A stretch of 63,174 bases of DNA, counting the filler, from Diploschistes diacapsis (Eukaryota), in the NCBI GenBank assembly GCA_023645945.1. It is 22 parts of 22 records of this genome, joined end to end, with 100 filler letters (N's around TTAATTAATTAA, not from the genome) between each part and the next. Parts side by side here need not be neighbours in the genome. Positions count along the whole stretch, not along the records: positions 13,256 to 36,798 come from JALAIB010000262.1; 21 more parts are not named here. One strand, 5' to 3'. Each line of letters begins with the position of its first letter. Position 1 is the stretch's first letter. This document shows positions 1 through 63,174 of the stretch, one piece after another. The notes under the pieces are model-generated. The model ran no database searches. It saw only the letters and a list, made by a program, of their open reading frames with translations, and was not told the origin of the DNA. A program made the position numbers and the translations under genes.

Positions 1-415
1 TTTCATAGCTGATCGGGCCTAATTTAATCACTCCTTATATATAATCTAATTATAATAATACTGATTACGTAATAAATAAAAAACCTTAAAAATTATTTTA
101 CCCTCTATAGATAGAACGGGAAAACGGTAATTTTATTTATCTATTAATTTATTCCGCTAGAGAATAGTTAATTATATAAAAACGCGCCATAATTCTTATA
201 AATCGAAATATATTCATTTTTATAAACATTTTTAACGATTATTCGAAATTAATTTATATTCGTTTACCTCTATTATTAGATAATAATCTTTTTAGAAATT
301 AATACAGACTTATAACCGATCTACTTCTTCTTCTTCCATACTCCTCTTCTACTAGAGACCAAACCCACCTTAATCAATACCTCGTGTCTACGTTGTAGAG
401 ATAGAGATCATAACA
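1..415 (+). mobile_element. LTR family A (about 455 bp, TGTTACGATCC...GATCATAACA), 5'-truncated copy
   Basis: Aligns by eye with the full copies at 46940-47393 and 49038-49495; ends in AGAGATAGAGATCATAACA. Confidence 0.8.
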
Positions 416-434
416 CATCTGAAGAAAAAGATAG

Positions 435-749
435 TAAAATAAATCAACTTAAACGCCTGCCAAGCTATCGAGATCATATAACGACAGGATCACATAATGG
501 TAGGATTACATAACAGATATTAACCGTGCCAAGGATGTTAGGGGATGGCTATGTAAACAGGTAGGACCCGAACCCTATAGGGCTGGTACCTACATACTAT
601 TTATTCCTGCTACCTTCCTATTTAAATAATTTCTTCTCTAACTTTTCGAATCGAGACCTTTTACCTACAGATATTTAGCTACGCGTAATCCTTCCGGATC
701 AGGCCCAGCCCCCGGTAGTGTAGTATTCCATTCCTGCGCTAGCGTTTCA
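435..749 (+). mobile_element. LTR family E (TGAGACAG...GCGCTGGCGTTTCA), RIP-damaged, preceded by a purine tract
   Basis: Shares CCTTCCGGATCAGGCCCAGCCCCCGGTAG and the end motif with 44857-45258, 51305-51601 and 55030-55329. Confidence 0.75.
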
Positions 750-1159
750 TATCCCTAATAAAGATATTATACTTTCGAGTAATATAACAGCGTTATCCTA
801 AGCATCGTAATCTTTAATTAACGATTATTTCGAAATCCTGCCTTATATAACCTTTTATCCCGACAATCCAAAAAACAACAACATATCCTAAATATAAAAA
901 ACCAGAACCCGATCTTTTCAGCATAACGTGTATGATCTAAATAGATATTCCTTCCGCTAACTTTGACTCGTCGTCTTCGAGTAGGAGTCAAGTATCTAGA
1001 CAGATGTAACTGATCGGTAAGTTCAGGTTCAGTTTATCTGAACCTTCTACATCGTGTTGACAGATTGAATATATTGCTAGCTCTTTTGTTCGTCGGGTAG
1101 CAATGCTGCAAGTGATTGTTAAAAGCGTGACCCGCTTGTTGTACAAGATTATCCTCCAT

Positions 1160-1798
1160 CTTATTACCTTTTTTGATCGAATAAGTTCAGCATTAATTCA
1201 ACCGAACTTTCGATGATTGTCGAAAAAGATCGAGTTGTTTCAACGATAGGTATAATTGAATCTCGATTATTGTCGAAAGGTCGAATAAATCCAGCGGCAG
1301 AAATAACGTTTCGGTTAGATTTCGAAATTAACGAGATATCGATTAAGTTCAACGATGATAGAACTGAATGTCGATATTGACGAAGATATCGAGATGGTTT
1401 AATATGGTTTAGCTGATTCTCGATAATAAATAAGGTCGAAAGGGTCTAATAGCGAAGATAATGATTCTACTATGTTTCGAGGATTGACAAGAGATTCGAC
1501 TAGGTTCAGTAGAGAAGGTAGCGGCTCTATTAGGTATCGAAGGTTGTTAAGATGATCGATAAAATTCAGCGTAGGTTCAGCTGAACTTCGATATTATCGA
1601 GGAATTATATTAGGTTTAATAACGAAAGTAATAATATTATTAATTGTCGAAAATTAACGAAGAAGATTGATAGAATTCAACAATGATTTAACTAAACTTC
1701 GATCGTTAACGAAGGAAAAGAAGGAATCGGAAGTTTTTTCATGGCCTATATAGACGAATCTGGATCTAAGTACTTCTTATTTTAATATACCTTATATC
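1160..1798 (-). repeat. Internal tandem-repeat region (40-60 nt units) of the Copia-LTR family B non-autonomous element
   Basis: Reverse complement of the repeats at 10020-10420; also present at 41120-41700 and 47900-48121. Confidence 0.7.
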
Positions 1799-1898
1799 NN
1801 NNNNNNNNNNNNNNNNNNNNNNNNNNNNNNNNNNNNNNNNNNTTAATTAATTAANNNNNNNNNNNNNNNNNNNNNNNNNNNNNNNNNNNNNNNNNNNN
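1799..1898. other. Artificial contig linker N44-TTAATTAATTAA-N44, first of 21 (others start at 3695, 5588, 7481, 9373, 11265, 13156, 36799, 38689, 40579, 42465, 44351, 46237, 48122, 50006, 51890, 53772, 55654, 57536, 59417, 61296)
   Basis: Identical 100-nt spacer with stop codons in all six frames. The flanking small contigs fall steadily in length from 1798 to 1779 nt. Confidence 0.98.
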
Positions 1899-2597
1899 TT
1901 TGAAATATTACTATTAGGTGGCTCATCTATCATACTCGAAAAGTGCAGATTGATTATGGCAACAGTTATTTCTTTAAAGCGAATTGAAAATAACGACTCG
2001 AAACCACCTATTATTTTATCTTTCAAAATCGCTCATAGAGCAGCCAGGAATATTTTTTTAAAATGTATCATTATAAGCAGTTTCATGCGTGGATTTTAAT
2101 AAAAATATAAAAAAAACGTTTTTCGACGTTATATCGTGGTTGTGTAACGGTTTTCACCATTTTTCTGTCATTTTAGACTAAACGAAAAGTTAGCCTTCGC
2201 CTACCAAAATTCTTTAAATCTACTGATTTCAAAGAATAAGATCACATAACGACAATATAACGTCCAAAAAACCTTTTTTTTATATTTTTATTGAAATCCA
2301 GACATGAAATTGCTTATAATGATATATTTAAAAAAAATATTCTTGGCTGCTCTATGAGCGATTTTGAAAGATAAAATAATAGGTGGTTTCGAGTCGTTAT
2401 TTTCAATTCGCTTTTAAATATATCTGTTGACATAATCAATCTGCACTTTTCGAGTATGATAGATGAGCCACCTAATAGTAATATTTCGAAAAAAATCAAA
2501 AATAACAATTTAATTCGAAGAGTTGTTAAGGATTTAAAATATTTCTTGGCAAAAGTGGCCCAGATGGGGGGGTGGCCCAACTCCCCGTGAAACACGT
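1899..2597. mobile_element. Foldback (long-TIR) pogo/Fot1-type non-autonomous element; left end cut by the contig break
   Basis: About 250-bp near-perfect inverted repeat (1899-2146 vs 2241-2490). The right terminus ...CCCCGTGAAACACGT|TA matches the family F terminal inverted repeat (TIR). Confidence 0.75.
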
Positions 2598-2599
2598 TA

Positions 2600-2958
2600 T
2601 GTCTAAAAATAAAAATCGTACGAAGGAGGTCGGATTGCGCGTACGACGTTATGGCAAGTGTAATTAGTTCGGGTATAATGCGCGAATTTACGTAATAGAA
2701 TCTATAGCTTCTAAGGAAGATACTAATAATTAATATAATAAATTATCGTACGAATTAATTGCGCAAATGTAGTTGCAACTCGTACGAATCGAGAAGGGTG
2801 TCTGCTCGCTATGAGTGTCCGCTCGCTATGCATATACGTTATTAATAATTAATATAATAAATTATCGTACGAATTAATTGCATATATATAATTATAACTC
2901 GTACGAATCGACAAGGATGTCCGTTTGCTATAAGTGTCCGCCCACTATGTATATACGT
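2600..2958 (+). mobile_element. Fot1/Pot2-like transposon family G 3' end, with the terminal ~120 bp tandemly duplicated
   Basis: CGACGTTATGGCAAGTGTAATTAGTTCGGGTATAATGCGCGA is a RIP-ed RRCGKCNxxGHNART CCHC knuckle. TIR ...GCTCGCTATGCATATACGT|TA ends at 2839; a second copy ends at 2958. Confidence 0.75.
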
Positions 2959-2959
2959 T

Positions 2960-3459
2960 AGCTCTTTGTTAAATATTATCGAACTGCGAAAGGTTAATAA
3001 AGAGTTTAATTAAACGTTGCGAGTTATTTTAGAATTAATTAACCCGATTCGACGTTATTCCACTCGAATAACCCGTATGTTTAAATCGACGTATATTAAG
3101 TTTATAAGGCTTCGTAAAGAAAACCGAGAACGAATAACACATCTTAAAAATCGTAAAAAACGTAAATTAAATAAACCAATCGAATTAAAAGCTCGTTTTA
3201 TATTTTTTATAAACGAAATTTTTAAAATAATAATTCGGGTTAAATCGAGTCGAATAATTTTAAAACGACCTATAACGCGTAAAAATTGTCGTCGCGTTTT
3301 TAAAATCGAGAAGGGTAAAGAGGAAGAAGATATATTCGATTTAAAGCGATTAGATTCTGATTGCGACGAAGAAGTTGTATTTAAAAACCGTAGAATGTTG
3401 GCGGTAGTGATTTGAGATGGGCGGAATCTGGGGGTGGCCGGAATCCCCGTGAAACACGT
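2960..3459 (+). mobile_element. pogo/Fot1-like transposon family F, transposase C-terminal remnant plus 3' TIR
   Basis: ORF 3017-3415 (LRKENRE..RKKRK..ELKARFIF, acidic tail) recurs at 46337-46905 and inverted at 56663-57535. TIR ends ACGT|TA. Confidence 0.75.
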
Positions 3460-4479
3460 TATGTACGAATAAATCCTTGATAGAAATTATAGAACCTTAA
3501 AAAGATTGGTATTTCTTAAAAAATAATAAACGTAGGTCACTCGATTACGTTCAACATTTTAATAAAATCCATTTTAATCTTTTCGGGCGAAATAATATAG
3601 CCTAAGAACTCGAGCTTATATATAAAAAACTCGCATTTTTTATAATTCGTATAGAGTTCCGAATTATATAATTTTTCGAGCATAAGCCGGAGATNNNNNN
3701 NNNNNNNNNNNNNNNNNNNNNNNNNNNNNNNNNNNNNNTTAATTAATTAANNNNNNNNNNNNNNNNNNNNNNNNNNNNNNNNNNNNNNNNNNNNGCTATA
3801 GAATGCCAAATAATTATTATTTAGTTACTTGAATCATAATATTATTTCTTTCCTTCAATTTTGTCGACCCGACAAGCACCGAAAAATAAATATAAATATT
3901 AAATAAAAGGATAGCGATTTCTCCTTTATCTTCGAAATAAACGAAACGTCTAAATTCCATCATTCGTTTTCAAAGTTTTTAAGATATATTACCTTATAAT
4001 CATTATCTGTTTTTCTCACGATTACATTAGGATATTATTTATTACCGTTAAATTCGCTCGCTGTATTAAGTCTAATAAAAAGGATTGCATTTCTATTAAT
4101 AAAAAATAATTAAACGAACTATTCTTTCAAAAAAGGACGAGATCGAAAAGGATAAAAAACTTATTAACGAGGATAATATGCAAAAAAAAAAACTAAAAAA
4201 GTAATTCTATGAAATTAAAGATCGTCGTTTTTAACGCAAACGTCGCATTCGCCGTAATCGTAAGATTTTTAAACTAACGAAAGGTCGTGCCGACGCATAA
4301 ACGCGTTATTTAACGAAAGAATTAGATCTAGAATCGTCCGAGGCGTATATCAATACTTAAAAAGGTTTGTTAACGAAGTTTAATTTAGAATTGTCAGAAC
4401 TAGCGGCGATATCGCTTAATCAATTAAACTAGGTTCTAAGGGACGAAACCTCTACCCCGCCAGGTTAATTCCTGAAAAT

Positions 4480-5160
4480 ACGGATGTCAAGATAATCCGT
4501 TTGTTCTAATAAACCTCCGATATTCTTTAATTTTGTTTCGGTAATTGTTTAAATTTAACAGAGGTTCCTAGGTGTTCTGATCTAACGGATATCCTTTCCA
4601 CTTAATAAGGAATCCTTCAAGACCATTATCCAGAATCTTCTCGATTTCGTATTCGTTTTTATTATTTAATTCGAAATAGAAGATTTCTTTTAATAATGTA
4701 TCTAAATATATAGGTTCGAGGTATCGGAAATAAAACATTAGATAAACTTTCGCGTTTCTTAATAATTTGAATCGATAATTAACTCGTTTAGTTTCGTCCG
4801 GTATGACGGGTTGTTTATCGATTAAAAAGGATCCGACTTTAACATGATAAAGCTTTTTAAAGGGTCTACGTGTTCTAAAATTATTTATGTATAGATAGAC
4901 CTTATTCTCCTTTTTTAACTAAAGATTTTTTCTTAAAGTAATAATTTTTCTGACATCATTCAGTATCTCGTTATTAAGTGATTACGTGTATTAAATCTTT
5001 TTAACTCCTTTATATCTGTTATTTAGGCAGTACTCGGCTTATGGTAGCAGTTTACCCAATTATTTATATTTTAATTGACGTAGTGCCGTAAATACTGTTT
5101 AAGAGTTTAATTTATTCTTTTTATCTGACCGTCTATTATAAATAGTAAGCATTCATTCGT
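4480..5160 (-). mobile_element. Ty3/Gypsy chromovirus integrase C-terminus plus chromodomain (pseudogene)
   Basis: Minus strand reads YEIEKILDNGLEGFLIKWKGYPLDQNT*EPL, with TLKQYLRHYVN upstream. Confidence 0.8.
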
Positions 5161-5687
5161 TACTGAAATAGAACATGTCTTAAGGAGATTTAGATCCTTT
5201 CTTGGGACTTCGACTGATATCCTACCGACGAAATACTTGACAAACGCCCCCCAGGGCAACAGCGGAAAGATGGCAGCGATGCAACGAGAAGGAGGAAAGT
5301 CGCGTCGCGACGCGTCTCATCCCTAGCAAAACCGCGCAAACGGGCCGGCGGAGAACTCGAACGCAAAAAACAAATTAAAAAACGTAATATAAATAATTAA
5401 AACATACGTAAAAATAAAGCAAAACGAAAGATTAATATAATTCTAAATTATAATAATAGAAACAATACGCGAGAACGGCGCCGACGCGTCAGAACTTAAT
5501 TATAAAAAAAACGCGTCGAAATTAAAAAAAAATTAAACACGATTAAAAAAAATATAAAAACGATATAAAAAATAATAAAAAATAAAGNNNNNNNNNNNNN
5601 NNNNNNNNNNNNNNNNNNNNNNNNNNNNNNNTTAATTAATTAANNNNNNNNNNNNNNNNNNNNNNNNNNNNNNNNNNNNNNNNNNNN

Positions 5688-6020
5688 GTTTCTTTAAAGG
5701 TTCTACTATCGTTGTATAATAGGGTACGTATTTGCGTATATAATCTATTAAATTAATATAATATTCTAGCTGAGTTAAGTTTTTTAAAAAATTAAGTTCC
5801 GTAATGGTTTTAAGTTTGTTCGTAGATGTGATTAGGTTTAATTTATTAATTTTTTATCTTAATAGCTGGACGGAAGGAAAATTAATGTAATTCTTTTTCG
5901 GGGTTAACGTGATGTTAATGCCGTTAAGCTTGATAAAGATTTGATAGAGGTAATCGAGATGTTCGGCGAAGTTAGCGTTATGAATCATAATATTATTTTG
6001 ATACGCTCGATAGAAAGCTT
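5688..6020 (-). mobile_element. Ty3/Gypsy reverse transcriptase remnant (RIP-ed)
   Basis: Minus strand reads FYRAYQNNIMIH (decayed YxDD), FPSVQLL, QLEYY..LIDYIRKYVPYY..IVEPL. Confidence 0.75.
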
Positions 6021-6057
6021 TTAAATTACGAAATAAGTTATCTATCTGGCGCTGGAC

Positions 6058-6512
6058 TGTTATGATCTCTATCTCTACAAGGTAGACACAAGGTATAGAT
6101 CAAGGTGGGTTTGGTCTCGTTTAGAAGAGGAGTGCAAGCAGAAAAAGAAGGTAGAGCAGTCACAAGTTAGACTGTTTCTAGAAAGGAATCTTTCTAATAA
6201 TAAAAATAACGAATATAGATTGATCCCGAACAATAACTTAAGATATCTATAAAAATAAACACGTCCTAAATTTATAAAGGCTATAACGACATTCCTATAT
6301 AACCAACAACTCCCTTAATAAAATAGATGAATAAATAAACAGAATTACCGTTCTCCCTTTCTACCCACGACTAAATAAAATAATTTTCAAAACCTTTTAC
6401 TCGTCACGTGACCCGTGTCACCCTGATTGGACTATATACAAGGAATGGCTGGGAAATGCCCGACTAGCTATTACGTGCCAAGTACTGCCGAACAGTACCT
6501 TGGATCGTAACA
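6058..6512 (-). mobile_element. LTR family A, complete copy
   Basis: Plus strand runs TGTTATGATC...GGATCGTAACA, the reverse complement of the family A consensus. Confidence 0.8.
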
Positions 6513-6519
6513 TTTCTTA

Positions 6520-6897
6520 AGATTAACGAATAATTAAAATTTTCGAAGTTTATTAAGAATAAATCGAAGATATTCCGTATGCTTCTCGGTATTATTCGAG
6601 AATATAAGAATATCGTTTAAATATATTATATAAATGATATTAATTAATTTTGTTAGTATACGGTGGATATATGTTTAGAAGATCGTTAGGGCGTTAATTA
6701 ACCCGAATGGTATTATTATGTATTTAAAATGACCGTATCGAGTGCGAAACGCTGTTTTCTATTTATCTCCTCGTTTGATCCGAATCCTGTAGTACGCGTT
6801 CTTCAGGTCCAGTTTTGAATAAATCTTGGTTCCATTCAGACGATCGAGCGTTTCGCTGATGAGGGTTAAAGGGTATCTATTCTTTTTTGTTATTTTG
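6520..6897 (-). mobile_element. Ty3/Gypsy reverse transcriptase remnant (second family)
   Basis: [64 protein letters not shown]...IYLNDILIFS. Confidence 0.9.
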
Positions 6898-7650
6898 GTA
6901 GCTGCGCTTCTAGCCTAGCTAGATGTTGTTCGAAAGAATGTACCGACTGGGTTGTTTTTTGCTGGGTATTTGCGTATTTTTGGGTAGTTTCGAGTTCACG
7001 ATTTTTTGGGTCCTTCATACGATCTAATAAGTAGCGTTTGAAATATTTTTAATTAATAATTTTATAATTGATATTTAGTTTATACGTAAATCACGATTGT
7101 TTTAAGTTATTTTGTAGCGATTGTATGGCGAAACGGATTTTTCTTTCTTTAGATTGGAAGTAATTAAGGGATAGCGTAAGGAAGTTATTAGCGGTTTAAA
7201 ACTATTCTTGGTATTTTCGGATAGATTTTTTTTAATAATTTGGGAGTTTTTTAGGCTTGAAATAACGGTTTTTAATATTTTGATGATTTTTACTCGCTAG
7301 TCGCTTGCGAATTAGCGGCGTCGCGCTGGCGTTTGGTTGAATGTTAGCGTCGGAGAGTCTTTCGTTAATTTTTAATCGTTTAACATCGTTTTCGATGCGT
7401 TTTAAACGTTTTTTGGATTGTAATATCTTTTTCTTTATTTTTAGTACTTTTATTCGTTCTTGTAATCGGATATTTTTTATNNNNNNNNNNNNNNNNNNNN
7501 NNNNNNNNNNNNNNNNNNNNNNNNTTAATTAATTAANNNNNNNNNNNNNNNNNNNNNNNNNNNNNNNNNNNNNNNNNNNNACCGTATTAATTATCGAAAA
7601 ACTTATTTTAATATATAAATACACGACATGATTCTAAAATAAATTAATCC

Positions 7651-7876
7651 GGGCTTATAACCTATTAAATAATGTAATAAATATATTAAAATTTAAAAGT
7701 TTAATCTATAAAGATATCCTACTACGCAGATTTTATATCCTACGAAATGTGCTAACCTTTACTATTTATTACTGCCGAATCGGTCTAGTCAGAATTTCAA
7801 GAGATTCTGTTGAACTGAACCTCCCTCTGGAACTCAGTCGAACTCCCAGCCATGCCTTCTGCCTGTCTGCTCAACA
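7651..7876 (-). mobile_element. Copia LTR family B 5' LTR plus primer-binding site (PBS)
   Basis: The LTR starts TGTTGAGCAGACAGGCAGAAGGCATGG and is followed by GGTTATAAGCCC, a RIP-ed form of the Copia-type PBS GGTTATGAGCCC. Confidence 0.75.
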
Positions 7877-8320
7877 GATCTTATAAAAAGTGTGTTAGAA
7901 TAATCCAGCCCCAGGCGGCACAATCAATCATTCGTTAATATTTATCTCAAAGTTTTTAAAATTGATTAATATTACTACCGCGAAAAATTAATCAACATCA
8001 TTATTTTTCAGGTTTCGGTGGTTTTGCTAATTTCGTTAACTCGTTAATTTCGCCCAGTTTACCGGTTTCGTCTTTGTTTCACTGCGTTTCATTGAAAAGT
8101 TCAAACGAAATGCGGTAAGTCGCTTGAACATATTATTTATTATTGGTTTCTTTAGTTTCTTTAGTTTCGCATACTATATAGCTTTTCGCGCGTTTTCGCC
8201 GCCAAAAACTTTTCATGATATAGACTAGTTTCAAACGTCCTAGAATATTCAAGTCCTAGTAATGACTAAATCAGACAGAATGCGCTATTTGGCTTAATAA
8301 TGTCACAATCATCGTTAATA

Positions 8321-8530
8321 ACGTGTTCCACCACGAAACGGAACACACCACCATGTAGAACATTATATTATAATATAATTATGCTAGATCGAGCGCTTCC
8401 ATATTTGTACGAAGCTAAATCTATTTTCAATTGCACTACCCCATTCTTCGGCCTTTAAGAAATACCTTTTACGAACGTGCAGGGATTGTGTTCCGCTTGA
8501 TGGTATGTTCCGTTTCGTGGTTAAACACGT
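8321..8530. mobile_element. 210-bp pogo-type MITE (family H) with TA target-site duplication
   Basis: About 30-bp TIRs ACGTGTTYMACCACGAAACGGAACAYACCA with TA on both sides. The left end recurs at 56045. Confidence 0.8.
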
Positions 8531-9472
8531 TAATATTGATTATTGATTCTTTAACTAACCAGGCTAGGCAGTTTAAAAATCATTTGTTATTTAAGCTTAT
8601 TTCAGCTAACGTGATGCCCCTAGTACCCGAACAGATCCTAATAACGGAACATCCATAAACGCTTTTTACACCCAAAATGGCGTCCTCTTTTTCCTCCATT
8701 GTAAGCTCCATATGTTTTTATTGTTTTTGTTAATTTAAATCTAAATACACTCGATGGTGGGGGATATTTTCATCGAAGCGATAACTCGATCCCTTTCGCT
8801 ATCATTTTATTAAATCGTTTGACGCAACGGCATCTTTTATTTTCTTCGACGTTAAACTTGATGGCCATTCTAGAAAATCTGTTAATTATTAAGTAAAAAA
8901 TATATCTTTACGAAATATATAAAGCGTTTATAAACCGAAGGAATTTTATTATTATCGTAATAATTAAAATTTCAACGGCGGAAATCTAAAATGCCGCCGA
9001 AACGGATAATTAACGTTAATTAAGCCGTTATTAGCCTAACGATTCTTGAAGGAGTATTTAGAGTTGAATACAGCCTAAAATAGTTTTCTTTTAAGTAATA
9101 GATCCGACGTCGCGGCGTCGGAGGTTTTGCGTCCGTTTCTAGAGCGCCTTTATAAGCTTTTCGATTCCGAAAGCGCTTTTAGATTAAGTTCACCGCAGGT
9201 TTAAAAGATTTTAATTATAAACGATTACGAGAATAAATATTCGCTATCGTTTTGAATTAAATACCGAATAAAAGAATTTTAAGGATATATTTATTAACGT
9301 ATATTTTTACGTCTTTTAATTTTTAAATAACGTGTTTCAAGGTCATCTGGGCCACTCCTCCATCTCTGTCTCNNNNNNNNNNNNNNNNNNNNNNNNNNNN
9401 NNNNNNNNNNNNNNNNTTAATTAATTAANNNNNNNNNNNNNNNNNNNNNNNNNNNNNNNNNNNNNNNNNNNN

Positions 9473-10798
9473 ACCCAATTCCGGAAGGTTTAGTCCTGGA
9501 AGTTCAGTTCAGTTAAACTTTTCTGAATCTGCTGGGATTTTGGCTAGATCGATTCAGGAATAATAAAAATAATAAAATTTAACGCGTATCGTAGAAAATA
9601 AAAGTTTATATAATAAAATTACTTTTTAGGATAAGATTTCTAGACTTTAATATATTTATTACGTTATTAAATAGATTATAAGCCCGGGTTTTATATTTAT
9701 TTTATTTAATTATTTCGTATGATTATATATTAGAAATAAATCTTTCTAATAATTAAAACGGTCACGAACGCGGGTACCGATTACGTTAATCTTAATAATC
9801 TAAATCGAAAAAATCCGAAACTTTAAGATCTAAATTATAAAACCCTAGGATAAATAAATTTAAAATAGAAAATATATTATTATAAAAGATCGCGGGATTT
9901 TATTACGTTAACTAAAAGTAAACCTAAATAAGAAGTATTTAGTTCCCGGATTCGTCTGTTAGATTAACGAAAAACGATTTCTTCTCTTTCTTTCCGATAA
10001 GGATCGAAGTTTAATTAAATCTAGTATTGAATCCTATCGATCACCTTGACAACCTTCGACACCTAGCAGAGCCGCTACCTTTTCTATTGAATCTAGTCGA
10101 TTCCTCGATAACCTTCGAAATCTAGTTAAACCGTTACCTTCGCTGCTGGATTTAGTCGAATTTCTCGTCAATCTTCGAAATCCAATAGAACCGTTACTTT
10201 CGCTGTTGGACCTAGTCGATACCCTCGATAATTATCGAGAATTTAATTAAACTTTTGTTGAATTCTTTCGATCTTTCGATAATTATCGATATCTAATCAT
10301 ATCGCCGCTGGATTATCTCGATATTTAATAATCGTCGATATTCAGTTTTATCGTTATTAAACCTTTTCGATATCTTTCGATAATTATCGAAGTTCGATTA
10401 AATTAAACTGAACTTATTCGATTAAAAAAAGAAAAATAAAATAGAGGATAAGTTATTTAATAAACCGGTTGCTTCGTACGAAACTATTAATCTATTAGAA
10501 CTGACCTAGATCAAAAGATCCGGTTAGATTAGACATTCTAGACGGTTCCGCCTGAAAGAGAGTATTGAGCGGACATACAGAAAACATAACAGGCTCGACC
10601 CAATTCCGGAAGGTTCAGTCCTGGAAGTTCAGTTCAGCTGAACTTCCCTGAACCTGCTGGGATTCTGACTAGACCGATTCGGGAGTAGCAAGAACAATAG
10701 GGCTTAGCGCGCACCGTGGAGGATAAAAGTCTGCACAGTAGGATTACTTCCTAGGACAAGACCTCTAGACTTCAATATATCCATTACGTTGCCAAACA
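9473..10798 (+). mobile_element. Non-autonomous Copia-LTR element (TRIM/LARD-like, family B): 5' LTR to 9673, PBS, about 890-bp interior, PPT, 3' LTR 10563-10798
   Basis: Two direct repeats sharing ACCCAATTCCGGAAGGTT...; PBS-like GATTATAAGCCC; polypurine tract (PPT) GAAAGAGAG; no gag/pol motif recognised inside. Confidence 0.75.
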
Positions 10799-10799
10799 A

Positions 10800-11097
10800 A
10801 ATCTACGCATAGAACCGCTTATAATAGCTCATTTAAATAAAATATATTTTGGTTGGTTAAAGCAGATTTTAAAAGATTCAAAAATCCGCTTTTTCGAGTT
10901 TTTATTTTTATTTCGCTTGAATAAAATAACTAATGACGTAATCAATGTGCATTTTTTATATATGATAGATAATTGATTAAAAAGTAATATTCTGAAAAAA
11001 AATAACGATTAATTTCGAAGAATTATTGAAGATTTAAACTATTTCTTGGCAAAAGTGGCCGGAATCTGGGGGTGGCCGGAATCCCCGTGAAACACGT
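10800..11097 (+). mobile_element. Right arm and TIR of the family F foldback-type element
   Basis: Similar to 2330-2597; ends CCCCGTGAAACACGT|TA. Confidence 0.65.
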
Positions 11098-11364
11098 TAA
11101 TTTAAAGGGTTTTATGGATGAAAACTTTTTAACCGATAGGTAAATAAGGTGAATAGTACGTCTAAGGTTTTTTAATTTTATTATCACGCATCGGCCCGAT
11201 AGAAATTTTTTACCGATATACTGTTACGGAGATCAGATTATTACGAAGCGAATTATTAAATAAANNNNNNNNNNNNNNNNNNNNNNNNNNNNNNNNNNNN
11301 NNNNNNNNTTAATTAATTAANNNNNNNNNNNNNNNNNNNNNNNNNNNNNNNNNNNNNNNNNNNN

Positions 11365-11766
11365 GGATTTAGTTAAACGAGACCGTATTAATATTATTTA
11401 TATATTTATAAACAAGATAATTGCCGACGGATTAATAAAATTATTAAATTACGTTAAACACGATATGTTCGTTAAAAAACTTAAATTAATATAAAGGACA
11501 TCCAACTAAATTAAATGAACATGCCGATAATTCCGTTCGTGAGAAAGTATTGAACAGGCAGGTAGAATATATGGCTAGGAAGTTTAACTAAACTTCAGGT
11601 TCAGGTTTAGTTTAGTTAAACCTATTAGGGTTCCTGTTAATCTTAATCGGGAATAATGCAAGTCTATAGGGCTTAATAAATCCTATTGGTATAAAAGCTT
11701 ACATGTAGACTATTCCTTCTAGTTAGATCTCTAGATATCTAGACTTCAATACATGCGTTGCCCAAA
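11365..11766 (+). mobile_element. Ty1/Copia RNase H C-terminus, PPT and family B-type 3' LTR
   Basis: DLVKRDRINIIYIFINKIIADGLIKLL is a RIP-ed MVADGLTK motif. Second copy at 53872-54240. Confidence 0.8.
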
Positions 11767-12735
11767 AGGGATTAATTTATATTCGTTACTTCCATTTTCA
11801 AAACCTTTTTTAGAGATAATCTCAGATCTGTAATTAATCTACTTCTTCTTCTTATCTATACTCCTCTTCTATACGAGACCAAGCCCACCTTGATCAATAC
11901 CTCGTGTCTACCTTGTAGAGATAGAGATCATAACAACCGATCGGGAGTAATACGGGTAATAAGGCTTAGCGAATCCCGTAGGATATAAAAGTCTGTATAA
12001 TAGAATATCTTCATAGCTTAGACCTCTAGACTTTAATATATCCATTACGTTGTCAAACACGATGTCTAGATTTTTCGATAAATAATCCGATATCTAGATT
12101 TTTCGATGAATAATCTTAAATATTATATAACGTAATAGATATATTAAAGTCTAGAAATCTTATTTAGAAGATTATTTTACGATATAGACTTTTATATTCC
12201 ACGAGATTCGTTAAATTTTATTATTTATATTATATCTGTTCGGTTTAGTCAGGATTCCACCGGATTCTATAAGATTCAGCTGAATTGAACTAAACTAAAC
12301 CTCGATAAGTTTACCTGAACTGAACTTCCCGGGTTCCTCCAGTGAACCTCCCAGAACAAGCCGAGCTCATAGCCATGCCTTCCGTCTGCCTGCTCAACAT
12401 TAAAGCTGGATTTCTGGCTAAATAATCCTAAGTGTGGATGTATGCTGAAAAAAGTTGAAAAATGTTTCAATATTTATTAAGGATCTCCATCGATCGTTCA
12501 AGTGAATAGGTCGAATTTTTTAATTAGGTTGCTTTCCTAATTAGGCCTAGTCGCGTAATTTTGCAAGGATATTTTGATCGCTGATTCGCCCATTTTCTGA
12601 ATCGGGTATAGTCGATTTTCTGTTTGGGCCTAGTCGCTTTATTTAATTGGATTTTATCCAATTAAATTTCAGGTAGTTGATCTCGCTGTAGAATTCTTCG
12701 TAATCCAGTTGCCTAATTAAATAGTCGCGTATTCC

Positions 12736-12870
12736 GGGCTCATAACCTGTTGAAAGTGGTGGAAGTTCCTAATATAAATGACAAATGACTAAGTGTATTC
12801 CGCAGCTAATCCTAACTAGGAAATATTCCTAGCCTACCTAACCTGCTGAGCTGACTATTATTCAGTAATA
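12736..12870 (-). mobile_element. Copia LTR family C end with intact PBS GGTTATGAGCCC
   Basis: Minus strand reads ...TTTCAACA-GGTTATGAGCCCGG. The same LTR sequence occurs at 56159-56280. Confidence 0.7.
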
Positions 12871-13817
12871 ATATATTGAAGTAGGTGAAAGTGATAACTA
12901 TGAAAGTTGAAGAATAAGAGGCCTTTTATAGGCACATTTCACGCTAGTATAATTAATAATAATTTAATCTAAAATATTTTATATATTAATAAGCCGAATA
13001 TTCTAGAATATTCTAGAATATTCAATAATATTCAATATAGGCTGGCCGTCACTGACACTGACACGGCCGTGTCAGTGACACGGATATTAATAGTGTTAGT
13101 ATCCGTATTTTAGATTTTTTAGCTGCGGTATCCGTGTCCGTGGATTCACGGAAGTNNNNNNNNNNNNNNNNNNNNNNNNNNNNNNNNNNNNNNNNNNNNT
13201 TAATTAATTAANNNNNNNNNNNNNNNNNNNNNNNNNNNNNNNNNNNNNNNNNNNNGGGGAGGGGAATGAATGAGGGGATCATGTGCAATATTCCTTCGGC
13301 CGGTTATTGCATGATGCAGAAAATGCTGGTTCCTCAGGTTACTGTACCGAAGCATTTCTAGAACTACTTGGGAGGGACCGACGAGGGCTCCTCCCCCTCC
13401 GGAAATTAGGTCGTATCAAAGAGCTGGGGTCTGTGGCTGCGATGATAGAAGGAACATCGATGCTCTCGGCTTCCTGCATAGTGAGTGACTCGTGGACGGA
13501 CTTTGCACCTTCTGTAGCGTGGAAGCGGAGGGCGTCCTGAGGGCATGGCGTGCCGCATTGCGAACATAGTGGTGCACTAAACAGCTAGGAGAGAGGCAAG
13601 TGGCGAAAAGGGAAGCAGTGATTGTCATAAGGAGAGACCATTGGGGCATGAAGCATGCATCAAGAACCATGTACACGACCCTGGGCACAACAAAAGACAG
13701 AAACCCACACCGCACCGCACCACAACAACTCACAAGCCTCCGCGATTTTGAAGGTGTCCCCCTCTCAACAAGCAGACAAAATCGCTTCCTCCATGCCGCA
13801 GTTTCCAAGGTCGCCAC

Positions 13818-15108
13818 TCATCCATCGTAATGCTTGCGAGCGAATCCAAGACGGGGCTGTTCGTTCAAGGCGTGCTCGTAAACAGTGAAGGTAGTCTTCA
13901 GGAAGGGAGCGCCGAGGCTGATTCGGTCGGTGTCGAGGTCGTCCTTGTGTCGTCCCTGTAGAAGTGCCATGCAGGCCACACCACCGCCTTTTCCTTCGAG
14001 AAGGATTCCTGGAATCTCGGCCGTGTAGTTGTGAACTTGTATTGTGACGTCCGGGAGTGTTTGACCGCATGGATAGTACCATTTCGCCCTTACTTCAGAG
14101 TAATAAGCGCCAGGTACTTTGTCAAAGTATGCGGTGGCCATCTTGTTGGGGAGAAACAGACAAGTCGACCCAGTGTCTACAACACCGTTGGCAACAATTG
14201 ACTCCATGTTCCCACCGGCAAACGACCAGCCTGTCACAGCAGTCTGCCATACATAACCGCTGCTGTCATTGACGGTCGGAAAGTAGGCCAGAGACGCGGT
14301 TGGAACGACTGAGGGCACGTAGCCGAAGGTGATGAAGCCTGGCACTTGGTGGTTGAAGTGCACCGTGAAGAGGGGAGATTCGAGGTGGGGTCGCACTCTA
14401 TCGAAGAACGCCCTCTTCAAGGGTGAAGTAGCGTCCCAGCGGGAGGCAAAGCCCAATCCCAGAATGCCGTCAGCAGGGTCCAAGGTAAAATCATTGTTCG
14501 CTACTTGCGCGTAACCGACAGGCTGAAGGGGGGCCACCAGCTCTCCAATGCCGACTTGATCCTGGTACATGCTGCCATAACATGCTGATCCGTCCACGTA
14601 GCTAATATTGAAGCTTTCGCCTTCCAAGTGGCGCGAGGTAGTCGACAGCAACGGGTCGTAAACATTGCCGTTGCGTCCGGGGGGGGAGGAAAGATTTGAG
14701 TGAACCCATCTGATTAGATTTAGCCTTCTGCCGTATAAAGGGAGTCAGCGAACAAAGACGACAGAGAACTTACAGATCATCAGATCCGGTATCCAAAAGA
14801 AGCTGAAGCATCTGTCCACCGACGCTCACCGGAGACAGGTATTCGCTCTCAGACTGAACAGGGACGGTTGTTACATTGGCGCGCTGATGTTCGACCCAGA
14901 GGCCGTGTCCACCGTGGTTGCGAGTTTGGAGCTGGGGAGCGCCAAACTCACCCACGGCGAGGTTCTCTCTGCCGAATGGTGGTTTGATAGGAGATGCCTT
15001 TGACTCAGCAAACGCCAAAGCGGCCAAGGTTAAGAATGCTGCAGCCATGATGACCATCACGATCCAGTTATTGAGACGTGACAAGATGGATTGGAATCGA
15101 GAGGCCAT
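13818..15108 (-). CDS. Secreted pepsin-like (A1) aspartic protease, aspergillopepsin/penicillopepsin type; exons 15108-14774 and 14709-13818 (about 408 aa; alternative starts 15057, 15048)
   Basis: Hydrophobic signal; two catalytic motifs DTGSDDLW and DTGSTCL; DGILGLGF; a 64-nt GTAAGT...CAG intron restores the frame. Confidence 0.9.
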
Positions 15109-16790
15109 TACGAATAAGTGGGTTTCCTGCCGCTGCTGCTAACTATTGGTTGCTCGAGCGCCCATGTTTTTCGCTCACGATAGGTGCGATCCGTAGCTCG
15201 GCGCCCGTCAAGCACATTCGCTCCAAAGTTTGGCTTGAAGCACCATTTAACTGAGGTGCTGGATATTATACCTATATTTACGTTATACGATTGTATACCA
15301 AACCCCTTTAGTTAGAATTGTAGCCTATCCTCCACCCAACTAATAAAGCTGGATGGGAAATGGAGATCGCTTTGTAGAAAGTACCTACGAGGAGCTTCCT
15401 CCACGTGGTAAATGGGGCAATCGCTGCTATTCAGCGATGAATAGCAGATGTTGAACAGCATCAAATGTCTTGAAAAATCGTTGCAAACGGTTAGGTATTG
15501 ATGATGGTGGACTTGGGAGCACCTCCAGCCGTTTATCCGCACTATCCGGGCAAGATTCTCACCACCAGCCAGCCGACCATACATCAACTTCAGTAATATC
15601 TCATATTAGCATAAGTAAAGCTCGGAACGACGAAAGGAGACCAAGCAATACGCCGAGCTCCTCCTCTAACCTTCAGCTAATGAATAGCGGCAGGTTTCAA
15701 CTGACCAACAGAATCACGGTTGACTCGAGCGCTCAAAGAACCTCATGGAGCCATATGCAAGAACCACAACTCGACGACACGAGCACGTGAGCAATACAAG
15801 AAACAAGTTGTAATGAATAATGATAAAATGTGCGAATAACGGCAGCGCGCGTAAATTGTCTCGCAAAGCACTAAAACGAAAAGCCGGAAAGAAGGGTGTT
15901 ATTGGTAGATAGGCTTGAAACAACCCCTGCACCTTTCACCTACCGTCTCCGATGCACAACGCTTCTTCCCAAGCCTTCGAGTACTACTGAAGATCCTGCA
16001 GGTATCAGGTCTTTCATACGACCACAGGACCGACCAGAGCGGAAGGCAAGCGGAGCGCAAAAGGGAGGTGCGGAGAAGTGTTCTTTCCCACTTTGATAAC
16101 ACACATTTCTGACGGGCCTTTGATGGTCTTCGACAGTTTATTCTGTAGAATAGGATATCGTAACTGACTGCTGCGTGATGGGTACACGTAGTTGGCTGGG
16201 CCACCGTTGATAAGATGCAGTTTGAAGGAAAAGATGGAAACGCCGAGAGCTAGAATAGTATGCCGTAGGGCTGAAAGAGCTTCCTTATGTCGGATCTGCC
16301 TGTGGTTTCACTACCGAGTTAAGCCTTAAACCCGAAAAGCTTGGTAGTAGACTTTTATTTGTAAATCTGTATCGAATCACATGCCTCCTTAACCTCGCGC
16401 AAGCGGACTCTTACTTTTACTCAGATCATCATGAAGCCAGGACACATAAATTTTGATTAATTTTCAACTTTTTATTAGATCCTCTAGTACCTAGTCTGGA
16501 CCATCTCCAAGCACCGATTTCTATCGCAACATTAAAGCGTGTTGGTACCTCCTTTTCAACTTCCCCCACCTAAAACTGGGTGCCAGATAAGATAACTCTT
16601 TTCGTATTATTATTACACTGATCTCAAGCTAGCCTAACCAGAAATAGGGCAACAATGAAAGAGCTAAAGTATGTTGAGGTGAAAGAAAGCTTAAAAAAGC
16701 TAAGTGTCAAGGGCTTTTGGAGTAGTAAAGAGCCCAAGATTCGACATCATAATTTGTTATCCTATTGCGCACATGAGGCGGAGTGCCCCT

Positions 16791-19700
16791 TCAAGAAGAG
16801 TCCTTGAACCTCTTGCGTCCACGAGAAACCTCCTGAGCTTGTTCCGAAGTGACTGGAGTCTCGCCTTCCCTGGCAGTGCTTGCATTAGAATTGGCCTGTA
16901 GCCTCCCGTACATCTCAGCGGTGAGCCAATTAGGAATCTGATGAGTTTGTTTCTTGCGATTATAGTTTTGAAACAAGTGATTGACGGGCGCATCCATTTC
17001 GTGGTTGCGACGAAGCTCCTCCTCGTCCTTAGGGGACCACTTGGAGGCCTGCAAGCCCGCGGGCTTGATTGGCTTCTCCTTGAAGCCTGGAGGTGGAGCA
17101 CAGATCGGAACAGCGTGTGTACGAGGCTTAGTTTCCTCGGCCGGAGGGTTTGTCTCGCTCTGGATCTCGACTTGTTCCTTTCCTGCGCCCTCATCTGCAA
17201 TGGAAGGTTTGTTTGGCTCGGTATTGGTTGTTGAGGGATTCGGGATACCGACGACGGACGAAGGCTCTCCCATTTCCTCAAGCAGAATCTGAGAGTCTCG
17301 CTTCTCTTGTGGAATATCTGCCTGTACCCGTTGACTAGCCATTAGCTGAAATTCAGGTTCGCTTTTCTTGCGTTGTCCAACAGCTGGCTTTTCTGGCTCC
17401 TTGACCCTCATGGTCTCCTCTTTCTCATCTGGTGCCAGATGACGAAGGTGAGGCGGCAAGTCGTTCACTGGAAGACCGACTAAATGAGGCGGAATTCGAT
17501 CCTTCGCATCGATTGGCTTGTTCTGAACCTTGAACGGCGACTTTGGAGACATGGCTGGAGATGCAATCTTGCTTTGCTTTGCTGTTCCTTCAACTCCCCT
17601 TGGCTTAGCGAAAGGATTGATAAACGGCGAACTCTCTGCCCTATCTTTGAGTGAGCCCTCTTCAGAATCTTTGCGCTTTTCACTTTCGTACTTAGCTCTA
17701 ACCGCCTTTATTATATTGGCAACTGTGCAAGGCTCCCCCGGAAGGTCGTTCGGATGAATGGAAACTGTTCGAGAATTGGACTTGAAAGATGAAGAAAAAG
17801 AATCCAGCTTGTAGTTGAGTGAGACAAGCTCTTTGGGCCCATACCTCTTGGGTTGAGGAGGTTTCACAGTGAATTGAGCCGTTTCGGGCTCAGTGCTTGC
17901 GCTACTGGCTGTTCCTGTGTCATCGTTGATTGATTTAGCCTTCTTGACATACAGAATACGACCTCCAACATCTTGGGCATGCAAGCCTTTCTTGGCAGCT
18001 TTTGCTTGTCCTGCAGTCCTCATCGTGACATAGGCGGAGCCACGCGACTCGAGAGTGTCGCGAGTTTTCTCAAGCTCGCAATGCTCAACTCCACCGAATT
18101 GCGAAAACAAGCGGGCTACACCAAATTCTGTGAGCTCAGGATGAAGCCCAGAAACATAGAGGCGACTGCTAGCATTGGTGGTTGACGGGTTTTTTGGTTC
18201 CATCTCCGCTCGGCGAAGAAGAGAACCAAACTGAGCACCAGGTTTTTCCAAACGATCTTCTGCGAGGGCGGCTTGGGCACCCGCGTTCGACTGCAGAGGG
18301 CTCCACTCGAGCAAGTCTGGCTGCTCTTGAGCCATGGTTTCTGCCTTGCGATCGAGTGAAACATTATCGATAGCTCGACAAAGTGATTGTTGCGGTGTCC
18401 AAAGCGTATACTGGTTCGGTACGTTAGATGCAGCTTCGTGTTGTGCATTGGAGATATCTCGAAGACCAAGTCTAGGCGTTGTACCTAAAGCAGCTGCAAG
18501 TTCGCGCTTGAGCTCTCGGAGCTTGCTATACGCATGACGCTGGTGGCTTTGAGTTGCAGGCCCAGGGGTGTTGTTTGCGAGAAGAGAGAGGAAATATTCT
18601 TCGTGGGCGATATCTTCTTCGATCAAGGTGGGGCGACGGGTGGCGACCGAGCTTCGACTGTCTAAGAGGCTCGCCTCCGCCTCGATCGACATCATCGTTT
18701 CCCGGATGTTATCTGTTCCGTCAGATTCCGCATACTTTCTTGAAGAGGGTCGAATTCCTACCATTCATGATACTCTCAGCCCCTTGTACGATTTCCGGAA
18801 CGGCCGCTGCTGAAAGGGTCGCGACAGTTCCTTCTCCGGACACGGACACATCGGGACCTTTCCCAGAAACTTCATTCTTGACCATTGGAACGAATTCGGT
18901 TGCCTCAACAGTTCCTCGTTCGCCAGTGATTTCCGTCTCTTCGTTCATGCTACCCTGAACGTGCTCTTTCTTGACGTAGGCTGCTTCAGTTTTCTGTTGA
19001 GTTGTCTTTGGATTCACCATTGCCATAAAGGCGTCTGCCGATAGAAGGCTACCAGCTGAACTGACAGGCCCCCATGGTTGCGCCGATACTGTCCTACCCT
19101 TGACGTCGTGTGCATGTCTCTGACCTTCCGCCCGAGAAGTGCTCTCATTAGGAGGAGGTTTGCCAGCGTTTTTTTTGGCAGTTGGATTCCTCACAGGAGC
19201 CCGCGCAGGCGGCGCTGGATCCACTTTCCTTGAGACTGGCTCGTGCGGTGGAGCTGCACCCGTTAATCCTCGCATCCTTCGAGGCATTTCCAGCCTGCCC
19301 CGATCATCTATTTCAAGTCTTGCTCGGCTAGCACGCTTCCTGCCAACGGCTCCACCGCCGCGGCCACCTCCCCCAGCGCGACCGCCACGCACCGCCTGGC
19401 TATCGCGCCGTGCTGCTTCCCGTTCGGTGAAATTGTCACTGTTGACTCCGTGAATCCTTTGGTTCAGACCAGCACGGTGAGACTGTCCGGCGGTACCGTC
19501 ATCGTCGCTGACCTCCTCTTCTTTCATATCTACGTGTTATTAGCGAGTAAATCTTCCGTATGAGGTAAGAAAGTACGAACTTCCCCAGGCTGCAAGAGCA
19601 GCATCTTTCTCAGGGTTTACCCATCCGTCCTGCACTTGTAGCGAAGCTCGCATAGCAGACAACGAAGCTGCATCGATAGGTGGCGCAGGTCTACCAGTGT

Positions 19701-19907
19701 CTGCGTTTCTGATGTGGAACGCACGTTGGTTGCCAAGGTCAGCCTTTCGAAAAGACAATTAGTTCGAGCTGCAAATACTACCGGGTTGAACTTTACCATT
19801 AACGCCTGGGAGGTGAGTCTCTCACTCCTTTCCTGACTTGTTTCTCTTGCCAGTTCCTGGTTCCAGCGGCTGTCTTGAAGACCGCCCCTGGGAATCTTGC
19901 CCGGCAT
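16791..19907 (-). CDS. Large, mostly disordered RNA-binding protein with one RRM and an RGG tract; exons 19907-19797, 19743-19581, 19529-18762, 18712-16791 (about 987 aa; start uncertain, alternative 19925)
   Basis: RNP2 LYVSGL and RNP1 RGSAYVTM. Three 49-53-nt introns with CTAAT/CTGAC branch sites join four ORFs in frame. Confidence 0.8.
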
Positions 19908-20986
19908 ATCTGTTGGTGCACGCATAGCGTGAAAGCGAGGCGTATAATAATCGGTAAGGCAAGCATGCAAGCTTGTCGTAGTAGTCTATTTGAATGTTTA
20001 TTTTGATTTCCTTAGCTTGCTTCGAATTTCGAACAGCTTCAGTATTTGAGGTTGCGGCTTTTAAGAAACGAAAGGACTTTCGGGGCAAACTTGAAAGAAA
20101 CTTCTTTGGTGTAGCGTTTGTGCATGGAAAGATGAAAGAAAGTCATGTGAATAAGAGAGCTTGAAGGCAATCGCAGCCCAGGATGGCTTTGAGAAAGGTG
20201 AGCTGCTTGATCTGGCCTTCTCAGTTTCCATCAAAGTGCAGTGAGCATTAAGGGAGAGAGGGATGGAAGAGACGAGATCTCCGGGCAAAAGATTTATAGA
20301 ATCCGCAAGAATGACACACGGTCCGAGAGATAAACGTGTATGAAATCGTGATTGTTATGATGGACGCCGTCGCGGCGACAGATATCAACACTATACTTTT
20401 TCACCCCAGCGATGTCTCCCGTAAAACTCCGTGCCTTGCAAGAAAGGAGATTTTTCGTTGGGGTCAGCGAAGAAAGGTATGTAATTGATTTACAGTCTCC
20501 CGTTTTGGCTAGGCTAGTTATAATCGTTTAGTGAAGGACAGTTTTAGAATGGAAGACGGTGTTGGACCGGGCATTCAAGAGATGAAAGTCAACATCCGCT
20601 GGCAGTAAGTTAGCATGAGATCAGTACGATTAAACTAGGGCGGAGTCCTCTTTCAGCTGCCTTTCTATGCTTATGACAGCCTATTCCTCCATTGCTCGAT
20701 GTTTTGTACAAGGGCTCTCAGATTAGCTTGAAGCACCTCACCTATGGTCCAGCCCCTCTTCAGCCAAGAGAACGAAGATGCTATGAAATATCTTCTACAC
20801 ACCTTGTAGCATTGGACATATAGCTTCAATTCCTTTGCCCCTTCTCTGCCACGGAGGAAGGTCGATGCATCCCCTCGAGGGGGCCACGGCATCCTACCTC
20901 AGATTCACCCACAAGCTCAAGATGCACACCAATGCACAGCGAAGCACTCAAACAAACCAAAAAGTCTTTGTGCTCTGCCATCCATC

Positions 20987-23270
20987 TTACGAGCACGTTT
21001 CACCCTTCGTCCCCTCCCTCAATCCCGCCATCTTCCCCACCGTCAACACCGTGCTGATTCCCATAACCGTCACCCCAAAGCACACAACTCCCCACGCCAA
21101 CACAGTCTTCCAGCTCCTTGTACTCAGCCGGATATAACATAAAGGCGGCAGGATATACGCTAAAGCACAGGCACTCGTGGCGCCTATCAGCTCAAATACG
21201 GCTCCGAGATCACAGGTTAGGAGGGAGAGGAGGGTGGCGGAAAGGACGAGGGCGGTTGTCATGATAAGGTGGCGGGGTGTGCTATGGGGGGAATGCGGGT
21301 AGAAGTAGGTGAGGAGGACCTCACGACAGACGAAGGTTTCGAGGGGAAGCGTGGTCAGCATGTTGAGGCCAAAGCAACTGCGGAGGGGTTAGCGGAGGCA
21401 AGGAGGGTATAACGGGGCGAAAGTGATCTCAGGGCTCATGCGGAAAAGAGGAAGAGGGAGAGAGGTGGAAGGAAAGTAGTGGGAAACAGTAAGAGAGCAA
21501 AAGTGTGGCGTTGGGCAGGGCGATATTGGGAGCCTGCTTACAGTCGTGCTATATTGACCATGACATTGTCTGCCGGAAAGTTGTTGAGCACATTCCCCAG
21601 CGTCTTATCGCCGAATGTGAGGAAGCCAGCGAGGGCCATTGCAAGACAGGCAAGCATCGAAATGCCAGTGCTGTAGTGCGTGACCCTTGCAAACCGGTCG
21701 ATGGTCGGCTTCTTCAAAGAGCCGTAGATGAGGAGGCTGTTGTGATCTACACATCCCATATTAGAAACGTTCTATGTGGTCCTTGAAGTCATCGGCTCTC
21801 ACGGCAAACGAAAGCTAGACCAAACGTTAGCGGGACCTCTCATGTGCCCAAGCAGGAGACGCTCACCAAATGAAATAACGCCAATGGCCTGGAAAATGCC
21901 GCCTTTTATGCCTAATGAGCCCACTATGGGCCCTTTCATTTCCGGATCTACCTTTGCGCCTTGAGTGATGACCGTTACTATTATTACAAGCATGCTGATC
22001 AACGCCAACGTAGATGCTTTCGCTAGCTGCGAGAAAGTCAGTATCCCCGACAGACGGCCAAAGCGATACGGAACTCCGATGAACTTACTTTTGCAATATC
22101 CCTATATAAAGAAAGTGGATAACTTATTCCCAAAATGAAAAGCACAATGATAAACCTCCTATCCGAAAAGACCCACAGCAGTGGCGTCTCCGGCAGCTTG
22201 GGCGCGATAGCCGTAAGTACATGCGGAATCGTATCTCCCACGATCACACAAAAAGCCACCATGCCTCCGAACGCAAACACCCACTGCGCGACAGAAATGG
22301 CAATCAGCCCCGGCTTCCCAAAGCAGTGCTCCATTGTCGCTTGGAACGTGTTTGCGCCGCTAAGCTTCGAGTTGATCACGATGAGCCGTATCGTCCAATC
22401 GACGGTGATGGTAAGCCCCACGAGCAGTACGATGCCTGCCATCAGCCCGGCCTGCCGGAATGCGTATGGCTGCCCGATGATGCCCGCACCGATGATGCTG
22501 TTGGCCATGTTCATGAAGGCGCTGCGCAGTCCGCTCTTTGGCCGTCGCGCCTCACGCTCCCAGTCGTACTCGCCATCGCCCTCCTGCCAGCCTTCTTCCG
22601 AACCTTCGTCCATGTCAAGAGCAGCCGTTACGCTACCGGCTTCCATACCCTCGAGTAGTCTCTCCCTTCCCTCGCTGAGTCTCCCTCCTGAGCTAGGGAC
22701 GTCGCTGGCGTCGCCGAGCGGGTCTCCATCGTCGAACCACGCCCGTACGGGCGGGCTTCTACTTGGTGAGGTAGCGCCGCCGTTTATGCCTAGCCCACCA
22801 TTTGGATGTAATCCCCCATTTATGCTCTTATGCGGATATGCTGGGTCTGAGACAGGAGACGGCGGCGTTGAGGCGATGGTGGGCGAGAGGTCAAAACGCA
22901 CTCTGTTTGCTGTCCGCGGCGTTTTCGGAGCATTGGGTGAGCGCGGACGAGTGAGGGAGGAGTGGCGATGCGGTGGATGTCCTGGGCGAGGCGATGACGA
23001 GGCGGAAGAGGGGTTGTGGCCGGGAGGTTGGGGAAGGACCTTACTCCCGGAGGAGGGCACGCTTGTGGTGGGTGAGGAATTGGCGGTTATTTTGATGTTT
23101 GGCGGTATTGAGGGAGGAGGGCGAAGTGTGCGGACAGAAGATTCTTGCGCAGTGAAGTTATTGCCGTGGTCGGGGCCACTGAGGTCATGGCCGCCCTCTG
23201 AGAGGAGGAACTCGGCTTCTTCTTGTGCGGCGCCATTGAAATTGGGACTTGGACTTGGAGAGGGTGTCAT
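20987..23270 (-). CDS. AVT2: Aa_trans-family (AVT2/SLC38A11-like) vacuolar amino-acid transporter; exons 23270-22089, 22026-21867, 21814-21803, 21746-21542, 21377-20987 (649 aa)
   Basis: AFMNMANSIIGAGIIGQPYA, RDIAKLAKAS, ISFAFVCHHNS, NMLTTLPLE; many transmembrane segments; all introns canonical and frame-consistent. Confidence 0.88.
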
Positions 23271-23776
23271 GGCCGCATCATTGGCAAGTAACCTAGAACA
23301 CGGTCGTTGACAGTTGCAAAGCCGGATACAGGCACTGCAGGCGACGGATCTGAAATTGAAGACCACTTTTGAAGGGGCTGTAAGATGATCATTTCAGAGC
23401 TGATGCCAGATTGTTGCTTACAGGTCGCAATCGGCGCAGAGGCTCGCGCCGCAACGTTAAGAGCGGAATTAGGTATTGGCGGTGGATGCTTGGCAACTAA
23501 TATTGGATCCTGAAACTGGTTGTTGTATCTACTCTTCCCAATTATATAGCACGGTTTTATTCAAGGCGATATTGAAGGCTTTCAACCATTTTTCTTTACC
23601 TCGTGTGCAACTAACTCTAAGTCAGGACCCTGCCAAAGCCCCTGCATGTCAACTATGCCAAACCTTTGGCCAGTATCCGCTCGAATGCAACAGCCTTTCC
23701 TCCCAGTATAACACGCAATGCAGGCATTTTGGGTATCGGAAAACAAACGAGCGCCAGAGTTAACCGACGTAAAGAT

Positions 23777-25483
23777 TCATTTATGGAACATCATCATGAA
23801 AGAAGTGATGAATGTCAGGATATATAAAACAAGGGTGTCTGATTGCATTGCAGATGCTCCGGACTGTACACTAGTGCTGGCCGATGGCGAGGCCGCTACA
23901 GAGCCAGATGCTGATTGGCTTGACGGCGACGGCTGGACGCCGGTCGCTTGCGACGAAGCCGTGGCCGCCGGAGCAGTGCTACCGGACGATGATGCGGATG
24001 AAGTGCTAGCGGTAGATGAGGTAGAGCTACCGCCGGAAGAAGGGCCTTTCGCACCGAAGCCTGTTGATCCGTCAGTGACCAAATATCCTTGAGGTTTCCG
24101 TACACTCCTTACCGACGCGATTCTTGTCCACATCGAAAACAGTGTAGACGTTCTTCATGAAGGTGTCTCCAAGAAGCCATGTCTTATTGTCCACTGCAGC
24201 TTGACTGAAAATGTTGCTCTGACATTGCCCACCAGCAGTCGAAGGACCTACGTAGTCCTTGGGTGAGATGCTATATGCCACGTTATTGAAGACGAGAGCA
24301 ACTTCAATGCTAGTATTGCAGGGCAAGGTCGATACATCATTGTCCGAAAACGCAGCACCCGGTATCAGCTGGAACAAGGCTTCCGCATCGGCTGGTGGCA
24401 GGAACATGTAGCTCGTGCCACTATCGATAATTGCGCTCCGACTATTGAGCAAAGAGGACTTGCCGTTGACTGAGAATCCATCTACGGGGATTTGCCATAA
24501 CCCACCGCTCTCGATGTTGTCCATATAGTTCAAGTTGCCACTGAACTTTGCTGCATCATTGGATTAGGCGATTACGTGACTACGGCAGATAGTTCTTACT
24601 TGTGTCGATGCCCCCAAAGTTGATCTCTCCATCGTTCGTGTCGTCTGCGGCTCGCTCCAGGTTCATGCCAAAGATGTTTGACTTTAGGACTTTATTCTGT
24701 TGCAGCATCTGTATAAAGGTTGGCTGGAAAAATCCTGCGCTGGGCTTTTGACCTAACCCAAGGATGCCGTCCATTGGGTAATCGTCGAACGCATCCGAGG
24801 TTCTGTTCGCGAGACCGAATTGCATCTTAACATTTATTCCGCCTAGGCTGACGGTGTCCGTGACAACTGGCCCTGAAACATCTCCTGTGCTGTACGAAAT
24901 ATTGAAAATGCTAGAACCTTCAACTAGAGTCCTCGAATTTGCTGGACCGAAGGTGCTATGAGACTTGCAGGCCGTTGTAGTACATCCTTGCGCCATGACC
25001 CAAACAGCTGACGAACCAGTATCCATCAAGAGATAGACGGTCTCTCCGGGGCCCGTGCCGAGCTGGACTTCGCAGAAATAGCTCGTGTCGCTGTCATCTT
25101 CGTCGACGGCGGCACTTTGTGGAAGGGTCGGGTTTTTCGAATCATCGACCTGAAACCCATTGAGGCGCTTTCGCAACGCATGTTCCTCCCTTTGAGCCTC
25201 GCGAGCCGAGAATTTGAATGACGGGCGTGCATGCAAGCCGGCCCACCAACCATTAGTCCTAAGCCAAATCATCTTCTTGATAGACACAGCTTACAGGAAC
25301 GGTACGCTTGTGGAGTCTGGCTCGAGCAAGTCCATCCTCGGAACCTTGCGCAATCTTCGTGCTATGTTGCACGCTCTTGTCAGGCACGGTTCGTTTGTAG
25401 CTTGGTGGGGTGTACGGGTAGAATGCAGCTGATAGATGAGAGAAGAGAGTCAGAAAAACTAGGACCGCGATGTGGGAACGCAT
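23777..25483 (-). CDS. ctsD: CtsD-like aspartic endopeptidase with Ser/Thr-rich stalk and hydrophobic C-terminus (probable GPI or membrane anchor); introns 24551-24599, 24061-24112 and one starting at 25294 with an unclear acceptor
   Basis: Signal peptide; MDTGSSAVWV and IIDSGTSY motifs; WLLGDTFMKNVYTVFD; S/T/A-rich tail ending LVLYILTFITSFMMMFHK. Confidence 0.85.
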
Positions 25484-26878
25484 CTTGTGACGATGGAAGG
25501 AACGCCAGTGAAGGCTTCCAACGGCTCTCAATCAACTTTGTTGATCAACTTCTGAGTAATATCGTGAACAGCCACCAAGGAAAGAGGCAAAGGAGTCTGC
25601 GAAGTCCTTCAAGCGGTTCGGTACGATGACGACAGCAGCCTAACAAAGGGGAACAGCAGACGTGATGATACAGCAAGCTGCCATGCAATATTTAATTAGA
25701 CATCACCGTTAAGGAGCGAATGGTGCAATGATTAGTGAACGAAGAGTCGAGGTCCTCCGACAAGTCCGCTTACCAAGTCAATGAGAGCGGATACAAGACG
25801 AGCTGGCGGGGTTGGGCACGTAAGGACTATTAGTATGAGCTTGAATATGTATGTAGACAAAGAAATGCTAGACAAATGCGCAATCCCACAAGGGAAACGC
25901 CAAACAGAAACAAAGACGGAAGTAGAGAGAAAGTGTGAAGTTGAAAGAGACGCCCGTCCGTCCCTTAGTGTATTCTGCGGGTAAAACGTCCCTATACTGC
26001 ACAACACCCCAAAATTGCGCCTGAAACGCTAAAGATTTTACTAAGTACTGGGTACAGACGACTCGGAAGTCTAGCCTCTGAAAGCCTAGTAGACGATTTG
26101 GTGGCTGCTTTCGGACGGCTATTTTTCATTCGCATTTCCTTCTGCTCAGTTGTGAGTCGTTCTTCAGAAGCTAGGACGGTATCTTCGTTCAGCAGCAAAA
26201 AGGGAAGAGAAATTGATAAGTGGGAGGGGAACCTTCAGCCAAAAGAAGCGCTGGTTGTCCGTTTCCTTAACCCTTCCCCTTGAGGATCTTTGTGGGATTG
26301 TGATGTGCTTGAGCCAACAGGTGAACAGTGCGGGCTTCTGTACATGAAGCTGTCTGGCCCCACCAAATTTCTACGCGCTCGCTCGGTGGGAAAGATAGTA
26401 GGGAAATTAGGACGTTGATCTGCAATACTCCTTGTCAGTTTCAACAGTAATCGCATTGCTGTAGTTTGGATACATGTAGAGCCCTCTTGGGGAGCTTGAC
26501 AGAAGCAGGAGTTTTAAAGATGCAGGATGCTCAATGCAAATTTTTCTGGAAAAGCTTACTAGTATAGTAAGAAGTTATTTGGAGCGATTGAAAGAAGATA
26601 TCAAGCAACACCGATGGGAGGAGACAAAGCTGTTCAGACGCTTGACTGGCTTCATATCAGTCTGGTACGTAAGCGGAAAACACAGAATTGCACCGAGCGT
26701 TGAGAAGGCCCCATGTAAAACAAGAAATTAACATAACGATAGGGTTCGAGAACGTCAAAGCACTTTCGGCGTTTCCCCCATAAAGCCCCAATACCCACAC
26801 GAACTCCCTAGGGCACATAACGCTGCGCAGTATTCCCTGTGATACCTGATCACAACAAACTCCAGGCATTCGACACGC

Positions 26879-27518
26879 TCAGGCGGTCGAACTCCTCTTG
26901 GCACCGAGCAAGTCATCCAGCATATCCAACACAACCTGCTTTACCATACCCACCTTCTCCTTCGCCTCGGTCTCGACCAGGCCAATGGTGTCCGCAGCCT
27001 CATTGGTCTCGGCTTCCGTGAAAGCGCTCACGACGTTGCCGAGGGTCGTGGTCGAGATCTCTGGCATGCGGACGGCAGGCTCCGCGGCAGCGGCAGCGAC
27101 GCGCTCTGTGGCGCGCTGGGGGTTGTAGTTGTCTGGCAAGAGGGGTGTCTGCGGGATGGTGGTGCTTGCGGGGTTTGCGAAGGAGACTTCGGGCATGTAG
27201 GCAAAGTCGACGGTCGAGCTGTCGTTGACGGTCTTGAGGCTGCGGGAGGTGTTGAACTTGCGCTTCCCTGCGCTTCTGTGGAAAGCCGGGTCAGAGGACT
27301 ATGCAAGTTACAGGCGACGGTCTTGAAACTTACAGCTTGTTCTCTTTGGGCACGTTTGCCTTCAATGCGTCAGGATTTGTTAAGGCTGGGCTTGCCTCTC
27401 GTGCGCCGGTCATGTGGAGATTGCGTGCAGTGACATTGGCGGAGGGGATCTTGACCGAGGTGGTGGAGAAGGACTGAATGGCGCGCATTGGCACCTTGGT
27501 TCGAATAGCGGAGGCCAT
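26879..27518 (-). CDS. Small hypothetical protein, probably mitochondria-targeted; exons 27518-27334 and 27275-26879 (193 aa)
   Basis: Basic, acid-free N-terminus (MASAIRTKVPMRAIQSFSTTS). FNTSRSLKTVNDSSTVDFAYMP and PLLPDNY resemble motifs of conserved fungal hypothetical proteins. Canonical 58-nt intron. Confidence 0.75.
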
Positions 27519-29139
27519 GTTTGGAAGGGATCGAATGCAAGGAAAAGTAGAAGAAGTAGGGAAGACCAATTGAAACAAGATATAAGGCTTATGAATTGAG
27601 TCCAATTGGGTGGACTAACAGCAGGTAAGAATGGTGTCAGTTACCGGTTGATGAAAAGAAAGCCAAGATAGAGTTGTATAACTTTCTTCAATTATGTCTT
27701 CATGAGCCTAATGAGCAATCACTTAGAGCAGTTGAACTTGCGATAAGTAGAGTTGAAACGAGTGAGGGGGCCTCAAGCTCCCCTTTCAAAATGCGGAGAA
27801 GCTCGTTTGAAGGGAAAAAGATGGAAGCGATGGGAAAGTGGTGTGCAACTCCGCAGGTTTAGAGAACCAAGATACGGGGAAACTCGGACGGGTGAGCCAT
27901 CATCAACAGCTGAGCTGAGCATGTAAGCTGCAGCCAAGGACGCCAGAGTGACGAGGACACAAAGATCATCTCGAGACTGATTGTTGAGTCAGGGCGGTGA
28001 CCTAAAGTCTACGTGTACATGTATCTAGTAATAAGAGAAAGATGCAAGTTTCGGTGACGGCAACGGGACACGAGGGCCTGAGCTTGCAACAACTGCAGGG
28101 ATTAGCTGCTTTGTCAGTGTTCGCTTCAAGCCCGTTATCAACGGGGACTCAAAGACTACCTGGTAGTTCCCGCTTCTTTGGCAATTGAACCAGGAGAACT
28201 TAAGGCCCTGCAATAGATAGACGTCGTAGGTAGATCATACTACATATAATATATTTACGCTAATACTTTTCATAAATAGATTACATAATCCACTTGGATT
28301 AACTACACTTTACAGCCGGATTTTTAATCATTTAACTCCGATGTCACGTTAGACAGCAAAAACCTATGTAATTGACCCCTAAGTTTCCACAGGCACATCC
28401 GGGGGGTCTACCCGTTCTTTGCAGTACTTCAAAAGTTAATCGGGAATGGTAGGCGCCTGGCAGATAATAGCAAACGCCTTTTTTCATCACCTTGAACGGG
28501 CAATATAAGCATGCTCAAAAATACTTCGACGCGCGTCACTGTAGCTGTACTGGAGTGAAGTGTACTTGTAACCAATAACAGCTACCGTAGCAGGAGTCGA
28601 GGCTTCAGCCTAGTGTGAAACAGAATGGTTTAAAAAAATCTCATGTTCGACTATTAGCGTGCTACCTCTGTCCGGCATCTTAACTCCCCCATTCACCAAG
28701 CCGAAAGACAAATCAGCATGCTAATAATTGAGCATGACCGAGGGGCTGAAATCCCCCCCCCCCCTTTTGGGGAAACCTCCAGCGCTACCCCATCCCCCGA
28801 ACCTCAAACCAAATCTACGAAAATGTTTTCTCAACCACTTTCCCAACGGACTAACTACCGTAGCCCCCGAGGCCGGAAAGGTCGGGAAGGAATGCAAGCT
28901 TACTCCTTCGGATTCATTGATGTATGTAACCTTAATGAACCTGTTGCAGTAATCAAAATGCTTTTTTGATTCAACTTTGAATCTTCGGGAATCTGTGATG
29001 CACCTCACGTTTCTATCTCGAGACCAACCCTCCCCTTCCTTCTATCAATGTGCAATGTGAGTTGGAAAGACTAGAATTTGATGCAAAGTGCATGCCTAGA
29101 GACTCTAGCTACTATGTTCCAGGCATAATCGGGAGACAA

Positions 29140-30949
29140 TCACACGTTGTAGATTGCCTGAGGCGGCACCGTCCCCATCAGCACATCCGTCGGATTGCTC
29201 GGCCTGAACTTCTTCTCCTTGTATGCCAACTCCGCGCCCTCGGCGCCCTTCTCCACCTCGCTGAAGTCAAAGTGCTTCTTCGACAGCCCCTCGTACACCC
29301 CTTTCGCGTATTCGGGCGCGATGTTGTAGATCTGGCTCAAGTACTTCTGCTGGATCTGGGGCCTGCTTACCAAGTTGAGCAGCCGGGACGTATTGTGGTG
29401 CGTGTGCTGCCGCGCGGTGTCGTCCATGACGCGGCGGTAGAGCTCCGTCGCCTGCGCGTACTCAGACTTCTTACCCTCGTGCCCGAAATGCGATTTGCGC
29501 GATACGGTGTTGTCAGCGAGCGCGTACGGCGTCTCGGCCGTGTCCGGGCGGAACTTGTACACTATCGAGTTGGGGTTGTAGTCCGGGTTGCCGCTGTGGT
29601 TTCCGTCATTGCGCATCGGCCCGTCGAAGTTGACTGAGGAGAACGACTGGGCCATGAAAGGGCAGTTGACTGGCTGCTGGTGCAGGTTGATGCCGATGCG
29701 GTGGTACTGAGCGTCGCGGTAGAAGAACATGCGGAACTGCAGCAGGGGATCTGGCGAATCTTCGATGCCCGGTACCATGCTGCCCGGCGAGAAAGCGGCG
29801 AGCTCAACGTCTCGGTGGAAGTTCTCCGGATTTTTCGTCAGGGTTAGCTTGCCGAAGTCTTGCATAGGGAACTCGCTCCGTGGCCAGATCTTTGTTACGT
29901 CAAAGGGATCGAAGCCCAACTTGTTGAAATCGGCCTGCTGGGGCTCCATGACTTGCACTTTGCAGGTCCAACTCGGGCGCTCTCCGTTCTCGATGGCCTG
30001 CCAGAGATCTCGCTTCGAGAAATCCGGATCCTCTCCGGACAGCCTCGTAGCTTCTTCGGCCGTGAATTGCTTTTGGCCACCATCGGCGATGAAATGGTAC
30101 TTGATGTACACAAACTTGCCTTCCTTGTTGACCCACTTGAAAGTGTGGCAGCCGTAGCCATGGAAGCCACGCCAGCCCTGAGGTGTACCGTGATCGCTAA
30201 AGAACATCAGACCCGCATGATTGGCTTCGGGAGTGTTGGCCTGCTATCTTTTAGTATGTGTCCGCAAAAAGGTGATGCAACGCGCTTACCAGTAGGTCAA
30301 ATGTCGCATCATAGTCCAGCAGGAAGTTATCAGGCCGCCTAGCCTGACTCCTGATGACGTCGGGCCCCTGGATGGGATCTCTGCAGAAGAAGACAGGGAA
30401 GTTCAGCCCTACAATGTCCAAGTTGCCCTCTCCGGTATAGAACTTAATAGCAAAGCCTCTGGGGTTCCTAGCCAGGTCCGGAAACTCCCTCCCGAGCGTG
30501 ACAGTCGAGAAGCGGATGAACACAGGCGTCTTCAGGCCCACAGACTGGAGAAAGCTGGCCTTGGTCAAGGAAGAAACATCGTGAGTAACTTCGAAGTGTC
30601 CAAAGGCGCCTGATCCGCAGGGGTGCACCATCCGCTCGAGGTTCTTGCTACGATTGAAGTGCTGCTGCTTTTGCAACAAGAACGTATCGCTAACTAGGGG
30701 AAGGCCCCCTGCGGTCTTGGAGTGAGCAGCATCGGGAAACGGGATGCCCTCGTTGTTGGTGAAGTAAGGACCATCGTCAGACCGCTTGACGTTGTCCAAG
30801 AGCCCGGTGATACGGGCAGCATGAACAGCAGGGCCATCGTTGGCGCCTTGGAAAAAAGAACTTCTCTGCATTGGGCGTGGGTCGACGCCCATGTTGCCAG
30901 CAGCCTCAGTCATCTTTTGGATAGGATGTGTAATGGCTTCAGCGGCCAT
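29140..30949 (-). CDS. Monofunctional heme catalase, small-subunit fungal type; exons 30949-30290 and 30240-29140 (586 aa)
   Basis: Distal ERMVH, RFSTV, RGFAIKFYT, DIVGLN, proximal RMFFYRDAQ; 49-nt canonical intron. Confidence 0.93.
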
Positions 30950-31485
30950 GGGAGAGGCAATGGAAGGAAGAGAGGTCCCGCGTTGCAGAAAGCACGTAAG
31001 AGGGCTCTCTGATTTTTGAATTACCTTGACGGGGGTAGAGGAAGATGGAAAGGAGATGGAGGAAGCAGAAGTTATCATTAGATGGGCAATATGAGGGGAC
31101 CCGGAACGCAACTGGAGCCTGAGAGGGGTTCATGGTGAGTTCAAGAACCGTCTCCGTCATAGTCGTTATAATCGTCATAGTGATGCGTATAGAATTTTGT
31201 CTCTTGTTGTTGATATACGCCTGGTGGGAAACGGCTCACAATTATTTTTGCATTTATTAAAAAGTAGCTTACTAGTTCTAGCAATGATTTCATTGGATCC
31301 GAAAGCACTTCCACTGGCATGCCCTGATTGGTAGCGGATGTAGCCCCGTCAAGCTTAAAGGCTTCACCTGGAGCTTCTCCTATAGGCCCTATAGGCATTA
31401 CTAGCTCAGCGCTATTAAACTACATGTTGAATGCTATAAATATCTGACAAAGCTGTAGAGGGTATCTAGGTATTGTATAAGCACA

Positions 31486-33435
31486 TCATGAGGATGGCAG
31501 CGTGACCTGCTGAACGCCATCGACAACCTGCTCTACTGCTTCCTTTCCAGGGTCCGGTCTTGAACCCTGCCCCTCTATAGACTTCTTCCCTTCGGGTTTC
31601 GCTCCTGCTTTTTTCGCCGCCTTTTTCGTCTTGTCCGCCGCCTTCTTCGCAGCTCTTTTGGCTGCCTCTTCCTCTTTCTTCAATCGCTCTGCCTGCGTGC
31701 CACCAAACAGGTCGCGCCATTCTTGTTCTTTGGCCGGATCGATCAGCTTGAAGAGGTACTTGGCTTTTCCTATCTTGTGGCCAGGCTTAATATCGTCCGC
31801 CGTCCAGTTATCAGGGATTACAAGGAAGGGAGCACGCAGCTGTTCCAGTATGGACTTGGATGTGGCGGGGAGATAAGGAGCGAAAACGGAAGCGAGGAGG
31901 AGAATCAGGTTGATAGCTACTCCTGTCACAGCAGCAGCCTTCTCGGGCTCATTCGTCGCAAGCTTGTTGTCGAAGCCATTCGTTTGCAGGAAATTGTTGC
32001 CTGCCTGTGCTATCGACATGGCGGTAACGAGACCGGCTCGCAGACTCACGGCTTCCATCTCTTCGATGTATTGTTTCAGCAATTCGTTAACTTCGGCAAC
32101 CGTCTTTGTAAATATGGGATCTTCGTATAGTTTTGTATATTCAGGAATGATCGAATCGTAGATTTTGCTGTTTACGAGTTTTATGACACGGTTGACGAAG
32201 TTGCCAAGCTTAGCGAGCAGTTCGCTGTTGTTTTGCTCAATGAAATACTTCCATTCGAATTGCGTGTCTCCGGTTTCAGGCCTGGCTTTGAGCAGATAAT
32301 ATCTCCAAACGTCGGGATGAATTCCAGTCTCTTTGGCACTGGTGCCAAAGACCCCTACTCCTCTTGATTTTGAGAACTTGCCATTTTCGTAATTTAGATA
32401 CTCGGTTGTAGATAGACAATGAAGTTTCGTCCACAATTCCTGAGATCCTATTTGAGACCCGGGAAAAATGACAGTGTGAAACGGTACATTGTCCTTGCCC
32501 ATGAACTGATAGAGACGTACATTCTCTGGATCCCGCCACCACTTCTCCCACTCGTCTGTGTAATTTGCTGTAATGGAGACGTAGCCTATACAAGCATCGA
32601 ACCAAACGTAGAAGACCTTGTCTCTATAAACTTGCTTGTCCTCCTCATTGTCGAAAACGTCAAGTGGCACTGGAACTCCCCATTTCAAGTCTCTCGTTAT
32701 GCCTCGATCTCGGAGACCCTGTTTCAACCATGATTCTGTAATTATCTTGCCGTTTTTAGACCATCCACCCTCCTCGCTCGACGCTGTGACGAAAGCTTCG
32801 ATATCTGGTTGCAACTTGTCCAAGCACAGGTGTATGTGTTTCGTATCACGAGGTACAGGAGTGACATCCGGGTCGACCTTGCACCTTGCATTCTTGAGGT
32901 CTAATGGCTCGTAATCCACCGAACCACATTTGTCACACTGATCTCCCCTCGCATCTTCGTAGCCGCACTTTGGACATGTACCTTCAATGTACCGATCCGC
33001 AAGAAATGCCTTGTGTTTCTCACAGTACGGTTGTCTTGATGTACGCTCAATTGTATAGCCATTCTGGTAGAGTTGGCGGAAAATATGCTGAACAATCTTT
33101 TCTTGCTGTGCTGTTGATGTTCGCCCGAAGATATCGAATTCTATCTCGAACCACTCGTAAATCTCGGCGTGGACTTTGGCATATTTGTCGCAAAGCTCTC
33201 TCGGAGTGACACCCTCCTCGAGCGCCTTTGTTTCTGTTGCCGTCCCATACTCGTCCGTTCCACACACATAAAGTGTGTTTCGTCCACGAGCTCTGTTGTA
33301 CCTTGCAAACACGTCGGCGCTCAAGACACTCCCAATAATATTGCCGAGATGTGGAACGTTATTGACATATGGGAGAGCGCTAGTAATCAGAACGTTTCTT
33401 TGGCCCTTGGCCGGCAGGATCTTCATTGCTGCCAT
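31486..33435 (-). CDS. MES1: Cytosolic methionyl-tRNA synthetase (intronless)
   Basis: ITSALPYVNNVPHLGN (HIGH-like), GTDEYG, CPKC/CDKC zinc knuckle, FYVWFDA, KFSKS (KMSKS-like). Confidence 0.97.
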   Translation of the reverse strand: MAAMKILPAKGQRNVLITSALPYVNNVPHLGNIIGSVLSADVFARYNRARGRNTLYVCGTDEYGTATETKALEEGVTPRELCDKYAKVHAEIYEWFEIEFDIFGRTSTAQQEKIVQHIFRQLYQNGYTIERTSRQPYCEKHKAFLADRYIEGTCPKCGYEDARGDQCDKCGSVDYEPLDLKNARCKVDPDVTPVPRDTKHIHLCLDKLQPDIEAFVTASSEEGGWSKNGKIITESWLKQGLRDRGITRDLKWGVPVPLDVFDNEEDKQVYRDKVFYVWFDACIGYVSITANYTDEWEKWWRDPENVRLYQFMGKDNVPFHTVIFPGSQIGSQELWTKLHCLSTTEYLNYENGKFSKSRGVGVFGTSAKETGIHPDVWRYYLLKARPETGDTQFEWKYFIEQNNSELLAKLGNFVNRVIKLVNSKIYDSIIPEYTKLYEDPIFTKTVAEVNELLKQYIEEMEAVSLRAGLVTAMSIAQAGNNFLQTNGFDNKLATNEPEKAAAVTGVAINLILLLASVFAPYLPATSKSILEQLRAPFLVIPDNWTADDIKPGHKIGKAKYLFKLIDPAKEQEWRDLFGGTQAERLKKEEEAAKRAAKKAADKTKKAAKKAGAKPEGKKSIEGQGSRPDPGKEAVEQVVDGVQQVTLPSS

Positions 33436-33822
33436 GACGCTGACATTCAAAGGAGAGTAAATAAAGTATGTGGGGATGCGCTTTGAAAAGAGCTTCTGAA
33501 TTCAGCCCCGCTATGACACATACTCTTAAACAGAGAGTTTCAATTACAAGCTTCTCAGCTTTTACCACCCTTGTGCGCATCCAAAAAGCACAGATACCAA
33601 AAGTGTGAAGGTCTCTCATAAAGTATTCGCTGTGAAGATACCAATATCATTTATGCCACCCCAATCCAGTCTGAATCTGCAAATGCTGGACCAAGTTCGC
33701 CACAAATAAAGTACCTAAACATTTCCTCCAGCTCCTGTTCAACCCAATCCGCAAATTCACATCGACTATCAATAGCCAACCTTAACACCTTCGCTAAGAA
33801 CCAAAGCCGTCTCGAAAGCTTG

Positions 33823-35061
33823 CTACCACCAGAAAAAATCGTCACGAAGCTCGTGCTTCTTCCCCTTTTTTATCTTGCTCTTGCTCTTGCTCTCGTCTTC
33901 GTCCTCATCCTTGTTATCATCCTCGTCGTCCTTGTCCTTCTCATCCTCATCGTCCTTATCCTTATCCTTCTCGTCCTCATCCTTTTCGTCCTCATCCTTC
34001 TCGTCCTCATCCTTCTCATACTTATCCTTCTCGTCCATGCCATCTTTGTCCTTCTCGTCCTCGTCATCGTCATCTTCGTCGTCATCGTCATCCTCGTCGT
34101 GGTTCTTCGCCTTCTTATCTCCCTTCTTGCTTCCTTTCTTGTTTGACTTGTTTTCATCCTCGTCTTCGTCATCTAAATCGTCTTCATCGGCCCCACAGTT
34201 AGGTCCAACCTTCACAGTTGAGGTACTGGATCCACTGGTCCGTATTATCGTCGTGCATCCTGGACAATCGATCTGCGTTGAGCCATCTGGAGTGACGTGC
34301 TTAGTGCAACCCTTGCCGTTGCTATCCAGCTTGGTACCTGCTGACTTGACAGGCTTCTTAATCTTAAGGACTTTCTTGGACTTCCTAGCTTTCGAGCCTT
34401 TCGAGGAATAATTCTTTGATTTATGCAACTTCGAGGCCTTGGAGTGCTTCTTAAATGAGAGAGCTGGACCTTTCGTGTCTTCAGCCAAGCTTCCCTCGCA
34501 ATTAGAACCCTGCTGGGTCTTTACGTTTCCATACTTGTCGAGAATCTTTTGGCAGCCTGGGCACTGGATGATAGTAGCTCCATCGGACGAATGCACTGTA
34601 TTGCACGAATCATGACCGCCAGTATCATGGTCCAGAGAATAGCCACCGTGCAAGTCGCTGCTGATCCAGGAATTGACGGATTTGATAGGCTTCATCAAGG
34701 GCTTCATATCCTTCCATGGCTGGCTTAACTTCCCCTGGCCGTGGGAGGAGTGTCCCCATGGCTCGGCAGAGTAGTCGTCGCAAGTAGCGCCCTGCTCCCG
34801 AACTACTTCTCCTCCACGAATCCGCCGCTGGCAGCCTGGCAGCTGAACGTTTGCAGAATCAGCATATCCTTCGGCGGGGATCTCATAATCTTGACACAGG
34901 CCTTGTAGATTTGCTATTTGATCGTCCTCATCAAGAGTGACCTGGCAGCCTGGGCATTGGTATAGTGTCCGTCCAGCTTGGTGGTTGACTTGGCAACTGT
35001 GCAAGTTCCGCGCTGCGCAGGTCGCTGCCAGCAGCGCAAGGGGCAGAAAGTAATCGCGCAT
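33823..35061 (-). CDS. Secreted Cys-rich protein with four (C/L)PGC repeats, a Lys-rich linker and an Asp/Glu/Lys tail (412 aa); no family recognised
   Basis: Signal-like N-terminus MRDYFLPLALLAATCAA; long intronless ORF; internal repeat C-x12/13-CPGC-x16/19-C. Confidence 0.8.
   Translation of the reverse strand: MRDYFLPLALLAATCAARNLHSCQVNHQAGRTLYQCPGCQVTLDEDDQIANLQGLCQDYEIPAEGYADSANVQLPGCQRRIRGGEVVREQGATCDDYSAEPWGHSSHGQGKLSQPWKDMKPLMKPIKSVNSWISSDLHGGYSLDHDTGGHDSCNTVHSSDGATIIQCPGCQKILDKYGNVKTQQGSNCEGSLAEDTKGPALSFKKHSKASKLHKSKNYSSKGSKARKSKKVLKIKKPVKSAGTKLDSNGKGCTKHVTPDGSTQIDCPGCTTIIRTSGSSTSTVKVGPNCGADEDDLDDEDEDENKSNKKGSKKGDKKAKNHDEDDDDDEDDDDEDEKDKDGMDEKDKYEKDEDEKDEDEKDEDEKDKDKDDEDEKDKDDEDDNKDEDEDESKSKSKIKKGKKHELRDDFFWW
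33870..34190 (-). repeat. Low-complexity coding repeat (DEKDE units, 15-nt period in part)
   Basis: Reiterated CTCGTCCTCATCCTT-type units on the plus strand. Confidence 0.85.
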
Positions 35062-35746
35062 TGTATCGTAGCCAGATAATTTTTCTTCAGCACAAATCGC
35101 AAAGTTGAAATAAAAGCTCTCATATATATTCAATGAGAAAAACCGGAATACAATTGGGTATGCAATTGAAGAAGATATTGCTAAACATAAAAGAAGAGGC
35201 CGCGTTAACTTTACCTGCAACGAGGCTGCGCAGACCAACGCCGCAAGCTCAGGTCCTTGTAATACCAACTTCTCACGGTTGAATACTTTGCCTAAAGTAT
35301 CCCCCAGGCACTGCCCAACCCCAGGTAATGGATATCAAACGTTGCGTAGTGGCAAGTTGCAACAGAAGGATCTGGGGTAGTAGTCGAGACCTCTAATCCT
35401 GAGAACCTCCAACCTTTCGAGCTTCTGCGTGGGCATGAAGTGGTTGGAAGGGGTACAAGGTGTGCATCGCTAGCTAAGGGGTAGTATACCGTTGTTCTAA
35501 CCGAATTAAAGGCTATTACGTAATGGAATTACCGGAGTTTGATCCTTCCGACCTTTTTAATGGTTAAATATATATTTATTTCGGTCACCAATAACTGCTC
35601 TGTATAGAACGGGTATAGTAGAAGCTCTCCTCACCAGCGATATAGTATCCGTAGCTGCAGTCCAACTTTTGTCCCCATACCAATCACCTATCGTAATGCT
35701 CGGCCGCTGCAGGAGGTGTCCCGCTTCGCTTTTCTAATCTGCTAAG

Positions 35747-36798
35747 ATGTCAGTAATCCTCTGTACTGGTAAGTAGTTTGAAGCTTGAGCAGCAGAGTCT
35801 TGCTTACTATAAGATGTAGCGGGCTACGATCTTACCATTCGTTTTTGGGAGGCATTATCAGGGATATGCTCCCGTACAATCCAGCACTCTGAGTCGCAGG
35901 TGAACCGGCTGTGCATCTCGCCCGACAAGCGCCTACTAGCTGCCGCTGGCAGTGAAGAAGTCAAGCTCTACGACATCCGTTCCACCAACCCTGATCCATT
36001 CCTCACTTTCAAAGGCCACCATGGCAACGTCACAGGCGTCGCGTTCCATTGCGAGGGGAAATGGATGGTAACGAGCTCGGAGGACGGGACCGTCAAGATC
36101 TGGGATACTCGCACAGCAACTGTGCAGAGAAACTACTCGCATGGCTGCCCCGTCAACGACGTGGTCATACATCCCAACCAGGGCGAGCTGATCAGTTGCG
36201 ACCGCGGCGGTAACGTACGGATTTGGGATCTCGGCGAGAACAAGTGCACGCACCAGCTCATCCCCGAGGATGACGTCTCCGTCTCCAGCGTCACCGTTGC
36301 CACGGACGGCACGCTCCTCTGCGCTGGGAACAACAACGTAGGAAATCATACCCCCCCCCTTTCTTCGCCGTTTCCTTCCTTCCCTAACTAACCTCCTTCC
36401 CTTTAGGGCAACGTCTACGTTTGGCGCATGCTCCAAAACCACGACCTCACCTCCCTCATCCCCGTCACCTCCTTTCAAGCCCACGCCACCTACATCACCC
36501 GCGTGCTCCTCTCCCCAGACGTGCGCCACCTCGCGACCTGTTCCGCCGACCACAACGCCCGCATCTGGGCCGTCACCGAACCCTCCCAGCTCCCCACAGA
36601 AGCCACCTTCTCCAGTCAACCCCACCCAACTACCACCGCAAACGGGGCGCCAACAGCCCACCCATCCGCCCTCCAACCCGCACACACGAACCCCCAAGAC
36701 GCCCATTCCCTCTCCCGCACCGCCACCCACCAAACAACCCTAGCCATCCACTCCACAACAGCGGCAACAACAACCAAAACCAAACCCATCATCTCTAC
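35747..36798 (+). CDS. LST8: TOR complex WD40 subunit LST8, 3'-truncated at the contig end; exons 35747-35768, 35820-36337, 36407-(36798)
   Basis: [57 protein letters not shown]; canonical introns. Confidence 0.95.
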
Positions 36799-38162
36799 NN
36801 NNNNNNNNNNNNNNNNNNNNNNNNNNNNNNNNNNNNNNNNNNTTAATTAATTAANNNNNNNNNNNNNNNNNNNNNNNNNNNNNNNNNNNNNNNNNNNNTT
36901 TTAAGATATATTAAAATTAAATACTTTTATAGTTTCGTCGATATCCTATTGTCAATTATAAATTTTATTTAATATTTAATAATAACATCGTACGTTAATG
37001 TTAATTAACAAATACGAAAATGATAGGTTGGAACATAATGAACTTAAAGATAAAAAATATAAAATTAAAGTTAATAGATTCGAAGGCAATAAATTCGAAA
37101 ACAATGGATTTAAAGCAATAAAATGGAAAATAATAAGTACGAAAATAATAAATTTAAAATAACAAGTTTTCAAAACAATAAATTTAAAACCAAAAATACG
37201 AAATCATTAGATTTAAAAATAATAAATACGCATACAATAAATACGGAAACAGTAAATATTATAATGGCATAGTTGACGTCGCTGCTGGCTAATAACGTCG
37301 CTGCAGTAGCATCTATAACGATATTACCCACTATAGTTATATAGGCTCGCTGCCTACTTAGTTATTTTAAATCTATCTTCACTCCACATAATGATTTGAC
37401 ATAATACTATAAATTAATAACAACGATTATGGTTTAATCCATTATCTTAGTGCTTATAGCACCAATATAGATTCGCATCTCTACTCAGTCTTTTTTGGGT
37501 CCAAAAAAGAGCTTTTTTAACCACCATTTAGAGCTTCTAAAAGCCCTTATTTGTCATACATTTTATATGAGGATTTGTGGTTTTCAGAATGATCTCCTTA
37601 TGCTCTACTAAAGAAACAGATAAGCATTCCTTTGTTTTCTTCTCGCCTAACAAATTTAACCTAAGAATAGAATCCTACAGAACAATTATTTATCGGTTAA
37701 CGTGTTCTCGTATCTTCCCTTTCCCTACCAAATCTCTATAAAAAGAAAGAATATCTTAGAACAATAAGATCCAGCATCTCGAACACCTACCTAGAACAGC
37801 TATTAGATATCAACCAGATCAACCTTTCGAACCGATCTCGCCATTCACCTCTTTTTTTTTCTGTTATTAAGATCTAGCTGGATACTAGAATCCTAGAATA
37901 CTACCTTACCTTCTTATCGCTTTCGTCTATCTTTACAACCTTCAGTCACTCATTCTCCTATCTTTTCTTTAATTATTAAATTTATTATAGGAAGCTAGAA
38001 CTTCTACCGACAGCTTCGACATCGAGAAAAAGCAAGGATTTAGATATACAATAAGGCAGGTTATAAAGACTATTTAAGATATTATTTAGGGTCTATTTAA
38101 GGTATTGAATTAAGCTTTTTTGGCTTCAAATTTATTATAAGGCAAAAGTGCTTTTAGAACTA

Positions 38163-38688
38163 ACGTACATGCATAACGAGCGGACACTCATAGCGAACGG
38201 ACACCCTTCTCGATTCATACGAGTCGCAATTACATTTACGTAATTTATTCGTACGATAATTTATGATATTAATTATTAATATCTTTTTTAAAAGCTATAA
38301 ATTTTATTTCGTAAGTTCGCGCATTATACCCGGATTAATTATATTTATTATAACGTCGTACGCGTAATTCGATTTCCTATATACGATCTTTATTTTTAGA
38401 CATATCAGCCTTTTTTATACGAATTTCGATTTTTAAAGACTGTAATGCGATTACTTCTAACACGTTAAATAATCCTTTAGCTCGTACGTACGTTTTTTTA
38501 ATCTTTTTTCGTTTATTAAATACCTTTTTTGCCGTACAAAATATCTTAATCTCGACCTTAAGAACTATTATTTTATACGTTAATTTAAAAATACCTTTGG
38601 TTTATATATTAATTAACTCGTATAAATGGGTAAGAGAACTGCTTTAATATTCAATAATTTTAGATTTTAAATTTATAAAGTTTCGTAA
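38163..38688 (-). mobile_element. Fot1/Pot2-like family G 3' end (TIR plus CCHC knuckle remnant)
   Basis: TA|ACGTACATGCATAACGAGCGGACACTCATAGCGAACGG; inverse of 2600-2839 and 45927-46236. Confidence 0.75.
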
Positions 38689-40118
38689 NNNNNNNNNNNN
38701 NNNNNNNNNNNNNNNNNNNNNNNNNNNNNNNNTTAATTAATTAANNNNNNNNNNNNNNNNNNNNNNNNNNNNNNNNNNNNNNNNNNNNGTCTTTAGAACG
38801 TTTAATTATCATAACGTACCTTTATTATTAATTATACGATAACAAATCTCTAACGTATCGTTAATCTTTTTATATTTTAATAATATTAATTATTAATATA
38901 TAATTCTGTTTAATATTTGTTAATTTTTAATTAACGCGTCGACGGTAAGTCGTTATTATTTTAATATATTATTATTATTGATTTTTATTAACGTGGGTTT
39001 AATATAAAGGCTTTATTTTTTTAATCTTTTCTTTTCTTTTTTTATTCTTATTCTCGTTAGTTACTTATTTTATTCGTATCGAATCTTTATTACCATGTCT
39101 GGGAGCGAAGACGTCTCTATTATCCTTAAAGATAAAGGTATTCGTTTTAAAAAGGTAAAATTAGCGACGTGGTATCGAATCGTTACTAATAAGTTAACGC
39201 ATCGCCACCCCGGAGCATGAGCTGAAGGAATTCGTTTATATCCGGTATGTGAAGCAGATCTTGATCCGTCTGTATTTCTGTAACGGTGTCCTAACGATTC
39301 GTTTAACTTACGATATTTATTATAAAAAATATTATGCTTATAAACCGATAAACCGACGAGCCATAAACGAGATATTTATTAATTATTAAAGTCCCGAATA
39401 AATATATTCCCTAAATAATGAAATTATAAGCTATTCGTAATATTATTTTAGACGATAAAAGAACCGAGTAAAATATAGATAATCATAATAAAACGATATA
39501 GATCGATTTTAATAAAAATATCGACGAGTATAAGAAAGCGGTTCGAAAAATAAAAATAATTATTCCATCCTTTAAATAAATAATATCTTATTACGTTTCG
39601 TTATCTAATCGTAATAAATCTAAAGGTTTAACGATTACGAACCTTCTTATTTTATACGAACGAAAACGCGTTAATCGCCTAATAAAAAAGATCGAAGTAT
39701 AAAAAAAACGGCAGATTAATATAAGCGAATCGCTTAAAAAATCTATAAAGAAAATAAAAACGTCTTTAAAAGAAATATCATCCTTTCTTAACAAAATCGC
39801 GAATAATAGTATATTTATTCTTATATTACCGCCTAATAAGTTTAATAATAACGTAAAGCCTAAAATTCTTTTAAAACGCGGAAATCGTAATAGGAAAAGT
39901 AATGTTACTAAATCTCGTAATCGGGTTCGGGGCCGTCGAGCTCGTTAAATTTCGCTAGCTCGTCGGATTCGCCCTTATCGCGAATAACGCGTAAGGAGCT
40001 AGAACTTTGAGATATGTTTTTTTAGGTCGGAACTTGGTCCTGATTCTTCAACTTACCGATAGCGCTTTAGCCACGTTTAGACAGCGATTCGGTACTTATT
40101 ACATTAATATTTTCTAAA

Positions 40119-40370
40119 TAGGCTGGCCGTCACTGACACTGACACGGCCGTGTCAGTGACACGGACACTGACAGTGTCAGTGTCCGTGTTTTAGATTTTT
40201 TAGCTGCGGTGTTCATGTCCGTGGATTCACGGAAGTGCAGTGTCCGTATTAATGTTAATATTTTAAATTTTTTAATTGTAATGTCCGTGTCCGTGGATTC
40301 ACGGAAATATAATGTCCGTATTAATATCCGTGTTTTAAAAAATTTAGTTACGATGTCCGTGTCCGTGTAT
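40119..40370. mobile_element. Family D TIR element end (TAGGCTGGCCGT plus GTGTCCGTG arrays)
   Basis: Same terminus at 13038, 42829, 50711/51302, 59261/59385, 59752, 60806 and 62933. Confidence 0.8.
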
Positions 40371-41099
40371 TTATTGTAAAAAGCTTTAACTGCGAGTTGA
40401 ATAATATGCGTAAGATAAGGTATATTAAATCTATTCGGGTCTTAATCGGTTCCATTCTTTCTTATATATCTTATAAGAATACTGCGCGCGCGGATAAGAT
40501 TAGTACCATTATTATTTATTATTTTAAACAACCGTGAATATAAATTATGTTTGTATAACACGTCGAAGATCGTTTTTTNNNNNNNNNNNNNNNNNNNNNN
40601 NNNNNNNNNNNNNNNNNNNNNNTTAATTAATTAANNNNNNNNNNNNNNNNNNNNNNNNNNNNNNNNNNNNNNNNNNNNCTTATAGAGAATCCTATCTGGC
40701 TTTTGTAGTAGGTAAACCACGAAAACGTTCTTGATCGATTTTTTCCGTATAGATCATAATCTAATAATTTGCTTTAGATTAATCTTTCTTTTATTGTTTA
40801 GATGTTTTGTTTAAAACTGAACCTGAACCGATAGAGGTAAATGATGTGGAGTTATTTAGGATAACTATAGTAAACAATAATAATTGATTGTTAAGGACGT
40901 AATTCATCTCTTTATTTTTAAGGTATATGCGTATAAGTTCGAATCATTATTATTAGTTTTCTTTTTTTAAGATGGAAATAACCCGCTTTTTAAATAAAAT
41001 GTCCATCTTATTACAAAGTTTATAAATAAAGAAGATTTATTGAATGAATAACTCGTAATTATATAAATAATTAATAAATAATACAAAGGGCGATCTTCT

Positions 41100-42244
41100 A
41101 TAATAAAAATGAAAATAATCGACTAAATTCAGCAGCGGTTTAGCTGAACTTCGATGATTAATGAATAATTGAATGGGTCTAGAAGTAATTCGGCTGGATC
41201 TGGATGATTATTAAAGATATCGAGATGATTTAGCGGCGATAGACTGAATGTCGATAATTGTCGAAAGATCGAATCGGTCTAATAATAGATCCAGCTAAAT
41301 ATCGATAATTGATAGATGTCGGTTAAGCTCAATAAGGGTTTAGCTGAACTTCGATAGTTAACGAGGTTCTCGATTAGATCCAGTAGCATAAATAACGGTT
41401 TTATTAGATATCGAAGGTTAACGAGATGATCGAAAAGATTCAGCGTGATTCAGTTAAATGTCGATCATTGTCGGAAATATCGAGATAATTTAACGTGATT
41501 TAGTTAATTCTCGATAATAAACAAGATCGAAAGGATCCAGCAGCGAAGGTAGCGATTCTACTGGGTTTCGCGGATTAACAAGAGATTCGACTAGGTTCAG
41601 CAGAGAAGGTAGCGGCTTTACTGGGTGTCGAAGGCTATCAAAATGATCGATAAGGTTCAGCGTGGTTCAGCTGAATTTCGATATTATTAAAAAGAGAAAG
41701 AGAGGTTTTTTCCTTAGCCTATATAGATGATAATCTAGATCCAAATATTTCTTATTTAGGCCTACTTTAGGCCCGCGTATAAGGTCCCGCGCTTTTTTAA
41801 AATAATATAACTTTTATCTTTAAATCCGGTTACTTTAAGGTCTTATAATTTAGATTTTAGGTTTTCGGATCTCTTCGATTTAAACTTTTTAAATAAGATC
41901 AACGTATTCGGTCCCGCGTTCGTAATCGTTCTAATTATCGAGAAAACTTATTTTTAATAATCAAAAACGAAATGGTTCGAATAAATTAATTCGGGCTTAT
42001 AACCTATTTAACAACGTAATAGATATATTAAAGTTTAAAGATCTTATTTTATAAAAATATTCTATTACGTAAACTTTTATACCCTACGGAATCCGTTAAA
42101 ATTTATTATTAACATTACTCCCGATCGGGCTAGTCAAAATCCCAGAAAGTTCAGCTGAACTGAACCTCGGAATTCAACTAAACTAAACTCCCGACTGGAA
42201 CTCAGTCGAACTCCCAGCCATGCCTTCTGCCTGTCTGCTCGACA
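41100..42244 (-). mobile_element. Family B Copia-LTR non-autonomous element (5' LTR 42244-42005, PBS 42004-41993, repeat interior)
   Basis: Reverse complement of 9473-10420. Confidence 0.75.
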
Positions 42245-43418
42245 CTAATCAATCATGATGTTATGATCACTATCTCTACAACGAAGACACGAGGTATTGA
42301 TCAAGGTGGGTTTAGTCTCTAGTAGAAGAGGAGTATGGAAGGAAAAGAAGTAGATCGGTAACAGGTCTATTTTAATCTCTAAAAAGATTGCTATCTAATA
42401 ATAAAAAATAACGAATATAAATTGATCTCGCGCAATCGCTAAAGATATTTATGAAAATAAACACNNNNNNNNNNNNNNNNNNNNNNNNNNNNNNNNNNNN
42501 NNNNNNNNTTAATTAATTAANNNNNNNNNNNNNNNNNNNNNNNNNNNNNNNNNNNNNNNNNNNNTCCGTGTTTATAAAAATAATTTTTAAAAAATAAAAG
42601 CGTGAGAAATAAACGTAATAATTTTAAAAATATTAAAAAAAAAAAAATGTTTCCGTGCTTTTACTGCAGTACAGTGTCCGTGTTTTAAATTTTTTAATTG
42701 CGGTGTCCGTGTCCGTGTCAGTGTCCGTGTTTTAAAATTTTAATTGTCGTGTCCGTGTCAGTGTCCGTGTTTTGAAAATTTTTGTTGTAGTGTCCGTGTC
42801 AGTGACCGTGGCACGAAACGGCTAGCCTAACTTAAAGTTTTAAGTTACTTCTCTTATCAATCGCTGGAATGACGATTTAAAAAAAAAATTAATCGTTTTC
42901 TAATATTTCCGGATTTTACGTAATACTTATATTATAAATAATTAAATTATGCTTATAATTATCATATTTAATTCTTACGACCTATCATCGGGTTTAATAT
43001 GACGGGCCTTTTTCGGTAGATCTAAAAAAAAAGATACGGTTTAATATAATAGGTTCAACTTCTTCGGGATAGCGTATTTATCCTTTAGGATTTAGAGAAG
43101 GAGCTGGATTAAGATACGTTATTAATAATGTTTTCCTATTTAATTCCGCATTTTTTATTGCTTTTTCGTATTTGTTTATCTTAAATAATTAATTTATTGC
43201 TACGGGATTGCTTTTTATAAGTTGCGACCATTTATTATATTTATCTTTTTAGTTTTTTATCTTTTCTTTTCTTGCTTTAATTAGCTTATCATTGGCTTCC
43301 GTAATTATAAATGCGGCGTTATGTCATTTTTTAGTTTTAGGTTTGATTTAACTTCATAATGATATATTAACGTAAGAAATGAACGTGATAATTAATATAT
43401 AGGTTATTAAAATCATAT

Positions 43419-44023
43419 TGTAACAGCGGGGGTAGTGCCTAATAGGGTAGCGCTATCCCACTGAGCCAAAAGACTAACACAATGCTTTCAGGAACCCCGA
43501 AACACTGTTTCCCTATTACACTATATGTAGGTGCGTGGTTGTGGTAGTAGGAGGACCTGAACCTTAGGGCGTATTTTTGGGCGTTATAGCTATCTTCCTT
43601 CCCTATAATACTGACCCCCAGCATCTATTACGTCTCATATAACGCCTCGAATATATTAGATATTTTAAATCGTTTCTGATATCTACGTTATAGACTTAAA
43701 GACGGGGTTATTTAACCGTACTTAAAATTAACCCTATGTTTTATATAACGTTAACCCCGTAGGGTCGTACGCTTAACCGTAACGCAATAAATTCGATTAT
43801 ATAAATAATAAGCCTTATGCTCGAACCAACGACTTAAGGAATAAAAGTATAACTATAATAACGGGAGTAATATTTAATAGGGTAACGTTATCTTACTGAA
43901 CTAAAAGATTAACACAATGCTTTTAGGAACCCCGAAGCACTGTTTCCCTATTACATTATATGTAGGTGCGTGGCTGTGGCAGCAGGGGGACCTGAACCCC
44001 AGGGCGCACCTTTGGGCGTTACA
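43419..44023 (-). mobile_element. Complete 605-bp TRIM (family J): 170-bp LTRs at 43419-43588 and 43854-44023, 265-bp interior, 5-bp TSD CATAT
   Basis: TG...CA outer ends; direct repeats; PPT GGGAAGGAAGATAGC on the minus strand; CATAT at 43414-43418 and 44024-44028. Confidence 0.9.
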
Positions 44024-44856
44024 CATATTTTGGGTTATAACAGATATTTATCCGGAAGTTAGAATCTTTCTTTTAAGATTGTCTGAACGTTCTAAGCGGT
44101 CGAAATAGGTTTTTTTCTAGTCGGGCGTTTTAGTGCGCGCTTTACTTTCGTTATTTCTAATATATTTAATTTTAATAACGTAACCGAAAAAAAGAATCTT
44201 TATTATTAGATAAATTAATGAAAACAATTAAAAGAAGGATCGTAAAGATTGAATCTTAGTATTAATCTAAGATTATATTAATTTAATATTAAAGGATTAG
44301 ATTAAATTAGCTTTTAAAATAATAAAGCTTAAATTTAAGCTATATAAAAANNNNNNNNNNNNNNNNNNNNNNNNNNNNNNNNNNNNNNNNNNNNTTAATT
44401 AATTAANNNNNNNNNNNNNNNNNNNNNNNNNNNNNNNNNNNNNNNNNNNNAAATAAAATAATTTATCGACGATAATTAATATTCCGTCGTTAATTTTAAA
44501 AATACTTTCGAGATCTTATAAAAATTTTATTAATTAAATTCCGAAAAAATAAGATTTCCGTAATTAATAATACCCGGAAACAGGCAGCTTACGCCAATAA
44601 GAATTATAAACGGAAACGAATCTTTAAAATAAAACGATATCGATTATTACGACGATTATACTTTTCTATAAAATCTAAAAACGTATTTAATTAAAAACGA
44701 CGTTAAAAGGGGTTTAAAGAAACGGAAACATTTATTACGAAAAAATAACGGGTATTTTTTTAAATAAATTAAAAAAAAAATAAAGATCGAGATAAAAATT
44801 AATTAAAAAAGAATATCGCGTTTATAAGAGACACAAGCATCTAGAAAGGGGGGTAA

Positions 44857-45258
44857 TGAGACAGCCCAGCCTAAGGGCCTGTTAAGCTGGGCCTGTCAAG
44901 CCACGGCAGGGTCAATGCCCAGGTGCTTGCTAAGCTACGGCAGGGTCAATACCCAGGTGCTTACCAAGCCACGGTAGGGTCAATACCCAGGTGCTTACCA
45001 AGACACGGCAGGGTCAATGCCCAGATGCTTACCAAGACACGGCAGGGTCAGGGGGTGGCTGTGTAGATAAATAGTCCCCGAACCCCGGTAGGGCTGGCAC
45101 CCACACTACTTAACGGTACCTTCCTCCCATCTAGATAGTTTCTTCTTCAGCTTTTCGAATCGAGACCTTTTACCTGCAGATGCCCAAGCTACACCTAATC
45201 CTTCCGGATCAGGCCCAGCCCCCGGTAGAGTAGCATCCTTTCCTGCGCTGGCGTTTCA
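44857..45258 (+). mobile_element. LTR family E 3' LTR with a 34-bp tandem array; a second LTR ends at 45791
   Basis: PPT GAAAGGGGGGTAA, then TGAGACAG...GCGTTTCA; about 4.5 copies of AAGCCACGGCAGGGTCAATGCCCAGGTGCTTRCY. Confidence 0.85.
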
Positions 45259-45791
45259 TAACTTCGCAATTTACTAATTACGGATCTTATTTAACGAAAA
45301 TCACGAGCGAAAAAAATAAGATTTTTTTAAACGGATATATTCGGAATATTTATTAGAATCAACGTTAATACCAAAAGGAGTTATAAAATAAAAATAATTT
45401 AATTTAAAAGTTTATTTAAACTAAACTTATTAAGATACGGCAGGATTAATGCCCAGAAGCTTGCCAAGCCACGGCAGAATTAATACCCAAATATTTGCCA
45501 AGACACGGCAGAATCAATACCCAAATGTTTGCCAAGACACGGCAGAATCAATACCCAAATGTTTGCCAAGACACGGCAGGGTCAGGAAATAATTATATAA
45601 ATAAGTAATTCTCGAACCCCGGTAGGCCTAACATCCACACTACTTAACGATACCTTCCTCCCATCTAGATAGTTTCTTCTTCAGCTTTTCAAATCGAGAC
45701 CTTCTACCTGCAGATGCCCAGCTACACCTAATCCTTCCGGATCAGGCCCAGCCCCCGGTAGAGTAGCATCCTTTCCTGCGCTGGCGTTTCA

Positions 45792-46236
45792 TTATAATTC
45801 TATTTTTAATTAAAGATGATTCCATAATCGTAAGCGTAGAAAATTGATACAAAAGTTAAAAGTTCGTAAGAGTAAATAGGGGGTATACGCTCGATATAAA
45901 TGTCCGTTCGCTATACATATACGTTACGTGAACGATTATACGCTAAATAATAATTCTTAAAACCGAGATCAAGATATTGCGTACGACGAATAAAACACTT
46001 ACCAAACGAAAAAGAACTAGTAAAACGCGCGTACGAATTAAAGAATCACTTAACGCATTAGAAACAATCGCATTATATTCTTTAAAATCGAAATTCGTAT
46101 AAAAAAAGCTGATATATCTAAAAATAAAGGTCGTACGAAAGAAATCGGATTACGCGTACGACGCTATAACAAATATAATTAGTTCGGGTATAATACGCGA
46201 ACTTGCAGAATAGAATCTATAGCTTCTAAAGAAGAT
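45792..46236 (+). mobile_element. Family G fragments: inverted terminus (to 45924) and transposase C-terminal remnant
   Basis: TIR ...CGTTCGCTATACATATACGT|TA; RIP-ed knuckle ending GYNTRTC. Confidence 0.7.
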
Positions 46237-46336
46237 NNNNNNNNNNNNNNNNNNNNNNNNNNNNNNNNNNNNNNNNNNNNTTAATTAATTAANNNNNNNN
46301 NNNNNNNNNNNNNNNNNNNNNNNNNNNNNNNNNNNN

Positions 46337-46905
46337 CTTTTACCTCTATCTTACAGCCCTTTTTTAACCTCGAATTAATTTAATTTAAATTTATCCTTAC
46401 TATATAACTTTTCACTAAATACGACCGAACTGCGAAAAACTAAAAAAGAATTTAATCAGACGTTGCGAGCCGTTCTAAAACTAATTAGTTCGATTCGACG
46501 TTATTCGTGTCGAATAACCCGTATACTTAAATCGACGTATATTAAGTTTACAACGTTTCGTAAAGAAAACCGAAAGTAAAAAACGTTTTTTAATAATCGT
46601 AAAAAACATAAATTAAATAAACGAATCGAATTGGAAGGTCGTTTTATATTTAATATAGACGAAGTTTTTAAGATAATAATTCGGGTTAAATCGAGTCGAA
46701 TACTTTCGAAACGATTTATAACGCGTAAAAAACGTTATCGCGTTTCTGAAATCGAGGAAAATGAAGAAGAGGAAGATAGATTCGATTTAGATCGATTAGA
46801 TTTTGATTGCGACGAATAAGTTATATCTAAAAACCGTAGAATGTTGACGGTAGTAATTTGAGGTGGCCGGAATCGGGGGATGGCCGGAATCCCCGTGAAA
46901 CACGT
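46337..46905 (+). mobile_element. Family F pogo transposase C-terminal remnant plus TIR
   Basis: Homologous to 2960-3459. Confidence 0.75.
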
Positions 46906-46939
46906 TAAAGGATATAGAAGCTTTAAAACCCCGGCGCTA

Positions 46940-47393
46940 TGTTACGATCCAAGTGACTAGGTAGTAGTCCACTTGGCACTTCACAGCTGATCGGGCCTAA
47001 CCCAACCACTCCTTATATATAGTTTAATCATAGTGACATGGGTCACGTAATAAATAAAAAGTTTTAAAGGCTATTTTACTTTTTATAGATAGAACGGGAG
47101 AATAATATTTTTATTTATTTATTAATTTACTTTATTAAAAAGTAGTTAGTTATATAAGAACGTAGTATAATTCTTATAAATCGGGATATGTTTATTTTTA
47201 TAAATATCTTTAATAATTATTCGAGATTAATTTATATTCGTTATCTTCTATTTATAGAAAGTAATCTTTTTAAAGATTAGAACAGACCTATTACCGATCT
47301 ACTTCTTCTCCTTCCATACTCCTCTTCTACCAGAGACCAAACCCACCTTAATCAATACCTCGTGTCTACGTTGTAGAGATAGAGATCATAACA
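46940..47393 (+). mobile_element. LTR family A complete copy, abutting a family B LTR/PBS (47394-47603) and its interior
   Basis: TGTTACGATCC...GATCATAACA. Confidence 0.8.
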
Positions 47394-48446
47394 AAGGCAT
47401 GGCTGGGAGTACAACTAAGTTCCAGAAAGAGGTTCAGTTCAGCTGAACTTCCTGGAATTCCAATTAAACCGAATAAGGAATAATATAAGTAATAGGACTT
47501 AGCGTATCTTACGAGAATAAAAGTCTATAAAATAAAATAATCTCCTAAATAAGACCTTTAGATTTTAATATATCTATTACGTTGCCAAATAGATTACAAG
47601 CCCGGATTTTATATTTACTTTATTACGCTTAATCGTTCATTGAAATTACGTCTCTCGACAATTATTACGATTACGAACGCGGGCACCGATTACGTTATTT
47701 AATGTACATTAAATCGAAGAGATCCGAAAGCCCAGAATCTAAATTATAAAACCTTAAAATAAACGGATTCAAAAGTAGAAATTATACTACATTAAAAGAA
47801 CGCGGGACCTTATTACGCTGGCCTAAAATAAGCCTAAATAAGAAATAATTGGATCTAGATATCATCTATATAAATTAACGAAAAATAACCTTCTTTTCTT
47901 TTCGACAATACTGAAGTTTAATTGAACCACGTTAAACCTTATCGATTATTTATTAAATATCGAAATCCAGCCGAACCGCTAGTTTCGCTATTAGACCCAT
48001 TCGATCCTTTCGTTAATCATCAATCTTCAGCTGTACTATTATTAAATCTACTCGATTACTTAACAACCATCGAAGTTTAGCTGAATCTTACTAAATTTCT
48101 CGATTACCTTCATTTCTATTANNNNNNNNNNNNNNNNNNNNNNNNNNNNNNNNNNNNNNNNNNNNTTAATTAATTAANNNNNNNNNNNNNNNNNNNNNNN
48201 NNNNNNNNNNNNNNNNNNNNNATAATATATAGTACTTGTTCAACCCCGTTAAATCCGATACCACTAATACTAATTAATTCGTATATTATTAATAATTTAT
48301 AACTTAACGTAAATACTTTAAATTATATAATATAATAATAATAATAATTACGTAATTATAATTATATAATCATTAATTAATTATTATTATTAATATTATT
48401 AATATTATATTAAATGTATTAATTTTTTTGCTTACGTAATATATTA

Positions 48447-48714
<268 letters not shown>

Positions 48715-49037
48715 TATTAGTTTATTATTCTTTTTAAACAGCTAATACGTCTTATTTTTAATCTTTAATGTTTTTATCCTGGATTCATCCTTATATACCT
48801 AATATAATCTTGTTATTAACGTCATTTTATTTCTTTATTTATTCTTAAGCCCTATAGCTCCGCATATAGTCTTTAAATGCGAAAAATAAAGGGAACGTTC
48901 GCGTCCTTTAGAAATAAAACCTCTATATTATTACAGGACCTCTTTCTGTCCCAGATTCTTAGTGTTTAAGATTATATATAACCACTTTTCCTACTTACAG
49001 CCCCAACTATATACCCCTATTATCGAGAGGGCCATAC

Positions 49038-49495
49038 TGTTACGATCCAAGTGACTAGGTGGTAGTCCACTTGGCACTCCATAGCTGATCGGGCATCTTC
49101 CCAACCACTCCTTGTATATAATTTAATCATGGTGACGTCGGTTACGTGATAAGTAGAAAATCTTGGAAGCTATTTTACCCTTTCATAAGTAGAACGGGAA
49201 AATATTAATTCTATTTATCTATTAATTTACTCCGTTAAAGAGTAATTAATTATATAAGAACACCGTTAAAGCTTTTATAAATCAGGGCGTGTTCATTTTT
49301 ATAAATATCTTTAGCGATTATTCGAGATTAATTTATATTCGTTATTTTTTATTAATAAATAATAATCTTTTTAGAAATTAATATAGACTTATAACCGATT
49401 TATTTCTTTTCTTTCTTATACTTTTCTTCTATACGAGACCAAACTTACCTTGATCAATACCTCGTGTCTACCTTATAGAGATAGAGATCATAACA
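49038..49495 (+). mobile_element. LTR family A complete copy with an upstream purine-rich tract
   Basis: GAGAGGGCCATAC|TGTTACGATCC...CATAACA. Confidence 0.8.
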
Positions 49496-50105
49496 ACGAA
49501 CCGAATACGCCTCAAAGGTTCCTTTTTAATAATTATTTGCAGCATTGCCGCCTAATTATGAAGTTATTATCGACGTTATTAATATTTAGATCGATAGCGT
49601 TTTATCCGTCGATATCAATTTTGATAGATAGTTTAATAGGCTAATCGATAAGTAAGAGAAGTTAATAATGAAGATTATAGCATATTTCCTACGTTATAAA
49701 AAATCATAGTATCTTAAGGGCTTTCGTTCTTAGGGACGATCCGACGAAAAGCGACGCCGTCGTTCTAGCCCAAGAAAAAGATGTCTATTTTATAATAACG
49801 ATAATTATCGCGCGATACGATGCAAGCTCGCTGAAGAGTTTAGGAAAATGGTCATCGTAGCACAAGACAAGAAGCGGGAGAAAAGAAGAGAATCCCGAGA
49901 CATCCGCGATAAGAAGGGTAAGAACAAGCGCGTCTATAATGTAGAAGGTTCAGACGATAAAAATTTAAAAAGTTTAAATCTAAACCTGAACCTTAATTAT
50001 ATAATNNNNNNNNNNNNNNNNNNNNNNNNNNNNNNNNNNNNNNNNNNNNTTAATTAATTAANNNNNNNNNNNNNNNNNNNNNNNNNNNNNNNNNNNNNNN
50101 NNNNN

Positions 50106-50710
50106 GATATTAATAATGCGTTTATCGAAGCATTATTAACGCATTAGATCTATATGACCGTATTAGATGGATATAGCGTTCTAAAGGGTACCGTGCTTAA
50201 AATTAATAAAAGCTTATATAGACTAAAATAGGCGGCCAAAAATTAATATAAAGAATACGGTAATATAATTCTAAATCTAGGATTCGTTCGATCCAATGTT
50301 GACTTATGCGTTTTTATTTTACAAGATCGAAAGTTACTGGTTAACCTTTACGTGAACGATATTATCATAACAGCACCGGACCTACATAATGTATGCTAGT
50401 TTAAAAAAGCACTAGCTAAACGCTACAAAGTCAAAGACCTAGGGGAAATAAAAAAGTTCTTAGGAATAAGAGTTTAACGATAGCGCAGTTTAGGTTCAGT
50501 AAGTTTAGCTAAATTAACCCTAAATTAAGAAACATACGTCGAGAAGATGCTCCAGCGTTTTAAGATAATAACGGATACATACAAGAGCTAAAAGATATCG
50601 TTTAATAAATACGACGGTATTAAATCAAATAAAGAATCCTCGGAAACAATTAATAAAACGTAGTATCAAAAGATTATTAATAATATTATGTATTTAACGG
50701 TCTATACGAG
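50106..50710 (+). mobile_element. Ty1/Copia reverse transcriptase remnant
   Basis: KSLYRLK*AAKN*Y, LGFVRSNVDLCVF, LYVNDII, KVKDLGEIKKFLGI. Confidence 0.9.
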
Positions 50711-51302
50711 TAGGCTGGCCGTTTCGTGCCACGGTCACTGACACGGACACTGCAGCAAAAATTTTCAAAACACAGACACTGACACGGACACGACAGCTAA
50801 AATTTTAAAACACGGACACTGACACGGACATTACACTGCAGTAAAAGCACGGACACGGACACTATAATTAAAAATTTTAAAATACTGACATTAACACGGA
50901 CATTACATTTCCGTGAATCCACCGAAACACTACGGTGAATCCATCGAAACATTATAATGAAATTTTTTTAAAAAAATAAAAGCGTGAGAAATAAGCGTGA
51001 TAATTCTAGAATTATTAAAATTAAAAAAATAATTTAAAGTATTTCGATAAATGTACGGATACGGATACCGCAATAAAAAAATTTTCGACACGGATATTAA
51101 CACGGATATTATATTATAATAAAAGCACGGACACGGATACTATAATTAAAAATTTTAAAATATTAATATTGACACGGACACTGTATTTCCGTGAATCCAC
51201 GGACACGGACACCGCAGCTAAAAAATCTAAAATACGGACATTGACACTGTCAGTGTCCGTGTCACTGACACGGCCGTGTCAGTGTCAGTGACGGCCAGCC
51301 TA
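50711..51302. mobile_element. Complete 592-bp family D MITE (hAT-like termini, subterminal CACGGACAC arrays)
   Basis: Perfect 12-bp TIR TAGGCTGGCCGT...ACGGCCAGCCTA; non-coding interior. Confidence 0.85.
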
Positions 51303-51304
51303 AT

Positions 51305-51601
51305 TGAAACGCCAGCGCAGGAATGGGATATTACACTACCGGGGGCTGGGCCTGATCCGGTGAAATTACGTGTAGCTAGGTATCTGTAGGTAAAAGGTCT
51401 CGATTCGAAAAGCTAGAGAAGAAATTATTTAAATGGGAAGGTAGCAGGAATAAATAGTGTGTAAGTGCCAGCCCTACATGGTTCGGGTCCTACCCGCCTA
51501 CACCGCCACCCCCTAACATCCTTGGCACGGTTGGTACCCGTCATGTGACCCTACCGTCACGTGACCCCCGTAGCTTGGCACGTCTGGATTAATTTATCTC
51601 A
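51305..51601 (-). mobile_element. LTR family E with PPT (lacks the 34-bp array)
   Basis: Plus strand TGAAACGCCAGCGCAGG...TCTCA|TTACCCCCC. The adjacent 51602-51889 matches 44580-44856. Confidence 0.8.
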
Positions 51602-51989
51602 TTACCCCCCTTTTTAGATGCTTGTGTCTCTTATAAACGCGATAATGACTTTTATAGTCAATATCTATTTCGATCTTTATTCCTTTCGCTGATTTATTTA
51701 AAAGGATATTTATTATTCTTTCGTAATAGATGTTATCGTCTTTTTAAACCTCTTTTAATGGTATTTTTATTTAAATATACTTTTAGATTTTATAAAAGAA
51801 CGTGATCGTTAATAATAATCGATATAATTTTATTTTAAAAATTCGTTCCCGTTTATAGTCTTTATTGGCGTATGTTGTCTATCCTTAGGNNNNNNNNNNN
51901 NNNNNNNNNNNNNNNNNNNNNNNNNNNNNNNNNTTAATTAATTAANNNNNNNNNNNNNNNNNNNNNNNNNNNNNNNNNNNNNNNNNNNN

Positions 51990-53771
51990 CAGGCCCTCCT
52001 CGCATCAACCCAAGCCACCACCCCCCCCAAATCCTCCAGCACCGCCAGCGTCTTACCCATCTTATCCCACATCTCCTTCGCCGACAAATTCGTCCCGAAC
52101 ACACTTTTCCCTTTTTCTTCTCCATCGCCACCACCACCACCATCGGCCCCGCCACCGCCGCCAGCAGCCTGCGCGTCGATAATGGAGAAGGAGACGGAAG
52201 AAGAAGGATACGGAACATCATGTTCGATGTCCACGCCAGCGTTCGGCTGCACGCGGAACGTGGCCAGGCAGCTTGCGGGAGCCGTTCCCGGTGCGCGCGT
52301 AGGCGAGGCGGATACAGCCGAAGATGAAGTCAAAGCTGAAGTTAAATCTAAAGTTGAAGTCCTGGGAGAAGGAGAGAAAGAGGAAGAGGAAGAGGAGGAG
52401 GGAAAAGAGATAGAAAGCGCCAGATCGATGCGGCGCGGGAGCGGGGCGTAGGCGAAAGAGACGTCGATGCTGACGGGTGTGGCGAGGATAGAATGAGAAT
52501 GGTGGGTTGTAGGTTCGGCGGAAGATGATAGGGGTGGCTTTGGGGGTTCGATGGCCCGGCGAGCGGGTGCGGGCTTGTTGGGCTCGTTGTCGGAGTCGGA
52601 GCTGTCTGTGTCGGAAGGGGGATCGTAGGGCTGGTAGTGGTGGATGCGGAAGTTGAGGTTTGGCTTTTTTGGCTGAGGGGGACGTGTGCGGTTGGGTATA
52701 GGGCGGTTAGAGGTGGGATGTGTATCTGTAGCTGTCGTTGTAGTTGCAGTGGCGTGTCGACCGGTCTCCGGCCGCAGAGACTGCTCGCCGTCGACGCCGA
52801 AACTGCGCTGTAGCATCTTCCCGAAGAACGCCCACTGCCGCAGGTAGGGCAGAATGTCGACGAGCTGTTTTGGGTGCGAGAAGGGTATTTCGTGGATCGT
52901 GCGTGCCCAGGAATCGGGCTGCGAGAAGAAGTTGAAGCGCAGGCGATGCGAAGTAGGCTTGCCGCTGGCGTCGAACGAGCGGGCCACTCTGTCGAAATGG
53001 AGTTCGGCGTCCTTCGACGAGTCCTTGGCAGAGCTGGATTCTTGGACTGCGGCCGGAAACAGCAGCGCGGCGAAAGTGGTTGGTTGAATGGATTCGTGCG
53101 GAATGGGCTGCCCGACGTGGTTGAAGATCTCGATGGCTGCGGAGAGGGAGAGAGTCACGGGAGGGTCGAGCCGGGCGACAAAACGAATATTGGGTAGTGT
53201 GCCTCTCGTGATGCCAAGGTCCAGACTACCGCCCGTGCCGGCCGATGTCTCGGTGTTGGGGATGAATGTGGGTGGAGGATCTTGCCAGAGGGGAAGGATA
53301 TCGTCTTTCAGCGACTCTGCAGCTGTATCGGCGAGCCAAGCGTTTGAGATGCGGATGGAAGGATACTGGGTTGCGTTCAACTCCTCGCAATCTATGAGCA
53401 GATTGTAGGGTCTTTCAAGAGACCCTGTTGTGGGCACAGTAGATGCGCTGCTCTCCGTAGACAAAGAGCTTTTCGCCGGGTCCTTCGCGGCAACAATCCT
53501 CCTGTCAACCCAATAATCCAGCCTCAGCCCAATCTTATCCTCCGCATGCATTGCAGGCCTCCCGCTCCTCTCACACATCACCAAAACCTCGGCCTCCCTT
53601 TGTGTGGCCGTTCCCCCCTTCTCCTCCCTCTCCTTCTTCACCTCTATCTCCCACAACCTCCTCAGCGCCCCACTCACCCCCTCCAACGCACTAAAGCAAC
53701 TAACACTCCCCTTCCCTAACGTGTCGATCCTCGCCAGCCTTGCCAAATTCCCCACAAACCTCTCCAAACCC
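51990..53771 (-). CDS. MED1: Mediator subunit 1 (fungal Med1), partial at both contig ends
   Basis: Open frame across the whole contig; FVGNLARLARID..SCFSALEG..LRRLWE, CERSGRPAMH..IGLRLDYW, IPFSHPKQL..LRQWA, LEDLGGVVAWV. Confidence 0.85.
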
Positions 53772-53871
53772 NNNNNNNNNNNNNNNNNNNNNNNNNNNNN
53801 NNNNNNNNNNNNNNNTTAATTAATTAANNNNNNNNNNNNNNNNNNNNNNNNNNNNNNNNNNNNNNNNNNNN

Positions 53872-54240
53872 AGTTAAACGAGGCCGTATTAATATTATTT
53901 ATATATTTATAGATAAGATGGTTATCGACGAATTAACGAAACTACTAAATTACGTCAAACACGATATGTTCGTTAAAACTTAAATTAATATAAAAGACAT
54001 CTAGCTAAATTAAATAAACATGTCGATGGTTCCGTTCGTAAGGGAGTGTTAAGTAAATAAATAGAATGTATGGCTGGGAAGTTTAGCTGAACCTACTAGG
54101 GTTCCTGCTAATCCTAATCGGGAGTAGTGCAAGTCTATAGGGCTTAGTGGATCCCATTGGTATAAGAGCTTGTATGCAGACTATTCTTTCTAGTTAGATC
54201 GCTAGATATCTAGACTTCAATACATGCGTTGTCCAAAAGA
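53872..54240 (+). mobile_element. Copia RNase H end, PPT and family B-type LTR
   Basis: VKRGRINIIYIFIDKMVIDELTKLL; PPT GTAAGGGAG|TGTT. Confidence 0.75.
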
Positions 54241-55029
54241 TTTAATAACTTATATGAAAAGAAACGTCTACCGTTATTAATCTCGATAGTTAGAATTATG
54301 GATATTCGTTGGTTTTGAAGCTTTTCGTTCGATGTTCGTAAATCGATAATTTCGTCGATAAGACGTATTCGGTTTTTTTATTTTTTATTTAATAATTATT
54401 TTAATTCGTTTCTTTTATTTAAATCTTTCTCGAATTATTATTAGAATCGTTAAATCTTTCGTTCGTTTTATTAATTCGTTTCTTTTACGGTTATTACGTA
54501 AATACGAATTGATTTTATTAATTTAATTAATTCGTTTTTCGTTCGTTAATAAATCTCTTTTACTCGTTTTTACGATTATAGATCTATCACGTTCTCGATA
54601 ATTATGTTTTAATTAATTAATTCTTTTATTAGATTTTTAAACGAGGATTTTTTTCGTTTAATATTATCGCGGGGACCTACTTGGGCGCGTCCCGGTGTTA
54701 GTTTTTCGTTAATATTAAATCCTTCGAAAGTTTTTAACGTTAATAACTATTATAACGCGGGATATCTTATAAATGGTTCTTTAATTAACGATTTATTTAC
54801 TGAATTGTATTTTTTAACCGATGGTATCTCGGTTAATTCTTTAAAAGGCGGAGATATTATCGATTTTCTTTTTCTTTTTTGATCTTTTCTATCAGCGGAA
54901 GTTATTGTTTATAATAAATCGGCGGGTAATATTTTCGAGTTCCGATTATCGTGAACTCACTCGAATATTTAATTCGATTAACGTTTTAAACTCTCGTCAC
55001 GAGTACGAAGATAAAGTGAGTTTTTCGAA

Positions 55030-55329
55030 TATAAAACGCCAGCGTAGGAATGGAATACTATATTATCGGGAGCTAGGTCTGATCCGGAAGGATTACGTGT
55101 AGCTGGTTATTTATAAATAAAAGATTTCGATTCGAAAAGCTAGAAAAGAAACTATCTAGATGGGAGGATGGCAGGAATAAATAGTATATAGGTGCCAGCC
55201 CTACAGGGTTCGGGTCCTACCCGCCTACACAGCCACCCCCTAACATCCTTGGCACGGTTGGTACCCGTCATGTGACCCTGCCGTCACGTGACCCCGGTGG
55301 CTTGGCACGCCTGGGCTGATCTGTCTCAT
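55030..55329 (-). mobile_element. LTR family E copy
   Basis: Matches 51305-51601. Confidence 0.75.
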
Positions 55330-55859
55330 CAATCTTAATTATTAAAAACCATAGATTCCGATACGGTCCTTAATAGTATGCTAATATCTCAATATCGATT
55401 CGTTTTTAAAATATCTTAATTATTATCGGTTCTAAAATTTTTAAAATACGAAAGAACTTTATTTATTAAACTTCGTAATCGATAGTATTTATTTCCTAAA
55501 GCGATATAACCTCTGAACGTATACGTCCTATATAAAAGAAATTTTAAGCTAAAGCTGCTTCTCGATTTAATAATATTTTTATTAATAAGGTTCTTTCTTT
55601 TTTAATAAGTTGTTTATTTATATTCAAACCTTACTTCCGTTTTTCCGTGAAACNNNNNNNNNNNNNNNNNNNNNNNNNNNNNNNNNNNNNNNNNNNNTTA
55701 ATTAATTAANNNNNNNNNNNNNNNNNNNNNNNNNNNNNNNNNNNNNNNNNNNNGGGTATTGGAGTGAAGGAGCAGGGAGGGGAAGGGAGAGTAGAGGGTG
55801 CGAATGTCTGGGGGGCGAGGGAAGGAGGAGATGGAAGAGGGGATGAAGAGGAGACGTAC

Positions 55860-55907
55860 ATATTGGACGTGTGAGAGGGAGAGGGATGCGAGGGCTGGGC
55901 CGTCCAT
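55860..55907 (-). CDS. CAX4: First exon of a probable dolichyl-diphosphatase (PAP2 family, CAX4/CWH8); the rest of the gene is off the contig
   Basis: MDGPALASLSLSHVQY followed by a GTACGT donor and a pyrimidine-rich intron. It resembles the LASLSLTHVxY N-terminus of Pezizomycotina Cax4 orthologues (recalled; only 16 aa). Confidence 0.6.
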
Positions 55908-56300
55908 TTGGGAGAGAATAGGTGGATGTGCTTCAGGTAGGGGGAGCTGTCCAACTTTTAGGCCCTGTTTGGTGGTCAGCGTAGAGCATGTGTAGAGCCT
56001 CTGCGTAGATTGTACGAGGTCACATGACCTTTACGCTTCTATTAACGTGTTTCACCACGAAACGGATCACTCCACGAAACGGATCATTATGTTATAATAT
56101 AATTACGTTAGATCGAACGCTTTCATATTTATACGAAATTAAATCTATTTTTAATTATTGTTGAAAGTGGTGGAAGTCCTAATAGGTAACTGATGACTAA
56201 GAGTGTATTCTTCAACTAGTCCTAACTAGGGAAAAATCCTAGCCTGCCTAGCCTGGTAGCTGACTATTATACAGTGATAATTCCTAAGCGAAGCTTAGGA

Positions 56301-56578
56301 CTATAGTTGCAGATTAGTGTGTTTATGGGCGCAGAAAAAACCGTAGATAAGAAAAATTAACTCCGAAAGTATCAGTCAAGGGTTTGATTGGCCGAAATGG
56401 GCTTGTAACGGGTTTGATTGGCCGAACTGAATTATTCCAGAACTATAGTTACAGATTAGTATATTTATGGGCGCAGAAAAAACCGTAGATAAGAAAAATT
56501 AACTCCGAAAATATTAATTAAGGATTTGATTAGCCGAAATAAGCTTGTAACGAATTGAATTAACCGAACTGAATTATA
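56301..56578 (+). repeat. 142-bp tandem duplication
   Basis: CTATAGTTRCAGATTAGT... begins at 56301 and again at 56443. Confidence 0.85.
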
Positions 56579-56662
56579 ACTAAACTAAACTAAACTAAAT
56601 TTCCCGTTGTGTTTCCGTTTCTTCTTCTCGCCCGTAATCTTTTTTATCTAATATCTTTAGTA

Positions 56663-57535
56663 ACGTGTTTCACGGATTCCGGCCACCCCCAGATTCCGGC
56701 TACTTCAAATCACTACTGCTAACATTTTACGGTTTTTAGATATAACCTATTCATCGTAATTAGAATCTAATCGATCAGAATCGAATTTATTTTCCTTTTC
56801 TTTAATTTTTTCGATTTTAGAAACGCGACGACGTTTTTTACGCGTTATAAATCGTTTCGAAATTATTCGATTCGATTTAACTTAAATTATTATTTTAAGA
56901 ACTTCGTCTGTACTAAATATAAAACGATCTTTTAATTCGATTCGTTTACTTAATTTACGTTTTTGTAAAAGCGGGGGTAGTGCCTAATAGGTAGCGCTAA
57001 CCCACTGAGCCAAAAGACTAACCACAATGCTTTCAGGAACCCCGAAGCACTGTTTCCCTATTACACTATATGTAGGTGCGTGGCTGTGGCAGCAGGCGGC
57101 AGATGTGTAACCCCGCAGGCCTTACAGTTTTTTACGATTATTAAGAAACGTTTTTTGTTTTCGATTTTCTTTACGAAACGTTATAAGTTTAATATACGTC
57201 GATTTAAGCATACGGATTATTCGATTCGAATAACGTCGAATCGGGTTAATTAGTTTTGAAACGGCTCGCAACGTTTGATTAAATTTTTTATTAGTTTTTC
57301 GTAATTCGGTCGTATTTAATAGAGAATTATATAATAAAAATAAATTTAAATCGAATTGATGCGAGGTTGAAAGAGGGCTATAAAGTAGAAATAAAGGGGT
57401 CCGATAGGTCGAATAAAGTTTATTAATTATAGTTATAAGATTAATACATTATAATTTAGTATTTATAAAGTCTGTTTAAGCGTTTCGATTCGTAATAGCT
57501 CGATTCCGAGTTATTAGAAATAATTCGATCTATTC
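56663..57535 (-). mobile_element. Family F pogo element 3' end, interrupted by a solo LTR
   Basis: TA|ACGTGTTTCACGG...; inverse of 46337-46905. Confidence 0.75.
56964..57126 (-). mobile_element. Solo LTR of TRIM family J with 5-bp TSD GTTTT
   Basis: TGTAAAAGCGGGGGTAGTGCC...CCTTACA; GTTTT on both sides; the host sequence rejoins if the LTR is removed. Confidence 0.88.
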
Positions 57536-57635
57536 NNNNNNNNNNNNNNNNNNNNNNNNNNNNNNNNNNNNNNNNNNNNTTAATTAATTAANNNNNNNNN
57601 NNNNNNNNNNNNNNNNNNNNNNNNNNNNNNNNNNN

Positions 57636-58895
57636 CGCCTAATGTAAAAACATACCCGATAATAACGAGAAAGTAAGAAAAACAGCTTTTATAGTAAAGC
57701 TATTTAAAGGTAATCTAAATTAAACGAAATAATTAACCGAATATTTTACAACCTTTCCCGCACCTCCCGCGAGAGACTCGAAAAGATTAAGAGTTAGTTA
57801 TATTAATATAACATCGATTACTAATAATAGATATTAAAGACGCATTAACGCTAACTAAAATTATAATAAAAAATTACTACGATAATCGTTATTAAGTTAG
57901 GTTCTTTAACGTCGGCGATAAAGTTGAACTACGATTATATCGAAGGTTTAAATTCTTTAAGATAATAAATCGGATAATAAGCTAATAATTCTCGGGATTA
58001 TATAAAATATTAGAAAGAATTAGAAAGCTGGTTTATCGATTGGATTTTCTAGAACATATCAAATTTCATTTAGTCGTATCGATTGCTTATTTCGAAGCCC
58101 TTTTATAAAGAAACGACCCGTATAAGCGACGTTTATCCCCACCTTAACCTGTTATAGTGGATAAGTAAGAGGAACATTTCGAGATCGAAAAGTTATTAGT
58201 AAAGAAAAGGTATAAAAGAGGTAGAAGTTATATTACGGAATATTTAATTAGATAGCTAAAATACCCATTTAAGGATAATATATGAATCAATATTAAAAAA
58301 TTAAAGTATGTTATAAAGCTTATCGATACTTACGAACGTATGTAAAAACAGGAGTAGCAATAGGTTTTATAGTAGGCAAATATTTAAAAAGGATCTAAGG
58401 GTTCTGCGAAAGAATTACTATAAGAAGATAGAAGATAGGACCTCAAGATGTTAGGTAGATAGGAGCTTATATTTGGCGGCAATAGGCGGCTTCGAAATTA
58501 ATTGATATAAAACTAAAACATAAAACAGCTTCGGGAGTTGTTATAAAGGGTTTATTAAATATATTTTGAGCGTTGGCTTTTAAGCTTTTATGATCAAAAG
58601 TTTGTATGAACTTTTGATTTTTTCGGAATTATAAGTGTGGCCCGCTGGCCTGGAAGTTGCTATCGAGTTACTTTCTAGATTGCCTATAGTTATAAATATA
58701 CTTTTAGAAAGTAGAGATATAAAAATTATTGGGGCAATAGCTTTTTAAGAAAAGGACACTATCACGGGACCGGCATATAGTCCTGATAGGATTAGATAGG
58801 CTTGGCGTTGCTTGGGCCAAGAGGCCATAGTCTTTTGGAGGGGCCCATCCTCTTCTATCAATACAATCCATCCACCAAGCCTTGTCCTTGTTACA
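57636..58895 (+). mobile_element. Chromovirus (Gypsy) integrase C-terminus, chromodomain, PPT and short 3' LTR (58760-58895)
   Basis: FNVGDKVELRL, GLYKILERIRKLVYRLD, HFEIEKLL...EYLIR*LKY; PPT AAGAAAAGGACAC; LTR ends TTGTTACA. Confidence 0.8.
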
Positions 58896-59260
58896 ATAAT
58901 CGTCCGCGTAAATGGCCTAAATAATAAAAACTTATTCTCGATTATCTGGTTGTTTCGTACGAGGTTTATTTTTGCGATTTAAAGTAATTACGACCTTTAT
59001 ATGGCCTAATATTCCTATAAGAAAGCCGATTTCGTCGAAATTATAAATATCCGAATCGAGGATATTATATTTATTAATTACGTTACGTACGAGATCGAAT
59101 TAGTTTCGTACGATTCGTAAATTTTTAATTAATGCTTTTTAATAATCGATTTTACGTTAAAATCGTATTTTTAGCGTTTTTTATTTTCGTACGAAATTTT
59201 ATATTTATCGTGATCCGACCGGCGACGTATTTCGAACTACGCGTATTAAATTGGTTATAT

Positions 59261-59385
59261 TAGGCTGGCCGTAACAGTGTCCGTGTTTTAAAATTTTAGC
59301 TATAATGTCCGTGTCAGTGTCCGTGTTTTGAAAATTTTTATTGTAGTGTCCGTGTCAGTGACCGTGGCACGAAACGGCCAGCCTA
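59261..59385. mobile_element. 125-bp internally deleted family D MITE
   Basis: Both TIRs present: TAGGCTGGCCGT...ACGGCCAGCCTA. Confidence 0.8.
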
Positions 59386-60255
59386 GTAATTATGACCTTT
59401 ATATAACCTAATATTCNNNNNNNNNNNNNNNNNNNNNNNNNNNNNNNNNNNNNNNNNNNNTTAATTAATTAANNNNNNNNNNNNNNNNNNNNNNNNNNNN
59501 NNNNNNNNNNNNNNNNGAACACGATAGTAAATCTAATAACACGAATACGACGATTAAAAATTTTAAAACACGAACACTTTCACGGACATTATATTATAAT
59601 AAAAATACGGACACGGATATTACGGTTAAAAATTTTAAAACACGGATACTTCCACGGATATTATACTATAATAAAAGCACGGACACGGATACTACGGCTA
59701 AAAATTTTAAAACACGGACACTGCCACGGCCGTGTCCGTGACGGCCAGCCTACTTTATAGATTAAGTATCAGAAATTTACTGAACCTAAACGTTGTTAAC
59801 TGAACCTCGAATTCGCCAATTACAAACTCGGGAATAGTACGACTATTTAGGAAACGTGGATATACTTAGTGAAACTTTTAAAACGGATATCGTATAAATA
59901 AGAGAATCATGTTTTAAAGGTTCCTTTTTAATAATTATTTATAACATTATTACCTGACTACGTAATTATTGTCGACGTTATTAATATTTAAATCGATAGT
60001 ATTTTATCCGTCAATATCGATTACGATAAATGGTTAAATAGGTTAATCGATAAACAAAAAAAGCTGATGTTTTCTATATTGTCGGAATAAGGGGTTATAT
60101 AAGGAAGCATTCGCGTAAAGATCGTTGGCGAGATTACAACGCTTGAAATAACGTTATTATATTATAAAATATGACGTTTTATCAAAAACAATCGGTTTTA
60201 GTCGAAAAGATATCTAAATGAACTATTATGCTAGATAATTCCGTCTATAAAGGAA

Positions 60256-60533
60256 TGTTAAATAAATAGACGGAAGATATGATTATAAACTCGGCTTATT
60301 TCGGGAGATTTATTAAAGAAATTCGGGAAATTTAGTTCGATAAATTTATCGAGGTTTAGTTTAGTTTAGTTCAGCTGAACCTTATAAAATCCGGTGGAAT
60401 CCTAACTAGACCGATCAGGAATAATATGGGTAGTAAGGCTTAGCGAGTTCCGTGGGGTATAAAAGTCTGTACAGTAGGATACTTCCTAGGATAAGACTTC
60501 TAGACTTCAATATATCCATTACGTTACTAAACA
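60256..60533 (+). mobile_element. Family B Copia LTR variant
   Basis: TGTT...CATTACGTTACTAAACA; an inverse copy ends at 12399. Confidence 0.7.
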
Positions 60534-60805
60534 GAAAGATTTATTTTTAGTTTTATAATCTTTTAATTAAGCTTTTATATATAACGTACATGTATAGCGA
60601 GCGGACACTCATAGCGAACGGATATCCCCCTATTCGATTTTACGAACTTTTAATTTTCGTATCAATTTTCTACGCGTACGATTATAGAATCATTTTTAAT
60701 TAAAAATAGAATTATAATAACATTTTAGGTTATTAAATAAGATTTAAATCTTTATATAAAACGCGTATTTTAGATATATAAGATTCCTTGTACGACGCTT
60801 ATTAC

Positions 60806-61295
60806 TAGGCTGGCCGTCACTGACACTGACACGGCCGTGTCAGTGACACGGACACTGACCGTGTCAGTGTCCGTGTTTTAGATTTTTTAACTACGGTGTC
60901 CGTGTCCGTGGATTTACGGAAATATAATATTCGTATTAATATCAATATTTTAAAATTTTTAATTATAATATCCGTATCCGTGCTTTTATTATAATATAGT
61001 ATCCGTGTTAATATTCATATCGAAAATTTTTTTATTACGGTATCCGTGTCCGTGCATTCACCGAAACATTTTAAATTATTTTTTTAATTTTAATAATTCT
61101 AGAATTATTATACCTATTTCTCACGCTTTTATTTTTTTAAAAAAATTTTATTATAATATTTCGATAGATTTACCGTAGTGTTTCGATAAATTTACGGAAA
61201 TATAGTGTCCGTGTTAATATTAATGTTTTAAAATTTTTAATTATAATATCCGTGTTCGTGCTTTTACTGCAGTGTAGTGTCCGTGTTAGTATCCG
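60806..61295. mobile_element. Family D MITE, truncated by the contig end
   Basis: Reverse complement of 50811-51302. Confidence 0.8.
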
Positions 61296-61395
61296 NNNNN
61301 NNNNNNNNNNNNNNNNNNNNNNNNNNNNNNNNNNNNNNNTTAATTAATTAANNNNNNNNNNNNNNNNNNNNNNNNNNNNNNNNNNNNNNNNNNNN

Positions 61396-61800
61396 ATATT
61401 AATTACAATAAATTTGATTTCGTATAGAAGAAAAGTGGAAATAAAAAAATAAATCAATTATAAGTCTATACTAGCTTCGGGAAGAATACTCTATAATAAT
61501 AAAAAATAACGAATATAGATTAATCTCGAGTAATAATTAAAAAAATCTATAAAAATAAATATATCAAAATTTAAAGAAACCCTAATAACGTTCTTTATAT
61601 AGAATCACTGGCCCTATCGCTAAACGCCAGTTACCAAATAGGCTGACGTCGAGCATCTAATAGTACCAAACGTCAGACGTTAGACAGCACTTAGGCTGTC
61701 GTCTGGCAGTCACGTGACCCATGTCACTATGATTGGTCTATATACGAGAATGGCTGGGACGTGCCAAGGAGACTACCCCGTAGTTACTTGGATCGTAACA
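61396..61800 (-). mobile_element. LTR family A variant
   Basis: Ends TTGGATCGTAACA on the plus strand; shares CACGTGACCC..GATTGG..TATA with 6400-6512. Confidence 0.7.
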
Positions 61801-62932
61801 ATATCTGTGAAACTTTATTTTAAAATATTATTTAATAATTCTTTATAGAATAAATAATTTAAAACCTGAAACGTAATTTTCCGTCGAAAACGTTTATTAT
61901 AGAAATACTCGCGTATAACGAGGAAACGTTTTTAAATCGTTAATTTTACGATATTTCTACCTTTCACGTTTCGATTTTTTCGTTTTTTTCGAGTTTATTA
62001 GCTTTTTTAGTTTGTAACGAATAATCGATATAATTTTGCGCAACGTGCATAGTGTCGGAATATAAACATGAACTGCTGCTTGCTAAGAGGTGCGCATCTT
62101 TTGGCGTAGTGGTTTAGTTCAACACATAGTGCAAAAATGTTTTTTTAAAGCGTCGTCGATTAGCAGAGGTCAAATACGCGTTCGTGGCGAAAATTCGGTG
62201 TTTATGCGGAGTTAGAAGGTGTGGCGCAGCGCAGGGGTGAGAATGTCATTTAGGGTTGTTGATAGTCCTATTCTTCCATTATCACGATAGCAGAAACCTA
62301 GCGAAAAACCCGACCGGAGATCTCTTCGGAAACGACTAATCAACCTAATATTACGTTATCTTATAATGATTCGTTAGAGACTTCCGTTCAACGTGATCCC
62401 CTATCTTTCAACAATAATGACGAACGTTCTACAGACACCATACTAGAATCATCTCCCGTAAGTATACATGCAACTATTAATGTTTTAATTTCTAGAACCA
62501 CCATAGGTCCACTTTTCTATTGGTACCTCGCCCCCGAACTAGATACTCCGGGAACACCTTCTTTTATTAATAAGGATATGATGAAGTTCGTTACTCAATA
62601 AGAAGGGTTCTGCAAGAAATATCTTATAACGGCTAAGGAATTCTTTACTCGCCTATCTGATTATAATAAAGAATCTATTGGAATATTGATTAAAGCTTCC
62701 CCAGAATTTACTAAACGTGATTAAAATACGTCGAAAAGATCCCTACTTCGTGATTATACGCACCTAAATACTAGATAATAAATAACATAAAGACCTATTT
62801 AGTAAAATTGGTCACTAAATACAGAAATAATCAAAAAAAATTACGAAACTTCTGTTCTAAATATAAAATTATGACTAAAAATCTTCTTCGATAAGGTATT
62901 CTTTCGAGAAAAGAAGCGGTCACTATTCTAAT

Positions 62933-63174
62933 TAGGCTGGCCGTCACTGACACTAACACGGCCGTGTCAGTAACACGGACACTGACACTGTCAGTGTCCG
63001 TGTTTTAGGTTTTTTAGCTGCGGTATCCGTGTCCGTGGATTTACGGAAGTGCAGTGTCCGTATTAGTATTAATATTTTAAAATTTTTCATTATAGTGTTC
63101 GTGTCCGTGCTTTTATTATAATATAGTATCCGTCTTAGTATCCGTGACGAAAATTTTTTGATTATAAGGGCTGT
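62933..63174. mobile_element. Family D MITE end
   Basis: TAGGCTGGCCGTCACTGACAC terminus and arrays. Confidence 0.8.

What the first reader, a model, noticed from the sequence alone, without database searches (positions are those of the whole stretch)
33823..35061. Secreted protein built from an unrecognised four-copy CPGC cysteine module, with polybasic and polyacidic blocks
Seen: a signal peptide, then four ~35-40-aa units: SCQVNHQAGRTLYQCPGCQVTLDEDDQIANLQGLC; ..NVQLPGCQRRIRGGEVVREQGATC; SCNTVHSSDGATIIQCPGCQKILDKYGNVKTQQGSNC; GCTKHVTPDGSTQIDCPGCTTIIRTSGSSTSTVKVGPNC. A His/Gly spacer, a Lys-rich spacer and a ~110-aa D/E/K tail ending DDFFWW complete it. Unit 2 has lost Cys1 and Cys2 together (LPGC). 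Inference: the pairing is C1-C2 and C3-C4 disulfides stapling beta-hairpins, not a redox CxxC or a Zn site. I recognise no family. It sits between two housekeeping genes (MES1, LST8), so it may be lineage-specific: an effector, a matrix/adhesion protein, or a cation-binding protein.
Basis: partly seen in the sequence, partly recalled or inferred. Interest (0 to 1): 0.72.

Follow-up and report, generated by a model that had tools for sequence, protein, structure and literature searches.

The report
New cysteine-stapled module in lichen fungi
A lichen-forming fungus carries a real gene for an apparently secreted protein built from small repeated cysteine-stapled beta-sheet modules and a highly charged tail; it belongs to an unnamed family so far found only in one order of mostly lichen fungi and most likely works as a binding or matrix protein outside the cell.

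The parts
33823..35061 (-). Whole gene, one open frame, 412 aa (P0001)
   Evidence: homologues collinear over the first 209-279 residues
35011..35061 (-). Signal-peptide-like N-terminus, residues 1-17 (cleavage after Ala17 inferred by eye)
   Evidence: hydropathy; 15 of 17 family proteins have such a stretch
34894..34998 (-). Module 1, type A (C23, C36, C39, C56), four predicted strands
34780..34893 (-). Module 2, type B (C77, C94 only; conserved Y59, Y66, A67, Q73, P75, G84, G91)
34750..35007 (-). A+B domain, residues 19-104, eight-stranded model, pLDDT 94.9, pTM 0.82
   Evidence: fold searches
34609..34749 (-). Ser/Gly/His-containing linker, not conserved, low confidence in the model
34498..34608 (-). 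Module 3, type A (C153, C167, C170, C188)
34312..34497 (-). Lys-rich linker (19 K/R in 62 aa); basic also in P0006 and P0008
34195..34311 (-). Module 4, type A (C252, C266, C269, C289)
33826..34194 (-). Acidic/basic low-complexity tail, 123 aa, 54% D/E, 24% K/R, partly from 15-bp and 60-bp DNA repeats
33826..33855 (-). C-terminal motif [HYL]-[DER]-[LV]-R followed by a short peptide ending in an aromatic residue; present in P0001, P0006, P0007, P0008, P0010

Best explanation
A secreted, non-enzymatic, multivalent binding protein of the hyphal wall or thallus matrix in Ostropales fungi. Steps: (1) it enters the secretory pathway (inferred from hydropathy, conserved in the family); (2) each A module folds as a four-stranded antiparallel meander stapled by C1-C2 and C3-C4 disulfides, and modules 1+2 pack into one eight-stranded domain (fold predicted with high confidence, pairing inferred); (3) the A+B domain and two free A modules, on flexible linkers, bind a repetitive extracellular ligand, most likely a wall or matrix polysaccharide, through conserved Tyr59/Tyr66/Asp68/Gln73 (inferred by analogy only); (4) the acidic tail binds Ca2+ and water and, with the Lys-rich blocks, cross-links or condenses the protein in the matrix (inferred from composition). 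I put steps 1-2 at about 0.85 and the whole chain at about 0.4.
For: Family of 17 proteins with 2-5 modules on variable linkers; 15 of 17 have a hydrophobic N-terminus, and of the two without, P0010 starts inside module 1. A+B model pLDDT 94.9, pTM 0.82 from 11 sequences. Cys census, 53 rows after removing 5 duplicates of 58: 38 with all four, 12 lacking C1 and C2 together, 3 irregular; P0006 module 4 keeps only C1+C2. DSSP limits (24-28, 31-36, 39-43) put C23 opposite C36 at a non-hydrogen-bonded position, where cross-strand disulfides are favoured (recalled rule), and C36/C39 at a hydrogen-bonded turn position. Y59 in 10 of 10 rows, Y66, A67, Q73 in 9 of 10, D68 in 8 of 10. P0022 has a Ser/Thr-rich stalk (34 of 50 residues). 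Tandem small domains on fungal or oomycete secreted proteins bind wall glycans in Ecp6 and CBEL (PMC4617103, passages). Acidic tail kept in all four full-length look-alikes, 35-47% D/E.
Against: No ligand evidence at all. The conserved Tyr residues may be structural; I could not read surface exposure from the model. Apart from the five full-length forms and P0015, the members measured have no long acidic tail, so step 4 is not general. No GPI-like C-terminus in 17 of 17. Two independent losses of C1+C2 are not shown: trees did not reject one origin for B modules plus module 3 of P0007/P0010 (AU p 0.65; joined at 72/78 with the Cys columns removed), although by identity P0007 module 3 is nearest to P0001 module 3 (50%, against 28% mean to B). 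Five of 17 proteins have an odd Cys count after residue 18. No version of this protein came back from the protein collections, so I have no annotation record for it, and expression is untested.
Confidence: 0.4

Rival explanations
1. Effector or antimicrobial protein: the disulfide-stabilised modules act on the photobiont or on thallus microbes, perhaps after release from the linkers by proteases.
For: Lineage-restricted, Cys-rich, secreted-type; several homologues are 138-185 aa with two or three modules; P0016 and P0022 have KR sites between module blocks; the gene sits where upstream synteny is broken. Lichen fungi carry many unassigned secreted proteins and predicted antimicrobials (10.1101/2024.08.16.608140 passages; 10.64898/2026.09.03.749242 abstract and section 7).
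Against: P0001 has no KR site and its only RR lies inside a strand of the folded domain; no second copy found in its genome in 4 searches, which are lower bounds; full architecture conserved in four homologues at 35-46% identity; a 123-aa acidic tail is not needed for this role.
Confidence: 0.25
2. Crystal or ion modulator: the acidic tail controls calcium oxalate or gypsum crystal growth or buffers Ca2+, and the modules only anchor it to the wall.
For: Tail 54% D/E with a 15-residue D/E run, conserved as a composition in four homologues. The species named on neighbouring-gene records grows on gypsum biocrusts (PMC7441164, abstract start only); lichens bind cations extracellularly and form oxalates (PMC8912583, abstract start only). 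Acidic secreted proteins modulate minerals in animals (recalled).
Against: The tail also holds 24% K/R, net charge of full-length homologues ranges from -28 to +13, most members lack the tail, and the substrates of the unnamed homologues are unknown.
Confidence: 0.15
3. Metal-thiolate protein: each A module binds Zn, Cu or Cd through its four Cys.
For: Sub-threshold Pfam zinc-ribbon hits on the CPGC word; a source label 'uncharacterized C2H2 Zn-finger protein' on P0015; all four Cys fall at one end of the meander (inferred).
Against: C3 and C4 stay in all 12 modules that lack C1 and C2; C2-C3 spacing is x3 in three modules; only one CxxC per module; signal peptide implies an oxidising route.
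Confidence: 0.08
4. Secretory-pathway resident, a calreticulin-like Ca2+ buffer or chaperone partner, with the conserved C-terminal motif as a sorting signal.
For: Signal peptide plus acidic C-terminal tail; a conserved H-[DE]-L-R-like word near the end of five proteins.
Against: None of 17 proteins ends in HDEL/KDEL; restricted distribution and variable module number do not fit housekeeping.
Confidence: 0.07
5. Redox-active CxxC protein using C2-C3.
For: CPGC is a CxxC word.
Against: C2 is absent while C3 stays in 12 of 53 modules; spacing varies; the motif sits on a strand-turn-strand, with no helix after it.
Confidence: 0.03

Closest known systems
Fungal secreted repeat-containing proteins, e.g. 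Venturia inaequalis Cin1 (PMC4617103, passages read)
   Same: Secreted, lineage-restricted, several imperfect small repeats with flexible linkers, function not established.
   Different: Cin1 repeats are 52-64-aa three-helix bundles in tandem; these modules are about 37-aa all-beta meanders on long linkers, of two types, with a charged tail.
Multi-module glycan binders Ecp6 (LysM x3) and CBEL (CBM1 + PAN/Apple x2) (PMC4617103, passages read)
   Same: Several small extracellular modules in one chain; the model for the proposed mechanism.
   Different: No Pfam match to LysM, CBM1 or PAN; LysM is beta-alpha-alpha-beta, the model here has only a three-residue helix; glycan binding not shown.
Beta-propeller blades (WD40, BamB/PQQ, NHL)
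Kex2-processed repeat precursors (KEPs; Rep1, Hum3)
   Same: Signal peptide and repeats; some homologues have KR sites.
   Different: P0001 has no KR and no dibasic site between modules; modules are folded domains rather than short peptides.
Acidic secreted biomineralisation proteins and the calreticulin C-domain (recalled, no call)
   Same: Long D/E-rich low-complexity tail on a secretory protein.
   Different: Strong Lys content, no HDEL/KDEL end, unrelated folded domains, no mineral or Ca2+ data.

Membership tests
Any described Pfam family | Score at or above the gathering cut-off | tested here: not met
   P0001 best 16.3 bits against cut-off 27; 0 of 14 homologues reach a cut-off; P0021 and P0022 have no precomputed domain
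Fungal secreted repeat-containing protein (broad kind) | Signal peptide | tested here: met
   Hydropathy only; 15 of 17 family proteins; SignalP not available
Fungal secreted repeat-containing protein (broad kind) | Two or more copies of a repeat unit | tested here: met
Fungal effector | Expressed in the partner interaction and acts on the partner | not testable with these tools
   No expression or activity data could be obtained
Cin1 family | Three-helix-bundle repeat | tested here: not met
   Eight strands and one three-residue helix at pLDDT 94.9
C4 zinc ribbon / zinc finger | Two CxxC knuckles giving four conserved ligands per unit | tested here: not met
   One CxxC per unit; C1+C2 absent in 12 of 53 units while C3+C4 stay
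C4 zinc ribbon / zinc finger | Bound zinc | not testable with these tools
   Needs ICP-MS or a structure
Thioredoxin-type redox CxxC | Conserved CxxC at the start of a helix in a thioredoxin fold | tested here: not met
   CPGC lies between two strands; first Cys of the motif is dispensable
KEP (Kex2-processed repeat protein) | Repeats separated by KR/RR sites | tested here: not met
   Only dibasic KR/RR site is R79-R80, inside module 2. The C-terminal H-E-L-R fits neither KR/RR nor LxxR as given in PMC8528282 (passages)
Beta-propeller (blade-repeat) proteins | Four-stranded antiparallel unit | tested here: met
Beta-propeller (blade-repeat) proteins | Units closed into a propeller | tested here: inconclusive
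   Matches cover one blade only; assembly state unknown
Any solved fold (PDB) | Whole-domain structural match | tested here: inconclusive
GPI-anchored wall proteins | Hydrophobic C-terminal GPI signal | tested here: not met
   Best 10-residue hydropathy in the last 30 aa is -1.06
Carbohydrate-binding modules | Demonstrated glycan binding | not testable with these tools
   Needs a glycan array; only conserved Tyr/Asp/Gln seen
Acidic biomineralisation proteins | Secreted D/E-rich region | tested here: met
   54% D/E over 123 aa
Acidic biomineralisation proteins | Binds Ca2+ and alters crystal growth | not testable with these tools
   Bench assay needed

The most novel reading that the evidence does not exclude
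The A+B domain is a new small disulfide-stabilised beta fold invented in Ostropales, and this protein is a purpose-built thallus-matrix component: a glycan-recognising head tied to a block-charged tail that condenses with Ca2+, plus a conserved C-terminal aromatic peptide that is clipped off or self-associates. It would be a first molecular handle on how crustose lichens glue hyphae, algae and mineral together.
Probability: 0.2. Interest if true: 0.75.

Novelty: new variant of a known kind. Interest (0 to 1): 0.47.

Why it matters
The proteins that build the lichen extracellular matrix and partner interface are poorly known, and many lichen secreted proteins have no assignable function (10.1101/2024.08.16.608140, passages). 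This finding defines an unnamed module with a confident model, a small 86-residue domain that can be expressed, and clear predictions (disulfide pairing, candidate binding residues, Ca2+ binding by the tail). It adds a candidate new fold and a marker family for Ostropales. It is one of many orphan secreted families, so its weight depends on a function being shown.

Full report
Observation. Window 33823-35061(-) is a single open frame of 412 codons; the other five frames hold 9-37 stops. It has a hydrophobic N-terminus, 14 Cys after it in four groups (23/36/39/56; 77/94; 153/167/170/188; 252/266/269/289), a Ser/Gly/His linker, a Lys-rich linker and a 123-aa tail with 67 D/E and 29 K/R. The repeats are not chance: 0 of 100,000 shuffles gave four PGC motifs, and all six unit pairs beat shuffles at p 0.0002-0.018. 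The gene has gene-like GC (0.51) and no RIP signature, inside a gene-rich island of about 24 kb between AT-rich flanks. The left neighbour is methionyl-tRNA synthetase and the right one a WD40 protein; I recall the latter as LST8.

Host and family. Clusters of three neighbouring gene products each hold a protein named as Diploschistes diacapsis on a 23,543-bp contig, the length of the contig that carries the window. Two word-indexed searches found no homologue, but phmmer over 1.84 billion representatives gave 14 proteins at E 0.001 or better, the best at 1e-41, and a profile search added two more. Four (P0006, P0007, P0008, P0010) share the whole layout including the acidic tail. The others are secreted-type proteins of 138-481 aa with two to five modules. 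Only two carry names: Stictis urceolata and Gomphillus americanus. With the host, all three are Ostropales. The other 14 are unnamed, so the restriction rests on few labels. No Pfam family reaches its cut-off in P0001 or 14 homologues. P0001 itself is not in the collection as an exact sequence. Four searches of its own genome found no second copy (lower bounds).

The module. An iterated HMM over 18 proteins gave 58 rows. I removed five duplicates (three partial overlaps of complete units, two units of P0023, which is P0013 with a longer start). Of the 53 left, 38 have all four Cys, 12 lack C1 and C2 together, and 3 are irregular (one in P0012, two from a three-hairpin unit in P0015). Ten of the 12 are type B: each follows an A module directly, has its own N-terminal sequence (Tyr, then mostly Tyr-Ala-Asp, then Gln-x-Pro-Gly/Asp-Cys), and they form one clade (97/96). 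The other two are module 3 of P0007 and P0010. By position and identity (50% to P0001 module 3, 28% mean to B) they look like a second loss, but trees did not reject a single origin (AU p 0.65; joined at 72/78), so independence is not shown. The Fisher p-values ignore relatedness and are not used. P0006 module 4 shows the reciprocal state, C1+C2 only. Three modules have C-x3-C instead of C-x2-C. Cys counts after residue 18 are even in 12 of 17 proteins.

Tail and tip. The acidic tail is kept as a composition in the four full-length homologues (35-47% D/E), after basic blocks in some and before a short basic stretch in all. All five end in [HYL]-[DER]-[LV]-R plus a 4-6-residue peptide ending in Trp or Tyr. 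It is not HDEL and not a GPI signal, and in P0001 it fits neither KR/RR nor LxxR as described for Kex2 (PMC8528282, passages). It is unexplained.

Context. Of 80 MES1 loci from metagenomes, many short or distant, none held the WD40 neighbour or a module match in the DNA fetched, up to 7 kb each side (the HMM found all four modules in the window as control). Nine loci with 72-77% MES1 identity keep the downstream amino-acid transporter, four of them also an aspartic protease. Upstream they hold other genes (14 loci inspected). So the gene lies at a synteny break relative to these fungi. I could not fetch DNA around the homologues, so synteny within Ostropales is untested.

Mechanism. Shown by sequence: a conserved, secreted-type, modular family. 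Predicted: the fold. Inferred: disulfide pairing (about 0.85 with secretion), and a role as multivalent wall or matrix binder with an ion-binding tail (about 0.4). The inference rests on the beads-on-a-string layout, conserved Y59/Y66/D68/Q73, a Ser/Thr stalk in P0022 and analogy to Ecp6 and CBEL (PMC4617103, passages). Rivals: effector or antimicrobial 0.25, crystal modulator 0.15, metal-thiolate 0.08, secretory-pathway resident 0.07, redox 0.03. Expression could not be examined.

Novelty. Nine literature searches listed no description of this family, and four look-ups in the scan's notes found none. Papers seen: 10.1101/2024.08.16.608140 (passages), 10.64898/2026.09.03.749242 (abstract, outline, section 7), PMC4617103 and PMC8528282 (passages), PMC7441164 and PMC8912583 (listing and abstract start); no supplements. 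Lichen fungi have many orphan secreted proteins, so the kind is familiar. The module, its A/B pairing, the unmatched fold and the charged tail with a conserved tip appear new. I rate it a new variant of a known kind, interest 0.47.

Noticed in passing
window 29140-31078 (-): A two-exon catalase gene (Pfam Catalase; 586 aa in the named record) lies between MES1 and the protease/transporter block; no catalase match in any of the 80 MES1 loci, including nine that keep the transporter. It may be a lineage-specific insertion.
   Followed up: partly
window 35740-36798 (+): WD40 gene (recalled as LST8) with short introns, cut by the contig end and N runs at about 36800; its last read part is low-complexity.
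   Followed up: partly
window 1-13000 and 37000-63174: AT-rich flanks (GC about 0.30) with RIP-like dinucleotide indices (TpA/ApT 1.03-1.11; substrate index 0.65-0.70) around the gene island; a GC-rich patch at 52001-54000 was not examined.
   Followed up: partly
window 13818-14570 (-) and 24072-25272 (-): Two ORF sets that read like pepsin-type aspartic proteases (by eye, DTG/DSG motifs) in the same gene island, with an RRM-like protein at 16791-18764 and an amino-acid-transporter-like gene near 21000-23270.
   Followed up: no
proteins P0014 and P0015: Three-hairpin variants of the module, in which a hairpin appears duplicated between the CPGC words; suggests the module itself arose from a duplicated hairpin.
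   Followed up: no
protein P0019: A divergent member that by eye repeats the A+B pair twice, each followed by a Q-A-R-D word that could be a processing site.
   Followed up: no
proteins P0016 and P0022: A+B domain, Ser/Thr stalk, an Ala/Asn/Thr-rich repeat, then two KR sites before three further A modules: possibly a precursor cut into two module-bearing proteins.
   Followed up: no
L007, L008, L009, L004, L017, L018, L050, L057, L075 upstream of MES1: A small divergently oriented gene with a shared acidic N-terminal motif (recalled as LTO1/YAE1-like) lies upstream of MES1 in these loci, while L005, L010, L012 and L035 have a coiled-coil gene and a septin-like gene there.
   Followed up: no
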